In this document: piece by piece, positions 1-64,000 of the stretch
Layout of the letters: each line of letters starts with the position of its first letter
How positions within the stretch are numbered: position 1 is the first letter of the stretch
DNA from: a virus
Taxonomy: Duplodnaviria > Heunggongvirae > Uroviricota > Caudoviricetes
Reading direction: 5' to 3' (one strand)
DNA length: 64,000 nucleotides
IMG/VR virus record: IMGVR_UViG_3300027710_000009
The notes under the pieces: model-generated
Database searches by the model: none
Told to the model about the DNA's origin: nothing
The model's input: only the letters and a program-made list of their open reading frames with translations
Position numbers and translations under genes: made by a program

Positions 1-2461
1 GTTTGATCTGCAATGCACCGCTAGTAAAGTTAAATGATCTTGTACCACTTTGGATAACCAAGTTACCACTGGCTGCACCAAACGGTGTACCATAATATGG
101 GTTAGCAGCCAAAATAGCAGGAGTACCAACTTGACCTTTGGTATCACCGTTTGGTGCTCCACTCCAGGTACCGGATATATTGATATCGGTCTCGCCGTGT
201 GGTTGACCAATGAAAGTATCGCCAAATATGTTTATGCCACCTCTAGATGTAAGTGATCCATACACTGGATCACTGGATATCTTGGTTGGTACATATGGAG
301 TTAAAATACCAGTTGTTGGAGTACCAAGTGCAGCTTCTTTGTTGATAATATAAATGGTTCCTGAGTTATCAGTACCAACGTTCATATCACCACTTACACT
401 CATGCCCACAATAGCTGCCGTATTGCCCAGTACCACGCCGCCGGTTCTAATATCACCTACATCAACGTTTTGTGCATTGTCAATAAACAACCGACCACGT
501 GAACCTATGGTACTACCAGCACCAATGATCACGTTGCCTTCAAGAATTGATCCACCTGCTACTCTAAAAGCCGCAGTGTTTGTGCGGGCCAGTACATTAC
601 CGTCTGAAGCTGATGAGCTATAGTACATCATTGTTCCAGGTACATTTAGTGTACTAGAAACCACAACACCATTGGCAGAACTTGCATCAGCTAGATACAC
701 GTTACCAGCAATACCAGCACCGCCTTTAACTACCAATGCTCCGCTTGCGGTATTGCCACTCAATGATGATGATAGAACATATAATCCAGTTTGTGTAACA
801 CCACCGGTGCCTGGTGCTTGTTGCCCACCAATGTACAAGTTACCACGGATGGCAGCTCCACCACTGACTTGGAATGTACCTGATACTAAGTTGCTGGCAA
901 CAGTTGTGGCATTAGCAAGCAAGTTTCCACCAGCAATAATATTTTTAGCTGTGGCCAAACCGCCTGACAATGCAAACGCCGCAGTAGTCGTATTAGTTGC
1001 TTCAGTTGCTGATGTTAACGCAAATGATCCACCCACAGATAGATTTTCTGCAATACCAACACCACCAGCAACAACCAATGCTCCGGTTTCACTTGATGTA
1101 GATGTGGTAGTTGCATCAATGCTAAATGCTTTGTTGGTGTGCCAACGATCGCGAATGTTTGCAGATAGTGTAGCATCATCTGCAAAATAAAGAATATTTG
1201 CAAATACACCATCTACAATAATACCAGCTGAATTGCTTTGACTTGGAGCCGACGGATCTGCGCCTTGTGCTACTACAATATTTTTGTCGTCAACAGAAAG
1301 TATTGTTGAATTGATAATTGTTTGTACACCGTCAACCTGAACGTTGCCAAGGAACACAACGTTTTGATTTTGGTCAATGGTCATTGCAGGTGCAATGTTT
1401 CCGCCATCACGTTTGGTAGATATAACAATATTACCGCCAAGGCCATAACTGGTGTTCGACCCTGACGCATACATACCAATCAAGGCCATTTGTTGGTAAT
1501 TCTTGTTGCCTGAGCCGTCAGTTCTGTTTGTGTAAGCTAGAGAATTAAAATAGCCAATGTAATCTCCACTGTTAATAACAGTTTCGTTACTGCCATCCCA
1601 GCCAGCACCTGTATCAGTGGTACGACTCTTTGCAACTGAGAAACCAGCTGTTTTCATATCTAGTGGACTGTTACCACTATCAGCAAAGTTCATAAATGAC
1701 GTTATACCGCCACGCACACTGAATGTGTCTGTACCGCTCTTGGTTACTGTGTCAATTCTAGCACTAATTGGGAATAGGTTGCCCCAGCCGAGTCTCAGTG
1801 TTGGTGTGGCATATTCTCCAATGCCCGCCATGTAAAAATTAGGATCACGGAATACTGGATTACCTTTTGTTAGTTCACGAACAAACACAGTAGTCCCAGA
1901 GTCAACAGAACTAAATTCAAAAATATAGTCTCCTGGATCTGTAAATGTAACCAGTTTGCTACTGGCAATAACACGCAAGCCAGGCAAACTGGCAGTGTCG
2001 GTAGTCAGTGTACTTGGCAATTCCAGGGTATTGGTAACACTGGAAATGTTGATGTATAATAAAATTCTTGCATACTGCAATGCTGCTGGAAAGTTTTTAA
2101 TAACTGAGTTGATCTTGATAGCACCTGTAGCATTGATTTTATGAATGTTACCTAGGGCAAGATCAAGCTGGATTTCTGTTGCAGTGGCACCGCCAACTTC
2201 GCCCCAGTCATACACAGTTTCACTCTGGTTTTTAGTTTGAATGTTTTTTACCTGCGAACCCAAAAAGTTGTTGTCTAGCGAACTGCCTGACAGCGCACTC
2301 TTCAAAATTACTTTGGATTGCATGTCTTCAACTTCTTGTTTAATGAAGATGAAGTTGTTTTTGATGTTGGTAAAGTTATCGCGAAAGCCTTGACTGTCAT
2401 TGTCTTGCCCTGCGATAGGGTAATTACCATTAATATTAAACGGGTTTACTAAGCTGGCCAT
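1..2461 (-). CDS. Tail-fibre-like structural protein, N-terminal ~820 aa; gene runs past the left window edge
   Basis: Uninterrupted minus-strand reading frame from ATG at 2459-2461 (overlapping the TAA of the upstream gene) to position 1. It is absent from the ORF track only because no stop lies inside the window. Gly/Ala/Val-rich beta-helix-type repeats such as GALVVAGGVGIAENLSVGG and GALVVKGGAGIAGNVYLAD are typical of phage fibres. Confidence 0.55.
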   Translation of the reverse strand, partial: MASLVNPFNINGNYPIAGQDNDSQGFRDNFTNIKNNFIFIKQEVEDMQSKVILKSALSGSSLDNNFLGSQVKNIQTKNQSETVYDWGEVGGATATEIQLDLALGNIHKINATGAIKINSVIKNFPAALQYARILLYINISSVTNTLELPSTLTTDTASLPGLRVIASSKLVTFTDPGDYIFEFSSVDSGTTVFVRELTKGNPVFRDPNFYMAGIGEYATPTLRLGWGNLFPISARIDTVTKSGTDTFSVRGGITSFMNFADSGNSPLDMKTAGFSVAKSRTTDTGAGWDGSNETVINSGDYIGYFNSLAYTNRTDGSGNKNYQQMALIGMYASGSNTSYGLGGNIVISTKRDGGNIAPAMTIDQNQNVVFLGNVQVDGVQTIINSTILSVDDKNIVVAQGADPSAPSQSNSAGIIVDGVFANILYFADDATLSANIRDRWHTNKAFSIDATTTSTSSETGALVVAGGVGIAENLSVGGSFALTSATEATNTTTAAFALSGGLATAKNIIAGGNLLANATTVASNLVSGTFQVSGGAAIRGNLYIGGQQAPGTGGVTQTGLYVLSSSLSGNTASGALVVKGGAGIAGNVYLADASSANGVVVSSTLNVPGTMMYYSSSASDGNVLARTNTAAFRVAGGSILEGNVIIGAGSTIGSRGRLFIDNAQNVDVGDIRTGGVVLGNTAAIVGMSVSGDMNVGTDNSGTIYIINKEAALGTPTTGILTPYVPTKISSDPVYGSLTSRGGINIFGDTFIGQPHGETDINISGTWSGAPNGDTKGQVGTPAILAANPYYGTPFGAASGNLVIQSGTRSFNFTSGALQIK

Positions 2462-5400
2462 TATCTAAATACTCCGGTTTTGGGGAACTTAAGGTATTTA
2501 TCCAGAGTTCCGGGTTCGGTAAAGTTGTCTCTGTTACTGCTAAAGCGAGTTCCTTCAGTGTCAAAACTAGTGTTTTGTGTGCTGTCGGGCAACAAAGTGC
2601 TGATCAAACTGTATTCTGGTACAGTTTTTCCTGCCTTGATTTGCGGGTCATAGAACAGTTTGCTAGTTTCGCTAGTTACATTAACTACTTGCCCAGGCAG
2701 GACTTGTCGTTGGAATTGTAAAGTTACAATATTATTTGCATTGATTATCACTTTCCAAATTCCAGCACGTTGATTGCTTAGACTGCTATCGCTTGTGCTT
2801 TCAGTATAGCCTGGAATCACAGTGTACTGATCAAAGGTGCTGGTATCAAATCCAAGCGCGGAACCTGGTTCATCACCAAATGTTTCACTGTACAGATTCC
2901 ACCCATCATTCAAGCCACCAAATCCTTCTTGTTGTACAAATATCAATGTATCTCCATCCTGTACTCTATAACCCTGTTCTTCAAGATTACCCACAGCAAC
3001 AAAATTAAACTTGTCAAATGCAATGTTACGCACTGCCCAGTTGACAGTAAAGCTAGGACTTTCACTTAAAATAACACCCGATGCACCAATTGCAACTGGT
3101 GTACTTGCTCCACGGCTGATGCCATTGAGTCTGTTGTTTGTGAATCTATCTGCCACGGTCCACTTGGTTCCTTCCAGGCTAGACACAATGGTTCCTCTAG
3201 CGCCAACCAGGTAAATTACATTATTGATAAATGCAATACTGCGTAGGCTATCGCTGGCACCAACGTTGTATCTGGTCCAGGTATTGCTGTTTTGACTACG
3301 CAGATAAACATATCCTTTGTCTCCAACCGCAATCCATTGTCCAAAGTATGCAACATCGTACAGATTAAGTTCTGTTGTGGTATTGTCCAAGGTCCACGAT
3401 AGTCCATCGTCAGTACTGGTAATAATTTGTCCACCTTCGCCAACAGCAACCCATTGCCCATCATTGTGGGCAACAGAGTTCAAAGTACGGTTTGCTAGGG
3501 TAGCAATAGGCAAACTCCATGTGTTGAGATCGGTGCTACGAATCACAGCACCTTCGTTGCCAACAGCCACATATGTGTATTGTAGATTGTTTCCAGAATA
3601 GTAGCTTCTATGACCAATGGCTTTGAGATCCCCGTACACTAATCCAAGTCGCTGATTCCAGGTTCTTGATCCAATTTCTCTGTCAATGATCAATCCTCGG
3701 TCTCCTACTGCAACAAATCGTTGACCATCAAATATAACATTGGTAAGTGCGACTCCAGTGAGACCAAATTCAATTGTTGAATCTGCACCAAGTCCTATGT
3801 TAGCAGTAATTGGACTGCTTAAAGAAATACTGGTTGAATTTTTTCCAATTATAGTTGTTCCGGCCGACACAACAGTTGGTGTCAAGAATGAAATTGCAAC
3901 ATTGGCCTGTGCTGCCACAGTAGAACTTGTAAAATTCAACGTTAAATTGGCCACTGTGGCATTTCCGGCAATCTCTGATAGTATAGCACTTGCTGGTAGC
4001 CCTGGTCCTACCACACGCATGCCTCGAAATATATCACCATTGATTGCACTGTAGGGAACAGTGATATACAAGGTGTTTCCGGCTGGATTCAAAGCGGCCC
4101 AATGTGCGTTGTTTGTGGTGTTGCTTTCTGTGCTCACAGCAAAAATTTCAGTTCCCAACGACAGTTGGTCAGTGTTACTAAAATACAGTGTGGTTGCCCC
4201 AACAGTTGCAGGCGCAGTGAGTCTGTGCGTGAATTCAATCTCGGTATTACGCAACACCAAACTGTTTGATGCTTCACTTAGTTCTGCATAGGTAAACAAC
4301 GACTGCGTGGTTGTTGCTGTGGGAATTGCGGTGAGCCTTGGATAAAATCCTGTTGTGACATTGCCCAGGCTGGTGAATGTAATTTGAGAATTACCAGCTG
4401 GGGTTGTTCCAGTGGTGGTTAGTATTTCAATTTGACCTTGCAAGTTGTCAAAAGTTACTTTTGTTCCACTTGGAATTTGATAGGTTGTGACATTGCTGAG
4501 TGTCACTGTCAATCCAATATTAGCAGTAACCACAGCGGCATTTGCAATATCAATGCCTCTAACAATAACTCCGTAGCCGGCACTTAGATTAGTAACATTG
4601 TCAACAAATAAAACACTGGTACCAGCTGATGTTATGTTGCTTGTGGTAGCATAATATCTTCCGCCACCTCTGTAGTCAATGAATTCTAGCCCTGTGCCAC
4701 TGGGCAAAGCATTTGCAAGATTAGCACTTAATCTCACAGCATTGTCAACTGAATTTATATAACAACGAGTATCTGTTTCAAATACTGATGATTGTAATAC
4801 TTCGTCATCAATACTGATCTTTGATGTGTATGGCAATACTATTGTTGTGCCACCAATTGCAAGATTTGATATCAATGCTGATGCGTAACTTAAACTAATC
4901 CTTTGTGATTCAATATTCCAGTTTGTACCGCTGGTACTAACTAGCACTCTGCTGTCTCGACCCACAGCAACATAAGATCCGGATCCATAAACAATACTCA
5001 GCAGGTCTGTACTAATACCACTATCGCGGTTGATCCATGCGCCTTTTTCGACAATACCTGCACTAGGGATCCTGTCAAATGTTGTTGTTTGACTTGGAAC
5101 AAAACTTCCACTTTCGGGATCGTAGTTGACGCTGAGAGTTCTATCCCACTGATATCTATCTGCAACAAACTTAAAGGTGTTCATAATGTCTACCACACCA
5201 TATCCGCTTTGTGTTAGTGCGGCTGTGTAACGATAGAGTAATTTATCACCTTGTCCGGGTTTGGCATATGCTAGTACTAGTCCACGAACAAATCCCAGCG
5301 GAACTCCGGTACTGGGTTGAATACTCTGCATCCATTCGGGCAAAGCACCTTGAAACTCGTAGCCAATGCCTTGTTCAATTTCATTTTGCATATTTGCAAA

Positions 5401-8400
5401 TGAGTTAGAATAAACCTGTGTGTCTCCAATGATTTGTGGATCAGTCACCAATCCAAAGTCTTCGTTTCGTGTCACGCTGTCTGCCACGTACTGAAAATCA
5501 TCTGACGTCAAAACTGGATCATCTACAGATCCAAGCACTCTTGGTTGCCCACTAGGTAATGCAACTGTGGTTCCTGGAAGATTTTTGTTGTTGTAGTCAA
5601 ACACTTCAACGTATAAAACTTCATACTTGACATCACCATTGGTGTATCTGGCCACTGCTTTTTTAATTGTGCCAAAATTAATCTTTTTATCGTAGTGATA
5701 ATTGGACATTGCATCTACAAATGCTGATGCAGTTTCTGCACGAATACCTGCTTGGACCAGCATGGTCAAGTCTAGATGTATTCCATAATACGGATCTCCA
5801 AGCCTATAGATAATATCCTCACTGCTGAGTCTTTCGTCAGTTACGATTGAACGAAATACTTGGCGCAGTGCTGCCGGCAACAGAGCCTTTAGATAAAGAT
5901 TTTCGTAGGGCTTCTTGTTTACATTTGTAACTGTAAGAGTAAATTCTTTTTCGTCGTAGACTGACCCAGTGGCGTCCTGAGCTATCACAGTAAACACATA
6001 TTTGCTGTCATAGGTATTACTTTCACTATCAAAAGTAATTTCGCTGTTTCTACGATCCATGCTAAAGTAGTCAAAGGTAGTTCGTCCACTGAGTAATCCG
6101 TTGCTCTGTAAATTAAGCCCTTGCGGAACACGCAGATACTGTCCACTTTTTACTTTGTAGGTCAGTGTACTATTTTTATTGGTTGATGCTTCGATAGCAA
6201 CACTGCTGATCTGACCATTGTCAATGGTGCCAAGATCACTGGGTGATAGCCAAGTAACAGTTTCTTTAATGTCACTCAGTACAGTAATGCTGAATTTAAC
6301 TGGTTGACTGCGACGAATACTGGTTGTTGATTGAGAAATTGGAACTTCAACATAGGCCGTTACAGTAAATTCGTAAGTGCTTTCTGCTTGTGTTACTGTG
6401 CCAATTCTTCCAAGTAGCCAACCGGTGTCGCCATCTAGGAAAATTCCTCCTGGTAAACTTAAATCAGTTTGGTCAAAGCTACGATCGTCGTATGGCACCA
6501 CGGTAAAGAATCGATTATTATCGTCGGGATTGGGACTGGCTCCTTGATCAAACCTTGCAGGGCCTCCTGCATTTACACTCCATTTGACTTCTAAGTTGGG
6601 ATTAGAAATATACGACTGAAATTGATATGCATATTGTTGTCCTTGTCGCACTGGTGGCAACGTGGTACTGGCAGTAACAATGCTTGGATATTGGTAGCCG
6701 TCTCGGTCCGCAGTGTAACGAGTAGAGTCAGCGGTAATTAATTCATTGTCAACAAGGAAATAAGTTTTGTCGTATATGCCCAGACGATATCGTTGATCAA
6801 CATAGTTAATGCCATCAAAAATACGAAGATTGAAAAGATACACACGACTGTCTGCCGCACCTTCAAAATCATAAACAAATTGATCATACCGCCCAACATC
6901 ATATGCCGCTGTACCAACATCGCCAGGTCTGGCCGGCGCTTGTGCAAATCCACTAATACGGCCAGTTTGATCAATTACCAATCCTGGCGGCAACGAACCT
7001 TGCGATACTTGCCATTGCAGTATTCCAGTAGGACTGATTTCAAGTGCGTTAATTTTTATGTCAACATAATCACCATCAAAGTAATAACCAAGATTTTCTC
7101 TACCTGATTTAGTTAGTGATGTAATTGTACAACTTGCCGCAACTGTGTTACCGCCAGTGATGCCAATGGTAGGCAATGAAGTATAGCCAGTGCCGGAACT
7201 TACCAAACCAACAGCTTTAATAGCTCCGTTGGCGTGAAGATACACTTTGCCAGCAACAGCAGGTTCTCCGCCTATGATGTCTGGATCGCTAATTGCTATA
7301 CTCACATTGGTAGAAAAGTATCCTAATCCAATGTTTGTAAACGCAAGATCAATATTGCCAATTGTTTGTCCAACACCTTCGCCTCTAATACCAGTTGTGA
7401 GAATCTGTGGAGGAACAATGTTGTTGATAGAAATAACAAAAGTTCTATCTGCAATTTGACCAATGGTATTTGTTGCACGAACAGTAAAAGAATATTCTCT
7501 TACGTCACTAACGCCTATGGTAGTGACTGAGGGGAAACCATAAATTAGTCCATCTCTGCGCAGTTGAATGCCAATTGGCAAACTACCGCTGAGTATGGTA
7601 TAGGTCAAGGTTGACGGAGCTGGTTCAATATTTGCCACACCAGGTATGTCATCTGGCGTGATGTCACCGTAGTAATTTGGGCCTACCATGTAAGGATACA
7701 CTGGTTCACTATTCACATCTTCTGTTGAAAAGTATGCGTAAGTTCCTGCAGGAAACTCAGGAGTCACACAATATCTGCCATTGCTAGGATCCAAGCTGGT
7801 TCCTTGCGGAGCGGTATACTGATAGTCTTCAACAAACACACCAATTGGCCAATATGCTGATAATCTAACTCCTGGTCGAATTTCTGTTGGCAAGACTTGG
7901 TTGAGCAATATTTCGTTGTTGTATACTGCAATAATTCTTATCTTGTCTTCAGGCCATGGACCGCGTATGCGTTGTCCAGGAAATAGTCCTGTGGTTTCAG
8001 TCACAGGAACTTTTGCAAATTCATAGCGTCCTGAGGGTATTTTTACAGCGGCAGGTCGTGGACGATTGTCACTGGCCACAGCAGTATAACCTGACTGCAT
8101 TCTAACAATAGCACTTGCAGACATTGGATTGATATATCCATATGGACCATATATAGGATAACCGTCAGCGGCCCAGCCTATTATCTTGCTGTGTCCATTG
8201 GCATGACGATATCCGTCTTTCCATTGATCTATGTTACCCCAGGCATTGCTGTTGATAAATTTTGTGTCATGATAATGATACATACCGTTTGGCTGTGGGT
8301 ATCCGCCAAATTGGTCTTCACCAAATATATCTGCAACATTGGCATTCACGTTCCATACTGTGTTGTTTAGTCCTGGGACACGTATATCCGCAGCCGGTCC

Positions 8401-8793
8401 AAATAATACCACGCCAACTGCACTGATGCCAATTGGACCCAATGGTAATGGAGTAAATGTTTCTGCTACTTTGTTGCGGCCACCGCGATAGGGATACTGT
8501 GCATCAATTGGCTGAGCAGTGATGCGATTGGGATTTTGATCATTAGGAAATGCTCCGACACTGGCAAAACCTGGTAAATTCAACGACTGTACTTGCCAAC
8601 GAGTTTTGTTGGTTTCAATTTCAACAGTTACTTGATTGGGAATACCGTTGCCAGTCAGGCTGTTTCTAGGATCAAACCCTAGATCAGAATCCGGAGCCAG
8701 TGGATCATCAGCTTCCAACAGGAAGCTGAATTCTACATTTTCTGGATATGTGCCAAGATCTCCTTGCGGAGTGACCCATGTTATTTTTGCCAT
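2461..8793 (-). CDS. Giant virion structural protein (2110 aa) with BNR/Asp-box beta-propeller repeats; possible glycosidase tail spike
   Basis: Single 6.3-kb ORF. Repeated S-x-D-x-G-x-(T/S)-W motifs (STSGTNWNIE, STDLNTWSL, STDDGLSWTL, SQNSNTWTR, SLEGTKWTV) are characteristic of BNR/sialidase propellers. Its start is preceded by CATAAATAC. Translationally coupled to the downstream fibre gene. Confidence 0.6.
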   Translation of the reverse strand: MAKITWVTPQGDLGTYPENVEFSFLLEADDPLAPDSDLGFDPRNSLTGNGIPNQVTVEIETNKTRWQVQSLNLPGFASVGAFPNDQNPNRITAQPIDAQYPYRGGRNKVAETFTPLPLGPIGISAVGVVLFGPAADIRVPGLNNTVWNVNANVADIFGEDQFGGYPQPNGMYHYHDTKFINSNAWGNIDQWKDGYRHANGHSKIIGWAADGYPIYGPYGYINPMSASAIVRMQSGYTAVASDNRPRPAAVKIPSGRYEFAKVPVTETTGLFPGQRIRGPWPEDKIRIIAVYNNEILLNQVLPTEIRPGVRLSAYWPIGVFVEDYQYTAPQGTSLDPSNGRYCVTPEFPAGTYAYFSTEDVNSEPVYPYMVGPNYYGDITPDDIPGVANIEPAPSTLTYTILSGSLPIGIQLRRDGLIYGFPSVTTIGVSDVREYSFTVRATNTIGQIADRTFVISINNIVPPQILTTGIRGEGVGQTIGNIDLAFTNIGLGYFSTNVSIAISDPDIIGGEPAVAGKVYLHANGAIKAVGLVSSGTGYTSLPTIGITGGNTVAASCTITSLTKSGRENLGYYFDGDYVDIKINALEISPTGILQWQVSQGSLPPGLVIDQTGRISGFAQAPARPGDVGTAAYDVGRYDQFVYDFEGAADSRVYLFNLRIFDGINYVDQRYRLGIYDKTYFLVDNELITADSTRYTADRDGYQYPSIVTASTTLPPVRQGQQYAYQFQSYISNPNLEVKWSVNAGGPARFDQGASPNPDDNNRFFTVVPYDDRSFDQTDLSLPGGIFLDGDTGWLLGRIGTVTQAESTYEFTVTAYVEVPISQSTTSIRRSQPVKFSITVLSDIKETVTWLSPSDLGTIDNGQISSVAIEASTNKNSTLTYKVKSGQYLRVPQGLNLQSNGLLSGRTTFDYFSMDRRNSEITFDSESNTYDSKYVFTVIAQDATGSVYDEKEFTLTVTNVNKKPYENLYLKALLPAALRQVFRSIVTDERLSSEDIIYRLGDPYYGIHLDLTMLVQAGIRAETASAFVDAMSNYHYDKKINFGTIKKAVARYTNGDVKYEVLYVEVFDYNNKNLPGTTVALPSGQPRVLGSVDDPVLTSDDFQYVADSVTRNEDFGLVTDPQIIGDTQVYSNSFANMQNEIEQGIGYEFQGALPEWMQSIQPSTGVPLGFVRGLVLAYAKPGQGDKLLYRYTAALTQSGYGVVDIMNTFKFVADRYQWDRTLSVNYDPESGSFVPSQTTTFDRIPSAGIVEKGAWINRDSGISTDLLSIVYGSGSYVAVGRDSRVLVSTSGTNWNIESQRISLSYASALISNLAIGGTTIVLPYTSKISIDDEVLQSSVFETDTRCYINSVDNAVRLSANLANALPSGTGLEFIDYRGGGRYYATTSNITSAGTSVLFVDNVTNLSAGYGVIVRGIDIANAAVVTANIGLTVTLSNVTTYQIPSGTKVTFDNLQGQIEILTTTGTTPAGNSQITFTSLGNVTTGFYPRLTAIPTATTTQSLFTYAELSEASNSLVLRNTEIEFTHRLTAPATVGATTLYFSNTDQLSLGTEIFAVSTESNTTNNAHWAALNPAGNTLYITVPYSAINGDIFRGMRVVGPGLPASAILSEIAGNATVANLTLNFTSSTVAAQANVAISFLTPTVVSAGTTIIGKNSTSISLSSPITANIGLGADSTIEFGLTGVALTNVIFDGQRFVAVGDRGLIIDREIGSRTWNQRLGLVYGDLKAIGHRSYYSGNNLQYTYVAVGNEGAVIRSTDLNTWSLPIATLANRTLNSVAHNDGQWVAVGEGGQIITSTDDGLSWTLDNTTTELNLYDVAYFGQWIAVGDKGYVYLRSQNSNTWTRYNVGASDSLRSIAFINNVIYLVGARGTIVSSLEGTKWTVADRFTNNRLNGISRGASTPVAIGASGVILSESPSFTVNWAVRNIAFDKFNFVAVGNLEEQGYRVQDGDTLIFVQQEGFGGLNDGWNLYSETFGDEPGSALGFDTSTFDQYTVIPGYTESTSDSSLSNQRAGIWKVIINANNIVTLQFQRQVLPGQVVNVTSETSKLFYDPQIKAGKTVPEYSLISTLLPDSTQNTSFDTEGTRFSSNRDNFTEPGTLDKYLKFPKTGVFR

Positions 8794-8807
8794 GTGTGTT
8801 CCATTTT

Positions 8808-8820
8808 ATGTATTTATGGA
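8808..8820 (-). promoter_or_regulatory. Putative T4-type late promoter (CATAAATAC) upstream of the 2110-aa structural gene
   Basis: Minus-strand motif TTCCATAAATACAT lies 18 nt upstream of the ATG at 8793. Confidence 0.4.
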
Positions 8821-8833
8821 ACTGAAAAACGTA

Positions 8834-11800
8834 TTAGGCCTGCGCTTCGTTCCATCGTAGCGTCAAACTCACATTTCCCATGATTCTAGGTGGTTGCGTA
8901 CCAGTTGGATAAAGTGCTAGAGTGATGTACAAGCTGTCAGATCCATTTGGAAACGTACCACGTCCGCCCACAGCACTCTGCGTCAATTCCTTGATTCCTG
9001 TCAAATCCAATTGATTCAATTGTCCTGGACTTGCAATAAATTCAAAGATTTTTTCGCCCGGTGCTGCAGATGTGCCAGAACTGAAACTAGGAACTTCTGC
9101 AATTTGTGTAAAACTAGGCTGGTTACCAGTGGCTGTTTTGTTTAACACAGTCCAGGTTTCGTTGTTTGAATAATTGCTGGGATTCAAAATTCCCTGTACA
9201 AGAATAGCAGAGTTAGCTTCAATTACACAATTAGCTTGAACTGCACTACGCACACCATCAGTCACTGAGGCATTGCCCACTGTGACGTCAATGTTTTGTA
9301 GCAACAATTGAGCACGGTTAAGCAATTCACGCACACCCAAGTCTCCAACCAATCCGTTGGACGCACTAGGGGCAAGCCTAATACCAAATGCTGAGCTTTG
9401 TGTAGAAGTAATTGGTGTTGACGCTCTAGTATACGAGAACGCATAACCACGATCTAGATCAAAACCGCCGTCCATGATATATGAACTACCCCAGTGACTC
9501 ATGTTTGGACTGGCTGTTAAACTTACTAGTTCTATACCCGATCCTGAAGCATGGGATTGCGGAACTGGTCGACCGTGGATGGTTCTATAAGAGCCTCCAA
9601 TAAACACGTTGGCCGCCGCACAACGAGTCAAGCTGTTGAGAATTGGAAATGGTAAATCGTTGCGATTGATGCTGGCATATCTAATTAACTCATAGTTCAT
9701 GTAGATAAAACCAGTGTCTGGCAAGAAACTAGCATCACTTACTGCACAACTACTGGAAGCAGGATCAAGTCCACCAATGGTTTTCAACTGTACCACACCA
9801 TTGGATGCTTCATTGTTAACTTCATAGCGAACTGGTAAGTTGGCTGAACGCATAGAAGCAGTTACGTTCACGTTGTTTTGTTTCATGCGGTGCAGGATAA
9901 TAAAATTACCATCGCTGCCACGTACCATAAAATCCATAAAACCAGCACCGTACCAGGTAAACTGAATACCAATCATCTGCATGTGGTTAGGATCCATCTT
10001 ATAACCTGACGGTCCTGTGCCGTCTGCAGGATCGTAGTTAAAGTCTGCTTGCTTCACACGTACTTCTTGCACTTTGAACATGTAGTTACCACTGGTTGTT
10101 GTTGCACCACGATAGTCTGGAGTAACAGAAATACTAGTTGCAGAAGTAATAAAGTTTACCTTGTGAACCATGCCTTTGATGACCACACGATCACCAATTT
10201 TCAATTGATTGGTCCACAATGATCCAATACCAGTTAGTGCATTTGAATCTGGTGTAAATGTCACAGTACCTGCCAATTGAAGCGTACTAGTACGCTTGAC
10301 AACGTTGAAGTTTTGTCCGTCATATTCAAAGAACATACCATTGGCGTCATCATGTGGGCCTGTACGAATACATGCACCATTCCACTGATACATATACAGT
10401 TTAGGCACGCCTGCGATATCGGCAGCTGATCCAGTGATCAACTGAGAGGCAAGCACATTAAGTTGTACATCGCTTTCTACACTTAGAACAGTGTATTGTG
10501 CATTAAATCCAGACGAAGTTGCAGAATCCACGCAACCAGTAACTCGCACAACTGCACCAATTTGGCAACCGTGTGGAATAGCTGTGGTGATACGCAGGAT
10601 TGCAGAACCTGCACCTTGTGCAGGTGGGTTGGTAATTACAATACTGGTAATGTCATAGTTTGGCGCAAACAGTACACCAGTGGTGTACAACAAGCCCTTA
10701 CCAGACTGATACCGAAAGTATTTTTTGCTTTGACGAGTTGTACTTGCACCATGTATGGCACTTGCTGTGCCCATGAGCACACCACCATCTCCAGGACGAT
10801 GTGTAAAGAATCCGTCGTTGCGTGTGTAGACTGTTAACAAGTTGCTGCCGTTTGGGGCCACTGTGCTAGGAATGTTTACCAGTCCGCGAGCAGTAAATTC
10901 CACAGTGCTTGGAGTAGGAATTGAGTTGGCATAATATGACCCAATCAAATTTGTAAATTGATTTGAGTTGAATGCTGGATCACCACCAATCAGCAATGGC
11001 ATGCCTGGCACAAAACCATGCGAGGAGCCAAAGGTAATTGTTACTGAACTTGGAGTTCCGTTGTTGCTAGTAAACTGAGAGACTGACAGATTGGCACCAG
11101 AGAAAAAACCACCTTTTCTTATGATTATACGAGGACTTATGATACTGGTTCCTGCGCCTGCCAGTGGAGTGACTTGTCCTTTGGCATAGTAAGTAAACGA
11201 AGTAACACCAGTATTACTAGCAAGAATAGTTGTTCCTTGTGCTCGAGTAAATCCAGTAGTATTGACGTCAATGCCTTGTACAGTAATTGGATCGTTAATG
11301 TTCATGCCATGACCGCTGCTGGTGGTAACAGTGATCAAACTTGGAATAGCGTTGTCTGATGTGATGTCACTGATGTTTAATTCTGAACCAGGAATTTCGT
11401 ACACACTAGGATACTGCTGAACAAGCTCAAAGCCTTGCCATTTGGTGGCTTGTAGTCCGTATTCAAAGTCAGCGTCAATCTGTGATTGGGGGTTGGCCAC
11501 ACGCTGACGTTCAATTGCGTCAGTGCCAAAGTCATTCCATGCACGAACCATTTGATATGCTTCTTCAACGAAGATACTCAGTTCATCATTGGCGCTGTGT
11601 CCTGTGGTGCTTATTCCGTCAAATCTAATTGTGGTTTCACCTTGGCCTGGTGTATTTTGTATAACCGCAGTGCCTACTACACCGCTGCCAATTGGAACAT
11701 CGTCGTAGGTTACAACAGATGAATCTGCCGTTGTAGTTTTAATACCACCGGGTTTGTATGTTACAGTAACCGCTGTGTTCTGTGTGTCGGCAAAGTTGTA

Positions 11801-11932
11801 AAGAATAACTCCTCGAGTCACGTTGGTTATCAGCAGTAGCTTGTATTGGTCTTGTTTTCCTTCGACCACTACATAACCAACACCGGCTGCTCCGGGGGTG
11901 AAACTATACTTCCTAAGTTGCTTTTTTGCCAT
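8834..11932 (-). CDS. Large virion structural protein (1032 aa), function unknown
   Basis: Long ORF between the fibre genes and in the same orientation. No recognisable catalytic motif. Confidence 0.5.
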   Translation of the reverse strand: MAKKQLRKYSFTPGAAGVGYVVVEGKQDQYKLLLITNVTRGVILYNFADTQNTAVTVTYKPGGIKTTTADSSVVTYDDVPIGSGVVGTAVIQNTPGQGETTIRFDGISTTGHSANDELSIFVEEAYQMVRAWNDFGTDAIERQRVANPQSQIDADFEYGLQATKWQGFELVQQYPSVYEIPGSELNISDITSDNAIPSLITVTTSSGHGMNINDPITVQGIDVNTTGFTRAQGTTILASNTGVTSFTYYAKGQVTPLAGAGTSIISPRIIIRKGGFFSGANLSVSQFTSNNGTPSSVTITFGSSHGFVPGMPLLIGGDPAFNSNQFTNLIGSYYANSIPTPSTVEFTARGLVNIPSTVAPNGSNLLTVYTRNDGFFTHRPGDGGVLMGTASAIHGASTTRQSKKYFRYQSGKGLLYTTGVLFAPNYDITSIVITNPPAQGAGSAILRITTAIPHGCQIGAVVRVTGCVDSATSSGFNAQYTVLSVESDVQLNVLASQLITGSAADIAGVPKLYMYQWNGACIRTGPHDDANGMFFEYDGQNFNVVKRTSTLQLAGTVTFTPDSNALTGIGSLWTNQLKIGDRVVIKGMVHKVNFITSATSISVTPDYRGATTTSGNYMFKVQEVRVKQADFNYDPADGTGPSGYKMDPNHMQMIGIQFTWYGAGFMDFMVRGSDGNFIILHRMKQNNVNVTASMRSANLPVRYEVNNEASNGVVQLKTIGGLDPASSSCAVSDASFLPDTGFIYMNYELIRYASINRNDLPFPILNSLTRCAAANVFIGGSYRTIHGRPVPQSHASGSGIELVSLTASPNMSHWGSSYIMDGGFDLDRGYAFSYTRASTPITSTQSSAFGIRLAPSASNGLVGDLGVRELLNRAQLLLQNIDVTVGNASVTDGVRSAVQANCVIEANSAILVQGILNPSNYSNNETWTVLNKTATGNQPSFTQIAEVPSFSSGTSAAPGEKIFEFIASPGQLNQLDLTGIKELTQSAVGGRGTFPNGSDSLYITLALYPTGTQPPRIMGNVSLTLRWNEAQA

Positions 11933-11947
11933 TTAATCTACTCCAAT

Positions 11948-12871
11948 TTATGATCCCAGCCCAATGGCGAAGCCCACCACGGTAGCTGTTACGTATTCTC
12001 TTGTTGTTACACTTTTAACTGTTGGGATAGTATTTACTGTTAGGCTGCTATAGCTACCAATATTTGCACTAATGTTACCAGCAGTGATATTACCAGCAAG
12101 CGATGCAGTTCCTTGCACCACAAGATTAGCTCCGACACTTACATTGCCGGTAATGACTGCTTGTCTAGCTGTGACCTGTCCCCAGGTTAAAGTTATATTT
12201 GCCGCAGAAATATTACCAGTCACTGCTAGACTTGTGAGAGTTCCTAGCGAAGTAATATTTGGTTGTGCGGCAGTTTGTGATGTCCCAGTTACTTCAGAAA
12301 ATGTTCCAAAGGATGCTGTGACACTTCTTTTGTTTGTGTTTGATGCAAGTGCAGAAATGTTACCAATTGTGACGTTACCAGTCACGTCATAGGTTCCATC
12401 AGTTTCTAATGCACCAGTACTTACCGAACCTATTAGGTCAGTCACACCCTGAACAGTTAGTGTAGCGGCACTTAAACTTAATTCAATTGTGGCTTGTCTA
12501 GCAAACAGTGAACTCAGGTACGATGATCCACCTACACCCAAACCTCCAGAAATTACCACTGCACCTGATGTGTTACTGGTGCTGGGTGTGGATGCTTGAA
12601 ACTGAGTTGGATCACTAACTGTACCACCCGAGAACAATGTGCCTACTGTGGCTATTTGTACCCCATTAAGAAAGTATGTACCAGTCCAATAACTTGGAAC
12701 GCTGGCTCTTAAAGCAATATTGCCTGTGGCAGTGAGATTACCTGTGGTTAAATTTTGTCGTGCATCGTCAAGGAAAACAAAATTGTCGTTTACCTTGGAA
12801 AAAGCATCACGGATACTATCACCAGTTCCGTCGTTTGGTGTAGACCCTACATTAATTTCACTTATTGCCAT
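11948..12871 (-). CDS. Tail-fibre-like protein (307 aa) with conserved fibre N-terminal motif
   Basis: N-terminus PNDGTGDSIRDAFSKVNDNFVFL matches GDGDDLRTAFDKVNQNFANIY at the N-terminus of the 2277-aa protein. Thr/Ser/Gly/Asn-rich fibrous composition. CAATAAATATG lies upstream. Confidence 0.55.
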   Translation of the reverse strand: MAISEINVGSTPNDGTGDSIRDAFSKVNDNFVFLDDARQNLTTGNLTATGNIALRASVPSYWTGTYFLNGVQIATVGTLFSGGTVSDPTQFQASTPSTSNTSGAVVISGGLGVGGSSYLSSLFARQATIELSLSAATLTVQGVTDLIGSVSTGALETDGTYDVTGNVTIGNISALASNTNKRSVTASFGTFSEVTGTSQTAAQPNITSLGTLTSLAVTGNISAANITLTWGQVTARQAVITGNVSVGANLVVQGTASLAGNITAGNISANIGSYSSLTVNTIPTVKSVTTREYVTATVVGFAIGLGS

Positions 12872-12886
12872 TTCTGTGTCCTATCT

Positions 12887-12899
12887 GCATATTTATTGC
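12887..12899 (-). promoter_or_regulatory. Putative late promoter (CAATAAATATG) upstream of the 307-aa fibre gene
   Basis: Same ATAAATA core about 19 nt upstream of the ATG at 12871. Confidence 0.4.
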
Positions 12900-12911
12900 T
12901 CAATCCTGACC

Positions 12912-13328
12912 TCAAGAGTTAATGGCAATGCGAGTTGCGGTCACTGTAACATCTTGCCCAACATTATTGGTAAAACGGAAATTTATTACATCGCCGGCAA
13001 TAACAGCATCAAATGTTGCCAGCAGGCTGGTTGGCTGGTTGGTTAAACGAGCAAACTCTGTGGTGTAAACATAGGTACCGTCGTGTGTCAGCAGAATTTC
13101 ACTGGCATAAACCACAGTGCTATAAGTTGCTTGAACAACATACTTGGCTGTACGGCTTTGTGATATAGCAAAATTGTCCAGCACAGTGGTTGTAGCCGTT
13201 GGCGCCACCACATTTATTGACCGGGTGTTTACATAAGGATCTGGATCCATGTAAGCCAGCCCACCGAGGTCGCCGTTGGTGGGTACTTGATTTGGTAGTG
13301 GTCCAATGATTAAATTTTGATCAGGCAT
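12912..13328 (-). CDS. Hypothetical virion protein (138 aa)
   Basis: ORF located between two fibre genes in the late module. Confidence 0.4.
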   Translation of the reverse strand: MPDQNLIIGPLPNQVPTNGDLGGLAYMDPDPYVNTRSINVVAPTATTTVLDNFAISQSRTAKYVVQATYSTVVYASEILLTHDGTYVYTTEFARLTNQPTSLLATFDAVIAGDVINFRFTNNVGQDVTVTATRIAINS

Positions 13329-13340
13329 GCGTTGATTCCA

Positions 13341-16300
13341 TTATTGTGTTAGTGTAGATAATTGCGATCCAGTGACCAGTGCTGGCCATACCTGTATTTT
13401 TGCAATAGTACCGTTGATAAAGTTAGTTCCTGGGCCACTGCCAATATTCATTGTATTGATAGATGAGCTTACGTTGCCGGCCACAGCAGTTGTTGTGCCA
13501 GTTCCATTGGCCGCAGTGGCCAATGTGCCAGACTGGAAATATGAAGCCAGTCGGTTGTTGTTGACCACAGTGGTCAAGTTGCCTAACGTAATATTGGCAT
13601 TGGATTCCACTGTGCCAGCTTTGACAATAATTAAATTAGCTGTGCGTTCAGCAGTGGCTGATTTAGTTTCTGCCAGGATTGCAATGCGATTGCTTGCAGT
13701 ACCATCATTGAAACTGACAATAGTGCTACGTCTATTGTTGTCTACCAATGTGCTAGGATTGTAGTCTAGCGTGGCATCAACCAACACACTGTTTTCAACT
13801 TGGTTGTAACGGCGTAAAAATTCAATGCTAGAAACTGTTAGGCTTTCTGAACTGCGTGTGTTGGCAATGGTTGTGGTTGGAATATAACTGGTCGCAAATC
13901 CGCCTTCTTCCACTTGGAATCCATAAATGTACACGCCATTGGTGCCATTGCCAGTATAGTAAACTGATCCACCTGTTGCTGATGCAATTGCCACGTTGCC
14001 GCTGGTATTGGTTTTGTTTATGGTACTTTGGATACGGTACCAGCCATTGGCCAATGTTTGCATGCTACTGCGATAGTCAGGTCCTTGGAAATCAATTGTT
14101 CCATTGGTCAAGTCAAATATTGCTGGGTTTGACTCAGCAAAGAAAACCAATGACACTTGATCTCGTTCTCCGCGTTTGACAAACGCACTGGCTGTGTATG
14201 TGGTACCAGCTGATATTGTTGGAACATAAGGCGCCTGTTGATAAACAGCATGAAGACCGGTACTACTATCTTCTACCAATTTGAAAGCATTATAGTTTCC
14301 ATCCGGACTTGAGGTAGCATGTGCTACTGTTGTGATTGATGCCTGCAAAGTGGTGTATACATTGGCATTGCCAAAGCTGTTGCTTTCTCTATACAAGTTT
14401 GTGCGGCTCTCTTCAATAAGAATACCACGTGAACGCAATGTGCTAGGATCATAGGTAAATCTAGGTGTCTGACTAGGAGCAGTGACCAGGAATCCTCTTG
14501 CATCATAATATGTGGCTGTCCCAGTTCTAGAAAAATTCAATATTGTATCTAGTTTGCGACTGTTTGCAAAATCAAAACTGATTGCTGGACGTGATGGTGG
14601 GCGAACGTTTCCTGCGCCAATCGCCAGCGTGGTAAATGCACCTGAGCTGGGTGTTGCATTGCCAATTGGTGTGTTGTTGATAGATGCTGCCAAGAACGCT
14701 GTGAAGTTCACGTTACCAATAATGGTCGCTTCACCAGCAACATACAGGTTACCACCAATTGATGCGCCGCCTCGTACCTGCAAGGCACCACTTAGCTGTT
14801 GGATATTGGCTGCTGTTATCTGTGCAACGTTGCTGTTGATGTAAACAATTTCTTTACCAGCATTGTAACCTACGTTACCAAAACCAACAATGATATTGCC
14901 AGTAGCACTTATACCACCGCGCACTCGTAATGCCCCGGTGCTCAAACTAGTTGCATTTGCTGCCGCTGAAAGATTACCCACAGTAACAACATCAGCCACA
15001 GTAACAACGTTGGCTGTGACGCTGCCGGATGTACTGTTTGTTGCAGTCAACGTGTTGGTAGTAAATGAGTTGATTACGTTTGCATTGTTGAGCACACGCA
15101 GATCGTTGTTGACCGTGACGTTGCCAGAGCCTATATTACCAACTGTAGCAATAAAGAAAGATCCATCAACCAACAGGTTGTTGCGAACTCTAGTGATACC
15201 CAATCCGCTAATAGCACCAACATTGATCAATGTTGCTTCGCCACCAATATCAAGATTAGTAACAGAACTTGGGAATAGTGAAACGTTTGCTACGTTGGAA
15301 TAAATTCCTGTTCCGCCACCGCCACCAATGTCATTTAGATAGATAGAATTACCAATAAATGCACTGTCTAGTACTTCAAGACTTTTGGCTGAACGTAAAT
15401 TACCTTGTGAAGTAATGAGTCCATCAACGCTTACGTTTCCAACTACACCAAGGCCACCAGCAACTTGCAATGCTCCAGTTGCTGCCTCAATTGATTCCGC
15501 TGTTGATCTAACAAACAATGTGTCAACTGACAGTGTGTTTGTGATTGACGCAGAACTTGCCTGGAAGTTGGCGCTGAATGCATTTACATTGGAACCCAAC
15601 ACAATCAACTGATTAGTCACATTCAAACTGCTCAGTGCATTTACATTGTTGACCAGCGCAGTGTTTCCAGACACTGTCAAGTTGGCAATTTGTGCTGTGC
15701 CAGTTACCTGTGTGTTGGCTGATACAGAGTTACCAGTTGTGTTTGTGGACACAGCATTGACATTGCCTACACCAATATTACTAGTTACGCTCAAATTTGG
15801 CAAAGTGCCAATGCTGGTTATAAACGGTTGTGCATTTGTTAGCAGTGTTCCGTCTATGTGTGTAAAGGTGCCTTTGAATGCGCTGATATTGGCTGATGTT
15901 ACATTTCCACCAATGTTTGCTTCAAGCGTAATATTTGCTGTGGTAACATTCAAGTCACGCAACACTGCACCGGCAGCAGTGATGTTTGCAGTGTTGACCA
16001 CATTAATAACTGACAACGATGTCAATGCACCAAGTTCAGTGATATTTGGTTGGAAGTTGTTGACTATGTAACCACGCAGTAGAGTACTAACATTACCAAC
16101 TGCAGGGGCTAGTACAGTGCCAGCAACATCTAGATTCCCTAACAGTCCAACTTCAGTAATAAAAGGTTGCGAATTGGTTTGTAGTGTGCCTTGTACTTGT
16201 GTAAACGTGCCTTTGCTTGCGCTGATGTTACCAGCAGTTACGTTACCAGCAATGTTTGCCTCTGAGCCAATATTGGCGTAAGTTGCATTGATGTCTTTGA

Positions 16301-19300
16301 ATGTTGCACCATTGGCAGTTACATTTGCAAGTGCAGTTGTGCCAGTTACTGCCAATCCAGACAGTGTACCAATAGTAGTGATGTTGGTTTGGCTGGCATC
16401 AAGCACGGCACCGCGTATGTTGGTAAATGTACCAGTTGCGCCACTAACGTTGCCAGTTGTGACATTGCCTGTCACGCCAAGTGAAATTAATGTGCCAACT
16501 GACGTGATATTTGTTTGACTAGCAGTTTGTAGTGTACCATACACATCGGTAAACACACCATTTGTTGCAGTGACATTGGCATTGGCAGATACATTTTCAC
16601 CACGTACTAAAGTTGTAGCAGTGACATTTGCAAAATGACCAGTTGTGGCATTGACATTGCCTGCATCAACATTGCCAGTCACATCCAAGGTAGTCAAAGT
16701 GCCTACACTGGTAATGAAAGGTTGTGCGTTGTTTAGAACAGTACCAGTAAAGCTAACCAAATTGGCAATACCAGTCACTGTTAGATTAGAAGTTGTTAGA
16801 TTTGCTGTAGCGGTAATATTCTCTACAGCAAATGCAGATCCTGCACCACCGCCTTGGATTACCAATCCGCCAACGGTTGCTGTGCCAGTTACATTCAAAT
16901 TGCCAAGATTACCAACAGTGGTGATGTTGGGTTGTGATGCAGTGAGAACAGTTCCAACAATATTGGTAAATGATCCAGTAGTGCCACTTACATTGCCTGT
17001 GCCAACATTGCCTGTTACAGACAATGTGCCTAGTGTACCAACTTGAGTAATGTTTGGTTGTAGTGCTGTACGCAACGAACCTGACAGGCCAGTAAATTCA
17101 CCAACTGTGGCTATTACGTTCCCAGACGCAAACACATGTTCTGGTCGTAATATTTGGATGTTACCGTTGGTTGCGTTTATGTCTTGTATTGTAGCGCCAG
17201 CTACTGTAATGTTGGCTGCTGTCACTGCACCGGTTGTTGTAACAGAAGTCAGTGTACCAACGCTTGTGATATTTGGCTGTGCGGCTGTTTCTAGTGTTCC
17301 GCCAACAATGCTGAACGATCCTTTAGAGCCACTTACATTGCCTGTACTCACATTGCCTGCAATGGCAAATGCGTTTGGTGTGGTCCATACACCATCATAA
17401 ATGGTTAGATTACCGTATGCTCCGCCTTGACCAATAAGTATACCAGAACCACGTGCGGCGGTTGAGTTGACAGCACCATTGGCCAGTGTTAGGTCTTTGT
17501 CGCTGGTGGTTACATTGCCTGCGCTGACCGTGGTGGTGTTGCCGTTTACAAACAAGTTTCCGGTAACATAAAAATCTTGTGCTACAAATTGACTACCAGT
17601 AATACTAACTGGGCCATCAACTGACAATGCTGACAAGGTACCAATAGCGGTAATGAATGGTTGTGCATTGGTTTTAACTGTTCCGTTAAGATCAGTAAAA
17701 TAACCAATGTTGGCAAATACCTCCTCAGTCTTGATGCCCACCGTGGCGTTAACAATATTGCCGTCAATGTTGCCATCTGCATATATTCTGCCCAGGACCC
17801 AAACATTGCCTGAAAGAATATTGCCGGATATTGTGGCAGTAGGACCAGTCAAGTTACCAACCAGTGTAGGGGCTGATATTTGTGTGTTGGCAACAACATT
17901 GGATGCCACAAGATTGCCACTGGTGGTAATTGATGTCAGTGTGCCAACGCTGGTTATATTGGGTTGCTGAGCAGTGAATAGTGTGCCACTAATGTTGCTA
18001 GAAACTAATGTGTTTGCTAGAGTAAAATCACTAACCACAGTGCCAATTACTATGGCACTGTTGACAGAATTGATTATGTTTCCAATAACACCTAGGTTGC
18101 CAACTACTATTAGGCTTGTGAGATTACCAACTGTGGTAATGTTAGGTTGTTCGGCTGTTAATACAGTACCCGAAAGTCCAGCAGCTTGTACCGTACCAGA
18201 AGCAGTTACATTCCCGCTGGTGGTATTGCCAGTAACAGCCAAGTTGACCAATGTACCAACTCGAGTGATGTTGGTTTGTACCGGAGTAATCAAAGTGCCA
18301 GCCACAGTATTAGCTGTCAATCGGTTTGTGGCAATGTTGGCATTAAGGGTGTTGATGTTGCCAGAATCAATATTGCCTGTCACAGCAAGCGAACCAAGAG
18401 TACCAACTGTGGTAATATTTGGTTGTGCAGTTGTGAGCAAGTTTCCAACAATGTTGGTAAATGTACCTGTAGTACCACTTACATTTCCAGTTGTGACATT
18501 ACCTGTCACGGTCAACGATCCAAGCGTACCAACGCCGGTGATACCTGCTTGTACACCATTGGTCAATGTGCCATCAACAACAGATGCAGTTACTCTGCCA
18601 GCAGTGATATTGCCGGAGACCACCAGGTTGCCAAGAGTACCAACTGTGGTAATGTTTGGCTGTGCGGCAGTTTGCACAGTGCCAGACACCACGCTAAAGT
18701 TGCCATGGTAACCTTGGATGTTGCCAACCAAAACGTTGCCTGATAAATTGGGTACTGCGATTGCGGCAATGGCTGCATTGGCCGCGGCAATGTTGGCCTG
18801 CAAAGAACTGATAGCACTGCCTTGTGCTGACGCATTGCTTGTGAGAATATTTAGACTGGTAGTCTGGGCCCCAGCATTGGCTGTGAGCGTGTTAATTTGT
18901 GTTGCTTGTGTTGCGGCATTGGCAGTCCATGCTACAGTAACAGCCGCAATGGCTGCATTGGCCGCATCAATGTTGGCACGTAGTTCAGATATCTGTATGT
19001 TGGCAACTGTTATGTTTGCGGCGGCAATAGCTGAATTGGCCGCGGCAATGTTGGCACGTAGAGAATTGATTGCCAATGCTTGCACACCAGCGTTGCCACT
19101 GGTGCTAGTAGTCAAACTGCTGATTGCTGAATCAGTATAAGCCTTGAGCGCAGAATTTGCTGTTACAATGGCCGCATTGGCTGCTGTGACGTTGGCACGT
19201 ATGCCTGCAATACTATTGTGTTGAGCACCTGCGTTGGCATCTGTTTGTGCTCTCAAAGAAACTATGGCCGCATTGGCTGCTGTGACGTTGGCACGTAGAT

Positions 19301-20174
19301 TGTCAATTTCAACGTTGGCCGCTGACATTTGTGCAGTGGTCACAACACCACTGGTGATTATGGCATTGGCTGCGTTAATGTTTGCTCTAAGAGCATTGAT
19401 CTGGACAGCTTGAGAAACAGCATTGCTCCAGACACTACTGACGTTGGATAGTAGTACGCTGACATTGCTGGTCACTGCTCCAATTGCCAGAGCTTGAGTG
19501 GTAGCATTTGATGTTAAAGTAGTGATGCTACTTTGCACAGATACAATGCTGGAATTTGCCGCTTCAATATTGGCACGTAGGTTGCCAATTTCAACATTGG
19601 CTGCGGCCACACGTGCATTAGCACCCAACACAGCATTGCTGATTGGTGTTAGGTTAACAACAGTGTTCATACTACTGTTGTCAGAGAATCTCAGGGTGTT
19701 GACTGTGAGGGTTTGTCCAACCACAAGGTTTTCGGTGACCGAAGCGGGACCGTCTACAACCAATGCGCCATTCACAGTGGCTGTGTTGGTTACTGTGATG
19801 TTACCAGCAGTGATTTCGGCATTGCTAATGGTAGCATTGGCAATGGTGCCGCCGGTTACAGTTATATTGGGCAATGGGCCCAGACTGCTTATTGCGGCGT
19901 CAGTGTAGGCTCGATCAGCGGCAGAATTTGCTGCCATACTTGAACGCAGTTGGCTTACGTCAACATTGCTTGCTACACCAGTTACGTCAAACCATGCTAG
20001 CTGTACATTACCTTGTTTTCCAGCAACGGAATACACCAACGTGTTGGCTTGAACTGCTACATTTCCGCTGTAGATGTTAGCGAAGTTTTGGTTGACTTTG
20101 TCAAACGCCGTGCGAAGATCATCGCCATCCCCCGCACCAGCGCCACTACCAATATCTATTATCTGCTGAGACAT
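13341..20174 (-). CDS. Giant repetitive fibrous protein (2277 aa), probable long tail fibre or whisker
   Basis: 6.8-kb ORF with a conserved fibre N-terminal motif. There are about 14 copies of a module AQPNIT(S/T)VGTLxxLxVTGNVxxGNVSG, plus an N-proximal array of LRANIxAANAAI coiled-coil repeats. Extreme Ala/Asn/Thr/Val/Gly composition. CATAAATATC lies 20 nt upstream. Confidence 0.6.
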   Translation of the reverse strand: MSQQIIDIGSGAGAGDGDDLRTAFDKVNQNFANIYSGNVAVQANTLVYSVAGKQGNVQLAWFDVTGVASNVDVSQLRSSMAANSAADRAYTDAAISSLGPLPNITVTGGTIANATISNAEITAGNITVTNTATVNGALVVDGPASVTENLVVGQTLTVNTLRFSDNSSMNTVVNLTPISNAVLGANARVAAANVEIGNLRANIEAANSSIVSVQSSITTLTSNATTQALAIGAVTSNVSVLLSNVSSVWSNAVSQAVQINALRANINAANAIITSGVVTTAQMSAANVEIDNLRANVTAANAAIVSLRAQTDANAGAQHNSIAGIRANVTAANAAIVTANSALKAYTDSAISSLTTSTSGNAGVQALAINSLRANIAAANSAIAAANITVANIQISELRANIDAANAAIAAVTVAWTANAATQATQINTLTANAGAQTTSLNILTSNASAQGSAISSLQANIAAANAAIAAIAVPNLSGNVLVGNIQGYHGNFSVVSGTVQTAAQPNITTVGTLGNLVVSGNITAGRVTASVVDGTLTNGVQAGITGVGTLGSLTVTGNVTTGNVSGTTGTFTNIVGNLLTTAQPNITTVGTLGSLAVTGNIDSGNINTLNANIATNRLTANTVAGTLITPVQTNITRVGTLVNLAVTGNTTSGNVTASGTVQAAGLSGTVLTAEQPNITTVGNLTSLIVVGNLGVIGNIINSVNSAIVIGTVVSDFTLANTLVSSNISGTLFTAQQPNITSVGTLTSITTSGNLVASNVVANTQISAPTLVGNLTGPTATISGNILSGNVWVLGRIYADGNIDGNIVNATVGIKTEEVFANIGYFTDLNGTVKTNAQPFITAIGTLSALSVDGPVSITGSQFVAQDFYVTGNLFVNGNTTTVSAGNVTTSDKDLTLANGAVNSTAARGSGILIGQGGAYGNLTIYDGVWTTPNAFAIAGNVSTGNVSGSKGSFSIVGGTLETAAQPNITSVGTLTSVTTTGAVTAANITVAGATIQDINATNGNIQILRPEHVFASGNVIATVGEFTGLSGSLRTALQPNITQVGTLGTLSVTGNVGTGNVSGTTGSFTNIVGTVLTASQPNITTVGNLGNLNVTGTATVGGLVIQGGGAGSAFAVENITATANLTTSNLTVTGIANLVSFTGTVLNNAQPFITSVGTLTTLDVTGNVDAGNVNATTGHFANVTATTLVRGENVSANANVTATNGVFTDVYGTLQTASQTNITSVGTLISLGVTGNVTTGNVSGATGTFTNIRGAVLDASQTNITTIGTLSGLAVTGTTALANVTANGATFKDINATYANIGSEANIAGNVTAGNISASKGTFTQVQGTLQTNSQPFITEVGLLGNLDVAGTVLAPAVGNVSTLLRGYIVNNFQPNITELGALTSLSVINVVNTANITAAGAVLRDLNVTTANITLEANIGGNVTSANISAFKGTFTHIDGTLLTNAQPFITSIGTLPNLSVTSNIGVGNVNAVSTNTTGNSVSANTQVTGTAQIANLTVSGNTALVNNVNALSSLNVTNQLIVLGSNVNAFSANFQASSASITNTLSVDTLFVRSTAESIEAATGALQVAGGLGVVGNVSVDGLITSQGNLRSAKSLEVLDSAFIGNSIYLNDIGGGGGTGIYSNVANVSLFPSSVTNLDIGGEATLINVGAISGLGITRVRNNLLVDGSFFIATVGNIGSGNVTVNNDLRVLNNANVINSFTTNTLTATNSTSGSVTANVVTVADVVTVGNLSAAANATSLSTGALRVRGGISATGNIIVGFGNVGYNAGKEIVYINSNVAQITAANIQQLSGALQVRGGASIGGNLYVAGEATIIGNVNFTAFLAASINNTPIGNATPSSGAFTTLAIGAGNVRPPSRPAISFDFANSRKLDTILNFSRTGTATYYDARGFLVTAPSQTPRFTYDPSTLRSRGILIEESRTNLYRESNSFGNANVYTTLQASITTVAHATSSPDGNYNAFKLVEDSSTGLHAVYQQAPYVPTISAGTTYTASAFVKRGERDQVSLVFFAESNPAIFDLTNGTIDFQGPDYRSSMQTLANGWYRIQSTINKTNTSGNVAIASATGGSVYYTGNGTNGVYIYGFQVEEGGFATSYIPTTTIANTRSSESLTVSSIEFLRRYNQVENSVLVDATLDYNPSTLVDNNRRSTIVSFNDGTASNRIAILAETKSATAERTANLIIVKAGTVESNANITLGNLTTVVNNNRLASYFQSGTLATAANGTGTTTAVAGNVSSSINTMNIGSGPGTNFINGTIAKIQVWPALVTGSQLSTLTQ
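15600..18700 (-). repeat. Protein-level tandem module repeats inside the 2277-aa fibre gene
   Basis: Recurring (A/S)QPNIT-VGTL ... TGNV-TGNVSG-TG-FTNI modules in the translation. All plus-strand ORFs across this region are mirror-frame artefacts. Confidence 0.6.
18760..19640 (-). repeat. Nucleotide-level tandem repeats (~60-90 nt units) encoding LRANIxAANAAI coiled-coil repeats
   Basis: Repeated strings aatggc(t/c)gcattggc(c/t)gc...aatgttggcacgtag are visible at 18770, 18950, 19030, 19160 and 19270. Confidence 0.6.
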
Positions 20175-20189
20175 TATTCACCCTCATAT

Positions 20190-20203
20190 TTGATATTTAT
20201 GAA
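20190..20203 (-). promoter_or_regulatory. Putative late promoter (CATAAATATC) upstream of the 2277-aa fibre gene
   Basis: ATAAATA core 20 nt upstream of the ATG at 20174. The RBS GAGGG follows. Confidence 0.4.
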
Positions 20204-20229
20204 GGTGTTGGGATAAAGGAATTTGGCTT

Positions 20230-20559
20230 TTAGACGCTGAAACTGCTACCGCAACCACATGAAGTTTGCGCATTAGGGTTGATTATCTTGAATTCTGCCC
20301 CCATGAGATCTTCCTTATAATCCACTGTAGCCCCTTGTAAGTACTGACTGCTCATACTATCTACCAACAACGGAACACCGTCGAAATCCATAGTAAAGTC
20401 ATCTTCGTTGGTTTCTTCGTCTAGGGTAAAGCCATACTGCATACCCGAACACCCTCCGCCCTGCACAAATATGCGCAGTTTAATCTTGGGATTGTTTTCC
20501 TCGGCCAGGATGTCCCGAATTTTTTCCACTGCACTAGGATTGAGTTCTAGTATATTCAT
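20230..20559 (-). CDS. iscA: Fe-S cluster insertion/carrier protein IscA/ErpA (HesB family)
   Basis: Motifs [15 protein letters not shown] and the C-terminal CGCGSSF are diagnostic. Start refined to the ATG at 20559 (MNILELNPS), which has a GGAGG RBS 8 nt upstream. The longer track ORF is an N-terminal over-extension. Confidence 0.85.
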
Positions 20560-21119
20560 TTGATGCCTCCATATATTCTTCGATTCACAGTTTCCCAGTT
20601 TATAATACGCCATATATTTTTTAAGTATTTGGCCTTGTCTGCTTGATAATCCAGTGCCCAGGCATGTTCCCACCAATCTATTAGCAGTGCAATGTCTTTT
20701 TTGATCTGATGATTTTTGATTGTTTTGATTTCGCCAGATCTGCTGAGATACACCCAGCCTGACCCTTGTATGCTCATGGCTTGTTTTTCCAGTTGTTTTT
20801 GGAAATCAAGATATGTACCAAATTTACGATTGATCAGTTCTGCACTGGCGCCTTCAGGTTTGTTGCCAGACACAGGTGATTGTAGTTGTGTAAAATATAT
20901 GTTGTGTAGAAACGCACCTGCTTCGTTGAAGTCTGCATCGCCTTCGCCGGCATTGTATCGATCAACATAACCTCGATACAACGTGCCGTAGTGATAGTCC
21001 AGGGTATCTTTGGATTTCACAGGATCAAGATCTGTGCGTTTGTAAGGCAATGTTGCCTGCACAAGATCTTTCTTTTCCTTGCTTTCCACAAGTGAAATTA
21101 GTTGTCGTATGGTACTCAT
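20556..21119 (-). CDS. sod: Fe/Mn-family superoxide dismutase
   Basis: Motifs LPY..DLDP, the [13 protein letters not shown] metal-ligand His, and [12 protein letters not shown] (SOD signature D-x-W-E-H-AYY). The ligand residues H26/H81/D/H are conserved. Start is probably MSTIRQL; an alternative ATG lies at 21164. Confidence 0.75.
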
Positions 21120-21123
21120 ACGA

Positions 21124-21345
21124 CTATTTAGTACGATATATGATCCTACCGCGGGACAAATCATACGGGCTCATTTCTAGTTCAACTGTGTCGCCCATGA
21201 GCACTTTGATATTATTTTGGCGTAATTTGCCGCCAAGATACGCAATTATTTTATGTTGGCTATTTTCGAGTGCCACTCGGAATGTAGCATTGGGCAGTAC
21301 TTCTTCTACCACACCAGTTACATTAACAAATCCTTCTTTAGCCAC
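21124..21345 (-). CDS. infA: Translation initiation factor IF-1
   Basis: MAKEGFVNVTGVVEEVLPNATFRVALENSQHKIIAYLGGKLRQNNIKVLMGDTVELEMSPYDLSRGRIIYR aligns along its full length with bacterial IF-1 (S1-like OB fold). Confidence 0.85.
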   Translation of the reverse strand: MAKEGFVNVTGVVEEVLPNATFRVALENSQHKIIAYLGGKLRQNNIKVLMGDTVELEMSPYDLSRGRIIYRTK

Positions 21346-21373
21346 AGGGGCACCTTCTCCTATATGTTAGCCG

Positions 21374-21766
21374 TTATCCACGGCGCATTTTACTTATGTC
21401 AATCGCTTCTTGATCTGAAAAGACCGGCACTGCGTTTGACTTGTGCATTGTAGCAATGCCTTTTACCATAGTGCCAGTATAGACCTTGGCAGGTGCTAGA
21501 GTAGCATTACCACCAGTATCTCTACTAGGAATGTGTCGTGTGCTACGCTCGGCGGGCACAGTTAGTTTGTAGTCTAATTTTTGTTTCTTGGGTGCAGGCG
21601 CTACTTTGGCAGGACCCCACTTGGCCATAAGAGCAGACCAACTGTCATCCAGCTCACGTGCCTTGGCTGCATGAGCCGCTGATGCAAACTTTTTCTTACC
21701 GCGCTTTTTGCCAGTAAGACTCAAACTAGGATGTGCAAGGTGCATTGTCATTTTGGGTTTCTCCAC
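21374..21766 (-). CDS. Hypothetical basic protein
   Basis: ORF with a Lys/Ala-rich N-terminal half. Confidence 0.35.
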   Translation of the reverse strand: MEKPKMTMHLAHPSLSLTGKKRGKKKFASAAHAAKARELDDSWSALMAKWGPAKVAPAPKKQKLDYKLTVPAERSTRHIPSRDTGGNATLAPAKVYTGTMVKGIATMHKSNAVPVFSDQEAIDISKMRRG

Positions 21767-22153
21767 TCATCTTTAGCTATTTTAGCTTCTTGTACAATTT
21801 TTGTCAACAGATGCCAAACAGGGTGTGCAAAATAACCCACAATGGCGCCGTAGATGAACCATTCAACAGCATGCCAAAACTCAATCATAGATGCACTTCC
21901 CATGCGCCAGTTACGTGATTCCAATGGCGTGTGTCGTAGATTTGGAAAGATATGCTGTGACCAAACACAGCTAGTTCTAGGGTAAGCCCAGCATGGCTTT
22001 GTCGCCGAGTATAACTGAATTCAAATCCAATCAGTGTGCGTGTTTGCAACAGCTCTGCTTCCCAGGCCAGGTGGTCGGTGATCAGGCCTGACCGATTCCA
22101 TAGATTGGCAAAGGGTCGGCCCCAGGGGTTACTTAAACCAACATTGATGTAGA

Positions 22154-22654
22154 TCATTTTTTAGAATTTACTTTGGCTTGACGTTGACGACGGAATATTT
22201 CCACATCCTTGCTAGCACTTTGTAGCACAGCAGAATAGTTGTAGGCCGCCTGAGGTGTCATAATGATGGAGGCTTCATATTTGACATAGCCTCTTGTAAG
22301 CAGTTCCCAAATGATTTGCCAACGGTTTCGGCTCCACCAGTTGGTTTTTTGTGTGGTGTATGTTGTGACCGTGACTCCTGTTTCATCTGCTTCAATGCAG
22401 ACGTCGTGGGCGCAATCAGTTGAACAGCAGTCACACGGAACTGTATAGAATCGAGCATCACCAAAGTCCTTGTGCAGTAAGATCCCTTCAGCGGGAGTTT
22501 GAATTTCCAATTTGGACCTCCAGTTGATCTTGTATTTTAGAAAACACTTTGTCCTCAAGTATAAAGAATTTTTCAGGATAACGAGACATGATAGATTCTT
22601 TAACTTCTTGCACTGTGGCACCTTGTCCGAGAAAGTCGTTGTTTTCGCCATCAT
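22154..22654 (-). CDS. Hypothetical Cys-rich protein; start uncertain
   Basis: The ORF overlaps the preceding gene by ~165 nt, so the true start probably lies downstream at about 22480. Contains CDCCSTDCAHDVC. Confidence 0.3.
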   Translation of the reverse strand: MMAKTTTFSDKVPQCKKLKNLSCLVILKNSLYLRTKCFLKYKINWRSKLEIQTPAEGILLHKDFGDARFYTVPCDCCSTDCAHDVCIEADETGVTVTTYTTQKTNWWSRNRWQIIWELLTRGYVKYEASIIMTPQAAYNYSAVLQSASKDVEIFRRQRQAKVNSKK

Positions 22655-22841
22655 AGGCCAAGATCAAATTGCCTTGTGTTGCGATCTTTTCCAGTTGCAC
22701 AATGCGAATGCGTTTGTCTGCTTCTGTTTTGACCAATTCAATTTTATTTTTGAATTCTGCACGTTCAACAATAAATCTCAGTGCAAGTAACAATGCCCAT
22801 GCTACTCCCAAAATTGTAAAAATTTCCATTATCGTATCCAT
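22488..22841 (-). CDS. Hypothetical membrane-anchored protein (N-terminal transmembrane helix)
   Basis: ORF beginning MDTIMEIFTILGVAWALLLALRF. A sigma70 promoter lies just upstream at about 22859-22887. Confidence 0.4.
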   Translation of the reverse strand: MDTIMEIFTILGVAWALLLALRFIVERAEFKNKIELVKTEADKRIRIVQLEKIATQGNLILAYDGENNDFLGQGATVQEVKESIMSRYPEKFFILEDKVFSKIQDQLEVQIGNSNSR

Positions 22842-22858
22842 AGTTTACAAGTATAATT

Positions 22859-22887
22859 AGTATAACACAAAAAAGAAATATGGTCAA
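22859..22887 (-). promoter_or_regulatory. Sigma70 early promoter (TTGACC-N17-TATACT)
   Basis: Minus strand: TTGACCATATTTCTTTTTTGTGTTATACT. Confidence 0.5.
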
Positions 22888-22896
22888 CCGGCATTT

Positions 22897-23742
22897 TTAA
22901 GTCCAAAGTCCGTTGCGTATGCGGATCAAACGGATCATCATTTGCTCATCTTCTTTTTCATAGAATTTTTCAATTTGGTTAGCACGTTTGATTGCACGAT
23001 TTTGAGCATTTCGCAGAGCCTTGCTCTTGGGTTGACTTAGGCTCCATTTGCCACCATTTTCTTTGCGAATCTGTTCGCTTACTGCACTCCACCCACTGGC
23101 ATCATGTGCGTCTGGTCGATTGCAATAAGTTTCGGTCCACCAGCGATACAAGGTCAAGATTTCTATAGCTTTTTCGGCTTGTGGTGTAGGCTTGCCAAAA
23201 TTTGGATCGGTGGGTGACACTCCGTACTGCTGATCCATGACCAGTTTGCTTTGCCATTCTAGGTTGTCTAGTCCTGCCTGAGGACAGCGCCACACACGCA
23301 CACGCCACCAGCCTGCCGCCCACCAAGGCATGTTGTATTTGGCTCTGAGTTCTTTGCCTTCCCATACCAGGTGCCACCATGCCAATTCTACTTCAACAAA
23401 ATCCACAAGCTCATTGAAAAGACAAGGAAGGAAACGATTGCCAACATCACACCACTCGCCCCTTTTGATGTTTCGAGGGTGTGCAGTAAGAGCATGAGTG
23501 CGAGTGATCCAACGATTGTTAATATAGTACTTGATATCATAGAGTTTCCTTACAGGCCAAGTCACAAAGTCTTGTAGCCAGTCCAGTGCTTCTTCAGCAA
23601 TCCAGTAGCGAACAGGATGTGCTCGTTGTGCTTCGTCATTCCACTCATCCCAACCTTCGCTGGTCAGTGCATGTGGTTTTACCACACCGCGGATCCACTC
23701 TGCGAATTTGGTGTTGCTCCAGTATTGAGAATGTTGTGCCAT
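22897..23742 (-). CDS. Hypothetical Trp-rich protein (281 aa)
   Basis: Long ORF with no recognisable motif. Confidence 0.45.
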   Translation of the reverse strand: MAQHSQYWSNTKFAEWIRGVVKPHALTSEGWDEWNDEAQRAHPVRYWIAEEALDWLQDFVTWPVRKLYDIKYYINNRWITRTHALTAHPRNIKRGEWCDVGNRFLPCLFNELVDFVEVELAWWHLVWEGKELRAKYNMPWWAAGWWRVRVWRCPQAGLDNLEWQSKLVMDQQYGVSPTDPNFGKPTPQAEKAIEILTLYRWWTETYCNRPDAHDASGWSAVSEQIRKENGGKWSLSQPKSKALRNAQNRAIKRANQIEKFYEKEDEQMMIRLIRIRNGLWT

Positions 23743-24221
23743 TATTTGTTGTTTCCTGTGTCTGTTAAAGTGATAGTGCTGAGATCCATGCTACCAAGAC
23801 TCACAATATCATTTGATGTCAGCGGAGCAATGTTAACATAGTTATGTCCACCGAGCATTGTGCTGCCGCTGCCACTGCCAATAACACTGAGAGGTCCTGC
23901 CATGATTCCACTGAGATTTAATGTCATATCAGTGGTATTGTCAGAACTGGTAAACAAATCACTCTGCCCGTTGTTTTGCAGTATCTGTATGTCACGTTTC
24001 ATTTCTGTCATTTCACGTTCCATCCAGTCCAGTCTTGTTACCATGTCAGAGAATGGCCCGGGTTCTTCTTTTTTCTGTTGTGCCAGCGAACTTAAAAATG
24101 CCAGTCTGTGAAAGGCGCTTTTTACTGCATCGCTGTCGCTGGTAATGATATCATCAAATATGCCAGCAAGTTCACGAATTTGTTCTTCGGTAATCTTCAT
24201 ACAAATTTCAGTAGGAACCAA
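23742..24221 (-). CDS. Hypothetical protein (159 aa)
   Basis: ORF. Confidence 0.4.
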   Translation of the reverse strand: MVPTEICMKITEEQIRELAGIFDDIITSDSDAVKSAFHRLAFLSSLAQQKKEEPGPFSDMVTRLDWMEREMTEMKRDIQILQNNGQSDLFTSSDNTTDMTLNLSGIMAGPLSVIGSGSGSTMLGGHNYVNIAPLTSNDIVSLGSMDLSTITLTDTGNNK

Positions 24222-24436
24222 GTCCTGGCCTGCTCCGTGTAAAAGTCAATGTGTATCTCTGTTTCACCCCAGTGCCCGCCATCCATTTTTGGAACCCATG
24301 GACGGTGTTCACGAGGCATGAATCCCAGTTCGTCACGCATGCGACCTCGTAGCATGATCATGCTTTGCCCAAATTCTGCGCGAAGTTGTTCACGGATTCG
24401 GTTCCATTCTGCATGTGTGAGTTCATGGTGTTTCAT
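24197..24436 (-). CDS. LKW-tail family small protein (member 1; ends FLLKFV)
   Basis: C-terminal module I-x-F-x-x-E-x-x-x-x-F-L-L-K-F, shared with eight downstream paralogues. Confidence 0.5.
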   Translation of the reverse strand: MKHHELTHAEWNRIREQLRAEFGQSMIMLRGRMRDELGFMPREHRPWVPKMDGGHWGETEIHIDFYTEQARTWFLLKFV

Positions 24437-24437
24437 G

Positions 24438-24749
24438 CTAGATCCATTTGAGTGTCATTAGTATAGCATGTTCTTTGTTTTTGAACAAGAACAACATGTT
24501 GTCTTCGGTGGGATGTGTTACATAATTTTCGCCCGGAAGTCCAAAGTTTTCCACAGCCCAGGCACATGCTTCATTCCAAAAGTAACTTGTGTCTTTGCCT
24601 TTTTCCCATTTTAATTCTACTGGAGTCCAGTCTGCGCATTCTTCCAAGGTTGCCTCCCAAAGCAAGTTGTTGATAATCTCACGATCTATTTGCTCAGCCA
24701 TCTCTTTGGCAAGATTCTGCATGAGTTCCTGTTCTAAATCTAGCTCCAT
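24438..24749 (-). CDS. LKW-tail family small protein (member 2; ends MTLKWI)
   Basis: C-terminus LFLFKNKEHAILMTLKWI. Confidence 0.55.
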   Translation of the reverse strand: MELDLEQELMQNLAKEMAEQIDREIINNLLWEATLEECADWTPVELKWEKGKDTSYFWNEACAWAVENFGLPGENYVTHPTEDNMLFLFKNKEHAILMTLKWI

Positions 24750-24958
24750 TTTAGTGTAAACAGCGTGGCTTCTTCGTCTTCACCAAACAACAACCCTGCC
24801 GCTTCTTTTTCGCCCACCGATGTGGGATTGCTTTTGATCCACACCTGATACGCACCGTAGTCACGTTTGATCCACTCCCAGAACTCCACATCGATCTTGT
24901 GGTCACGGTGATACTCTTGTAGTTTGTCGTAGAATGGTTCAACAGCAATAGTGATCAT
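24740..24958 (-). CDS. LKW-tail family small protein (member 3; ends FTLKWS)
   Basis: C-terminus LLFGEDEEATLFTLKWS. Confidence 0.55.
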   Translation of the reverse strand: MITIAVEPFYDKLQEYHRDHKIDVEFWEWIKRDYGAYQVWIKSNPTSVGEKEAAGLLFGEDEEATLFTLKWS

Positions 24959-25164
24959 AGTTCTTTTATGGTCAGCATGGTTGCCCAGGCTTCTGCATCG
25001 CCATTGAACATGAATTGCAGTTCGCGATTGTTTTGATCCACACGCCAGGTGTAGTCTCGACCCATGACAATGCCTTGTTCTTTGAGCCAGCGAGAAATAG
25101 TCACGCCACGGTGAGATTCTTGTTCTGCGCTGCCTTCCCGGAACGGAAGTGTAACTATCTGCAT
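24955..25164 (-). CDS. LKW-tail family small protein (member 4; degenerate, ends LTIKEL)
   Basis: C-terminus LQFMFNGDAEAWATMLTIKEL. Confidence 0.5.
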   Translation of the reverse strand: MQIVTLPFREGSAEQESHRGVTISRWLKEQGIVMGRDYTWRVDQNNRELQFMFNGDAEAWATMLTIKEL

Positions 25165-25165
25165 G

Positions 25166-25372
25166 CTACCCCCATTTTAGCAAAAATGCTGTCATATCTT
25201 TTTCGTGGCGAAACTTGAATGTATCGTAACTGGTTCGCCGGCCACATCTATGTTCATAACACCATTCCCCAATTTTATCCAGTACATTTTGTGTGTACCC
25301 GGGACTACTGTAGTTGGCCAATCCCTCAACCACACGTAGTGTCATTTTTTCTCGAACAAACTTTATAGCCAT
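25166..25372 (-). CDS. LKW-tail family small protein (member 5; ends FLLKWG)
   Basis: C-terminus FKFRHEKDMTAFLLKWG. Confidence 0.55.
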   Translation of the reverse strand: MAIKFVREKMTLRVVEGLANYSSPGYTQNVLDKIGEWCYEHRCGRRTSYDTFKFRHEKDMTAFLLKWG

Positions 25373-25605
25373 TTCAGTATAAAAACCTCTGCGTCTCTTG
25401 CATCTTCAAAGTAAAACAAAAAACCTGCGGTAGGATTCCACTCTGGTCCACGCAACTGATATCTACCAAATCCTGCATACTCATTCACCCAATTGGTCAA
25501 GTCATGACAGTTAGGGCGTTGTTTCAGCATGCGTTCCCAAGGCATAAACACCTGTGTCCAGTGTGCAGGAAACGGCAAGCTGTCATCCTTGATCATGACG
25601 ATCAT
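25363..25605 (-). CDS. LKW-tail family small protein (member 6; ends FILKWL)
   Basis: C-terminus FLFYFEDARDAEVFILKWL. Confidence 0.55.
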   Translation of the reverse strand: MIVMIKDDSLPFPAHWTQVFMPWERMLKQRPNCHDLTNWVNEYAGFGRYQLRGPEWNPTAGFLFYFEDARDAEVFILKWL

Positions 25606-26041
25606 GCATGGTTACTCCATTCAAGTGATCCAGCTCATGCTGATAGCACACAGCGGCAAGTTCTTCTAGTTCTTCTTCATGCCAGTCACCGTGTATGTCT
25701 TGATATCTGGCCCAGATCTTTCTTGGACGATGTGTAAGTACATATTCATCGGGAAAACTTAAACAACCTTCCTGGCATTCAAACAGTTGATCTGTTGTGG
25801 CATCAGAAAATTCAGGATTGAAACAGGTCCTGGTCAATCCGTTAACACTCATCACAAACACTCTGCGGCTGATGCCTACCTGTGGTGCAGCCAAGCCAAT
25901 TGCATCACTGTCAGTCATAAACTGGTGCATCATGGTGGCCAAGCGCATGAGTGGCCGTGCATCCTCAAAGGTGACAGGCTTGGCAACATTTTTTAACACA
26001 CGATGTGTGAGTTTGAGTTTGTTAGGTATAATCATAGCCAT
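25583..26041 (-). CDS. def: Peptide deformylase
   Basis: All three PDF motifs are present: GLAAPQVG, EGCLSFP and HELDHLNG. Confidence 0.9.
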   Translation of the reverse strand: MAMIIPNKLKLTHRVLKNVAKPVTFEDARPLMRLATMMHQFMTDSDAIGLAAPQVGISRRVFVMSVNGLTRTCFNPEFSDATTDQLFECQEGCLSFPDEYVLTHRPRKIWARYQDIHGDWHEEELEELAAVCYQHELDHLNGVTMHDRHDQG

Positions 26042-26286
26042 TTCAGTGTAAATATCAGTTTATCTCGTTCTTCGACAAAATGAAATATATATTTGTCGTG
26101 ATTGTCTCGACCTGCCCAAAACATACACCACGCACCGTCGGTGTTTTTACCTATAGCTTCCCAACGCTTGCCAAACTGTTGCTGGCACCATGCACCGGCG
26201 TCTCTGTGTTTCTTAGCGTCGATTAGTACACTATGTTCTAATTGACGGAATGCCCTGCGATGTCTGCGTGTTTGTGCTGAGTTCAT
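26032..26286 (-). CDS. LKW-tail family small protein (member 7; ends FTLKWL)
   Basis: C-terminus YIFHFVEERDKLIFTLKWL. The likely ATG start is at 26286 (MNSAQ); the track start at 26295 is a GTG. Confidence 0.5.
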   Translation of the reverse strand: MNSAQTRRHRRAFRQLEHSVLIDAKKHRDAGAWCQQQFGKRWEAIGKNTDGAWCMFWAGRDNHDKYIFHFVEERDKLIFTLKWL

Positions 26287-26465
26287 TACGACCACTTGAG
26301 AGAAAATAACATGGCATCTTTTTTGTGCGTGAATTTGAAATGATACTGTGTGTTATGGAATAGACTTTCCAAACTAAGTTGCCAGTGTTTGTATCCAATA
26401 TTTTTCACTGCCCATGCGCCGGCTTGGGTGGCTTTATCTGCGTCTGTTAAGATTATGGTTGTCAT
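26286..26465 (-). CDS. LKW-tail family small protein (member 8, 59 aa; not in the ORF track)
   Basis: Own translation: MTTIILTDADKATQAGAWAVKNIGYKHWQLSLESLFHNTQYHFKFTHKKDAMLFSLKWS. TAATG coupling with member 7. Coordinates approximate. Confidence 0.45.
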   Translation of the reverse strand: MTTIILTDADKATQAGAWAVKNIGYKHWQLSLESLFHNTQYHFKFTHKKDAMLFSLKWS

Positions 26466-26471
26466 AGTACA

Positions 26472-26501
26472 ATTATAGCATACTATTACTTATTTTGTCA
26501 A
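26472..26501 (-). promoter_or_regulatory. Sigma70 early promoter (TTGACA-N18-TATAAT)
   Basis: Minus strand: TTGACAAAATAAGTAATAGTATGCTATAAT. Confidence 0.5.
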
Positions 26502-26710
26502 TCTACCCATTTAAGCATGAACCAATTGGCATGCGCCAATCGCGGGAATATAAACACAGTGGTATCCAAACTGGTGTCCACTTCTCCCCACCCTGGCCCC
26601 CACATTTCAAAGCACCAGGCAATCAATTCTGCCCGTTCTTCTCTAGTGACTCTACCAGCGTTTAGGTACCATGAGCCACTGCTATTTGTCAGGGTTATTT
26701 TGCTCAACAC
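26498..26710 (-). CDS. LKW-tail family small protein (member 9; ends FMLKWVD)
   Basis: C-terminus VFIFPRLAHANWFMLKWVD. A perfect sigma70 promoter lies at 26472-26501, inside or upstream. Confidence 0.5.
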   Translation of the reverse strand: MLSKITLTNSSGSWYLNAGRVTREERAELIAWCFEMWGPGWGEVDTSLDTTVFIFPRLAHANWFMLKWVD

Positions 26711-27074
26711 ACAGTGCCTCTAGAGTTTTGTAGTGTTCGTATGCTTGTTTTAAGGCTTCGTATTTGTCTAGTAGTTTGGAATCAGGAACCAAGATGGCCA
26801 GTCTGGTACTAATGGTTTGTAAGGTTTCTGCTAGGTCCTGGCCATTTATCATTACCTTGCCTTCGAATTCTGCATCGCCTTTTACTTGAATTGATGGTGT
26901 GGTAGTGCCGGTGTTAATGCTGGCCCAGGTGCCGTTCGTACTGCCAGTTGCTAGTGTGTACCCACCAGACCCACCAGTTCCGGTCACTTGATATAGTCCA
27001 GCGCCTGAGTAGGTTGTGTTAAGGGTTACATTGCTTAGGGTTGGTGCAGAATTTGAATAGATTTGATATGCCAT
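26682..27074 (-). CDS. Hypothetical Thr/Gly-rich protein
   Basis: ORF with the start refined to MAYQIY (ATG at 27074). Confidence 0.4.
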   Translation of the reverse strand: MAYQIYSNSAPTLSNVTLNTTYSGAGLYQVTGTGGSGGYTLATGSTNGTWASINTGTTTPSIQVKGDAEFEGKVMINGQDLAETLQTISTRLAILVPDSKLLDKYEALKQAYEHYKTLEALCVEQNNPDK

Positions 27075-27117
27075 AGTGCAACACTTTAGCATAAATACAA
27101 TATAGGAGTCAATTACT

Positions 27118-27438
27118 ATGGCTAAAATTTTACAGTATAAATGCACCAAATTGGACAGCAAACCTTTTTTGTTTTTAGACCATCCAGTGTCAGAAGAATG
27201 GGCGGCAGCTCAGCGGGCCAATCAAGAACTACTTGTTGAAGTACAAAAAATATGTGACACTGTGGAAATTTCTGATACTGAAATTGTAATGACCAAACAA
27301 TGTGAAAATGATGTTGCTATGTCAAAATTTATACTTGCTGTATCCATGCTAGAAGTAGAACATAAGTTTGCAATGGATCAATTTGAATTATACCATCCTC
27401 ACAATACAACTTTTAGTTATAGCCAACAAGAAGTTTAG
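27118..27438 (+). CDS. Hypothetical protein; one of only two plus-strand genes
   Basis: TAGGAG RBS 9 nt upstream of the ATG. Acidic, protein-like composition. Confidence 0.5.
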   Translation: MAKILQYKCTKLDSKPFLFLDHPVSEEWAAAQRANQELLVEVQKICDTVEISDTEIVMTKQCENDVAMSKFILAVSMLEVEHKFAMDQFELYHPHNTTFSYSQQEV

Positions 27439-27623
27439 GCGGTGTGTGGCCAAGTCATGGCTGGACAATTGACACTAGAAAAATTTCTAGAACAACGCAG
27501 ACGAAAGACGATCAACAGAGACCCTGTTATTTGCCGAGAAACAAAGGACAAATTCCCTATGACTTGGCTCGACTGCACCAGGGTACGATTTGGTCAACCC
27601 TTGCGGGTCATCCATTAAGTTTT

Positions 27624-27662
27624 TGCAGATTGCACAATCTTCTTTTGGAAGAGGCACAGTCC
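27624..27662. terminator. Bidirectional hairpin (AGATTG-ca-CAATCT, T-rich flanks) between convergent genes
   Basis: Plus strand: agtttttgcAGATTGcaCAATCTtcttttgg. Confidence 0.35.
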
Positions 27663-27800
27663 ACAGTCGCCACTCTCATCCTCCACACGCCCGTCAAGGA
27701 CACTAGGCAATCCTAGCACCCTATAGATTCAGCTGCCTCTACTTTCATTGGCCTGGATTGCTCCAAGAATTTTACTTGCTTCTTCAGCCTTCACTACTCT

Positions 27801-28376
27801 TTACAGAATACCTTCTTTTACAAGAACGGCTTCTACTTCATCTGTGAGTTCAATTTCTGTACGAACATTGAGCTCCAGAACTTCGTCGTTTAACTTTTGC
27901 TTTTGCTTTTTCAGCTCACGCATGATGCCGCTGATGCTGTCAATCTGTGCTTGTTGTAGCACACCTGTGCTCACGGTATTCTCATAGCCGTACATGCGAT
28001 GTTCTTCACGACGATTGCGAATCTTTTCCAACTGACCAGTGATGATTGCCAGATCCTTCATTTTAGAAGTTTCGTTGGTCAGTTGATCCAGTTGTTGCAG
28101 TCGTTTGTCAACATAGGCAATGTGGCTCAAACGATTGCCAATGCCACTTTGAAAGTTGGCCACGCCCACAGTTGCACGAATGCTGTACAGGGCCATCAAT
28201 AGATCACTGCGACGAGCGTCGGCGGCCATGACCGCATCATTGGCGGCCTGCAGAGTCTGCACTGTATCAACAAACTCGCTGAGTTCAACCACAGGCTTGA
28301 CCTGTACACTTTTCAACAGGTCGTTGATGTTTTGCTGAATAGCGTTTGCTTTACGAAGGGTAATTTTGATTGCCAT
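27801..28376 (-). CDS. Hypothetical coiled-coil protein (191 aa)
   Basis: ORF with heptad-like composition. Confidence 0.45.
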   Translation of the reverse strand: MAIKITLRKANAIQQNINDLLKSVQVKPVVELSEFVDTVQTLQAANDAVMAADARRSDLLMALYSIRATVGVANFQSGIGNRLSHIAYVDKRLQQLDQLTNETSKMKDLAIITGQLEKIRNRREEHRMYGYENTVSTGVLQQAQIDSISGIMRELKKQKQKLNDEVLELNVRTEIELTDEVEAVLVKEGIL

Positions 28377-28391
28377 AATGTTCTCCTAAAT

Positions 28392-29213
28392 TTATATATC
28401 AAATCCCACAGTGGGGTCAAATGTATTTGCTTGCTGTTCGTATCCTCTGTAGCCACGTGGGTTACAGATCACACGACATTGTCCGATCATGTAGTCGCTG
28501 GGGTCATGCATGTGTCCATGTGTCCAGAACAGGATGTTTTCATGATCCAGTATGAACTCGCTCAGGTCCGATGCATAGCCACCATTCATGTCAGTATCAT
28601 GCTTGTAGTGCTCATGCACACTCAGGTAGCTGGGTGCATGATGTGTACAAACCACCACCTTCTTGTCACGATTCAGTTCCAGCATGGTCTTGAAATACTC
28701 CTTGGTACGCATGTGAGTTTCCATGGTATCCTGCGGAGTCAGCTTGCGGTAGATGGCGCCTGCTTTGTTGGTGATAGCACGATAGTCATTCATACCATGC
28801 TTGAGCACCTGTATGCACATGGGATTGCCGCGATTGCAGTCAGTCCACAGTGTGGCACCCAAGAACAACACACCATCAATTTCAATTGATTCATTTTCCA
28901 GCACTGACACATTGTCAGGCACAGTGGCCTTGAGCTCATGCACAGTTTTGTCATAGCGACCGTGATAGTGTTCATGGTTGCCCATGACATAGATAACTTC
29001 GCGGTACTTGGCACATTCTTCAATGAAGAAACGTTGAGCACGATCTTGGCGCTTGGGATCTCCTACTTCAGTCATGATGTTCATTGGGTCATACTTGTTC
29101 TTGAGCAAGGTGCGGCTTTCGCACACATCACCTGACAAGATCAGCACATCTCCGCCTGGCAACTCTAGGTCGCCAAACTCAAGATGAAGATCAGAAATTA
29201 CATTTATTCGCAT
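28392..29213 (-). CDS. Calcineurin-like metallophosphoesterase (Ser/Thr phosphatase family)
   Basis: Motifs DLHLE, GDV and GNHEH. A consensus sigma70 promoter ends only ~7 nt upstream of the ATG, which may make the transcript leaderless. Confidence 0.7.
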   Translation of the reverse strand: MRINVISDLHLEFGDLELPGGDVLILSGDVCESRTLLKNKYDPMNIMTEVGDPKRQDRAQRFFIEECAKYREVIYVMGNHEHYHGRYDKTVHELKATVPDNVSVLENESIEIDGVLFLGATLWTDCNRGNPMCIQVLKHGMNDYRAITNKAGAIYRKLTPQDTMETHMRTKEYFKTMLELNRDKKVVVCTHHAPSYLSVHEHYKHDTDMNGGYASDLSEFILDHENILFWTHGHMHDPSDYMIGQCRVICNPRGYRGYEQQANTFDPTVGFDI

Positions 29214-29219
29214 GTGACT

Positions 29220-29248
29220 ATTATAGTTGATAATGGTATTCTGGTCAA
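29220..29248 (-). promoter_or_regulatory. Sigma70 promoter (TTGACC-N17-TATAAT) ending about 7 nt before the phosphoesterase ATG
   Basis: Minus strand: TTGACCAGAATACCATTATCAACTATAATAGTCACATG. Confidence 0.45.
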
Positions 29249-29272
29249 GAAAAAAGGTGCCCTAAAGCACCT
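29249..29272 (-). terminator. Intrinsic terminator (AGGTGC-cctaaa-GCACCT plus T-run on the minus strand)
   Basis: Follows the stop of the gene at 29292-29588. Confidence 0.5.
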
Positions 29273-29291
29273 TTGATTAGTCCAAAATTAA

Positions 29292-29588
29292 TTAGACTGT
29301 GATGCCCAAAGACTGTGCTTTGTATGCAAGTGCAACCATCTTGCGGCTGGCTTCGCCATGACGATACTCAGTTACCTGAACGCCATTACCGGCTTTGCGG
29401 CTTTTTGCGTAAACTGCATAACCACGGTTACGAATAACGCTGATGGTAGCAGTTGGGTTCTTGATGCCAAAACGCTTGCTGATTTCGGCTTCGCTCATTG
29501 TTTCGCCTTTTAGTACCAGGGCTTGGAATAGTTTACCTTGCTTGGTAGTTAGGTCAAAATTGCGAATTGCTTTAGTTTGATGTGTCAT
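29292..29588 (-). CDS. Hypothetical helix-turn-helix-like small protein
   Basis: Start refined to MTHQTKAIRNF, with an AAAGGAAAC RBS. The segment SEAEISKRFGIKNPTATISVIRNRGYAVYA looks like an HTH. Confidence 0.4.
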   Translation of the reverse strand: MTHQTKAIRNFDLTTKQGKLFQALVLKGETMSEAEISKRFGIKNPTATISVIRNRGYAVYAKSRKAGNGVQVTEYRHGEASRKMVALAYKAQSLGITV

Positions 29589-29697
29589 TTTTAAGTTTCC
29601 TTTATAAAGTAGCTGTAACAACAGCATTTGTCTAGTATAGCTGAAACCTATGAAACAAGCAAGACTTTTGACAATCTTGCTTGCAGTTTGTTAACCG

Positions 29698-29979
29698 TTA
29701 TGCTTGGTCAACAAACTTCTTCAGTTCCTCGGCCTTGCTGATGATATCCGTAGTTGACGGAAAATCAGGCATGGTTGGGTACGGAAGGGTGCCTCGGTTG
29801 GCATCATTCAGTTTGGAATGATATTCATCGTTGAGTGCTACTCGTTTTTGGTGAATAGGTGTTTCAAGGATTTCCTTGGCCAAGGTCAAGAGTTCGAGAC
29901 GGATCTCGTAAGGTGTTTTGCTCATATTTTTCTCCTTTGTGTGTGATGTGTGTCTAACACGAGCTGTGACTGTTGTCAC
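29698..29979 (-). CDS. Hypothetical protein
   Basis: ORF. The likely start is the internal MSKTPYEIRLELL at about 29925. Confidence 0.35.
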   Translation of the reverse strand: MTTVTARVRHTSHTKEKNMSKTPYEIRLELLTLAKEILETPIHQKRVALNDEYHSKLNDANRGTLPYPTMPDFPSTTDIISKAEELKKFVDQA

Positions 29980-30018
29980 AATAATACTTATAAGAAAGCC
30001 CCTTGCGGGGCTAAATTT

Positions 30019-30228
30019 TTATTTCTTTTTCTTGTCTTCTTTTTTCACTGGATCAGTTGGACTGCCCTCAGTTACTTTTTCTGCTTTTTTGTGGACCTTG
30101 ATGTTTTTACAAACTTCTTTTTTGGTTTTCTCGTCTGTTTTACAAACCTTCTTCACAGTAGCTTCTGCATACACAGTTGATGTGCTCAGGGCAAACATCA
30201 TGGCGATTGCTGTTAATAGATACTTCAT
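30019..30228 (-). CDS. Small secreted Lys-rich protein (signal peptide)
   Basis: MKYLLTAIAMMFALSTSTVYA signal peptide, then a Lys/Glu-rich region containing two Cys. Confidence 0.5.
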   Translation of the reverse strand: MKYLLTAIAMMFALSTSTVYAEATVKKVCKTDEKTKKEVCKNIKVHKKAEKVTEGSPTDPVKKEDKKKK

Positions 30229-30464
30229 AGCGGGCTCCTTAAAGTGCTTAGGTATTTATGCACAATATCAGGATCTAGCCGCAACCGTTGCGCTATCTGA
30301 TCTGCGGTTAATTTACGTTCCAAACATTGACGGATTTCGCTATGCTGATCTCGTTGTCTGTTCAGAAAAAATGGAGCCACATCAGCCCCATTTTTCTTGG
30401 TACTTTGCAAGTGCAAGTTGTCTCGCAAGCCACAGCCTAAATTTAACGTGTTCACTGAGATCAC
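30225..30464 (-). CDS. Hypothetical protein with HTH-like C-terminus
   Basis: LTADQIAQRLRLDPDIVHKYL resembles sigma-factor region 4 or a LuxR-type HTH. Overlaps the next ORF, so the start is uncertain. Confidence 0.3.
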   Translation of the reverse strand: MISVNTLNLGCGLRDNLHLQSTKKNGADVAPFFLNRQRDQHSEIRQCLERKLTADQIAQRLRLDPDIVHKYLSTLRSPL

Positions 30465-30630
30465 TGTTGTCTAGTTTTGTTTTGTTGTGTACAAGTTCAG
30501 GACGACGATATGCTACGTAGAAAGTTATTTCATCGTAACCATCGTCATCACTGTGCTCTATATCACTTGCCAGCGGCTGGTGCTGGTGTAGCTGGTGTAG
30601 CAGCCTTTTTGTCGCCCGACTTTGTATCAC
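30382..30630 (-). CDS. Hypothetical protein
   Basis: ORF that overlaps 30225-30464 by 83 nt. One of the two starts is probably wrong. Confidence 0.25.
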   Translation of the reverse strand: MIQSRATKRLLHQLHQHQPLASDIEHSDDDGYDEITFYVAYRRPELVHNKTKLDNSDLSEHVKFRLWLARQLALAKYQEKWG

Positions 30631-30784
30631 TTTTGACAGGCTTCTTTTCGTCCTTCTTGAGTGCGGCAGGAACAGGTGCGTCAGCTTTGGTCACTGCTGG
30701 TGTTGCTACAGGAGCCTTGGGTGCATCTGCGGCAAATGCGCTTACTGCAAACAACGATGCGATTACTACGGCTAGTGATTTCAT
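30563..30784 (-). CDS. Small secreted Ala/Pro/Lys-rich protein
   Basis: Start refined to MKSLAVVIASLFAVSAFA (signal peptide), with an AAAGGAAAC RBS. Confidence 0.5.
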   Translation of the reverse strand: MKSLAVVIASLFAVSAFAADAPKAPVATPAVTKADAPVPAALKKDEKKPVKSDTKSGDKKAATPATPAPAAGK

Positions 30785-30837
30785 TTTAGTTTCCTTTTGG
30801 GTTAGATGCAGTTGTGTCTGCATATACTAATAACGCA

Positions 30838-31050
30838 CTAGGGCTTGATTGCGTTGACATCATCTGGACGAAATGCATCCGTTTTCTTGCTTAGTTCAAA
30901 ACTACCATCACCGCGATCAGACCAAATCAATGTATCGCCTTCTTTCCAGCCTGCTTGTTCCAACATTTCGGGCGGAAACTCAAGTACACAGTCTCCGGTT
31001 TCTGGATCCTCTTGCACTTCTAGAGTCCAGGATGTTTGCTTGGTAGTCAT
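30838..31050 (-). CDS. Hypothetical small acidic protein
   Basis: Start refined to MTTKQTSW, with an AAAGGAACA RBS. Confidence 0.35.
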   Translation of the reverse strand: MTTKQTSWTLEVQEDPETGDCVLEFPPEMLEQAGWKEGDTLIWSDRGDGSFELSKKTDAFRPDDVNAIKP

Positions 31051-31184
31051 TTTGCTTGTTCCTTTGGTTCTATTTTCTTTTCGATTGGCGGCGTATCGGG
31101 TGGCCAAACCTGATCCTTTACATAGCTGGCACCAAACCATCCCCAAGCAGAAAAAAATCCCCACATCATAATTTCAAGTACCAT

Positions 31185-31421
31185 CTACCCTCCCCAATTG
31201 TGGTATGCTTCTGCACCGCAATCCATTCTCCATGGACATTGGCTGAGCCTTATTGTACTACAATCATCCTCACCAAAGCAATGAGGCCGGCGAGTTTCAT
31301 CTCGCATCAAACGAATAATGGTATGCAGTTCCGCACGTTCTCGAGAATCGCCCTGCCCTGTGTTAGAGAGCAGAGCTTCTTCGTTAAGCAGATCCTGGAG
31401 TTTCGTCATCGGACTCATCAA
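31185..31421 (-). CDS. Hypothetical protein
   Basis: ORF. Confidence 0.3.
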   Translation of the reverse strand: MMSPMTKLQDLLNEEALLSNTGQGDSRERAELHTIIRLMRDETRRPHCFGEDDCSTIRLSQCPWRMDCGAEAYHNWGG

Positions 31422-31584
31422 GCTCTACCACCGCAGGCTTATCTGCCGCCGGCGGCCTGCCGGCTTTGCGCGGCGCACCCCATGGGTTAAAAGTTGACCC
31501 TTCTGGAATGCCACTTACTCCTACCGCAACTTGCTGGATTACTCCACCATTGGCCAGGAATGCTTTGATTGCTTCATCTGTCAT
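31384..31584 (-). CDS. Hypothetical protein
   Basis: ORF. Confidence 0.3.
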   Translation of the reverse strand: MTDEAIKAFLANGGVIQQVAVGVSGIPEGSTFNPWGAPRKAGRPPAADKPAVVELDESDDETPGSA

Positions 31585-31598
31585 TTATTTCCTGTTGG

Positions 31599-32390
31599 TT
31601 ATTTAGGCATCATCAATGCGTTGAAGTTTGAGGGCACCACAATGGTCTGCACTTGACCGTTCTTGATACCTTCTGAGATGTTCAACATGGCCTGTGCTTG
31701 CATGAATGCAATACTTGCACCTGAGTTGTTGGCCAGTGCTGCCATACGACGCGATTCGGCTTCAGCAGTTTTGACTTCAACTTCCTTCTGCTTCAATTCG
31801 TTCTTTGAACGAACCAATGCGTTAGCACTTTCAACCACAGAGTCAGCTGGCACAACATTACGAATCAACACTTGGCTGATCATAATAGTACCGTCTAACT
31901 TTTCTTCAGCCAAGTTGCGAACAATCTCGTCTTGGATGAACTTTTCCATTTCACCGCGATTGTCGGCCATGTCCAAGGCCTCATACTTACGAGCGGCTTT
32001 GTAGATAGCGTTACGAGCATTTTGTACAATGTAGTTGTACATCACATAGGTATCACCTTTGAACTCAGCGTGGAATGCTTTGTTCTTGGTTGCGTACAAT
32101 TCACTGACCTGCTGTGGATTGATGTTGTAAACAACCACTGCATCAAAGTCTTTCATGGTTGAGTTGTCTTTGGCCACAGGAGTCATGTTCTCTAATGTGA
32201 CATTCACGTCCTTGATAGGAAATGTGAGCACATCACCGATCAACACTTGATTGAATGAGCCAGGCATGAGTTCGCCTGGCTGAACCTGGCGGTCAAAACC
32301 AACTCGCACACCAACTTCACCCGTTTCAATACGAGTACAACCTGTTGCCAACACAGCCGCGGCAAGAACGGAAAGAGTCAAAATACGCAT
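31599..32390 (-). CDS. SPFH/band-7 (prohibitin/HflKC-like) lipoprotein
   Basis: Lipoprotein signal MRILTLSVLAAAVLATGC. The C-terminal coiled coil LVRSKNELKQKEVEVKTAEAESRRMAA is typical of the SPFH domain. Confidence 0.7.
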   Translation of the reverse strand: MRILTLSVLAAAVLATGCTRIETGEVGVRVGFDRQVQPGELMPGSFNQVLIGDVLTFPIKDVNVTLENMTPVAKDNSTMKDFDAVVVYNINPQQVSELYATKNKAFHAEFKGDTYVMYNYIVQNARNAIYKAARKYEALDMADNRGEMEKFIQDEIVRNLAEEKLDGTIMISQVLIRNVVPADSVVESANALVRSKNELKQKEVEVKTAEAESRRMAALANNSGASIAFMQAQAMLNISEGIKNGQVQTIVVPSNFNALMMPK

Positions 32391-32399
32391 TATGTTTCC

Positions 32400-32576
32400 T
32401 TAAAATAAAATTACAATCACAGTCATTGCTAGAACAGCCAGCAATGCAACACCCACACTGTACGTCACGGACTTGGTCAAAGTCCAGTGTTCCATGCCAT
32501 TCATGTTTCTCCAGGCAGTGATGCCCAGGTGAATCAAAACAGCAAGAATAGCAAATACCAACCATAGTCTAATCAT
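32400..32576 (-). CDS. Small 2-transmembrane membrane protein (58 aa), possible NfeD/YqiJ-like SPFH partner; not in the ORF track
   Basis: Own translation: MIRLWLVFAILAVLIHLGITAWRNMNGMEHWTLTKSVTYSVGVALLAVLAMTVIVILF. A GGAG RBS is present. TGATG coupling with the upstream gene. Lies immediately upstream of the SPFH gene. Coordinates approximate. Confidence 0.4.
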   Translation of the reverse strand: MIRLWLVFAILAVLIHLGITAWRNMNGMEHWTLTKSVTYSVGVALLAVLAMTVIVILF

Positions 32577-32839
32577 CAATAACTCCTTGTAATTGCATGG
32601 TAGGTCAAGAACGCCTTAAACGCATTATATACTATTTCTGCTTCCTTGTCATCCTGTTCAACCAGTTTCCCACGAACATAAAAGCCCGTCTTGGTAATCT
32701 TGAGCATTTCACTGCTTTCGATATCAGTACCAGCATGAAACACAATGTTGCCAGCTTCGGGTTCATTGCCACGCAAGGCCAACACCGTGCCAGGAAAACT
32801 GGGATCTCGGCTGGCGCTTAACGCTCGTTTTTTAATCAT
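32576..32839 (-). CDS. Hypothetical protein
   Basis: ORF. Confidence 0.35.
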   Translation of the reverse strand: MIKKRALSASRDPSFPGTVLALRGNEPEAGNIVFHAGTDIESSEMLKITKTGFYVRGKLVEQDDKEAEIVYNAFKAFLTYHAITRSY

Positions 32840-33048
32840 GATGGTAACCTGTATTTCTTCAAGTAGTTCTTTGCAAAGTCCACATCCTCTGCATCATACA
32901 CAGGTGCTTCGGGCTCATCAAGATCAATCTTCAATCCAAACTTGACAGTGTAAAGATCCACAAGACTGTCAATTAGTGTGCCCAATACCTGTTCATCCAG
33001 CTTGTCTACTCCAACCAAATTGATCTTAAGATTTTTGTTCATAGTCAT
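32836..33048 (-). CDS. Hypothetical acidic protein
   Basis: ORF. Confidence 0.35.
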   Translation of the reverse strand: MTMNKNLKINLVGVDKLDEQVLGTLIDSLVDLYTVKFGLKIDLDEPEAPVYDAEDVDFAKNYLKKYRLPS

Positions 33049-33201
33049 GTATCCTGGCTTTGATCTTGATCATTTCTTGTTCTGCGTTGGTAAGAATCAC
33101 ATCTGCAAATTTCATACAGAATAGACCAAACCAAAGCTCGTCAAGCACCTCTTCAGGTGCACCGGCTTGTTGTGCTAATTTTTTCAATTCTTTGTTCATA
33201 C
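33049..33201 (-). CDS. Small protein, paralogue of 33196-33378 (about 55 aa; not in the ORF track)
   Basis: Own translation begins MNKELKKLAQQAG, versus MNERLKKLATEAM for the adjacent gene. Coordinates approximate. Confidence 0.3.
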
Positions 33202-33378
33202 CGGATACTCAATTCCAAAGTGCGTGTCCTGCAGACATCGGGCCGCATCATCGTAGCCGTTGTTGATCAAGGTACGGATACAGTCCTGGATGATCAGTTT
33301 GTCAAACTGCTCCAGTCGCGGTTCACTGACCATATGGATCATTGCTTCAGTTGCTAGTTTTTTCAATCGTTCATTCAT
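33196..33378 (-). CDS. Small protein (60 aa), MN-x-x-LKKLA family
   Basis: ORF. A tandem paralogue lies downstream. Confidence 0.4.
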   Translation of the reverse strand: MNERLKKLATEAMIHMVSEPRLEQFDKLIIQDCIRTLINNGYDDAARCLQDTHFGIEYPV

Positions 33379-33742
33379 TGTTTACTTCCTCTACTGGATG
33401 GTCAGGGATGTTTTCTGTGTCGCCATCTTTGGCCGGTACAAATCCCATGGCCAACATCTTTTGCTCTTCGGAATAGGTACAACGAGGGCGGAACACAAAC
33501 AGTCGGCAAGTGAGATTGTCTTGGCTGTAGTAGATCCTATACCGCACTTGCTCTATACCCAAAGTATCAGCCAGTTCCTGCAATGTGAATGCTTCGGGCC
33601 AGTCCTCGGTTACACTGGTTCGGGTCTTTTCAAAGTAGAAATCCTGCATACGCTGTACGTCAGAACCTCGACCCCAAAATGCGTTTTGCTCACACCACGC
33701 AATCTTGCGGTCCAGCATCTCTGTTGTAATTTCATTGGTCAT
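33371..33742 (-). CDS. Hypothetical protein
   Basis: ORF. Confidence 0.4.
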   Translation of the reverse strand: MTNEITTEMLDRKIAWCEQNAFWGRGSDVQRMQDFYFEKTRTSVTEDWPEAFTLQELADTLGIEQVRYRIYYSQDNLTCRLFVFRPRCTYSEEQKMLAMGFVPAKDGDTENIPDHPVEEVNNE

Positions 33743-33939
33743 TTAGTAAACCTCGGTATGCCAGCAGGTGAACCAACGTACTGAAAACTTGATAGCATGG
33801 GCAACAATTTCTCCAGATCCTCTGCAGGGTGGCGTAAAATCTCAGGCATAGCCGCACCATCAACCAGCATGAAGTACAGTTTCTCGGTGCCTTCTTCTAT
33901 CTGGCGATCAAAGATATGTTGTAGATCTTCTAAGGTCAT
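33739..33939 (-). CDS. Hypothetical protein
   Basis: ORF with ATGA start/stop coupling. Confidence 0.35.
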   Translation of the reverse strand: MTLEDLQHIFDRQIEEGTEKLYFMLVDGAAMPEILRHPAEDLEKLLPMLSSFQYVGSPAGIPRFTK

Positions 33940-34286
33940 TGCGTCCTCACAATCCGTGTTACATTAGCAACACGGAAACTACGCCATTCCATTTTGTCCA
34001 AGCACCATACACTCAGCGTCTCAGGCTTGTACACACGAGTCTCGTGAAACTCTCGGAGTGGCTGTGGTGGTAGCAAGGTGCTATCCAAAGTACAGGGCAT
34101 GGTTCGTGTTTCACCGTTTACTTTGGTAAAGGTAACTTCACACACGCCGTGATGTAACATGCTACGAATCTCTCGATTGCGGCTGTCCACATCCAGGTCA
34201 TCTGGTGCTTGGTTATATACAATTTCCATACTGCTCATAATGTTGCTTTCATTGGACTGTTCAACAAATGCAAGCGATCTGCACAC
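33936..34286 (-). CDS. Hypothetical protein
   Basis: ORF. Confidence 0.4.
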   Translation of the reverse strand: MCRSLAFVEQSNESNIMSSMEIVYNQAPDDLDVDSRNREIRSMLHHGVCEVTFTKVNGETRTMPCTLDSTLLPPQPLREFHETRVYKPETLSVWCLDKMEWRSFRVANVTRIVRTQ

Positions 34287-34383
34287 TTGCGCAGATCCCC
34301 GCTCAATGCACCTTTGCCAAGTTGTTGTTCAACAAGTCGTGCAATGTCATGCAGATTGATTACTGCTTGTGCCAGTTGTTCGT

Positions 34384-34665
34384 TCATGCTTTGACCTCAA
34401 AAATGTTTGACCAAGTTTTCAATTTCTCACGTTTGGCTTCTGCGGCCTTTTCAATTCCTGACCAGCTCACAATATCCAGTTCCTGTAGGATATCAATCAT
34501 GGCATACAAATCACCCAGTTCTTCTTCCAGGTGCTCTCTGTTGGTCTTGGGCTTGCCGGGCTTGTGATTGTCAATGCCAAACCTGCGGATCTTGCTCACT
34601 GCTTGGATTACTTCTGCACATTCTTCTTGCAGAATATCCATTACTTCATTTGTTGTTTTGTCCAT
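34384..34665 (-). CDS. MazG-like nucleotide pyrophosphohydrolase (small phage type)
   Basis: The acidic E-x-x-E-L-G-D-L motif (EEELGDLYAMIDILQE) is typical of MazG/HisE-like all-alpha NTP pyrophosphatases. Confidence 0.55.
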   Translation of the reverse strand: MDKTTNEVMDILQEECAEVIQAVSKIRRFGIDNHKPGKPKTNREHLEEELGDLYAMIDILQELDIVSWSGIEKAAEAKREKLKTWSNIFEVKA

Positions 34666-34858
34666 TATGCCATCCTGTCTACATTTTGTCCTGAACGATT
34701 CATTTGTTGATTCATTTCAATTCTTTTTTGCTCGTCGATTTCTCGATTGTGTTTGACTCTACGCTCGTCTTGAACACCTTCTGAATGCCGCTGGTCTGAC
34801 TTTTTAATTTCTGTCTGTCTATAAATTTCGTTATTTTGTGCAACAACTCTAGATACTG

Positions 34859-36166
34859 TCATAACTTTTCACCCACTGCAAAACCACGGAAGCCTTTGAA
34901 TCGCGGAAAGCGCAGGCTCCACGCACCGTCGCTGTCTTGATTCTGTGTTGCGGCATCTGCACGAACTTCAACTATGCTACCCAACACTTGAGCTTGGCTA
35001 CCCCAGATTGTTTCACGCAAGGCATCAGTAAGACCCGAGCCCACATTGGTACGGATAGTCTTACCGTCATCCACACCTTCCACAATCAAGGCACCCAGTT
35101 TGCCTGCGTTCTTGCCTGTGCCTTCTTCAAAGCCAACCACGGTCAAGCTCACTTCAATAAAAGGCTTTTGCTTGAGCCAGGCCACTGTGCGTTTGGTTTC
35201 GTAACGTGCTTCTGGATCTTTGATCATGATACCTTCGAAGCCGCCTGCCACTGCTTGCGTATTGATCATTTTGAAGCGAGCCAAACCTTTTGCAGTATCC
35301 AAGTCCACTAGCTCTTGTCCTACCACAGTGACATCTGGCATGTGTGCTTCAATGCTGTCGTACCAGGCTCGTAGTGTAGTGCTACGATCAATTTGACGTT
35401 GCTCACCTACGCCTGCTTGGAACTCACGCAGGGTCAACATGTCAAACAAGTTCAACATGGCGTCATTGGCTTTGACATCACTCTTGCGATGCACTTGCTT
35501 CATCAAGTCTTGAAAACTTGCACTCATAATCTCACCGTCCAAGACCATGGGTTCTGCAAACAGTGAGGCATGTTTGGCCAGTTGTTGTTTCACATGCGGA
35601 AAGTTGACCAGTTCTTTGCCATTGCGGCTGTACTGATCTACTTGTCCATTTGGGTACACAATAGTAATCACACGCACACCGTCCAGCTTGACTTCAATCA
35701 GCTTTTCACCTGTGACCTTGCTTTCATGATTGGCACCGTCATGTGCCAGTTGGCAAGAGAACACAGGCACATGATAACGTTCGTGGGCATGTTTGTTGAT
35801 TGTGCTGTCGCTGGTACCACAGCGCATGTCCTTGATTAGGATGCGTCGATACCACATGTTCCATTCTGCTTCTGTGGCGTCCTGGCGCATGACATTGATT
35901 TCAGTTTGTGCGGCATTGCCAGTGAGTCGGCGCTCACTCAATTCCTGTGCCACACGCCAGAAACGTTCTGCTTTTAATCCCTTGCCGTCGCCTGTCTTGG
36001 GCTCTACCTTTTTAACACCAAAGGTGATCATGGCATCATATGCGGCACGGAAGCCACGGAACAGTTCATCGTTGCCGTTTTCGCTTTCACGACGAACCAC
36101 TGCTTCTTTGATCAAGCGGCTGTTGTCGCCTTCCAGCTCTGCAATTACTTCCCATGGTTTAAGCAT
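34859..36166 (-). CDS. ATP-dependent DNA ligase
   Basis: KLDGVR adenylation motif I, EGIMIK motif IV, and a C-terminal OB fold carrying FPRF. Start refined to MLKPWEVIAELEG at 36166. Confidence 0.85.
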   Translation of the reverse strand: MLKPWEVIAELEGDNSRLIKEAVVRRESENGNDELFRGFRAAYDAMITFGVKKVEPKTGDGKGLKAERFWRVAQELSERRLTGNAAQTEINVMRQDATEAEWNMWYRRILIKDMRCGTSDSTINKHAHERYHVPVFSCQLAHDGANHESKVTGEKLIEVKLDGVRVITIVYPNGQVDQYSRNGKELVNFPHVKQQLAKHASLFAEPMVLDGEIMSASFQDLMKQVHRKSDVKANDAMLNLFDMLTLREFQAGVGEQRQIDRSTTLRAWYDSIEAHMPDVTVVGQELVDLDTAKGLARFKMINTQAVAGGFEGIMIKDPEARYETKRTVAWLKQKPFIEVSLTVVGFEEGTGKNAGKLGALIVEGVDDGKTIRTNVGSGLTDALRETIWGSQAQVLGSIVEVRADAATQNQDSDGAWSLRFPRFKGFRGFAVGEKL

Positions 36167-36527
36167 TTTGAACCTCTTCGATGTGGCGGCAAGCACCGCG
36201 GAATTTGAAACCAGCACAAGTGCAATTATACACTGAACCATCTTTTTCTACAACATATTTGGCGCCTTTGCTACCCTCAATGGTCCAGGTTGGGTTGGCA
36301 CTGACCTCAACTTTTGTATCAGTCCAGTTGTAGATGTCATTGCGCACTTCCACAAACTTGCGTCCGCGGGTGTCAATTTGAATTGGTGCTCGGAATGTCT
36401 GAGTGTCTTTGGGATTACCAAAACGAGCATAGGCATGCATCTTGTTTCGGGCATCATCCATCCAGTACACATGATTGCAGTTGAACTGGGTATCTGCCCA
36501 TTCTGTAATTTCTAAAAATGCTTTCAT
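36159..36527 (-). CDS. SWIM zinc-finger protein
   Basis: The C-terminal CTCAGFKFRGACRH matches the SWIM signature C-x-C-x(n)-C-x-H. Confidence 0.55.
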   Translation of the reverse strand: MKAFLEITEWADTQFNCNHVYWMDDARNKMHAYARFGNPKDTQTFRAPIQIDTRGRKFVEVRNDIYNWTDTKVEVSANPTWTIEGSKGAKYVVEKDGSVYNCTCAGFKFRGACRHIEEVQNA

Positions 36528-36554
36528 GCGCCGTTTCCTTAGTGTCTAGCATAC

Positions 36555-36583
36555 AGTATAACAAAATGAGCCATTTAGGTCAA
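36555..36583 (-). promoter_or_regulatory. Sigma70 early promoter, cassette copy (TTGACC-N17-TATACT)
   Basis: Minus strand: TTGACCTAAATGGCTCATTTTGTTATACT. A terminator lies immediately upstream. Confidence 0.55.
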
Positions 36584-36594
36584 CCGTTTTTGGC

Positions 36595-36629
36595 CACAAA
36601 AAAACCCTTGATCAACAAGGGTTTTTTCT
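36595..36629. terminator. Bidirectional intrinsic terminator (AAAAAACCCTTG-atcaa-CAAGGGTTTTTT)
   Basis: Perfect 7-bp GC-rich stem flanked by an A-run and a T-run. Confidence 0.6.
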
Positions 36630-36647
36630 AGTACTTTTGTTAACAAA

Positions 36648-36722
36648 TTAACGATTTGCAATGTACATGGTAATTTCGAAGCCGAAACGCATGTCTTGTG
36701 CAGTTGGTGTAGACCATTTCAT
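36648..36722 (-). CDS. PqqA-like 24-aa peptide (RiPP-precursor-like); not in the ORF track
   Basis: Own translation: MKWSTPTAQDMRFGFEITMYIANR. Strong AAGGAG RBS 7 nt upstream. Lies between a sigma70 promoter (36555-36583) and a hairpin terminator (36595-36629). Resembles PqqA (MKW..P....E...G.E.T.Y, with E-x-x-x-Y). Confidence 0.4.
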   Translation of the reverse strand: MKWSTPTAQDMRFGFEITMYIANR

Positions 36723-36840
36723 AATTTTCTCCTTGAATGACATACTGTTGATGTCTTAGTATGTATGAAGATTATACGACAAAAAATGGTCAAATCATAT
36801 CCAGGAAATCATTAATCTTGGCTAGTGAAATTCACGAGGC

Positions 36841-37038
36841 CTACTGTTCAGATCTGCCACTGGTGCAACTGTCATTCCAAAGACCCTGTGCTTGCTTTTT
36901 GTATTCGTACAGCTCAAGTTCATTCTTGTATTCATCTTCGGTGAGACCATGCCAGCCACAACACTTGCCGGTTGGACTACGACCACAACCACATCGGCCA
37001 ATGTCTTCTGGATTGTCTTTTACTCTCACTTGCATCAC
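36841..37038 (-). CDS. Small Cys-rich protein
   Basis: Contains CGCGRSPTGKCCGWHG. Confidence 0.35.
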   Translation of the reverse strand: MMQVRVKDNPEDIGRCGCGRSPTGKCCGWHGLTEDEYKNELELYEYKKQAQGLWNDSCTSGRSEQ

Positions 37039-37454
37039 TTGCCTTTTGTTTGCTCAGCAATTATTTTGTATCCTGTACCAGTAGGATGTACACCGTCAGC
37101 ACTCATGTGATTTTTAGGTCGAGCAATGATTGTATCCCCGTACTCTTTAGCAATCCGAACGATTGCATCGTGTGGAATAGGTTTACGATCCTGTCCTGGA
37201 TCAATCCAGTACACACGATCTCCTTTGATCGCTTCGCGCATTTTACGTAGTTCTGCTTCTGTCTTGACACCTTTATGATCATTAGCACCTAGACTGATGA
37301 TAATTGTTTTGGAGGGTTGGTTGGATGCTTTGGAAAGATAGTCCTTGTTCCATTGCCAACTATTCCATCCGCCTTTGCTGTAACTAACACACTCAGGTCT
37401 AGCCTGTGATGTGCCCACTGCTATTGAATCTCCGAGTATCAAACATTCTAACAT
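37035..37454 (-). CDS. SGNH/GDSL-family hydrolase
   Basis: GDSIA block I, GAND block III, and DGVHPT block V. Confidence 0.6.
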   Translation of the reverse strand: MLECLILGDSIAVGTSQARPECVSYSKGGWNSWQWNKDYLSKASNQPSKTIIISLGANDHKGVKTEAELRKMREAIKGDRVYWIDPGQDRKPIPHDAIVRIAKEYGDTIIARPKNHMSADGVHPTGTGYKIIAEQTKGK

Positions 37455-37465
37455 TTTGTCTCCAA

Positions 37466-37975
37466 TTAACTGTTAAGAACTTTAGCAACTGAATTCATAA
37501 CTGATGCAATGCGCCCAATGTCACGAAGTTGTTCCACTGTGTAGCCTTCTGAGTTCTTCAATGTGTCATAGTGTGCCTTAACACAGAAGTGACACTTGCC
37601 CACAATACTTGCGGCCAACGAGAATGCTTCAAAGTTTGCTTTGGTAGTTCCACCATGACTTGCAATAGCATTCATGCGTAACTGTGCTGGCAAACCTTTG
37701 AGTGCGGCATCATCTGCCATTTCAACATAGGGATACCATACGTTGTTCTGTGCCATGATGCTGGCGGCTGTCATTGCTGACTCTGCATGTACAGGAGCAT
37801 CTGCTAAAATTACTGACAGAATTTTGCCATTGCCTGTTGCGGCCAGTGCGGCTACGGCACATCCCATGGCCACATCTGCGTCTAGTGTGCTACGCAGTAA
37901 CACCGCATCTAGATTTAATTTTGTATCTTTGGCGTAGTCTGGTAACGCACCTTTTACTGATTCAATAAAATTCAT
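37466..37975 (-). CDS. AhpD-like / carboxymuconolactone decarboxylase-family protein
   Basis: CHFCVKAH matches the AhpD C-x-x-C-x-x-x-H active-site motif. ATG start at 37975 (MNFIESV); the longer track ORF starts at a TTG. Confidence 0.6.
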   Translation of the reverse strand: MNFIESVKGALPDYAKDTKLNLDAVLLRSTLDADVAMGCAVAALAATGNGKILSVILADAPVHAESAMTAASIMAQNNVWYPYVEMADDAALKGLPAQLRMNAIASHGGTTKANFEAFSLAASIVGKCHFCVKAHYDTLKNSEGYTVEQLRDIGRIASVMNSVAKVLNS

Positions 37976-37976
37976 T

Positions 37977-38189
37977 TTAATATTTTCCAGAAACAAAGTA
38001 TTTTTGCAACACTTCTAGTTTATCTTCATATTCCGCAATGTGCGCAATTTCAGTTTCCACAGCCGCCATCCAGTCAGTGTGATCATGAATGGCCATAGGG
38101 TTGTTCAACATGATCTCCACATTCATTTTGTGCTTGGTCAGTTGTGCTGAAAAGTTTGCTTCCAATGCACTAAGTAATTGTTGTTTCAT
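37977..38189 (-). CDS. Hypothetical protein
   Basis: ORF. Confidence 0.35.
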   Translation of the reverse strand: MKQQLLSALEANFSAQLTKHKMNVEIMLNNPMAIHDHTDWMAAVETEIAHIAEYEDKLEVLQKYFVSGKY

Positions 38190-38369
38190 CTATGCTCCTT
38201 GATAGAAGTTCAGTTCATCTTCTTCAGCAAGTTCTGGGGTGTTCCAAACATTACGATTGTTCCACTCGCGAATACGATCCAATCGTTCCTGTTCTGTCAT
38301 TTCATAACATCTAGGATTACGATCGGGCTGTCGCAATGTTTCAACACCTCGTTGAAATATTTCTAACAT
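38190..38369 (-). CDS. Small hypothetical protein (59 aa; not in the ORF track)
   Basis: Own translation begins MLEIFQRGVETLRQPDRNPRCYEMTEQERLDRIREW. TAATG coupling with ahpC. Coordinates approximate. Confidence 0.3.
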   Translation of the reverse strand: MLEIFQRGVETLRQPDRNPRCYEMTEQERLDRIREWNNRNVWNTPELAEEDELNFYQGA

Positions 38370-38908
38370 TAAAGTGTTTCACCGCCAACTGTACGGTTAC
38401 ATGCACACAGCTCGCCAGTTTGTAACGCATCAAGAACACGAAGTGTTTCTTCTGGGCTACGGCCTACGTTCAAGTTGTTGACTGTAACGTGTTGGATAAC
38501 GTTGTCTGGATCAACGATGAATGTTGCGCGAAGTGCGGCACCTGCTGGAGCATAGAAAACTCCTAATTGATCGATAAGACTCAACTCGCCACGTTGTGTG
38601 TCAGCGAACTGGTTGTGTGTGATTTTCTTCAAATCAGCATGAGCTGTTTGCCAGCTGACTTTACAGAACTCATTGTCTGTTGAACCTGTAAGCAGGACTG
38701 CATCACGGTCGGCAAAGTCACCTGTTAGTTTGTCGTAGGCTACAATTTCTGTAGGGCAAACGAATGTGAAGTCTTTTGGATAGTAAACAATTACCTTCCA
38801 CTTGCCGGGAAAGCTCTCATCTGTAATTTCGAAGAACGCATCTTCTGGCTGTCCAGGCTTGACACCCGTGACTGCGAATTTTTCTAACTTGTGTCCAACT
38901 GTTTTCAT
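38369..38908 (-). CDS. ahpC: Peroxiredoxin (AhpC/TSA family)
   Basis: Peroxidatic-Cys motif FTFVCPTEI, with a thioredoxin-fold alignment along the whole length. Confidence 0.85.
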   Translation of the reverse strand: MKTVGHKLEKFAVTGVKPGQPEDAFFEITDESFPGKWKVIVYYPKDFTFVCPTEIVAYDKLTGDFADRDAVLLTGSTDNEFCKVSWQTAHADLKKITHNQFADTQRGELSLIDQLGVFYAPAGAALRATFIVDPDNVIQHVTVNNLNVGRSPEETLRVLDALQTGELCACNRTVGGETL

Positions 38909-38986
38909 TTTGATTTCCTCTATAACAATGAATTAATGTGTATATTATACACGAACAAAAAAGCTCGTCAAGACTTTTTGGCACAA

Positions 38987-39544
38987 TTAAAATCGTACTG
39001 TGAAGCCTGTCATGACTCCGTCGTAATTAGCATCACCACGAACAGATTCATAGGCAAAGTTGATATCCAAGGTCTTGGACATGTGCAACACATAAACGGC
39101 ACGCCATCCACGTGTGTTGTCATTGTATTGGTCAGCATCAACTGCATTGCGATATCTCCAGCCTAATCTAGCAGTGCCAGGTCCAACGGCCATTCGCACA
39201 CCTGGTTCGGCACTGTAGTAGGCAAACTGATTGCCACCCACAGTTTTGATTCCTAGAGCAGTACGCACATAGGGTGTGATTACAGTGCCAGTGGGCAATA
39301 ACAAACTCGCACCACCTTCCAGTCGATTGATTGCAACTTTGGTAGCATCTGGAATCACAGTTTCAGCAATGGCATCAACAATAACGTTGTCCATGCGATG
39401 ACCCACAACAAACTGATATCCTGTGTCTGTTGCGCCAGTTGGACTTTTTCCAAACATGCTGTTGATGCCAGCAAAGGTCTGGGCTTGTGCAACTCCGGTG
39501 GTGATTGCTAGTAGTAGCAAAACATTTTTTAATTGATTAAACAT
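38987..39544 (-). CDS. Outer-membrane beta-barrel protein (OmpW/OmpA-like), paralogue 1
   Basis: Signal peptide MFNQLKNVLLLLAITTGVAQA, alternating amphipathic beta-strands, and a C-terminal aromatic ...GFTVRF. AGGAAAAC RBS. Confidence 0.6.
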   Translation of the reverse strand: MFNQLKNVLLLLAITTGVAQAQTFAGINSMFGKSPTGATDTGYQFVVGHRMDNVIVDAIAETVIPDATKVAINRLEGGASLLLPTGTVITPYVRTALGIKTVGGNQFAYYSAEPGVRMAVGPGTARLGWRYRNAVDADQYNDNTRGWRAVYVLHMSKTLDINFAYESVRGDANYDGVMTGFTVRF

Positions 39545-39600
39545 AAGTTTTCCTATAAGAACAGGGGCCAAGGCCCCTGTTGTGGTTGAATAGTTCTAGA

Positions 39601-40158
39601 TTAGAACTTGAAACCAACAGCGACGTTGGTAGCATTGTATGTGCTGTCACCGCGAACTTGATCGTAGCCTAGGCCAACAAAGTAGTTCTTGGTCAGTGCA
39701 TACTCAGCACCCAAACGGTATGTACGAGTGGTGTCTGCGTTTGCACTGTCTAGTGCGGCACGATAGCGATAGCCTGCTTTGACACTCAGTGCCGGAGTCA
39801 CCGCATACTTGATGCCTGGCTCCACTGAGTAGTAGGTATAGTTGGCCGAAGTCTTGAACTTCTCACCCACTGCACCACGACCATACACGCTGAACCCAGT
39901 GCCGCCAATTGGTTGCGTGGCTGTTAGGCCACCTTCCAGGCGTGTGTCGCTGAGATCGTTGTCAGTGTTGGTCTTTTGACGTAGACTGAAATCGGCCTTC
40001 AACAGTTGATTGATATCTGTGCCCATGGTTACCTTGGTGGCACGAGCATCTGCTGTACCATCAACGCCGTCACGACCACTGTATTCAACAGAGCCAAAAC
40101 CGCCTGCAAAGGCAGTGCTTGCGGCCAATAGTGCGGCCAATGCGATAAACTTCTTCAT
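39601..40158 (-). CDS. Outer-membrane beta-barrel protein, paralogue 2
   Basis: Signal peptide MKKFIALAALLAASTAFA and a C-terminal ...VGFKF. Same RBS type as paralogue 1. A GC-rich hairpin separates it from paralogue 1. Confidence 0.6.
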   Translation of the reverse strand: MKKFIALAALLAASTAFAGGFGSVEYSGRDGVDGTADARATKVTMGTDINQLLKADFSLRQKTNTDNDLSDTRLEGGLTATQPIGGTGFSVYGRGAVGEKFKTSANYTYYSVEPGIKYAVTPALSVKAGYRYRAALDSANADTTRTYRLGAEYALTKNYFVGLGYDQVRGDSTYNATNVAVGFKF

Positions 40159-40257
40159 TTGAAAATTTCCTTTTTGAAAATGTGCGCTGTTACGCAACAC
40201 ATGGATTATATATGCTGGTTACTACTGATGTCAAATAAAAAGGCACCAAAGCGACTG

Positions 40258-40977
40258 TCATGACCAGTATTTGCTGTTGTCCAAACTGTCCCAGTACTTC
40301 TTGTTGTTGCGGTTAACAAAGTTCTGGACCAAGTACTTGGCCATACCAAAATAGCCCATCTTCTTAAACCTACGGCTGTCTTGTCCAAAATAGTGATTGA
40401 GTATGCTAAACTTTTTTGGGCTGTAGCATCTAGATAGGAAGTAGTCTTCAGAAGTTGACATCTGCTCAGGAAAGCCGCCGTACTCTTCAAACCGGTCTCT
40501 GCGTGTGAGCATGAATGCGCCCACAGCAAATGGACTGAAATGTTTTAGAACGCGATTGATACCGTTGAACACAGCAAAGCCAATGCTGGCACGTTTGTCG
40601 TTGTCATAGCATTTGATGTTCAGCCCTAGTAGATCTAGGTTCTTAGATTCCAATTTGGCTACTGCATCACGAATCGTGTTGACATTGAAGAAGCGAACAT
40701 CAGCATCAATGAACAAGATGTAGGGTGTGGTAACCAAGGCAGCTCCGCGGTTCTTGGCCTGGCTGACTGGACCACCATCAATGATTTCAACATTCAATTT
40801 ACCCTTTAACTTTTGAATCACTTCTCGAGTGTTATCTGTAGAACAGTCTGCAATAATAATTCTAGTACTACCAATCAGTTGATTGCGTAGATGTAATAAC
40901 AAGTATCCAATGTAATTCTCCTCGTTCTTGCAAGGGATCACGATTGTAATTTTTTCACTTAGGATTGTTTCTTGCAT
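40258..40977 (-). CDS. Family-2 glycosyltransferase (GT-A fold)
   Basis: ITIVIPCKNEE in the N-terminal Rossmann region, followed by the FIDADV (DxD) motif. Confidence 0.7.
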   Translation of the reverse strand: MQETILSEKITIVIPCKNEENYIGYLLLHLRNQLIGSTRIIIADCSTDNTREVIQKLKGKLNVEIIDGGPVSQAKNRGAALVTTPYILFIDADVRFFNVNTIRDAVAKLESKNLDLLGLNIKCYDNDKRASIGFAVFNGINRVLKHFSPFAVGAFMLTRRDRFEEYGGFPEQMSTSEDYFLSRCYSPKKFSILNHYFGQDSRRFKKMGYFGMAKYLVQNFVNRNNKKYWDSLDNSKYWS

Positions 40978-40998
40978 TCTGCTACCACCTTGAAATTC

Positions 40999-41883
40999 TT
41001 AAACTTTAGTTGCCACGTGATTGTGTTCAACACCTGCTGGCAGGTCTGTTGATCCGGAAACACCAGCTCTATTTTTCCGGGTTGATCTTGCGGGTCGTTG
41101 ATGTGTACCGCTATTAATATCATCAGCCACATTGTCATGCTCCTTGGTCCAGGTCACAATTTCCCAGCGACCGTCATGATGTTCTACCAGTGCTGTGCAT
41201 GACTCAACCCAGTCGCCGTCATTCATGTATGTGACACCATTGATTTCTTTTATCTCTGCGTGATGTATGTGTCCGCAGATCACACCATCAAAGCCACGCT
41301 TCTTACAGTAGTTGGCCAAGTTCTCTTCAAACTTGAACACAAAGTCTACTGCTTTTTTGACCTTGTGCTTAAGAAACTTGCTAAGGCTAAAGTACCCAAA
41401 ACCCATACGGCGACGAATCCAATTAAATTTATTGTTGAGGTTAAGAACAATGTCATATGCTTTGTCTCCTAAAAATGCTATCCACGGGGCCAGTCTAGTA
41501 ATGCCGTCAAACAAGTCTCCGTGTACCACAAGATAGTGTTTGCCGTCCACACCTATGTGTTCTGTTTGATTGCACACTTCAATAAGGCCAAAGCCAATGC
41601 CCAGGGGTATGAGTGGTCTTAAAAACTCATCGTGATTGCCTGCCACATACACCACACGGGTACCGCGCTTGGCGTGACCCATGACTCTGCGTACCACATT
41701 GGTATGGCTTTGTTTCCATCGCCATTTGTTTTGTTGTATTCGCCATGCGTCAATGATATCCCCTACCATGTAGAGTGTGTCGCATGTGTTGTGTTTGAGA
41801 AAGTTGTTGAGTTGCTCTGCCTTGCAATCTCTGGTGCCAAGGTGTACGTCAGAAATAAAAATGCTACGATAAGTTTTCTGCAT
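40999..41883 (-). CDS. lpxH: UDP-2,3-diacylglucosamine hydrolase LpxH-like metallophosphoesterase
   Basis: Motifs SDVHLG, VGDIID, GNHDE and ICGHIHH match the LpxH order D-x-H...D...N-H...H...H-x-H. Confidence 0.65.
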   Translation of the reverse strand: MQKTYRSIFISDVHLGTRDCKAEQLNNFLKHNTCDTLYMVGDIIDAWRIQQNKWRWKQSHTNVVRRVMGHAKRGTRVVYVAGNHDEFLRPLIPLGIGFGLIEVCNQTEHIGVDGKHYLVVHGDLFDGITRLAPWIAFLGDKAYDIVLNLNNKFNWIRRRMGFGYFSLSKFLKHKVKKAVDFVFKFEENLANYCKKRGFDGVICGHIHHAEIKEINGVTYMNDGDWVESCTALVEHHDGRWEIVTWTKEHDNVADDINSGTHQRPARSTRKNRAGVSGSTDLPAGVEHNHVATKV

Positions 41884-41935
41884 AGCAGTATTTATCGTAG
41901 CATTGTGTTACAAAGATTACAGTTGTGTTACGAAC

Positions 41936-42094
41936 TTAAATCCTTACCAAAGTCCATTTATGTGTAAAAGGTTTGCCTTCGGCCTTGTGTTTCGCAATCT
42001 TGCGGAATTCTTCTTGACGAAGCTCCGCAATCTTTTTGGCATCGTGGTCGACGCAAGCCCTGTACAGTTCAACTAAAAGTTTTTTCTGTTTCAT
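41936..42094 (-). CDS. Small hypothetical protein (52 aa; not in the ORF track)
   Basis: GGAGG RBS. Own translation begins [29 protein letters not shown]. Coordinates approximate. Confidence 0.3.
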
Positions 42095-42117
42095 GGTTGA
42101 GTCCTCCTGGCAAGTAT

Positions 42118-42762
42118 TTATCTTTTCATTAGATCGTTTGTAAAGTCTAACAGTAGTTGATGATGATAGCCGTTATGATAGTGTGGTTTGAGATAGTTGT
42201 GCATGTCATACCACCACTGTTCGCTTTCAGGATGGCATCCCATTATTCCAATACGATCCTGATATATGGCCATCGGGTCACCGTTTGCGTAACGGGCAAC
42301 AGTGTCAAATTTGCTTTCATCGCCTGCCAGAGCACAGCCGTCATAGAAGTACATTTTCATATCTTCACCTTGCCAGTTTACAGGGCAGGCCTTGGCATGT
42401 GGGCGGCGTGTGTCTGTGTTGGGTTGTGTGATGTACTGCACAGCATCCACTCCGTCTAGGATATCAAAGTAATGGGACCCTGCCCAGTAGGCTCCCATGC
42501 AAATGCCCAGGTATCGGCCGCCATTGTTTACAAAGTTTTTGATTCGATGTTCGTGGTGCTTCATTAGAAAATGATAGCTTTCACTATCCCCGTCGCCTCC
42601 GGGAAAAGCCACAATGTCCACGCCATCAAAGAAATCTTTTTCCATGTTCTGCTTGGTGAAGATTTTGAATTTATAATACTCGGAAAGGGCCTCCATCATT
42701 GCATTTCCGCATTGCACAGACGCCCTGGGCTGGTACAAAAACATTGCGATGGTGGGTTTCAT
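42118..42762 (-). CDS. Class-I glutamine-amidotransferase-like (DJ-1/PfpI/BPL_N-like) protein
   Basis: [11 protein letters not shown] ... [15 protein letters not shown] resembles the nucleophile-elbow region of GATase1-like folds. Start refined to MKPTIAMF. Confidence 0.45.
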
Positions 42763-42770
42763 AACAGTAT

Positions 42771-43019
42771 TTACTCGTCCTTGGATTGTCGTTTTTTGAT
42801 CTTCATTCCTACAAAGGTTCCACAGAATGCTCCTATCATGGCAGGAATAAGCAGCCAATGATTTGTGGTATAACTGATAACTGCAACACTACCAAGTAGG
42901 TAACAGGCCACGCTCCAGAAACTGGCGCCCATCACATTATCTTTTGCAACACATCTTAGATAGTAGGTGTACACAACGTCAAGAAAAAATATAGAAAAAA
43001 ATGTTATTATGTAATTCAC
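42771..43019 (-). CDS. Hypothetical polytopic membrane protein
   Basis: Hydrophobic ORF with a GTG start. Confidence 0.35.
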   Translation of the reverse strand: MNYIITFFSIFFLDVVYTYYLRCVAKDNVMGASFWSVACYLLGSVAVISYTTNHWLLIPAMIGAFCGTFVGMKIKKRQSKDE

Positions 43020-43026
43020 AGAAGTA

Positions 43027-43052
43027 TTAGAAAAGAATGGGCCCGGAGGCCC
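43027..43052 (-). terminator. Intrinsic terminator of the tmRNA gene
   Basis: Minus-strand GGGCCUCCGGGCCC hairpin followed by AUUCUUUUCU. Confidence 0.6.
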
Positions 43053-43461
43053 ATGGTTGTTTATTTGACAGGGTAAGTCCTACCCCGCTGGTTTCGCTGT
43101 TTAGGCGAAAGCTGCCTCAGTGCGAGCAGACTTGGAACCGCCGAAACGGAAACCTTTGCCTACTGTTACTTTAACACCAGATTGTGTATTTGCTTTTGCA
43201 TTTACTTTTTTTGCGTCTACGGCCGAGTTCCCCCAACCCTACGGTTTCTGCCTTACCGTGCTGTCCACTTGCTTACTCTTTGCCCTGTCGAAACCATGAC
43301 TGGCCCATCATAAAAGGACTAGTGCAAACACTACCAGTACAACAACTACCCCTATCGCCAAACTACCCAGGTTGTCATTCATACCAATCTCCTTATGGTG
43401 GACCAGGCGGGAGTCGAACCCGCGTCCAGAACACTTTTCTATCCGCTTCATACAGCAATAA
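43027..43461 (-). ncRNA. ssrA: Circularly permuted (two-piece) tmRNA gene, organised as acceptor piece, then spacer, then coding piece
   Basis: The 3' end, ...UCUGGACGCGGGUUCGACUCCCGCCUGGUCCACCA at 43396, is nearly identical to the tmRNA 3' end GGACGCGGGUUCAACUCCCGCCAGCUCCACCA. An 89-nt spacer follows. Then GGGCCAGUCAUGGUUUCGACAGGG at 43306 matches the tmRNA 5' end GGGGCUGAUUCUGGAUUCGACGGG. The two form a 7-bp acceptor stem with a G3:U70 pair. Downstream, UAGAC-GCA introduces an open tag frame with no start codon, ending ...TEAAFA-UAA. The gene has its own promoter and terminator. Confidence 0.7.
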
Positions 43462-43466
43462 CTTAC

Positions 43467-43495
43467 AGTATATATTTATTCAGGGGAGTTGTCAA
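43467..43495 (-). promoter_or_regulatory. Sigma70 promoter of the tmRNA gene (TTGACA-N17-TATACT)
   Basis: Minus strand: TTGACAACTCCCCTGAATAAATATATACT. The predicted transcription start is about 65 nt upstream of the CCA end. Confidence 0.55.
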
Positions 43496-43690
43496 TGAGA
43501 TATTGTCTCAACCATTCCTGTGCTTGATCTTCTGTGTCAAAATAAGGACCAACCAACTTACCCCTAGAGTCTCTCCAAAAGTAAGTATCTGAATTTGTCC
43601 ATCTATCTCTGATGCATTCAAGTACCATATACAAAATTTTATCAGTGGCAGTAGTCGAACCTGCGCCTTATAACCTTTTCCTTTATATAG

Positions 43691-43894
43691 TCAATACTTA
43701 TCAGAGTTTACAGCATAACCTTGGGCAAATGCAACCACTGGATCTACCTTGCGCAACATCACAGCACCAGATGCAGTTTTGCACACTTGCAAAAAATCAC
43801 CTTCTTTGAATCGAATCTTCTCCAGCGGAAGTTCTTCGTCTAGAATAATGTACTGCCCATATTCAATGTCTATTGTGTAGTCGATGTGTTTCAT
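43691..43894 (-). CDS. Hypothetical small protein
   Basis: The internal ATG MKHIDYTIDIEYGQYII of a longer track ORF, which overlaps 43977-44312. Confidence 0.3.
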   Translation of the reverse strand: MKHIDYTIDIEYGQYIILDEELPLEKIRFKEGDFLQVCKTASGAVMLRKVDPVVAFAQGYAVNSDKY

Positions 43895-43976
43895 GCATGT
43901 ATTTACATACCTGCCAATTTTGGCCAAAAGAAAGCCCACTGCATAGAGTGGGCCTTCAGTGCGACAGCGTGATCGC

Positions 43977-44312
43977 TTAGGCAGTAACAGTTGCCTTAGT
44001 AGACGCTTTAGTAACTGGCTTGGTAGAAGCCTTGACTGTAACACCAGCAACCTTGACAGTTGCGGAACCGTTGTACTTCTCGTCAGCGGCATCAATAGCC
44101 TGCTTGAACTCTGCACGGTTGTACAGTTCGGTTGTCTTGAGGTGGGTAACCAACTCAGGCTTGCTCATGGCCTTAGGCAGCTCAATGAGCTCAATCTCAG
44201 TGTGGCCAGTTTTAGCCAGTACCTTGACACGAGTCATGTCGTTTGCAAAGCGAACTTTGAACGAGCCTTTGAGTTTAGAAACACCAGCGATTTTGAAAGA
44301 TTTGTCAGACAT
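43977..44312 (-). CDS. Hypothetical basic protein (possibly DNA-binding; Lys/Thr-rich tail)
   Basis: ORF with a C-terminal VKASTKPVTKASTKATVTA low-complexity basic tail. Confidence 0.4.
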   Translation of the reverse strand: MSDKSFKIAGVSKLKGSFKVRFANDMTRVKVLAKTGHTEIELIELPKAMSKPELVTHLKTTELYNRAEFKQAIDAADEKYNGSATVKVAGVTVKASTKPVTKASTKATVTA

Positions 44313-44427
44313 TCGGAATACTCCTGTTTAGTTTAGAGATATGATACACCGTGTACCATACCCATATTGTACTGCACTTTTGAAATGGTGTCAACCACTT
44401 CTTGGAGGCAGTTTGTCCAAATTCTTT

Positions 44428-44550
44428 TCATTTGAGTTGTCGCGCTTCTTGCTTGATAACTTGGACGCCTTGGTCTGCCCAACGTGCCACACCAGAGAAA
44501 CCCACTGTGGCTACAACAATGCCCAGAACGAATGCAATGATGTGACTCAT
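44428..44550 (-). CDS. Small membrane peptide (40 aa; not in the ORF track)
   Basis: Own translation: MSHIIAFVLGIVVATVGFSGVARWADQGVQVIKQEARQLK. Coordinates approximate. Confidence 0.3.
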   Translation of the reverse strand: MSHIIAFVLGIVVATVGFSGVARWADQGVQVIKQEARQLK

Positions 44551-44552
44551 GA

Positions 44553-45026
44553 TTAGGCCTCCACTGCTTCGGTTGCAAGTGCTTCGCTCAGGAGCACCAG
44601 ACGCTTGTAGAACGGGCTGTTCTCGTGCATGCTACCACAGTACCACTGACCGTTTTCCATCACATAGTAATACTCTGCGTCACAGCCTTCAGCACGTTCA
44701 AGGAACTGTTCAAAAGTGTGATCCACTTTGTACTCGACGCCAGTCTCGCCACGATCGCGTCCGTAAAAGGTACACATGTCTTCGGTGGCCAACTCAAACG
44801 CATCCTGCTCTTCGGCAGGCAATTCAAACTTGCTGAATGCATGCTTCTCGCCGATGTTGGCTCGCAGGCTTGACAAATCGCCAAGTGCTACCAGCTGATT
44901 GGCCTTTGAGCTGTCATAGTTTGCTTGCAACAGGCGTCCGTTGAATGACAGATAGCCATCCCAATGACAGTAGACTGATTTGCAAACTGTACCGTGCATG
45001 ACTGCAATGCGACTGCGTGTACCCAT
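44553..45026 (-). CDS. Hypothetical protein (157 aa)
   Basis: ORF. Confidence 0.4.
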   Translation of the reverse strand: MGTRSRIAVMHGTVCKSVYCHWDGYLSFNGRLLQANYDSSKANQLVALGDLSSLRANIGEKHAFSKFELPAEEQDAFELATEDMCTFYGRDRGETGVEYKVDHTFEQFLERAEGCDAEYYYVMENGQWYCGSMHENSPFYKRLVLLSEALATEAVEA

Positions 45027-45055
45027 TTTGAACTCCTTTTAATTACAATACAACA

Positions 45056-45084
45056 AGTATAAACGAAATGGTCTTTTTGGTCAA
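45056..45084 (-). promoter_or_regulatory. Sigma70 early promoter, cassette copy
   Basis: Minus strand: TTGACCAAAAAGACCATTTCGTTTATACT. Confidence 0.5.
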
Positions 45085-45089
45085 CCGTT

Positions 45090-45350
45090 TTATGCGCTGA
45101 ACTCGTAGAATTTAACGCCAGGGTCAATGCTGATCAACTGCTTGGCGGCCTTGGTCAGCTGGCGGTATTTTGCTTGCACCTGTGAGCGTGGCAGTTCGCC
45201 ATCGCATGTCAAGTTCTCGGGGCTGAGGTCTGCGTCAATGCTGTCAGCCACTTCCTGACGACCCTTGGCAGTTTGCAGTTCAAACTGGCGACCCTTGAAA
45301 ATAGCGTTCCACTTGTTTTTCTGTTCCACGTAGGCTTTGAGTTCTTTCAT
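45090..45350 (-). CDS. Hypothetical protein (86 aa)
   Basis: ORF flanked by two copies of the promoter cassette. Confidence 0.35.
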   Translation of the reverse strand: MKELKAYVEQKNKWNAIFKGRQFELQTAKGRQEVADSIDADLSPENLTCDGELPRSQVQAKYRQLTKAAKQLISIDPGVKFYEFSA

Positions 45351-45380
45351 TGCTTGCTCCTTTTGTTTAACTTAGCCTAT

Positions 45381-45409
45381 AGTATAGCAAAATGGACCAT
45401 TTGGGTCAA
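45381..45409 (-). promoter_or_regulatory. Sigma70 early promoter, cassette copy
   Basis: Minus strand: TTGACCCAAATGGTCCATTTTGCTATACT. Confidence 0.55.
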
Positions 45410-45423
45410 CCGTTTTTTGCCAG

Positions 45424-45464
45424 AAAAAACCCCTGCAAAACTGTTGATTTTACAGGGGTTTTTT
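45424..45464. terminator. Bidirectional intrinsic terminator (CCCCTG-17 nt-CAGGGG with an A-run and a T-run)
   Basis: Minus strand: AAAAAACCCCUGUAAAAUCAACAGUUUUGCAGGGGUUUUUU. A promoter follows directly. Confidence 0.55.
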
Positions 45465-45496
45465 GTTGCTTTTTCGCAACAGTTGCTAAACTGCTA

Positions 45497-46573
45497 TTAA
45501 AAGGCGTAGTAGTTGAAGGGTTTTTCCTTGTCACGTACCAGCACCAGCTGATCGCCTTTGTGGTTAACAAACACAAACCGGCCTTCGGTTGGATCAACCT
45601 TCTTCAAGTCACGTTGCTTGAACTGCATGTCGTACCAGTCAGCCTCGTCGTTGTCTGGCTCAGGGTCGTAACCGTAGTGCCAGGTCTTCTCGGTCATTGG
45701 GTTGCCCTTCCACTGCACACTGCCTTCCAGCTGACGTTCAGTCAGCGGTTCAGTTGCACCCACAGGCACCACTGCAACCTTGTACAAGCTACCGTCGTCA
45801 AACTCAGGCTTGGCGTTCAGCATCTGCATGGCTTCCTGTGCAGACTCGTTGTAGCGATTCATTTCTTCAACCAAGGCCTTGAGCATGTCAAAGTTGAACT
45901 CAGCAAACAATGAACCCACTGTGCAAACACCATCGATGTTCTTCAGGCTGGCATCCTTGAGATTGTCGTAGCAGTACTCACGAATGAACTCTTGGTCCAA
46001 GCCCTTGAAGTCCAGCATGTAGAAGATACGACCCGGACGATTACGCATGTGTTGGTTCACACGCCATTTGTCGTTGCAGGTGATCAGGAACAGCTTCTTT
46101 GAAGGGAACACACCGTCCAACAGTGTAAGCATTTCTTCCTGCTCATCGCTGTCGTAGACCTTTTCAAACTCGTCGAACAACACCATGCAAGGTTGGCTGA
46201 TGTCTTGTAGCAGGCTGTTGAAAGCCTCACCACGCCAAGGTTGATTGATTAGTAAGGTAGGAATACCTGCTTCTGCACACTTGACAGCCAAGCTCTTGGC
46301 CAGCATGGTCTTGCCTGAACCCTTCTCACCTGTGAGCATGACGCCTGTGCTCACAGCACGATCCTCAAAGGTGTTGAAGATGCGGTCACGATGGCGTAGT
46401 GCATCACCGTAGACCTTGCCCTTGATTTCAAAGCTGTCCACAGTCTCCAAGAAGAAGTTGCCAAACTGATCCTGCTTAACAATGTAGTTGCCAGCAGGTA
46501 GGCTGTCTTTGATGTCCAAGCTGTCCTTGTCAGCAACCTTGTAGGTGTTGCCGCTTTTGATAAAATAGCTCAT
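45497..46573 (-). CDS. AAA+ ATPase
   Basis: Walker A GEKGSGKT, Walker B CMVLFDEFEK, and sensor region ITCND. Start refined to MSYFIK (46573). Confidence 0.7.
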   Translation of the reverse strand: MSYFIKSGNTYKVADKDSLDIKDSLPAGNYIVKQDQFGNFFLETVDSFEIKGKVYGDALRHRDRIFNTFEDRAVSTGVMLTGEKGSGKTMLAKSLAVKCAEAGIPTLLINQPWRGEAFNSLLQDISQPCMVLFDEFEKVYDSDEQEEMLTLLDGVFPSKKLFLITCNDKWRVNQHMRNRPGRIFYMLDFKGLDQEFIREYCYDNLKDASLKNIDGVCTVGSLFAEFNFDMLKALVEEMNRYNESAQEAMQMLNAKPEFDDGSLYKVAVVPVGATEPLTERQLEGSVQWKGNPMTEKTWHYGYDPEPDNDEADWYDMQFKQRDLKKVDPTEGRFVFVNHKGDQLVLVRDKEKPFNYYAF

Positions 46574-46582
46574 TTTGTACTT

Positions 46583-46607
46583 CCAAAAAGTGGGGGACTT
46601 GGCCCCC
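46583..46607 (-). terminator. Hairpin plus U-run between rIIB and the ATPase gene (terminator or attenuator)
   Basis: Minus strand: GGGGGCCAAGUCCCCC-ACUUUUUGG. Confidence 0.4.
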
Positions 46608-46615
46608 GGGTTCAA

Positions 46616-47461
46616 TTACTTGTTGTCAGTCTGTGCGGCCAATGCGGCCTTAACTGCGGCTTCTACTGCAACACGGATCAAGTCAGCAGTTGCGGTATCA
46701 GTTGCGGCTTCCACTTGCACAGGTGCAATAAAAGCTTCGTCTGGGTGTACACCCAATTCACCAATCACTTCGTAGCGGCAAGCACGACCCTTGGCGTTGT
46801 TGTAGTCAGTTGGGATGCTTACAACATCACGTGGGTTGATCTTAAGGATCACTGTGCGGCTATCGTGACCACCAAAGTGTGGCAAGTACTCTTTGGAGCA
46901 GAAGTGCAAGCCTGCGGAACAGGTACGATTTTGGTCGTCGTCCACTTCGTTGCGTTCCATTTCCACGATCTTGCCAGGACTGTTATCCATAGTACCCGAA
47001 TGGCAGTCCAAGAAGTCCTTGCGAACTTTCTTGTAAGCCAAGAAGTAACCGTCTGGAGTCAAAGGCAAGTTGCCCTTTTCCAAGAAGCCGTACAGTTCTG
47101 TCACAGCTCGCTTGGATGGGTTTTGCATCAAGTTCTCCATGAACAAGATCAGTGGCTCCACTGGAAAACCATCTTGATACATTTCAATCAAGCGGCTTGT
47201 GAGCACACCAGCCATTTCACGTTCTTTGTAGAACACTTTGCTACCTTGGATGGCCACATGGCCTGCACCGTATGCCAGGATCTCCTTGGCAGGGTCAACC
47301 ACCTGCTTCACAGTATCCCAGTCATTGTCCTTGATAGCTTGTTTCAGCTTCTCATATCCAATGTGGGTGGATGTTACGGTATGGGGTTGGTTGTCAATGA
47401 TAACAACAATGTTCTTGCCCTGAATCAGATATGGAAATGCCATTTTAAGCCTCTTTGTCAA
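46616..47461 (-). CDS. rIIB: rIIB-like protein
   Basis: 281 aa, immediately downstream of the rIIA-like gene (16-nt overlap). The blocks FMENLMQNPSKRAV, DGYFLAYKKVRKDF, DCHSGTMDNSPGKIVEM, TCSAGLHFCSKEYL and INPRDVVSIPTDYNNAKGRACRYEV recall T4 rIIB. Confidence 0.7.
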   Translation of the reverse strand: MTKRLKMAFPYLIQGKNIVVIIDNQPHTVTSTHIGYEKLKQAIKDNDWDTVKQVVDPAKEILAYGAGHVAIQGSKVFYKEREMAGVLTSRLIEMYQDGFPVEPLILFMENLMQNPSKRAVTELYGFLEKGNLPLTPDGYFLAYKKVRKDFLDCHSGTMDNSPGKIVEMERNEVDDDQNRTCSAGLHFCSKEYLPHFGGHDSRTVILKINPRDVVSIPTDYNNAKGRACRYEVIGELGVHPDEAFIAPVQVEAATDTATADLIRVAVEAAVKAALAAQTDNK

Positions 47462-49625
47462 TCAAGTTAATGTACTGTGCCACTGCCACCGCATTGATGT
47501 CATAGTCACGCAAACTGCTCAGGAGTGGATAGCGATTACGGATGGCAGTCAATTCATCTGTAAGGCTCTGGACAACCGTGTCTACGTCAACTGGTGTTGC
47601 ATAGTCACGGCACAATTTTTCTAAACTGTACTTGTCAACTTTTGCATCGTCAGCGCCTTTGAACTGAGTCAAAAACTTTGAGTATGCACTGTTGGGCGAT
47701 ACCAGTTTGGTAATATCGTTATTGTAGCGGAAATACTTGTTTGCGTCAATCTGTTTCAGCGCACATTGTCGCACAATTTTTGGATCCAATTTTGCCAAAA
47801 CTTCACGGATATGATCCTGCACATTGATCCAGTTCTTTTGGGTTTCAATGAACTTGATGTCCGATTTACGAACACCCAAGATAGCAATACCATGCAAACC
47901 TGGGATGCCTGATTCAGTAACCATGTCACTGAAGTGACGCATGTTTTGTGTGATAGGCGCACCATTTGATATCACAGTAAAGCCACTGAGTGGCAGGTAG
48001 TAGTAGGTTTCGCTGGCATCAAATTGATCAGCTTTGCCTGCATCCTTCCACACCAGCTCACGTTCTTTGTGATAACCACCGTAGCCACGTTGAGCCAAGC
48101 GCAGGATACTTACATTAGAACCCATACCAGCGCCGCCAGTCTTGCGGTCTTTGAGCATGAGCTCACTGGCTACCATGCATTGGGCCGCAGGAGGATTGCG
48201 CAGGTCTGCAAAGAAGCCAATGGTGTCCATGGTCTTGCCTTTCACAGCAGGACTCAAAACGTACACATTACTGGTATGGCTCTTGCTTGGCAATGCCACA
48301 CCCTTGGCTTCGGCATTGCGCCAGTGATACTTGGCACGGCTTAACGCACCAATTTTGGTATCGTTGGTAACAATGATAGTGCTAGGGTCAATGCTGAATT
48401 CCCACTCTTGCTCGTAACTGCTATGACTCTTGTCGTACACACGCATGGGCTTGAGTTCAGAACAGGTAGCACCACCACGACTCTTTTGGAAAGCCAACAC
48501 TTCAATGTTGTACTTGGCGGCCAAGTCTTTGACATCAAATTTGAACGGCACACCACGCATGTAATGAGTGTTGGTAGTGTCAATCAAATCAAAGTTGGTA
48601 TCCTGTGCATACTTTATGGCCGCACTCTTGAACAAGGTTTCGTTGGCCTTCTTCATCAAGAAGTAGGTCTTGTCCCAGTCGTTGGTGATAAGATCTGCTT
48701 CCAGTGCCACGTGAACAGCCAGCTGGGCATTGAGTGCTTCTAGCTTGTTGCGGATAGCGTTGATGGTCTGTGGAATGTAGCTCAAGCCTTCGCGGCTGGC
48801 TTGGAAGTCCAGTTCGCCAATGTCAAAGTGCATTTCCAAGCCACAGTTCAAGATCTTGTAGAGATCGCCTAGTGCAGATTCTGCATTAGGCACATCAATT
48901 GGATAGGCAATATTGCCCATCACAGCACGGCTGGAACGACTGTCAGTGTAATGCACACCTGGAATGATGTTCTTTTCTTTGTACTCAACGTCACGGAACT
49001 TGAAGTCGCCCTCACCGCCTGATACCACAGGGCGCAGGGCAAAGTAGGTGTACACATGACGAGCTTCGTCTTCAAACTTGTAGAAGTCGCTACGGCTGTC
49101 TACTGCAAACTTGACTTCAACACCTGCAGGTTGGTCAGTAGGCTCTGAGTGCATGAGCACGATGCTGGGCACACCTTCACCATTGATGAACGCACTGTAC
49201 ACACCGCGGGTGCCATCTTTGATAGCAGTCACAGTGAAATTGTCTGTGTAGGAGAAGGGGCTCTTGGAACCCAAGCCCAGGGCACCAATGAACGCATTGG
49301 ATTCAGTCTTGGTTGACTCAAAGTAAGTGGTGTAGATGCTTTGCACTTGTTCGTGAGTAAGGCCAGTGCCGTAGTCACGAATTGAAAAAGTAGGGTCAAT
49401 CACATTGGGCAAGTGTACGTCAAAAGGCACATGACTACGGCCAGCGGCTGTATGTGAGTCTACTGCATTGCAAGAGAGTTCACGCACAATAGCACGGATC
49501 TTGTTTGCGTACAAGCCAGAGGAAAGAATGTTGAAGGCCTTGGCAGAATTGCGAATACGGAACTCGCCAATTTCGCCTACGTTTGACAGAACAGCTTCGT
49601 GGGCTGGTGCATTGTTGATGATCAA
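47445..49625 (-). CDS. rIIA: rIIA-like protein with N-terminal GHKL (HATPase_c) ATPase domain
   Basis: 726 aa, the same size as T4 rIIA. N-box RELSCNAVDS, G1 IRDYGTGLT, G2 GALGLGSKS. Adjacent to rIIB. Confidence 0.7.
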   Translation of the reverse strand: MIINNAPAHEAVLSNVGEIGEFRIRNSAKAFNILSSGLYANKIRAIVRELSCNAVDSHTAAGRSHVPFDVHLPNVIDPTFSIRDYGTGLTHEQVQSIYTTYFESTKTESNAFIGALGLGSKSPFSYTDNFTVTAIKDGTRGVYSAFINGEGVPSIVLMHSEPTDQPAGVEVKFAVDSRSDFYKFEDEARHVYTYFALRPVVSGGEGDFKFRDVEYKEKNIIPGVHYTDSRSSRAVMGNIAYPIDVPNAESALGDLYKILNCGLEMHFDIGELDFQASREGLSYIPQTINAIRNKLEALNAQLAVHVALEADLITNDWDKTYFLMKKANETLFKSAAIKYAQDTNFDLIDTTNTHYMRGVPFKFDVKDLAAKYNIEVLAFQKSRGGATCSELKPMRVYDKSHSSYEQEWEFSIDPSTIIVTNDTKIGALSRAKYHWRNAEAKGVALPSKSHTSNVYVLSPAVKGKTMDTIGFFADLRNPPAAQCMVASELMLKDRKTGGAGMGSNVSILRLAQRGYGGYHKERELVWKDAGKADQFDASETYYYLPLSGFTVISNGAPITQNMRHFSDMVTESGIPGLHGIAILGVRKSDIKFIETQKNWINVQDHIREVLAKLDPKIVRQCALKQIDANKYFRYNNDITKLVSPNSAYSKFLTQFKGADDAKVDKYSLEKLCRDYATPVDVDTVVQSLTDELTAIRNRYPLLSSLRDYDINAVAVAQYINLIDKEA

Positions 49626-49655
49626 TTCAAACTCCTTTTTACTTAATATGCCACT

Positions 49656-49684
49656 AGTATAGCAAAATGGGCCATTTGGGTCAA
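49656..49684 (-). promoter_or_regulatory. Sigma70 early promoter, cassette copy (upstream of rIIA)
   Basis: Minus strand: TTGACCCAAATGGCCCATTTTGCTATACT. Nearly identical to the copy at 45381. Confidence 0.55.
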
Positions 49685-49706
49685 CCGTTTATTTGTTGTA
49701 AAAATG

Positions 49707-49952
49707 CTACAAATATCCACGGTCAAAGTTGGCATGCACAGCATACCACTGGAAAAATATGGGTTCATATTCTGCCCAATTGCACACTGCCCATTCTTCT
49801 TCACGCTCGGCCTGCCAGGGTTTGAGAGCGTTGCTCAGCAGGGCCACCACGAGCTTCTTGTTGTGCCGTGTGGCCTGGCCCTTGGCAGAACTTTCCTTGT
49901 CGTACATGCCAATCAGTTGACCTGACCCTTTTTTATAAACTACAAATCGCAT
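49707..49952 (-). CDS. Hypothetical protein
   Basis: ORF. Confidence 0.3.
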   Translation of the reverse strand: MRFVVYKKGSGQLIGMYDKESSAKGQATRHNKKLVVALLSNALKPWQAEREEEWAVCNWAEYEPIFFQWYAVHANFDRGYL

Positions 49953-50348
49953 CTACCAACTCGAATTATAAAACACCCGCATGCCTTGTGTGAGCTCGGA
50001 GCGAGCTGTTCGAATAAACTCCAGATCTTGAGCTTGGTAGTAGTCATCCGAATCATTGCCAAAGAAAAAGCCTGAAGTACCGGGCAGTTCTTTGTGCTTG
50101 ACCACATATTCCAGCCTATCCAAATCTTCAAAGGTCAATTCCAGCTCATCACCGTTGAAGTCACTGTTGTGACCACGTTCGTTCCAGAGCTTGTGCATCC
50201 AACCATGCAGGTTAGGATGCTTGCGCCAGTAGGCAATCTCACGAGGCTTTTCTACAGGACCCGAATCTGAGTCGTAGTCATAGCTTTCGTAGTAGTCTCT
50301 CATTTGGCCTTCTTTCTTGGCCACGTATGCGTACATGTCTAATCCCAT
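49953..50348 (-). CDS. Hypothetical acidic protein
   Basis: ORF. Confidence 0.4.
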   Translation of the reverse strand: MGLDMYAYVAKKEGQMRDYYESYDYDSDSGPVEKPREIAYWRKHPNLHGWMHKLWNERGHNSDFNGDELELTFEDLDRLEYVVKHKELPGTSGFFFGNDSDDYYQAQDLEFIRTARSELTQGMRVFYNSSW

Positions 50349-50350
50349 GT

Positions 50351-50635
50351 TTAATCTCCTGAATCAATTTGATAACGATCACCACAATGCACACACTGGT
50401 AGTTGGTCAAGCATCGACCAGCGTTGCTACTTTCATAAACGTGAACACAGGGTTGACCACTGTGATCCACATTCACCACGCCACTAGGGCGTCCCCACAT
50501 GTACTGTCCGCCACAGTTCTGACAGGGCAGAGTATCTGTATCTGCATCATAGCCAGCCATCACGTTCTTGTAACGGTTGTTGGTAGCAGACACACGCCCG
50601 CTACCACTGCACACAGGACAGGGTCCTTTTTCCAT
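50351..50635 (-). CDS. Cys-rich zinc-ribbon protein (~95 aa)
   Basis: Internal start MEKGPCPVCSGSG with an AAGGAA RBS, and three CxxC pairs. The longer track ORF overlaps the next gene and is rejected. Confidence 0.45.
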   Translation of the reverse strand: MEKGPCPVCSGSGRVSATNNRYKNVMAGYDADTDTLPCQNCGGQYMWGRPSGVVNVDHSGQPCVHVYESSNAGRCLTNYQCVHCGDRYQIDSGD

Positions 50636-50646
50636 TTTCAATTCCT

Positions 50647-51096
50647 TTACAACAAAAACACAGTCATAATTCCACAGTACAAGGCTAGACCACCTATGCT
50701 GGAGAATGCCACTTTCCAATCCTGCTGACTGGGCCACACTTGACTCAAAATAGAAGCCATGACCCAGGTCCAGAACACACCTGCCACAGAAAACTCCTTG
50801 GGCACTGAGCCTGCAATGAACAGCACAACAAACACACCCAGCAACGGAGCTAGTCCTGTGGGCAAGGCATTGTACCATTGAATGTTTGCAAAATTCACAT
50901 AGCCCATGGTCTGGCCTGATGTTTCTCTGGCTTCGGGCCACACACTGATCTTGGTTGGTCGTGCAAACAACACCAAGCCTGTTATGTAGTGCAACAGCTC
51001 GTGGACCACTGTACCGGGCCAACTCAGGATCCAGAACACATCACTTTCTTTACTACGGCGTATCACAAACGCAAGTATCAGAACAGCTAACAGCAT
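50647..51096 (-). CDS. Polytopic membrane protein with an HExxH motif in a transmembrane segment
   Basis: VVHELLHYITG sits within a hydrophobic segment. Three to four predicted transmembrane helices. Confidence 0.45.
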   Translation of the reverse strand: MLLAVLILAFVIRRSKESDVFWILSWPGTVVHELLHYITGLVLFARPTKISVWPEARETSGQTMGYVNFANIQWYNALPTGLAPLLGVFVVLFIAGSVPKEFSVAGVFWTWVMASILSQVWPSQQDWKVAFSSIGGLALYCGIMTVFLL

Positions 51097-51097
51097 G

Positions 51098-51376
51098 TCA
51101 ACTCCTTACAATCAATCCCACAATATAAATCAACAAGAGCCCTGCGTTAATTGTAACCAGGCTCCACTCACGAATACGCACACTCCATACCAGGTACAGT
51201 AATGCACCAAGATTCAACAACCAGATGTTGAGTGGATCAATCTGCAGGCTTGTGCAAAGCGCACCTGCCAGGGTCACTGCACAGGCTATCCATTTTAATA
51301 TTGTGTCAGTCAAGCGCCACACCTTTGTCAACTTTCTTACCTGTCCAATGAGCCATTGTAACACAGACTCCTTCAT
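51098..51376 (-). CDS. Hypothetical membrane protein
   Basis: Hydrophobic ORF. Confidence 0.35.
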   Translation of the reverse strand: MKESVLQWLIGQVRKLTKVWRLTDTILKWIACAVTLAGALCTSLQIDPLNIWLLNLGALLYLVWSVRIREWSLVTINAGLLLIYIVGLIVRS

Positions 51377-51665
51377 GTTTTATACCAAACGGTGAATTCA
51401 GTACCGGCAACTGGGTCCGAACTGCTTCGCAATCCTTGCGAGTTTTGAATTCTATCTCTCGCTTGGCAATAAAGTCGCCTGACGGAGCCGACATTGCAAT
51501 AACCAGTACCCATGCATTCATATTAGATTCCAGTATGGAAAGGGTTACGACGACGGAGGTGTGCAAGTGCAGATTCTTTGCTGTCAAAGCGACCCGAGAT
51601 GGGTGTCTGGTGTGCGCCACGCACAATGTACCAACCACCCAATAGACCGTTGTAAACCACTTTCA

Positions 51666-51947
51666 TTATGCAGACTCCAACATGTTGGCAGGCACTTTCC
51701 ACAAGCCTTGCTGAGTAGCCACTGTGACATACTTGATAGCAACCTTGCTCACAGTACCAGTCATTGTGATGCCACGTTTGGTGCTGTGAAACTTCACTGC
51801 ATCACCTTTGGTGAACTCGCGAATCTTTGTTGCACGAAGCTGGGCACGAGCATAGTTCACAGCATCACTGATGCTGGTCAGCTGTTCGTTTGTAAAATTG
51901 CTGAACATGATAGAAGTGTTAACTTCTTGAATTGTTGCGTAGGACAT
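51666..51947 (-). CDS. Hypothetical protein
   Basis: ORF directly downstream of a promoter cassette. Confidence 0.4.
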   Translation of the reverse strand: MSYATIQEVNTSIMFSNFTNEQLTSISDAVNYARAQLRATKIREFTKGDAVKFHSTKRGITMTGTVSKVAIKYVTVATQQGLWKVPANMLESA

Positions 51948-51976
51948 TTTGGCTCCTTTTGTTTAACTTAGCCTCT

Positions 51977-52005
51977 AGTATAGCAAAACGGGTAGAAATG
52001 GTCAA
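51977..52005 (-). promoter_or_regulatory. Sigma70 early promoter, cassette copy
   Basis: Minus strand: TTGACCATTTCTACCCGTTTTGCTATACT. Confidence 0.55.
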
Positions 52006-52030
52006 CCGTTTTTTGTTGCAAAAAAGCCAC

Positions 52031-52058
52031 AAAAAAACCCCTGTAAAAACAAGGGTTT
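52031..52058 (-). terminator. Intrinsic terminator (AAACCC...GGGTTT hairpin with a T-run on the minus strand)
   Basis: Minus strand: AAACCCUUGUUUUUACAGGGGUUUUUUUGUGGCUUUUUU. Confidence 0.45.
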
Positions 52059-52081
52059 AGCGGTAATACTTGTATATTACA

Positions 52082-53236
52082 TTAGTGGAACATTAAGAAA
52101 CTGTTGATCACGTCCAGTCTGTTGGCAGCACGGTCTCCGTGTCCAGCTGGAAAAATCACCACGTTCCATTTGGGTTTGGGTCCTTCTGGAATGGTCAACA
52201 TCTGATCATAGGTAATGATGGTGTTGGGATCCACGTTGTGCATGGAACCAAGTTTTTGTTTGAATTCATCCCAGGCTTCGGGGCTGGCAATTTGTGTGCG
52301 ACCTTTTTCGTCTTTCACATACTTGCCTTTGGCATCAGTCACAAACAAAGTACGGAACATGTCTTTGGGCACAGTGATTGCATCCTTGACCACGTTGCCG
52401 GCTTGTTTGTGTACAGCCACTTTCTTGACTTCGCGACTTTGAGATCCTGAGCTGAAGTTCACAATAAAGTTGGCAGGTTTGCTGCCTGTGGCCACATCAC
52501 CCATCTTGGTGTAGGCATAGAACTTCACATCAGGATTACCATTGGCCACACCATATGCAAGATCTAAGTATTCTTTGGAGAAGAAGTCACCGGCATCATG
52601 CCAGCGTACTACCAGTCTAATACCATGCTTGTCTGTTTTACCTTTGAGTGCTTTGACTTCACGATCTACCATGGCCATGTATCCTTTGGGATCATTGACC
52701 AAGAAGTTCAGTGCTTGTGCCGCGCTCATTGAGCTGGCAGGGAACATCACATAACCACCTTTTCTAGCGTAACAAAACAACTGGCATTCGCCTGCACCTG
52801 GACAGGTCTTGATTTCCACAAAGTCGCCGTTCTCTTCATCCACCACTATGCCTGAAAGTGCTGGTAGCGTAAGGTCATAAATGATTTCGCCTTCAGTAGC
52901 ACTCTTTTCCATTTTAGCATTGGTGCCAAGAATTTTACTAGGGCGTTTCATAATCTGTTGGGCTAGATCATCTAGATCCCATTTGTCGTCTGGATTGTCG
53001 CTTTGTGTGATAGCTTTGATGTTGCTACCATGAACAATTGGTGAAAACCTGTCACGCTTGGTCTTGGTGCCAGTTTTGATACGGTCAGCGTAGCCTTGTA
53101 ATTCGTCACGTGGCATAACACGACTGGGTGCATTGAGTTTGAGTGCTTCTTCAACGTCCTGGTCCTCAATGTCTAGGGGTTGGACTTGAAATCCTCCAAG
53201 TGTACGTGCTTCTGTTACAAGTTCTGTGTATCTCAT
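52082..53236 (-). CDS. Hypothetical protein (384 aa), N-terminus MRYTELVT
   Basis: ORF. The N-terminus is paralogous to the gene upstream of it. Confidence 0.45.
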   Translation of the reverse strand: MRYTELVTEARTLGGFQVQPLDIEDQDVEEALKLNAPSRVMPRDELQGYADRIKTGTKTKRDRFSPIVHGSNIKAITQSDNPDDKWDLDDLAQQIMKRPSKILGTNAKMEKSATEGEIIYDLTLPALSGIVVDEENGDFVEIKTCPGAGECQLFCYARKGGYVMFPASSMSAAQALNFLVNDPKGYMAMVDREVKALKGKTDKHGIRLVVRWHDAGDFFSKEYLDLAYGVANGNPDVKFYAYTKMGDVATGSKPANFIVNFSSGSQSREVKKVAVHKQAGNVVKDAITVPKDMFRTLFVTDAKGKYVKDEKGRTQIASPEAWDEFKQKLGSMHNVDPNTIITYDQMLTIPEGPKPKWNVVIFPAGHGDRAANRLDVINSFLMFH

Positions 53237-54174
53237 TTTCTTTTTGCCTTTGCTCTGCCGCTTTTCATATTGGCCATCCAGTGTGCTAGTTGCCCTTTAC
53301 GGCCGCCCTGCTTGGCTACTTTTCTTAATGTACTTATGCTTGCTTTGGTTGGTACACCATGACGTTTTGAGTCGCCTTTGTCCTGTGGGTTTTTGCCATC
53401 GTGGAAGTTTTCTGCTATACCTTGTGCTCTAGTCAGTTGATATATAACCACATCGCCTTCGTCACTGTGTTGAGACTGATAACCCCAGGCACCAGCATAT
53501 CGTTGTACCAGTCTAGTGTATAACTTGGCACGGCTTTCAGGATTGAATCGTTCAACGTCGTCTGCGTCCATGTCCACTGATTTGCTTGCCGAGAAACTTA
53601 GTTGTTGTGGTTTGTATTTTTTAATGTATTTTTGTATAGCATCTAGCACGGTGGCGAAAATGCGCTGTGCATCGCCCTCACCGGTAACTTCCTGGCTGTT
53701 GTTTCTGTGGAACTCAACATGAATGACTTCTTCGCCTTCTCCGTCATATTCTTGATTGAACATGATGTTGAGATATGTGCCGTCGGGTAATTTTGCGTTT
53801 ACATCAATGTCGCCATAGTCTGACTTTTCCCACTTGCCTTTGTAAGGGTTGTCAAAGGCTTCGTTTAGACCAAAGCCTTCACGCACAGCATTCATTAGTT
53901 CACTCACACTGGCTTCTGTGTTGGGCAAGCTGTCTTGTTCGCCAATGTATGGATCACCTTCTTCTACTGTTCCGAGGGCATAGGTAAACATATCATTACC
54001 CCTATTATCGATAATAACCATGTACCATTCGTCGTCTATCTGTCCTTTGGTGCTGAACATAAAGGCTCCGTCGTCTCGACGTTGGCCTTTCCAGCCCATA
54101 GCTTTCATTGCGCCGTTGACTTTGCCAACAACTTCGGGCCATGGTAATGTAGTGACTAGCTCACGATATCTCAT
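53233..54174 (-). CDS. Hypothetical protein (313 aa), N-terminus MRYRELVT
   Basis: ORF with a Lys/Arg-rich C-terminal tail. Confidence 0.45.
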   Translation of the reverse strand: MRYRELVTTLPWPEVVGKVNGAMKAMGWKGQRRDDGAFMFSTKGQIDDEWYMVIIDNRGNDMFTYALGTVEEGDPYIGEQDSLPNTEASVSELMNAVREGFGLNEAFDNPYKGKWEKSDYGDIDVNAKLPDGTYLNIMFNQEYDGEGEEVIHVEFHRNNSQEVTGEGDAQRIFATVLDAIQKYIKKYKPQQLSFSASKSVDMDADDVERFNPESRAKLYTRLVQRYAGAWGYQSQHSDEGDVVIYQLTRAQGIAENFHDGKNPQDKGDSKRHGVPTKASISTLRKVAKQGGRKGQLAHWMANMKSGRAKAKRK

Positions 54175-54524
54175 TGTATGATCTCCGGATGAGATCTTAC
54201 ATAGATCTTTACAATCATGCCAGCCGCCATGTCTGCTTGGCTTTCTACATCTGCTAGGTCAGCCTTGGTGCCGTCCTGACCTTGTTTGTGATGCGCTAGT
54301 TCATGCGCAATAGTACGCATGATATCAATCAAGTTACGGTTGCCAGTGTAGATCCAAAGTTTGTTGGTACCAGGATTGTAGTAGCCAGTACGAACTTGAT
54401 CAGCGCCTTCTTTTTGTTGGGCATATTCAATCTCAGGCATGCTGCCTGTGATATGTAATTTTTCAAATACAAACTTGATAAAGTCCTGTATCTGGTCATT
54501 GTGAGCAAATTCAATTGACTTCAT
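54171..54524 (-). CDS. Small HExxH zinc-metallopeptidase-like protein
   Basis: IAHELAHHKQ. Translationally coupled to the upstream genes. Confidence 0.5.
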   Translation of the reverse strand: MKSIEFAHNDQIQDFIKFVFEKLHITGSMPEIEYAQQKEGADQVRTGYYNPGTNKLWIYTGNRNLIDIMRTIAHELAHHKQGQDGTKADLADVESQADMAAGMIVKIYVRSHPEIIQ

Positions 54525-55431
54525 TTTGTATTGCTTTCTTAATTAGGGTGTCCAACTGACTTACAATTTCTTCAGTTATGTGATGACTCAGAATCTTTTG
54601 ATACAGCACCGCATTGTTGGTCAACAGTCGGTCAATCACCCGACTGAGATTAGTGTCTATCATCCACTGAGTTACTACTTGTTTGATTGTTCGTGCGCGA
54701 AGTTCAAAATCATCTACTGTTGTTATATCAAGTTGTTTTATAATTTGATCAACTAAATCGTCCCCGTGATGATTAAGTTTGTCCCCTAGCACATATGGCA
54801 GTAGTTTTACATTATCATCACTTATTGACGGAATGTCTAGAATGATTGTAATGGTCCAATAGCTGAGCCTACTAAACCATGCATTCCACATCACGTCCTT
54901 GAAACATCTTTTTAGGTCTACCTTGAGAGTTTGAATTATTTGTGCATGTACTTGTTCTGTCTGCTCAACACCCATGTGTACTGCTAGTGCTGGCAAATTT
55001 TTAGTAATGTTTTGTATTTCATTCAAGGCAAATATAAAATCAAACTCTGGATATAATTTTTTGAATTCATAAACAGATTGTTTACACATCAAATTTGCAT
55101 TGTTGAAATACCCATGTCCGCAAATGTTACCTCCAGACGTCAGTTCATAAACTGTGCCTGTTTTTTTGTGCTTGACCCAGGCTGCAGGATGCATGAGTTG
55201 TAATGCAAATTCGGGCACACGCGGCAACCATGGATCGTCACTAACAACACCCGGAACATAACACCGGTGTGCAGGTATATCATCAAATACCATATGATTG
55301 TGATCAAGTTGGTGGCTGTTGGACTCTGTAGTGCAATGCACTGATATCAAGTCTTGATCCAACACACAATGCGAATCAAGATTCTTAACAGAAGTAGGAC
55401 GATGGGTGCTGTTGATTAGTTTGGTTATCAT
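54511..55431 (-). CDS. Hypothetical protein (306 aa), coupled to the nucleotidyltransferase gene
   Basis: ATGA start/stop overlap with the nucleotidyltransferase gene. His/Cys-rich N-terminal region. Confidence 0.45.
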   Translation of the reverse strand: MITKLINSTHRPTSVKNLDSHCVLDQDLISVHCTTESNSHQLDHNHMVFDDIPAHRCYVPGVVSDDPWLPRVPEFALQLMHPAAWVKHKKTGTVYELTSGGNICGHGYFNNANLMCKQSVYEFKKLYPEFDFIFALNEIQNITKNLPALAVHMGVEQTEQVHAQIIQTLKVDLKRCFKDVMWNAWFSRLSYWTITIILDIPSISDDNVKLLPYVLGDKLNHHGDDLVDQIIKQLDITTVDDFELRARTIKQVVTQWMIDTNLSRVIDRLLTNNAVLYQKILSHHITEEIVSQLDTLIKKAIQNEVN

Positions 55432-56132
55432 TGACTTTCCAAACTAAACTCAGCTGTTTTCAACTGTGTGATTTTGTCTCTAAGATCTTGCAAATCGCCT
55501 TCGGCTCTGAGCAATTTGAATGTGATGTTTTCTGGAGAGAATTCTCCTCCGCGGGCCAGTCCTGCCTTGCGCATGTCTCTGATCTGATCCCACACATGTC
55601 GCACTTGTTTTGCATCATCACTGCGTATGGCTCGCACAATACGAGCCTTGTAACTGCGATACTTGTGTTCCACGCTGGCGTCATCAATGTTGGCTTTGAC
55701 TTGCTTGGGCTGGCTTAACCAACGATCATATTTGATACTGTAAATGCCCATGCTGTGATGTGGCTGTTCAGCATCTTGAACATACAACTCTACATCAAAC
55801 CCTTTTATGCGAAAATCAAATTGTTCGTTATATTGGTATTTTTTTGCATCAAACAGCTCACGCAACTCTGGATCATGTGCTTCTGGAATCATGGCCACAA
55901 GATGCAGATCAATATCAGAATTTGGTGTGTAAGTAAAAGCGGCGTTGCTACCGCTGATGGTAACATCTAGAATGTCGTACAACTGCACTCCAATAAACTC
56001 TTGAAAGTCTTTGGCAATGTTCAGTAGTTTTTGCCTGACGTCTGGCAACAGCTTGTTATCCGCCCAAAGAGCAGGATTAAGCTGGTCATGAAACACCACA
56101 GCAGGTGTTAAGTCAAATTCTTGTAGTCTCAT
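55428..56132 (-). CDS. Pol-beta-superfamily (MNT-type) nucleotidyltransferase
   Basis: ISGSNAAFTYTPNSDIDLHLV matches the G-S-x(9-13)-D-x-D nucleotidyltransferase signature. Confidence 0.55.
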   Translation of the reverse strand: MRLQEFDLTPAVVFHDQLNPALWADNKLLPDVRQKLLNIAKDFQEFIGVQLYDILDVTISGSNAAFTYTPNSDIDLHLVAMIPEAHDPELRELFDAKKYQYNEQFDFRIKGFDVELYVQDAEQPHHSMGIYSIKYDRWLSQPKQVKANIDDASVEHKYRSYKARIVRAIRSDDAKQVRHVWDQIRDMRKAGLARGGEFSPENITFKLLRAEGDLQDLRDKITQLKTAEFSLESQ

Positions 56133-56185
56133 CTAGCACCCCGAATGTTATATTTATTTGGGGTGCCAGTATTGGAACATTTAGG

Positions 56186-56776
56186 TTATCGCTTGTCTAG
56201 TACCCGATCTGCAAGCCCGTATGCCACGGCCTCTTGTGCGCTCATGAAGTTGTCACGTTCCATGTCTGCCAAAATTTCATCGTAAGTACGCCCCGCAGTG
56301 TTGTGATCCACGTAGATTTGCGTTAGATTGCGCTTCATTTTGAGGATTTCACGCACCTGGATTTCCATGTCTGTAGCTTGGCCACCAGCACCACCCGAAG
56401 GCTGATGAATCATGTGACGTGCATTGGGCAGTATAAGACGCTTGCCAGCGGCTCCTGCTTGAGCTAGCAAACTGCCCATGGAGCAGGCCTGCCCCATCAC
56501 AATAGTAGATATGTTAGGTCGAATAAACTGCATAGTGTCATAGATAGCCATGCCAGCAGTAACCACCCCACCAGGGCTGTTGATATAGAACAGAATATCT
56601 GCATCTGGATCTTCGCTTTCGAGAAACAATAGTTGAGCCACAATCAAACTAGCAGAATGCTCGTTGACATCTGTGTCTAGCATGACAATACGGTCTTTGA
56701 GCAGGCGACTGTAGAGATCATAACTGCGCTCGCCTGCTGATGTGCGTTCAAGCACCATGGGTACCAAATTTGGCAT
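56186..56776 (-). CDS. clpP: ATP-dependent Clp protease proteolytic subunit ClpP
   Basis: Full-length ClpP with the catalytic triad context GQACSMGS...HQP...D. A perfect sigma70 promoter lies upstream. Confidence 0.9.
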
Positions 56777-56813
56777 TGAAAACTCCTGGTTGAATTATAT
56801 TGGATTATAGACG

Positions 56814-56842
56814 ATTATAGACAACTATAGACCAGCTGTCAA
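56814..56842 (-). promoter_or_regulatory. Consensus sigma70 promoter upstream of clpP (TTGACA-N17-TATAAT)
   Basis: Minus strand: TTGACAGCTGGTCTATAGTTGTCTATAAT. Confidence 0.55.
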
Positions 56843-57345
56843 CACCTCTGAAAATTTTGATGGCGAAACCAACGTTTTTGACCATGGGCAGTTTTCAAGT
56901 GAAGCCCCCAATAGGCAAAACGATCTCGCCAAGCAAAGAAGCTGGGACCATGTGCGCCTGAATTTTCGCAGATATTAAAACCCGTGTTATCAAACCGTTC
57001 TATGTCCCATTGATACTGGTGCACCATTTCGTGTGCCAGTGTGTTGCAGAACCACTGTGGGCAGAACCATTTGTCATAGAGTTCAATTTTACACCAGGTA
57101 CCGTTTTTGCCCCAACTGCTTCTGCGTTGACGATCATCTAACCAATGACACCTGCCCCAGCATTTTTGCAGTGTGGCCAACACAATTTCGGGTTGAGTAA
57201 GTTGATTGTCAAACACATGCCTATTGATGCATTTGTAAAGTGCTTCGGTTTCTTCAGGCAAGGGCCTGAAAGGAAGGCGTTTTTGTACACTCACACAAGG
57301 TAAGGGTGCTGTCATATACTGGGATATCAGGTTTGGTCGTGCCAT
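56839..57345 (-). CDS. SprT-like zinc metalloprotease
   Basis: LAHEMVHQYQW. The ATG at 57345 has a GGAGGG RBS; the longer track ORF starts at a TTG. Confidence 0.5.
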   Translation of the reverse strand: MARPNLISQYMTAPLPCVSVQKRLPFRPLPEETEALYKCINRHVFDNQLTQPEIVLATLQKCWGRCHWLDDRQRRSSWGKNGTWCKIELYDKWFCPQWFCNTLAHEMVHQYQWDIERFDNTGFNICENSGAHGPSFFAWRDRFAYWGLHLKTAHGQKRWFRHQNFQRC

Positions 57346-57421
57346 GAAAAAGCCCTCCGCTACGGTATTTACGTACCGCACGAAGGGCTTAAACAATAGC
57401 TTGATTAGTTAACTGGGCAGT

Positions 57422-58000
57422 TTATTGTGGAGTCACAGTAACTGGTTTGTCCATTTCCTGGAAAGCTTCACGTGCTCGCCCTGCTGTGGTTTTGCGCACA
57501 GCTTCGTCCACTTTTTCACGACGTAGTACGTTGGCTTCGCCCATGGGCAATGCTACTAGTACATAACTACGGAAGCGACTGCCTTCGGAAATACGCTTGA
57601 TTTCCTTGACTTCCACGCCAGTGATATCCACTTTACGGCACATGGAACGAATAGCCATTTCACTGTTTTCTGCAGACGTTTCGCCCACATCCTGACGGAA
57701 CACACGGCTCTGCTTGTCCACTTCGCCGCCTGCTGCCATACACACCTTGCCAAATGCAATTACCTTGGCTTTTTCATCTGCCATGGCAAAGTCTGGGCTG
57801 GTTGCAGTACCGCTGGAATAAACTGCGGCAGTGCTTGTGGGCAATTCAGTCATCCATTTAGGAGCCTTGTCAATTGCTCGTTCTGCGTATTTCTCACGCT
57901 TTTCTTGTTCAGCTTCTGCTCGCTTTTGATACGGGTCAGACGTTGAACTACAGCCGGCCAGCACGGCAAGAACAGCACTAGCAATTAGAATACGTTTCAT
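57422..58000 (-). CDS. Lipoprotein (about 190 aa)
   Basis: Lipobox LAVLAGCSS after MKRILIASAV. Start refined to 58000, with TAATG coupling to the entericidin-like gene. Confidence 0.5.
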   Translation of the reverse strand: MKRILIASAVLAVLAGCSSTSDPYQKRAEAEQEKREKYAERAIDKAPKWMTELPTSTAAVYSSGTATSPDFAMADEKAKVIAFGKVCMAAGGEVDKQSRVFRQDVGETSAENSEMAIRSMCRKVDITGVEVKEIKRISEGSRFRSYVLVALPMGEANVLRREKVDEAVRKTTAGRAREAFQEMDKPVTVTPQ

Positions 58001-58122
58001 TATTTGCCACCTAATTTTTCTTTGGACCATTCGGCACCAGATGTAATATCCTTACCAACTCCTGCTACCGTTGAGCAGGCAGTAAGGGCCAGGGTTACTA
58101 ACAACACAAACACAGTTTTCAT
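58000..58122 (-). CDS. Entericidin-like small lipoprotein (40 aa; not in the ORF track)
   Basis: Own translation: MKTVFVLLVTLALTACSTVAGVGKDITSGAEWSKEKLGGK. Matches the EcnA/B pattern (signal, lipobox C, then G-x-G-x-D). Coordinates approximate. Confidence 0.45.
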   Translation of the reverse strand: MKTVFVLLVTLALTACSTVAGVGKDITSGAEWSKEKLGGK

Positions 58123-58155
58123 ACAACACCTTTCGGTACGAGTTACGATAGTTCA

Positions 58156-58185
58156 ATTATACACGAAATGGAAGTTAATTGTCAA
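58156..58185 (-). promoter_or_regulatory. Sigma70 early promoter (TTGACA-N18-TATAAT)
   Basis: Minus strand: TTGACAATTAACTTCCATTTCGTGTATAAT. Lies upstream of the lipoprotein cluster. Confidence 0.5.
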
Positions 58186-58769
58186 CCTCGAAAATGTTCC
58201 CATTTCTCAATCACTTTCCATTGTCCAGAATGTGGACCTCTTTGCAGTTTACAAATAATGCCACGATTCTGTAACAGACCTATTCCATATGTGACTGTTT
58301 CCAAAAATCTACGGCATTCGTATCCTTTGTATGGAAAACTGCCTGGATGGTCTGGATCAGGGGCAACTTCACTTTCTCTGACCAAATCACCTGCCTTGAC
58401 CGTTTTCAATTTTGGAATGTCTTGGTCTGTGCAAATTAGTTCTTGATAGGCCGAAGTACTGGATCCACTGATCTGTTGCATTAATCTTGCTCGGCCTGCA
58501 TCCTGTGCCATGGCACAAACTTGATGGTCTGGAATCAAATCACCTTGTGCTCGTCCTTGTGCAGTGTACCAGGTGTTGTCTATCATCAGTCGCCAGGTCA
58601 CGGTGCATTGTGTCACACGTTCATTCAGTTGTATCACTTCACGCACAGGCTCACTTTGGCGTTGCACTCGTGCCTTGAGATCGTTTATGGTACTACTGCG
58701 ATAATAGCATTCGGCACCCACGGCACCAGACGCCAGTACAAACAACAGTGGAATTAGTCTATACACCAT
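58182..58769 (-). CDS. Secreted protein with signal peptide
   Basis: N-terminus MVYRLIPLLFVLASGAVGA. Confidence 0.45.
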   Translation of the reverse strand: MVYRLIPLLFVLASGAVGAECYYRSSTINDLKARVQRQSEPVREVIQLNERVTQCTVTWRLMIDNTWYTAQGRAQGDLIPDHQVCAMAQDAGRARLMQQISGSSTSAYQELICTDQDIPKLKTVKAGDLVRESEVAPDPDHPGSFPYKGYECRRFLETVTYGIGLLQNRGIICKLQRGPHSGQWKVIEKWEHFRG

Positions 58770-59089
58770 TCGTAGTTCCTCATTTTACGGCGCACAATAG
58801 CATTGTGCCACCCTGAGTCAACTTCGACTCGTTGTGAATAAGTGCCTTCACTCACCGCAAATATTTTACCAAGCCAGTTGCTCATGACCAAACGGTTGTC
58901 GTTGAGTGTTGCACTACCAACCATTTGTTTTTCTAAAAATTCTTTTTGCGATTCTTTCTGCTTGCAATCAGTTCGATAATGCATGAGATCTTGAGTGGGC
59001 ATGATCACAGTATGTTGGCCCGGCTGTGAAGCACAACCAACCAACAGCATCAGCGCACAGGTCGCAAGCAGGTGCTTCTTATAGTCCAT
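58754..59089 (-). CDS. Lipoprotein
   Basis: Lipobox LLVGCAS. Confidence 0.45.
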   Translation of the reverse strand: MDYKKHLLATCALMLLVGCASQPGQHTVIMPTQDLMHYRTDCKQKESQKEFLEKQMVGSATLNDNRLVMSNWLGKIFAVSEGTYSQRVEVDSGWHNAIVRRKMRNYEWCID

Positions 59090-59310
59090 ATCAGTTCCTT
59101 GGCTTGTGCTACATAACGGCGTTCATATTCGCTACGATTTGCATCATAGCCCCCTTGAGCCAACTGAGCTTCCAACCAACGTATCTGAAGTCCAGGATTT
59201 GAACAATCCGGTTTCAGCATGCTGATGTCGTCTCTGTTGACTCCTGCTTGTGGAACCGATGCACAGGCTGTCGCAAGCAAACAAACTGGCAGTATCAGTT
59301 TCGATACCAC
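59050..59310 (-). CDS. Lipoprotein
   Basis: Lipobox LLATACAS. Confidence 0.4.
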   Translation of the reverse strand: MVSKLILPVCLLATACASVPQAGVNRDDISMLKPDCSNPGLQIRWLEAQLAQGGYDANRSEYERRYVAQAKELIWTIRSTCLRPVR

Positions 59311-59567
59311 AGCATCACACCGCGCAAGGCAGACTCTGCCTGCTCACGTTTGACACCAGTTTCCTGGACCACAAAACGAACTGCCCGATCAAACGGCAGT
59401 TGGCGTTGAAAGATAGCCGTGTTTGCGGCCTGCTCAATATATGACATTTGGACTCCGTTAGTCAAGTTGAGTTTTAACGTGCTTGGGCTGACGTCGATAA
59501 GCCTTCTTGTTTTCCACCACTTTGGGTTTGAACGGAGAACCTGCGCAAAACAACACCACGTGGGCAC
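59295..59567 (-). CDS. Hypothetical protein
   Basis: ORF. Confidence 0.3.
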   Translation of the reverse strand: MPTWCCFAQVLRSNPKWWKTRRLIDVSPSTLKLNLTNGVQMSYIEQAANTAIFQRQLPFDRAVRFVVQETGVKREQAESALRGVMLWYRN

Positions 59568-59628
59568 GAGTGCGCTGTCGCGGCATTTCGAACTTGATAG
59601 TGTTGTCTTTGTTTTTCATAGTCTAGTA

Positions 59629-59657
59629 ATTATGCAGGAAATGGATTTTGTTGTCAA
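59629..59657 (-). promoter_or_regulatory. Sigma70 early promoter (TTGACA-N17-CATAAT)
   Basis: Minus strand: TTGACAACAAAATCCATTTCCTGCATAAT. Confidence 0.45.
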
Positions 59658-59661
59658 CCGT

Positions 59662-59835
59662 TATCTAAACTTGGCGCTGAACAATCCGCCTAGCAGTACT
59701 GCGGCCGCCCAGGTGTTCAGAGTGTAAGGAATAGCCAACAACGGGAACAATGTGTTCATGCTCCAGATCATCAGGATTGGACCTGCAATGACAAGTGCAA
59801 TAATAGCAATCACAACTAACGATAATTTGAACATG
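59662..59835 (-). CDS. Small 2-transmembrane membrane protein (57 aa; not in the ORF track)
   Basis: Own translation: MFKLSLVVIAIIALVIAGPILMIWSMNTLFPLLAIPYTLNTWAAAVLLGGLFSAKFR. Coordinates approximate. Confidence 0.3.
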
Positions 59836-59860
59836 ATGTCTCCAATGTTAAAGTTTTTGT

Positions 59861-59889
59861 AGTGTAGCAGGCCCTGTGTTTATTGTCAA
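59861..59889 (-). promoter_or_regulatory. Sigma70 early promoter (TTGACA-N17-TACACT)
   Basis: Minus strand: TTGACAATAAACACAGGGCCTGCTACACT. Lies directly after the terminator at 59893-59924. Confidence 0.45.
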
Positions 59890-59892
59890 CCA

Positions 59893-59924
59893 TAAAAAAA
59901 GCCCTAGTATACTAGGGCTTTTGG
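59893..59924. terminator. Bidirectional intrinsic terminator (GCCCTAGTA-TACTAGGGC palindrome with an A-run and a T-run)
   Basis: Perfect 9-bp palindrome. Confidence 0.55.
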
Positions 59925-60217
59925 GTGTTGCTTTTTTACAACATCAATAGATATCACGGTATTGCTTGTGATTCCACTGATGCATCAAGTGCTCTAGGTC
60001 TGCCGCACTGGTTGGGTAACGGCTTGCAAGCCAACGTTCAAAATCAGTTGGTTGACGGAACATCTCTTGCACTCGATCCCACATTTCTTTCATGGTCATC
60101 ATTTGTACAACTCCTGGGCACCTTTGATGTTGCCAATACGAGCCAAGTGAGCCGCGGCTCTAGCGGTGCCCCATGATTCGCACAAAGACCATAAAGTGTC
60201 CAAAAATTGTTTCATGA

Positions 60218-60514
60218 TCACTTGGCCTTTGATGTGGTTGCTGGCTTGAATGCTTCTTTCCAAAAATTGGTGTAGTATTCAGTAGCCTGTGTGATGTAGT
60301 CTGCCTTGGCAGCTTCTTGAGCGGTTTTTACCACTTCTTTGCCAACTGTGGTGAATGCGTCGGTGCCAACCTTGACTGCGGTTTTTGCAGTTTGGGCTTG
60401 TGCTTCAACGATATCAGTTAGGCTTTTTGCAACTGCTTCATTCTGGATGAATTTGATTGCTTGCTTCTGTGCGGTTGTGAATGTATCGATTACTGTTTCT
60501 GCTGTGTTGAACAT
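60218..60514 (-). CDS. Phasin-like amphipathic-helix protein (about 99 aa)
   Basis: Start refined to MFNTAETVIDTF, with an AAGGAG RBS. Ala/Lys/Thr-rich heptad pattern similar to PHA-granule phasins. Confidence 0.35.
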   Translation of the reverse strand: MFNTAETVIDTFTTAQKQAIKFIQNEAVAKSLTDIVEAQAQTAKTAVKVGTDAFTTVGKEVVKTAQEAAKADYITQATEYYTNFWKEAFKPATTSKAK

Positions 60515-60715
60515 GTGTTTCTCCTTAATAGACGATTGTTCGATAATGTACTGCATGACCCTACCATAGGCATCATGTTTTACATTATACATTTATTTAT
60601 GTTGCAGAGCAACATTCTCTAATGGTTTCTACTAAGATTAGTAACCATTCACTAAATTTTTGCATCCAAATATGCCCACTAAATATTACGTATCCATACT
60701 TCGAAGGAGATCATC

Positions 60716-61027
60716 ATGGAAATTATCATTGGTATTATTATCATTGCTGGATTGGCGTTTGTTCTGTATAGAGCAAACCAACCAAAAACCACAGTTACAG
60801 AAACTGCGGCACCAGCACCATACAAGGTTGAAGCACCTGCTCAGGAGTCCACACCAGTGGCTGAGCCCGCAAAGGAGGTGACTACAGACGCTTCTCCTCC
60901 CGCTAAAACCCGGAAGGCTCCTGTTAAAAAAGCAGTTGCGGCCAAGAAGCCAAAAGTAGCCGCAAAAAAGTCAGCGCCAGCAAAAAAGCCAGCGCCAGCT
61001 AGATCGCCTGCAAAACCAAAAAAGTAA
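60716..61027 (+). CDS. Membrane-anchored histone-H1-like Lys/Ala/Pro-rich protein
   Basis: GAAGGAG RBS. N-terminal transmembrane helix MEIIIGIIIIAGLAFVLY, followed by repeats AKKPKVAAKKSAPAKKPAPARSPAKPKK, as in bacterial H1-like and AlgP proteins. Confidence 0.55.
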   Translation: MEIIIGIIIIAGLAFVLYRANQPKTTVTETAAPAPYKVEAPAQESTPVAEPAKEVTTDASPPAKTRKAPVKKAVAAKKPKVAAKKSAPAKKPAPARSPAKPKK

Positions 61028-61029
61028 TC

Positions 61030-62073
61030 TTAGATTACTTTTAGTTCTTTAGCCAGTGTGTATATTTGCTCACTGGCTAAATTTTTGCCCTTTGCTTCAC
61101 ACATGATGTCACCCCAGGCCAGATGCGACACGGCCCACTCATTCACAGCCATGTTCCAATAGAAGTCGCTGTGTGCTCTGAGCTTTTGCTTTTTATAGCC
61201 TCCATCAAGGAGTCCAGCAAGATCGGGAGCAGTTCGGGTGCAATGATCCACAAGAATATCTTCGCGACTAACACTGTAATGCAGAGCAGGACGAGTACCA
61301 CGCCAGCTGTCAATAACCCTGCGAACACGATCATCCGTTGCCAGGATGTAGTCGCCATTCGAGTTGATCCAATGATGGTGAAGGTCAAGAACAAGAGCCA
61401 CATGTTCACCAACAGCAAGAGTACAGTCCAATCCATTTGTCATCTCATCATTCTCGATGGTAATAAGATTCCTAGCTTCGGGAGAGAGACGCCCTAGCGT
61501 TTGCAGGAACTTTGCTGGTCCACCTTTACCAGACAAATGCACGTTGATCTTGAAACCATGATCATGCCATGATGCACCGTAGCCCATCCACCGTGCCATA
61601 TCAACGTGATATTCAAATTCTAAAATACTGCGCTCTACAATTTCATCTGACTCACTTGCCAGCACACAAAACTGTCCGGGGTGGAAGCTAAGTCGCACAT
61701 CTAGTCTACGAGCAGTTTCACCAATGGGTGCAAAGATTTTAGCACAATGCGCTTGTACATCAGGCTGTTGCCACCAGTTGATCCATGACGGCTCAGTGTA
61801 GCCTTGTAGCATTTCACTGCCCAGACGTACCATTCTGCGTTCGGGCGGTAGTGTGGCTACACGTTCAATCATTTTAACAGCGGCCAAAGCATTGTGATTC
61901 ATGATGTCCCACTGACGCTGTTCAGCTTCAAGCGGATGCTCACGCAACCAGCGCATGGTAGTTGATCGTCCATTGAGTTCACGGTCTACTGCGTTGACTT
62001 TCATGCCGCCGCATTCGGACGGGTCGTTGAGCCATTTACATGCAAAGCCAATACGTTTTTGTGTCATTTCCAA
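61030..62073 (-). CDS. uvdE: UV DNA damage endonuclease (UvdE/UvsE)
   Basis: TIM-barrel UVDE blocks: RLSFHPGQF, ITIENDE, and LVLDLHHHWIN (metal-binding His/Glu/Asp). Confidence 0.75.
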   Translation of the reverse strand: MEMTQKRIGFACKWLNDPSECGGMKVNAVDRELNGRSTTMRWLREHPLEAEQRQWDIMNHNALAAVKMIERVATLPPERRMVRLGSEMLQGYTEPSWINWWQQPDVQAHCAKIFAPIGETARRLDVRLSFHPGQFCVLASESDEIVERSILEFEYHVDMARWMGYGASWHDHGFKINVHLSGKGGPAKFLQTLGRLSPEARNLITIENDEMTNGLDCTLAVGEHVALVLDLHHHWINSNGDYILATDDRVRRVIDSWRGTRPALHYSVSREDILVDHCTRTAPDLAGLLDGGYKKQKLRAHSDFYWNMAVNEWAVSHLAWGDIMCEAKGKNLASEQIYTLAKELKVI

Positions 62074-62198
62074 GGTCCCGGGTCATCGTTGTTGGTAAAA
62101 AAATCCAGTGCTTTGCACAATACCCAAACAAACACTACTCCCATTGCTAACAGAGCAAAGTAGCTGAATACTGTAAGAAAATACTCGAACATACCCGT

Positions 62199-62228
62199 AG
62201 TATACGCGAAATGCTAGATTGTTGTCAA
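62199..62228 (-). promoter_or_regulatory. Sigma70 early promoter (TTGACA-N18-TATACT), upstream of uvdE
   Basis: Minus strand: TTGACAACAATCTAGCATTTCGCGTATACT. Confidence 0.5.
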
Positions 62229-63496
62229 CCTAGTGTGCCAAAGCGGCTCCAAGCGCCGCCGCCCAAACTTACCCATCCTGCAGGTCCGCCCGGATTTGGG
62301 TTGCTGTTGAAACGCACAGATCCTTTGGGTGCAGTATCATTTGGAGTACCGTCGCTGGTGCCCAGTTCTACTTGGCCAATGTATAGCTTTTGAACACTGA
62401 CACTGCCGTCTTTGTTTAGAACAACGTTGTCCTTGCGGTTGGCACTTAGGACTAATGTTTGCTCACGTGGTGTACCAAACCATGCTACATCACGTTCACG
62501 CTTGCTAAAGCCCACTTCAACTTCCTGATCCCAAATGCTGAGTGCATGTCCAGGTTCTAGTGTGTTTATACCTACTCGTTTTTCGCCAACATATAGAGTT
62601 TGGCTGATATAGGCTTCGCCTGTGGTCTGCAGATCTTTGACCATGCCCAGTCGATTGATATTGGTATCAGTGATACCATAGCTGAGTTTGTTACCGTCAA
62701 TGATGTCTGCGCCGTTGAGGGTGAGTTTGTTTAGATCCAGGCCTTGATCGCGAATACGTTCAAACACAGTGTTGCTGTAGCCTTCAAATATATCTGGACC
62801 CAGGCTGGTGCGAGTGGCTTCAACTGCGTTGTTGACCAAGGTCTTGAAGAACTCGTTGTCCATTGGAACCTTGCCTTTGATGTGCAAGTCGCCTTCAATA
62901 ACTACTTGTCCTTTGACTTCTAGTCCCAGCGCCACAATTTTATTTTCAACTACCACACCTTGATCCAGCAGGGTCATTTGAACTTCTGTACTGCGATCAT
63001 CAATACCAGAACTGCTAAAGTTCTTTATGATGCCGCCTTTGATGTTGTTGCCAGATATTTCTAAATTACGAGGATTAACAGCTTCGCCTGGAATGCTGTT
63101 GCGAGGAAAATTAAACGTGGCTAGTTTTTTTGAAATTTCTACTAGAATGATTTCTCGAACCACAGCATTTATATCAATGTCGTTGTGCAGTCTAGTTCTA
63201 ACATGATCTGTTGCAAGACGTCGGGCTTCGGTGTCAAAGTTGTTGACCACTGTGTCTGCCACTTCATTGAGACGTGCTTGCACACGCTCATGATCAACAT
63301 TCATGTTGGCAATCACACCATCAAGTTTGATGCTGGCTAGATAATTGATCTTCTTCTCGTAATCAAAGTCTTCAAGACGTTTTGTCAACGCTTGAATAAT
63401 AAGGTTGTCAATCCTTGAATTGACTCCAGATTCTATGTCTCGTACGAGATTACTGACTATACTATCTACTTGTTTTGTTACGTCCATCTTTAGCAA
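62225..63496 (-). CDS. Hypothetical protein (423 aa)
   Basis: ORF with a GAGG RBS. Confidence 0.45.
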   Translation of the reverse strand: MLKMDVTKQVDSIVSNLVRDIESGVNSRIDNLIIQALTKRLEDFDYEKKINYLASIKLDGVIANMNVDHERVQARLNEVADTVVNNFDTEARRLATDHVRTRLHNDIDINAVVREIILVEISKKLATFNFPRNSIPGEAVNPRNLEISGNNIKGGIIKNFSSSGIDDRSTEVQMTLLDQGVVVENKIVALGLEVKGQVVIEGDLHIKGKVPMDNEFFKTLVNNAVEATRTSLGPDIFEGYSNTVFERIRDQGLDLNKLTLNGADIIDGNKLSYGITDTNINRLGMVKDLQTTGEAYISQTLYVGEKRVGINTLEPGHALSIWDQEVEVGFSKRERDVAWFGTPREQTLVLSANRKDNVVLNKDGSVSVQKLYIGQVELGTSDGTPNDTAPKGSVRFNSNPNPGGPAGWVSLGGGAWSRFGTLG

Positions 63497-64000
63497 ACCT
63501 CATTGAAATCACATGTTCATAATTTTTCTTGATCAAGCTCTTGTACATGATATTCTTGTGTATTAAGAAATCCTGTGCTCCAGCATCAATACTAAATTTG
63601 GCACATTGTTTGAAAAACATTTGTCTACAGTTAAAGTTCAATCGCGACTGCATGTTGTTGCCTGCGATAGCATACACGCTACGTGCCCAGGCATTGCGGT
63701 CTTGTGGATCATAATCATGGTATTCTAGATAGATGCAATCGGCTTCATGGCCTTTGACCACACTGGGAATACTAAACTCACGATCTTTGAAACTTTGATT
63801 CTTGTAGTCTCTAAGTGTAGTTATCACTAGTGAATTGGCCAAACTACAAATCTTGACAATATTGGCCTGTTGCTCTTCGTCAGTTTCTGCAAAGGTCAGG
63901 AACTCATCAAAAGCTACCACTAGATCAAAACGATCTTCGCCGGGTAACAAGTGGTCCCATACCAGTGATTTAACACCGGGCGATCTTTTGCGAACCTGCT
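63462..64000 (-). CDS. Hypothetical protein, partial (continues beyond the right window edge)
   Basis: The frame stays open upstream of the listed TTG to position 64000. Confidence 0.4.
   Translation of the reverse strand, partial: QVRKRSPGVKSLVWDHLLPGEDRFDLVVAFDEFLTFAETDEEQQANIVKICSLANSLVITTLRDYKNQSFKDREFSIPSVVKGHEADCIYLEYHDYDPQDRNAWARSVYAIAGNNMQSRLNFNCRQMFFKQCAKFSIDAGAQDFLIHKNIMYKSLIKKNYEHVISMRFAKDGRNKTSR

Follow-up and report, generated by a model that had tools for sequence, protein, structure and literature searches.

Does a tightly packed run of genes in an uncultivated jumbo phage, in which a ClpP protease subunit is followed by a nucleotidyltransferase (NT234), a 306-aa orphan (U306) and a small metallopeptidase (M117), encode one system or several adjoining ones? 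These genes, two more that follow them (U313 and a GP88-family gene) and the promoter in front of ClpP all lie on the minus strand of the window, by which we mean the whole 64,000-nt stretch of DNA that was analysed, and gene calls made independently on other contigs agree with them. The original prediction had taken the first four genes as one operon and as a possible anti-defence or proteostasis-hijacking system. Its gene identifications stood, while its end point at 54171 did not, as the coupled block runs on through U313 and GP88. The locus is best read as containing no new four-part anti-defence system. The account that we favour, with moderate confidence, is of two adjoining minus-strand units, a ClpP unit and a five-gene block led by NT234, and with the same degree of confidence we read the whole locus as a ClpP unit beside an 'unbundled' giant polyvalent phage protein.

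ClpP and its predicted sigma70 promoter

The consensus sigma70-type promoter claimed earlier (TTGACA-17-TATAAT, by motif match) is present 5' of ClpP at 56842..56814 on the minus strand. Perfect consensus sites of this kind number four in the window, all on that strand, where shuffled sequences lead one to expect 0.06. The SprT-like gene upstream has its stop codon within the -35 hexamer of the ClpP promoter, whose -10 region is spanned by three tandem ~10-nt GTCTATA(A/G)T repeats. The gene that it precedes (56776..56186, minus strand) encodes a cellular-type ClpP proteolytic subunit of 196 aa, identified by family models and alignment, with scores of 260.7 bits against Pfam CLP_protease PF00574 (cut-off 20.2), 300.6 bits against NCBIfam NF001368 (cut-off 249) and 249.5 bits against E. 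coli ClpP 1tyf. Its identity to the solved ClpP 8r05 is ~62% along the whole protein (counted from the alignment), which together with the Pfam and NCBIfam matches bears out the description of a full-length ClpP. Since its score against the strict equivalog model TIGR00493 (285.8 bits) falls under the cut-off of 308.6, we regard it as a divergent subfamily member. In the alignment to 8r05 the catalytic motifs are intact (Ser in GQACSMG, His in MIHQP, Asp in ERDNF), and the N-terminal loop for unfoldase docking (LVPMV..T..GERSYD) is conserved. We also considered a prohead (head-maturation) protease and rejected it, the match to NF045542 (101.5 bits) being below its cut-off of 120 and the neighbours being a SprT-like gene, lipoprotein genes and the nucleotidyltransferase block, with no capsid genes.

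In line with the original prediction, which spoke of a ClpP without ClpX, the 64-kb window holds no ClpX-like unfoldase gene, and its sole AAA+ protein (45497-46615) is generic. The ClpP and SprT-like peptidases of jumbo phages have already been catalogued (PMC7824862), and the gene is best read as a phage-borne ClpP of this known kind. It resembles the catalogued examples in being a patchily distributed, cellular-type ClpP with no obvious phage unfoldase, and in adjoining a SprT-like zincin, as in group 1 and group 2.2 jumbo phages; it differs by the nucleotidyltransferase block immediately 3', the perfect sigma70 promoter and a permuted tmRNA. We propose that this ClpP is host-derived and catalytically intact, that host RNA polymerase presumably transcribes it early from its promoter, and that it would serve as a separate auxiliary protease subunit relying on host ClpX or ClpA, its adjacency to the block being probably lineage-specific rather than mechanistic.

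The coupled five-gene block

ClpP and NT234 are separated by a 53-nt spacer that forms a conserved hairpin with a second, phage-type promoter motif, and are not translationally coupled. The hairpin (56133..56169, minus strand; RNA dG -20.1, z -3.99) abuts the NT234 start codon and covers the ribosome-binding region with its 3' arm, and its loop holds AATAAATAT (56158..56150), a NATAAATA late-promoter-like motif. It is kept in three related loci (L005, L026 and L021), including one C-G to U-A compensatory change, and in L021 it stays by the nucleotidyltransferase gene even though a GNAT gene parts that gene from ClpP. ATAAATA occurs ten times on the minus strand of the window, nine times in intergenic positions 8-30 nt 5' of start codons or an RNA gene, and the genes so preceded include 2,110-aa, 307-aa and 2,277-aa virion genes, the tmRNA and NT234. 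Among 70 distinct related loci, TAAATA[CT] lies within 40 nt 5' of the nucleotidyltransferase ORF in 52 (1.2% expected), although in many relatives only 5-12 nt part it from the ATG, an unusually short distance for a promoter. Both NATAAATA and TATAAATA are late promoters of T4-like phages (PMC2984593). We infer from these motifs that the block has its own NATAAATA promoter of T4 late type, common to giant virion genes, and that the phage probably uses two promoter classes, the sigma70 consensus and NATAAATA in hairpins. The surroundings of the block are early-type, with sigma70 promoters and rIIA/B, and the virion genes of the window are ~32 kb away.

NT234 (56132..55428, minus strand) carries the predicted Pol-beta motif, GS-x10-DID, at residue 61 and a third acidic residue at E115, and so has the features by which the Pol-beta superfamily is recognized (hG[GS]-x9-13-DhD plus a third acidic residue on an alpha/beta core). 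The core is followed by a C-terminal four-helix domain of ~85 residues, and the score against Pfam NTP_transf_2 (17.1 bits) lies under the cut-off of 21; the 'MNT-type' label given to it earlier is only loosely true. NT234 belongs to phrog_36119, and the family led by this domain covers at least 596 viral contigs and 938 protein clusters, with members in T4-like cyanophages, Lak megaphages, Caulobacter phage Cr30 and Maribacter phage Molly, and carries no annotation in any database searched. Two other identities were rejected: NT234 lacks the two-lobed CD-NTase fold with an effector or SAVED partner that CBASS would call for, and it has no significant sequence or full-length structural match to aminoglycoside or lincosamide nucleotidyltransferases (ANT, KNTase, Lnu), which leaves the kanamycin-nucleotidyltransferase-like resistance gene, once offered as an alternative, unsupported.

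From NT234 onwards the genes overlap. The ATGA overlap of NT234 with U306 and the 14-nt overlap of U306 with M117 agree with the original prediction, and the coupling continues beyond 54171, where U313 and the GP88-family gene each join by a further ATGA. U306 (55431..54511, minus strand; an ORF of 306 aa) is an orphan. It had been described as His/Cys-rich, and its composition (5.2% His and 2.0% Cys, clustered in the first 120 residues) fits this, while the only invariant His and Cys residues are C57, H106 and H152. Its C-terminal half is predicted to be helical and its N-terminal third is poorly predicted; no fold match was found, nor any match in a phage-protein search, and among 1.84 billion proteins its homologues amount to 15 representatives, an identical protein being encoded on a 371 kb contig. 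Neither U306 nor U313 received a family assignment from Pfam/PHROG profile searches.

M117 (54524..54171, minus strand) is indeed a 117-aa protein with HELAHH, and represents a minimal metallopeptidase domain of gluzincin type, its sequence combining HExxH (H74, E75, H78) with a downstream Glu (E94) as the third zinc ligand. These residues and Q81 are invariant, the four catalytic ones across 17 solo and fused homologues, and its family matches are weak (DUF6782, 23.1 bits against a cut-off of 27; phrog_87 'metallo-protease', E 1.5e-5). U313 (54174..53233, minus strand) has a central domain related to phrog_16075/6387, with a weak match to DUF6934, and ends in a basic tail (residues ~250-313). 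The block closes with a gene (53236..52082, minus strand) assigned to the GP88 family by its Pfam match (PF17338; 108.3 bits, cut-off 24.4). An intrinsic-terminator-like hairpin with a 10-bp stem and a following T run (52058..52035, minus strand) lies 24 nt past the GP88 stop codon; it is the first strong hairpin of this kind after the coupled block and probably marks the 3' end of the transcription unit.

Fused and split forms in related loci

An HMM/phmmer scan of 105 related viral loci (labelled L-numbers) matched the nucleotidyltransferase in 98, M117 in 65, the U313 tail in 42, GP88 in 17, ClpP in 9 and U306 in 6. In ~55 of the 105, the nucleotidyltransferase and M117 matches fall within one ORF of 700-2,100 aa (for example 2,082 aa in L057 and 2,092 aa in L059), with the nucleotidyltransferase as the N-terminal domain and the M117 domain directly behind it, and ~20 of these giant ORFs also bear a U313-type tail, which in L024 recurs as the C-terminal end of a dCMP deaminase. 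A domain scan of five giant ORFs found Amidoligase_2 in all five and dCMP/cytidine deaminase, GNAT or ParB_N in individual ones. Two contigs, identical though they come from two samples (L007 and L013), encode an 883-aa protein with the nucleotidyltransferase, M117, a second, minimal nucleotidyltransferase and the U313 tail, in that order. GP88 homologues lie at most ~1 kb 3' of the nucleotidyltransferase-led ORF in ~14 of the 17 loci that match GP88, abutting or overlapping it in ~10. The recurring unit is the nucleotidyltransferase with M117, joined by the U313 tail and GP88 in part of the loci, and it is usually one giant protein.

This arrangement recalls the polyvalent proteins of phages and conjugative elements, in which a zincin-like metallopeptidase (MPTase) hub is joined to disparate enzymes in one chain, and of which solo versions occur in related elements (PMC5512222). 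The likeness extends to the giant homologues that join unrelated enzyme domains around a constant zincin-like partner, to the solo versions of the same domains, to GNAT, ParB-like and Pol-beta nucleotidyltransferase domains as listed components of the class, and probably to late expression. The hub is present, as the M117 domain of the giant ORFs. A chain of two or more disparate domains is found in the ~55 related loci and is absent from the window, where the domains occupy separate, translationally coupled genes, so that the window locus is a 'solo-domain' relative rather than a strict member. The link to the class rests on architecture, not homology, because the giant ORFs contain no LPD-type Pfam domain at E <= 0.001 and their amidoligase is not mentioned in the 2017 survey (PMC5512222). 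The window nucleotidyltransferase, with its Pol-beta core and helical domain, also differs from the minimal ArdC-linked firmicute enzyme of that survey, and whereas phage polyvalent genes typically adjoin late or virion genes (PMC5512222), the window block is not beside virion genes, and packaging of its products is a prediction by analogy. The survey itself likened polyvalent proteins to eukaryotic RNA-virus polyproteins (PMC5512222); the giant relatives share with these the disparate activities in one chain with an embedded peptidase, and differ in their unrelated domains, peptidase class and DNA genome, while the window would reach the result of a single chain through translational coupling.

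On the polyvalent reading, the five proteins would be an effector enzyme set made together, late and possibly also early through read-through from the ClpP promoter, which the spacer hairpin, having no U-tract, would permit. By analogy with polyvalent proteins, they may work as the phage enters the host or soon afterwards, or serve to remodel the host. The predicted task of NT234 is to move a nucleotide onto a protein, nucleic-acid or small-molecule target, and M117 would be a processing or effector peptidase. U306 is fast-evolving, is found always directly 3' of solo nucleotidyltransferase genes and is missing from all fused forms, and is thus left unexplained by the polyvalent model; it may be a lineage-specific, quickly changing accessory. 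Split and fused forms could have arisen from one another by either fission or accretion.

The T4 internal proteins and Alt are virion-packaged, protease-processed anti-defence or host-modifying proteins. The phage P1 DarA-operon protein DdrB, as cited in PMC5512222, is of the same type. The block proteins may likewise be late-made effectors, cut by a peptidase and carried into the host along with the DNA, and are without sequence homology to any of these. A short conserved N-terminal peptide on several window proteins loosely recalls the T4 capsid-targeting sequence, although it is one residue out of register with that sequence, and the T4 L/I-x-E cleavage rule does not fit three of the four window proteins that carry the peptide.

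If the polyvalent reading is true, the window shows a giant polyvalent protein taken apart by nature into genes that can be expressed separately. The nucleotidyltransferase, the zincin and the accessory proteins could then each be cloned and tested alone, a difficult task for chains that reach 2,100 aa. As the nucleotidyltransferase-led family is large and unannotated, finding the target of the enzyme would annotate a widespread phage function, and the family bears domains, such as the amidoligase, beyond the list of the original survey. The two predicted promoter classes, ClpP and the permuted tmRNA offer handles on regulation and host takeover in an uncultivated jumbo phage. These findings extend known themes and overturn no current concept.

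Alternative roles for the locus

The alternative that survives best, although we think it unlikely, is that the block is a module for nucleotide/NAD-type metabolism or for nucleic-acid or small-molecule modification rather than a set of host-protein-targeting effectors. NT234 would then nucleotidylate a metabolite, an antibiotic or a nucleic-acid end, and its variable partners would supply adjoining chemistry. The partners seen are of a suitable kind: GNAT is fused to the nucleotidyltransferase or M117 in P0098, P0118 and P0133 and adjacent in L014 and L021, NUDIX+GNAT occurs in L008, an NT5C nucleotidase is fused to M117 in L026 and adjacent in Flavobacterium phage immuto, dCMP/cytidine deaminases occur in L024, L059 and L069, a cytidylyltransferase in S-CRM01 and S-SRM01, and MazG in S-SRM01.

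A conflict or host-takeover role for the locus is plausible, and the original prediction had cast ClpP, NT234, U306 and M117 as one anti-defence or proteostasis-hijacking system, akin to CBASS or MNT/HEPN toolkits, in which ClpP redirects ClpX/ClpA. The genes share a strand and may share read-through transcripts from the early promoter, the window offers no unfoldase of its own, and the phage also encodes a tmRNA; the order ClpP-NT-U306-M117 is retained in the close clade of the window (L005, L021/22 and L026/27) and nowhere else, and ClpP lies within ~2.6 kb of the nucleotidyltransferase gene in distant relatives as well (L014-L018, 33-37% nucleotidyltransferase identity), so that there may be some functional link. 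The case that the prediction had named as its refutation, synteny absent from all other genomes, thus did not arise. The wider survey does not favour a self-contained four-gene system: ClpP is near the nucleotidyltransferase in only 9 of the 105 loci and missing from every locus with the fused form, U306 occurs in 6, and the nucleotidyltransferase and M117 are usually fused. NT234 has its own promoter motif, the hairpin moves with the nucleotidyltransferase and not with ClpP, and in L021 the GNAT gene and two small ORFs part the two. PADLOC models gave no meaningful match to the locus proteins, among which no HEPN, SAVED or cGAS-like/CD-NTase fold was found, and the proposed kinship with CBASS or MNT/HEPN systems is not supported. 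In contrast to MntA-HepT and AbiEii/MenT, the block has no HEPN partner, Rx4-6H being absent from U306 and from the C-terminal domain of NT234, and MntA-HepT is a two-gene toxin-antitoxin pair where the window has a phage late-type unit. We accordingly see little chance that the four genes form one such system.

A similarly slim chance attaches to a narrower version, in which NT234, U306 and M117 form an undescribed counter-defence trio that makes up a 'modify-and-degrade' system with ClpP and possibly the tmRNA. In it, a host immune or toxin protein would be nucleotidylated by the nucleotidyltransferase and thereby inactivated, on the model of MntA and HepT. Target recognition would fall to U306, whose very fast evolution would reflect an arms race, components would be activated or released through the zincin, and the modified targets would be cleared by the phage ClpP, possibly with the tmRNA.

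Still less probable, and entirely inferential, is an axis in which the phage tmRNA tags proteins for a protease built on the phage ClpP, with the block proteins as regulated Clp substrates or adaptors through an N-terminal M-[KR]-x-x-E-[FL]. The window does contain a permuted tmRNA (97.3 bits) along with the intact ClpP, and this N-terminus is found in four of the six genes from ClpP to GP88, as against one of ~99 other ORFs, and is conserved in the nucleotidyltransferase and M117 families. These families keep it even without a nearby ClpP, however, and the tmRNA lies 13 kb off under its own promoter, its predicted tag ends in AAFA rather than the canonical LAA, and no adaptor homology was seen.

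That the genes are merely unrelated accessory ORFs, tightly packed as is usual in phage genomes, fits the start/stop codon overlaps frequent across the whole window and the lack of family assignments for U306 and U313, and is highly improbable, being largely refuted by dozens of independent loci in which the nucleotidyltransferase is fused with M117 and the U313 tail, by the closeness of GP88 to the nucleotidyltransferase-led ORF and by the confinement of U306 to the position directly after the nucleotidyltransferase.

Gene order and predicted promoters of the locus

The locus is best read as the solo-gene form of an uncharacterised, widespread family of nucleotidyltransferase (NT)-led polyvalent proteins, and it lies beside a ClpP gene of a known jumbo-phage type. 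On the minus strand, to which all window coordinates here refer, ClpP (196 aa, 56776..56186) is followed after a 53-nt spacer by the Pol-beta-fold nucleotidyltransferase NT234 (56132..55428), the 306-aa protein U306 (55431..54511), the 117-aa HExxH protein M117 (54524..54171), the 313-aa protein U313 (54174..53233) and a GP88-family protein (PF17338, 53236..52082), with a terminator-like hairpin (52058..52035) at the end of the coupled block. ATGA overlaps join NT234 to U306, M117 to U313 and U313 to GP88, while U306 and M117 overlap by 14 nt. The same gene set was recovered from independent gene calls on other contigs bearing an identical U306 protein. The observation behind the original prediction of a four-gene operon was largely confirmed, including its two overlaps, its consensus TTGACA-17-TATAAT promoter (a perfect site at 56842..56814), the motifs GS-x10-DID (beginning at NT234 residue 61) and HELAHH (in M117), and the His/Cys-rich composition of U306 (5.2% His, 2.0% Cys); its interpretation is only partly supported. 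The predicted gene set is real, but the coupled block extends past M117 through U313 and GP88, and ClpP lacks translational coupling to the other genes.

Perfect sigma70 sites (TTGACA-N16-18-TATAAT) occur four times on the minus strand, at 26472-26501, 40205-40234, 56814-56842 and 58156-58185, against 0.06 expected from shuffles, and indicate a strong promoter class, probably early, that the host RNA polymerase reads. At the ClpP promoter (56800-56842), the TGA stop of the upstream SprT-like gene falls within the -35 hexamer, and three tandem ~10-nt repeats, GTCTATA(G/A)T(T/C), cross the -10 region, where they would offer alternative TATAAT boxes spaced by one helical turn.

The ClpP-NT spacer contains a 10-bp hairpin (56169..56133, dG -20.1 kcal/mol, z -3.99) that directly abuts the NT234 start codon and holds AATAAATAT in its loop. 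Three related viral loci (L005, L026 and L021) keep it, and a C-G to U-A change among them is compensatory; the hairpin remains with NT even where a GNAT gene follows ClpP. In L021, which has such a GNAT insertion, the ClpP-proximal spacer (5975-6075) forms a very stable hairpin of its own (dG -37.8 kcal/mol, z -6.45). The sequence ATAAATA occurs ten times on the minus strand of the window, and nine copies (8817, 12896, 20200, 30259, 41895, 42121, 43479, 56157 and 60600) are intergenic and precede a start codon or RNA gene by 8-30 nt, including those of the 2,110-aa, 307-aa and 2,277-aa virion genes, the tmRNA and NT234. Four or five of these nine lie within similar hairpins, the 3' arm stopping just short of the start codon, an unusual promoter-in-hairpin arrangement. 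Of 70 distinct loci among the relatives, 52 have TAAATA[CT] no more than 40 nt before the start of the NT ORF, compared with 1.2% expected. The window motif resembles the late promoters of T4-like phages, which are NATAAATA and TATAAATA (PMC2984593). We infer that the NT block (NT234 through GP88) is under its own late-type promoter and ClpP under a host-type early one; read-through from the ClpP promoter into the block is possible, because the spacer hairpin has no U-tract.

Fused relatives and polyvalent architecture

NT234 falls in phrog_36119, a function-unknown family, and the protein clusters of the NT family number at least 938 and its viral-contig loci at least 596, with members in T4-like cyanophages, Lak megaphages, Caulobacter phage Cr30 and Maribacter phage Molly. 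Its catalytic residues (G61, S62, D73, D75 and E115) are invariant, and the AF2 model (pLDDT 89.6) shows a Pol-beta core with a four-helix C-terminal domain. Every fold match in BFVD was to an uncharacterised protein of this family; an 884-aa protein and an 'amidoligase' fusion were among them. The family profile matched PDB sequences only non-significantly, at the DrrA AMPylation domain (E 0.19), which is suggestive of the shared GS..DxD motif only. An aminoglycoside-resistance reading was considered and rejected.

Using HMMs and phmmer, we surveyed 105 related loci and matched NT in 98, M117 in 65, the U313 tail in 42, GP88 in 17, ClpP in nine and U306 in six. In about 55 loci a single ORF, 700-2,100 aa long, holds both NT and M117, and in about 20 such ORFs the U313 tail is present too. 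In about 14 loci a GP88 gene follows the NT-led ORF within ~1 kb. Two identical contigs from different samples (L007 and L013), for example, encode an 883-aa protein with, in this order, NT, M117, a second minimal NTase and the U313 tail. All five giant ORFs scanned contain Amidoligase_2, and individual ones add a dCMP/cytidine deaminase, two GNAT domains or ParB_N. Other relatives have NT-GNAT and NT-DUF5661 fusions, an M117 fused to an NT5C nucleotidase (L026), or GNAT or NUDIX plus GNAT encoded next to NT-led genes. BLASTP of the small genes that follow NT homologues in S-CRM01, DSL-LC02, Cr30 and Molly gave no match to M117, so these phages carry NT alone.

The giant ORFs share the architecture of polyvalent proteins, in which disparate enzymes are combined in one chain with a constant zincin peptidase, and which have solo versions in related elements (Iyer et al. 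2017, PMC5512222). Since this architecture matches, the window carries the unbundled form, with modules joined by translational coupling, whereas those of polyvalent proteins are joined by peptide bonds. The 2017 catalogue has no obvious entry for the NT-led family. That paper makes no mention of amidoligase, a domain of the giant ORFs here, its Pol-beta NTases are of the minimal firmicute type (PMC5512222), unlike NT234, and a search of the giant ORFs for LPD Pfam domains returned no match. It is a large and unannotated family, which the split form makes experimentally tractable; the locus poses no challenge to current concepts.

U306 homologues amount to 15 representatives among 1.84 billion proteins, every one directly downstream of a solo NT gene, and family, PDB and fold searches gave no match for U306, whose model is moderately confident (pLDDT 65.2). 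Between clades (the window versus L005, L021 and L026) identity is 22-31% for U306, 66-73% for NT and 67-86% for ClpP, a sharp local rate acceleration in U306, compatible with an arms-race interface. M117, with H74, E75, H78, Q81 and E94 invariant and weak matches to DUF6782 and phrog_87, is predicted to be a minimal gluzincin. Neither GP88 nor U313 had a significant match among PDB sequences. The basic tail of U313 (residues ~250-313, 53233-53430) has counterparts at 5974-6147 in L024 and 7978-8166 in L007, with the pattern ENF(A/H)DG.NP.DKGD.KRHG..TKAS.S.LRK.AK.GGRKGQLAHW.ANMKSGR.K.KRK and no Pfam family. It is C-terminal in U313 and in the L024 dCMP deaminase and internal in the giant NT-led ORFs, and behaves as a mobile module.

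In Flavobacterium phage vB_FspM_immuto_2-6A (L028 1291-4014, NC_055915.1), a 907-aa protein annotated 'nicotinamide mononucleotide adenylyltransferase, NadR' contains an M117-like zincin segment and is followed by an NT5C nucleotidase; Pfam gave the NadR label no supporting match, returning a weak Peptidase_M91 match only, and the annotation may be wrong.

Proposed function of the block and the place of ClpP

The NT block would be a set of co-expressed effector enzymes, in which NT234 would transfer a nucleotide to an acceptor, M117 would, here and in the fused forms alike, process its partners, or else cut a host protein, U306 would be a lineage-specific, rapidly evolving accessory, and U313 and GP88 would be further modules of the same set. 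These proteins may be packed into virions and injected in the way suggested for polyvalent proteins; the block is not adjacent to virion genes. If the block instead served nucleotide, NAD or small-molecule metabolism, this would suit its NUDIX, NT5C, deaminase, cytidylyltransferase and similar partners, but the presence of an embedded peptidase and of ParB and NTase add-ons makes it an unlikely account.

ClpP itself scored 260.7 bits in Pfam and 300.6 bits against NCBIfam NF001368 (cut-off 249), is ~62% identical over its full length to the solved ClpP 8r05 (counted from the alignment), and retains in that alignment intact Ser, His and Asp motifs and N-terminal loop. Judged by sequence it is a cellular-type ClpP; a prohead-protease reading was rejected, the head-maturation model reaching 101.5 bits, below its cut-off of 120. 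Both ClpP and SprT-like peptidases have been reported as patchily present in jumbo phages (PMC7824862). As had been proposed, no ClpX-like protein was found in the 64-kb window, and the simplest reading of ClpP is as a separate auxiliary subunit working with host unfoldases. That ClpP, NTase, accessory protein and peptidase form one four-gene system, as originally predicted, is slightly less likely still than a metabolic role: the genes do stand together here, but ClpP is rare near NT (adjacency is limited to the window's clade and L014-L018), NT has a predicted separate promoter, and HEPN, SAVED and cGAS folds are missing. Nor did any protein give a meaningful match to a PADLOC defence model; the suggested kinship with CBASS-like or MNT/HEPN toolkits is not supported.

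The peptide M-[KR]-x-x-E-[FL] opens the genes starting at 56132, 54524, 54174 and 53236, and is also seen in L005. Degradation of ssrA-tagged proteins is normally the task of the protease subunit ClpP, and this peptide might serve as the signal of a tmRNA-ClpP proteostasis axis. The motif is real (four of the six genes from ClpP to GP88, against one of ~99 other ORFs), and a permuted tmRNA and ClpP do occur in the same phage, but the motif is shared throughout the NT and M117 families and occurs also in families without ClpP, and we consider such an axis improbable. In a subset of fused forms PST[KR]MFLxE precedes the M117 domain, and the giant ORFs hold 66 copies of the motif versus 38 +/- 6; as a general cleavage-junction signal it was rejected, the enrichment coming mostly from the NT N-terminus and one pre-M117 junction. 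That the genes form no functional unit at all is contradicted by the fusions and very hard to credit.

The surrounding phage genome

The phage behind the window is large and divergent. The long ORFs of the window all lie on one strand, its gene content includes rIIA and rIIB, a DNA ligase, and virion proteins of 1,032, 2,110 and 2,277 aa, and the identical U306 protein is also found on a 371 kb contig. When the 52-58 kb segment was compared by Megablast with 50,697 phage records, nothing matched; the phage is without a close cultured relative. In the virion-gene region, the 2,110-aa ORF (2461-8793) carries YHYH and He_PIG (Ig-like) domains, and the 2,277-aa ORF (13341-20174) had no match in Pfam. 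The permuted, two-piece tmRNA (43171-43457; Rfam RF04321, 97.3 bits versus a gathering score of 47) has an unusual ARAGORN-predicted tag, AKANTQSGVKVTVGKGFRFGGSKSARTEAAFA, and a AATAAATAT motif just upstream, at 43480. A series of small genes (57422-59310) whose products have lipoprotein-type signal peptides, e.g. LAGCSS, LVGCAS and LATACAS, sits just upstream of the SprT-like gene and ClpP and is kept in L005 and L021.
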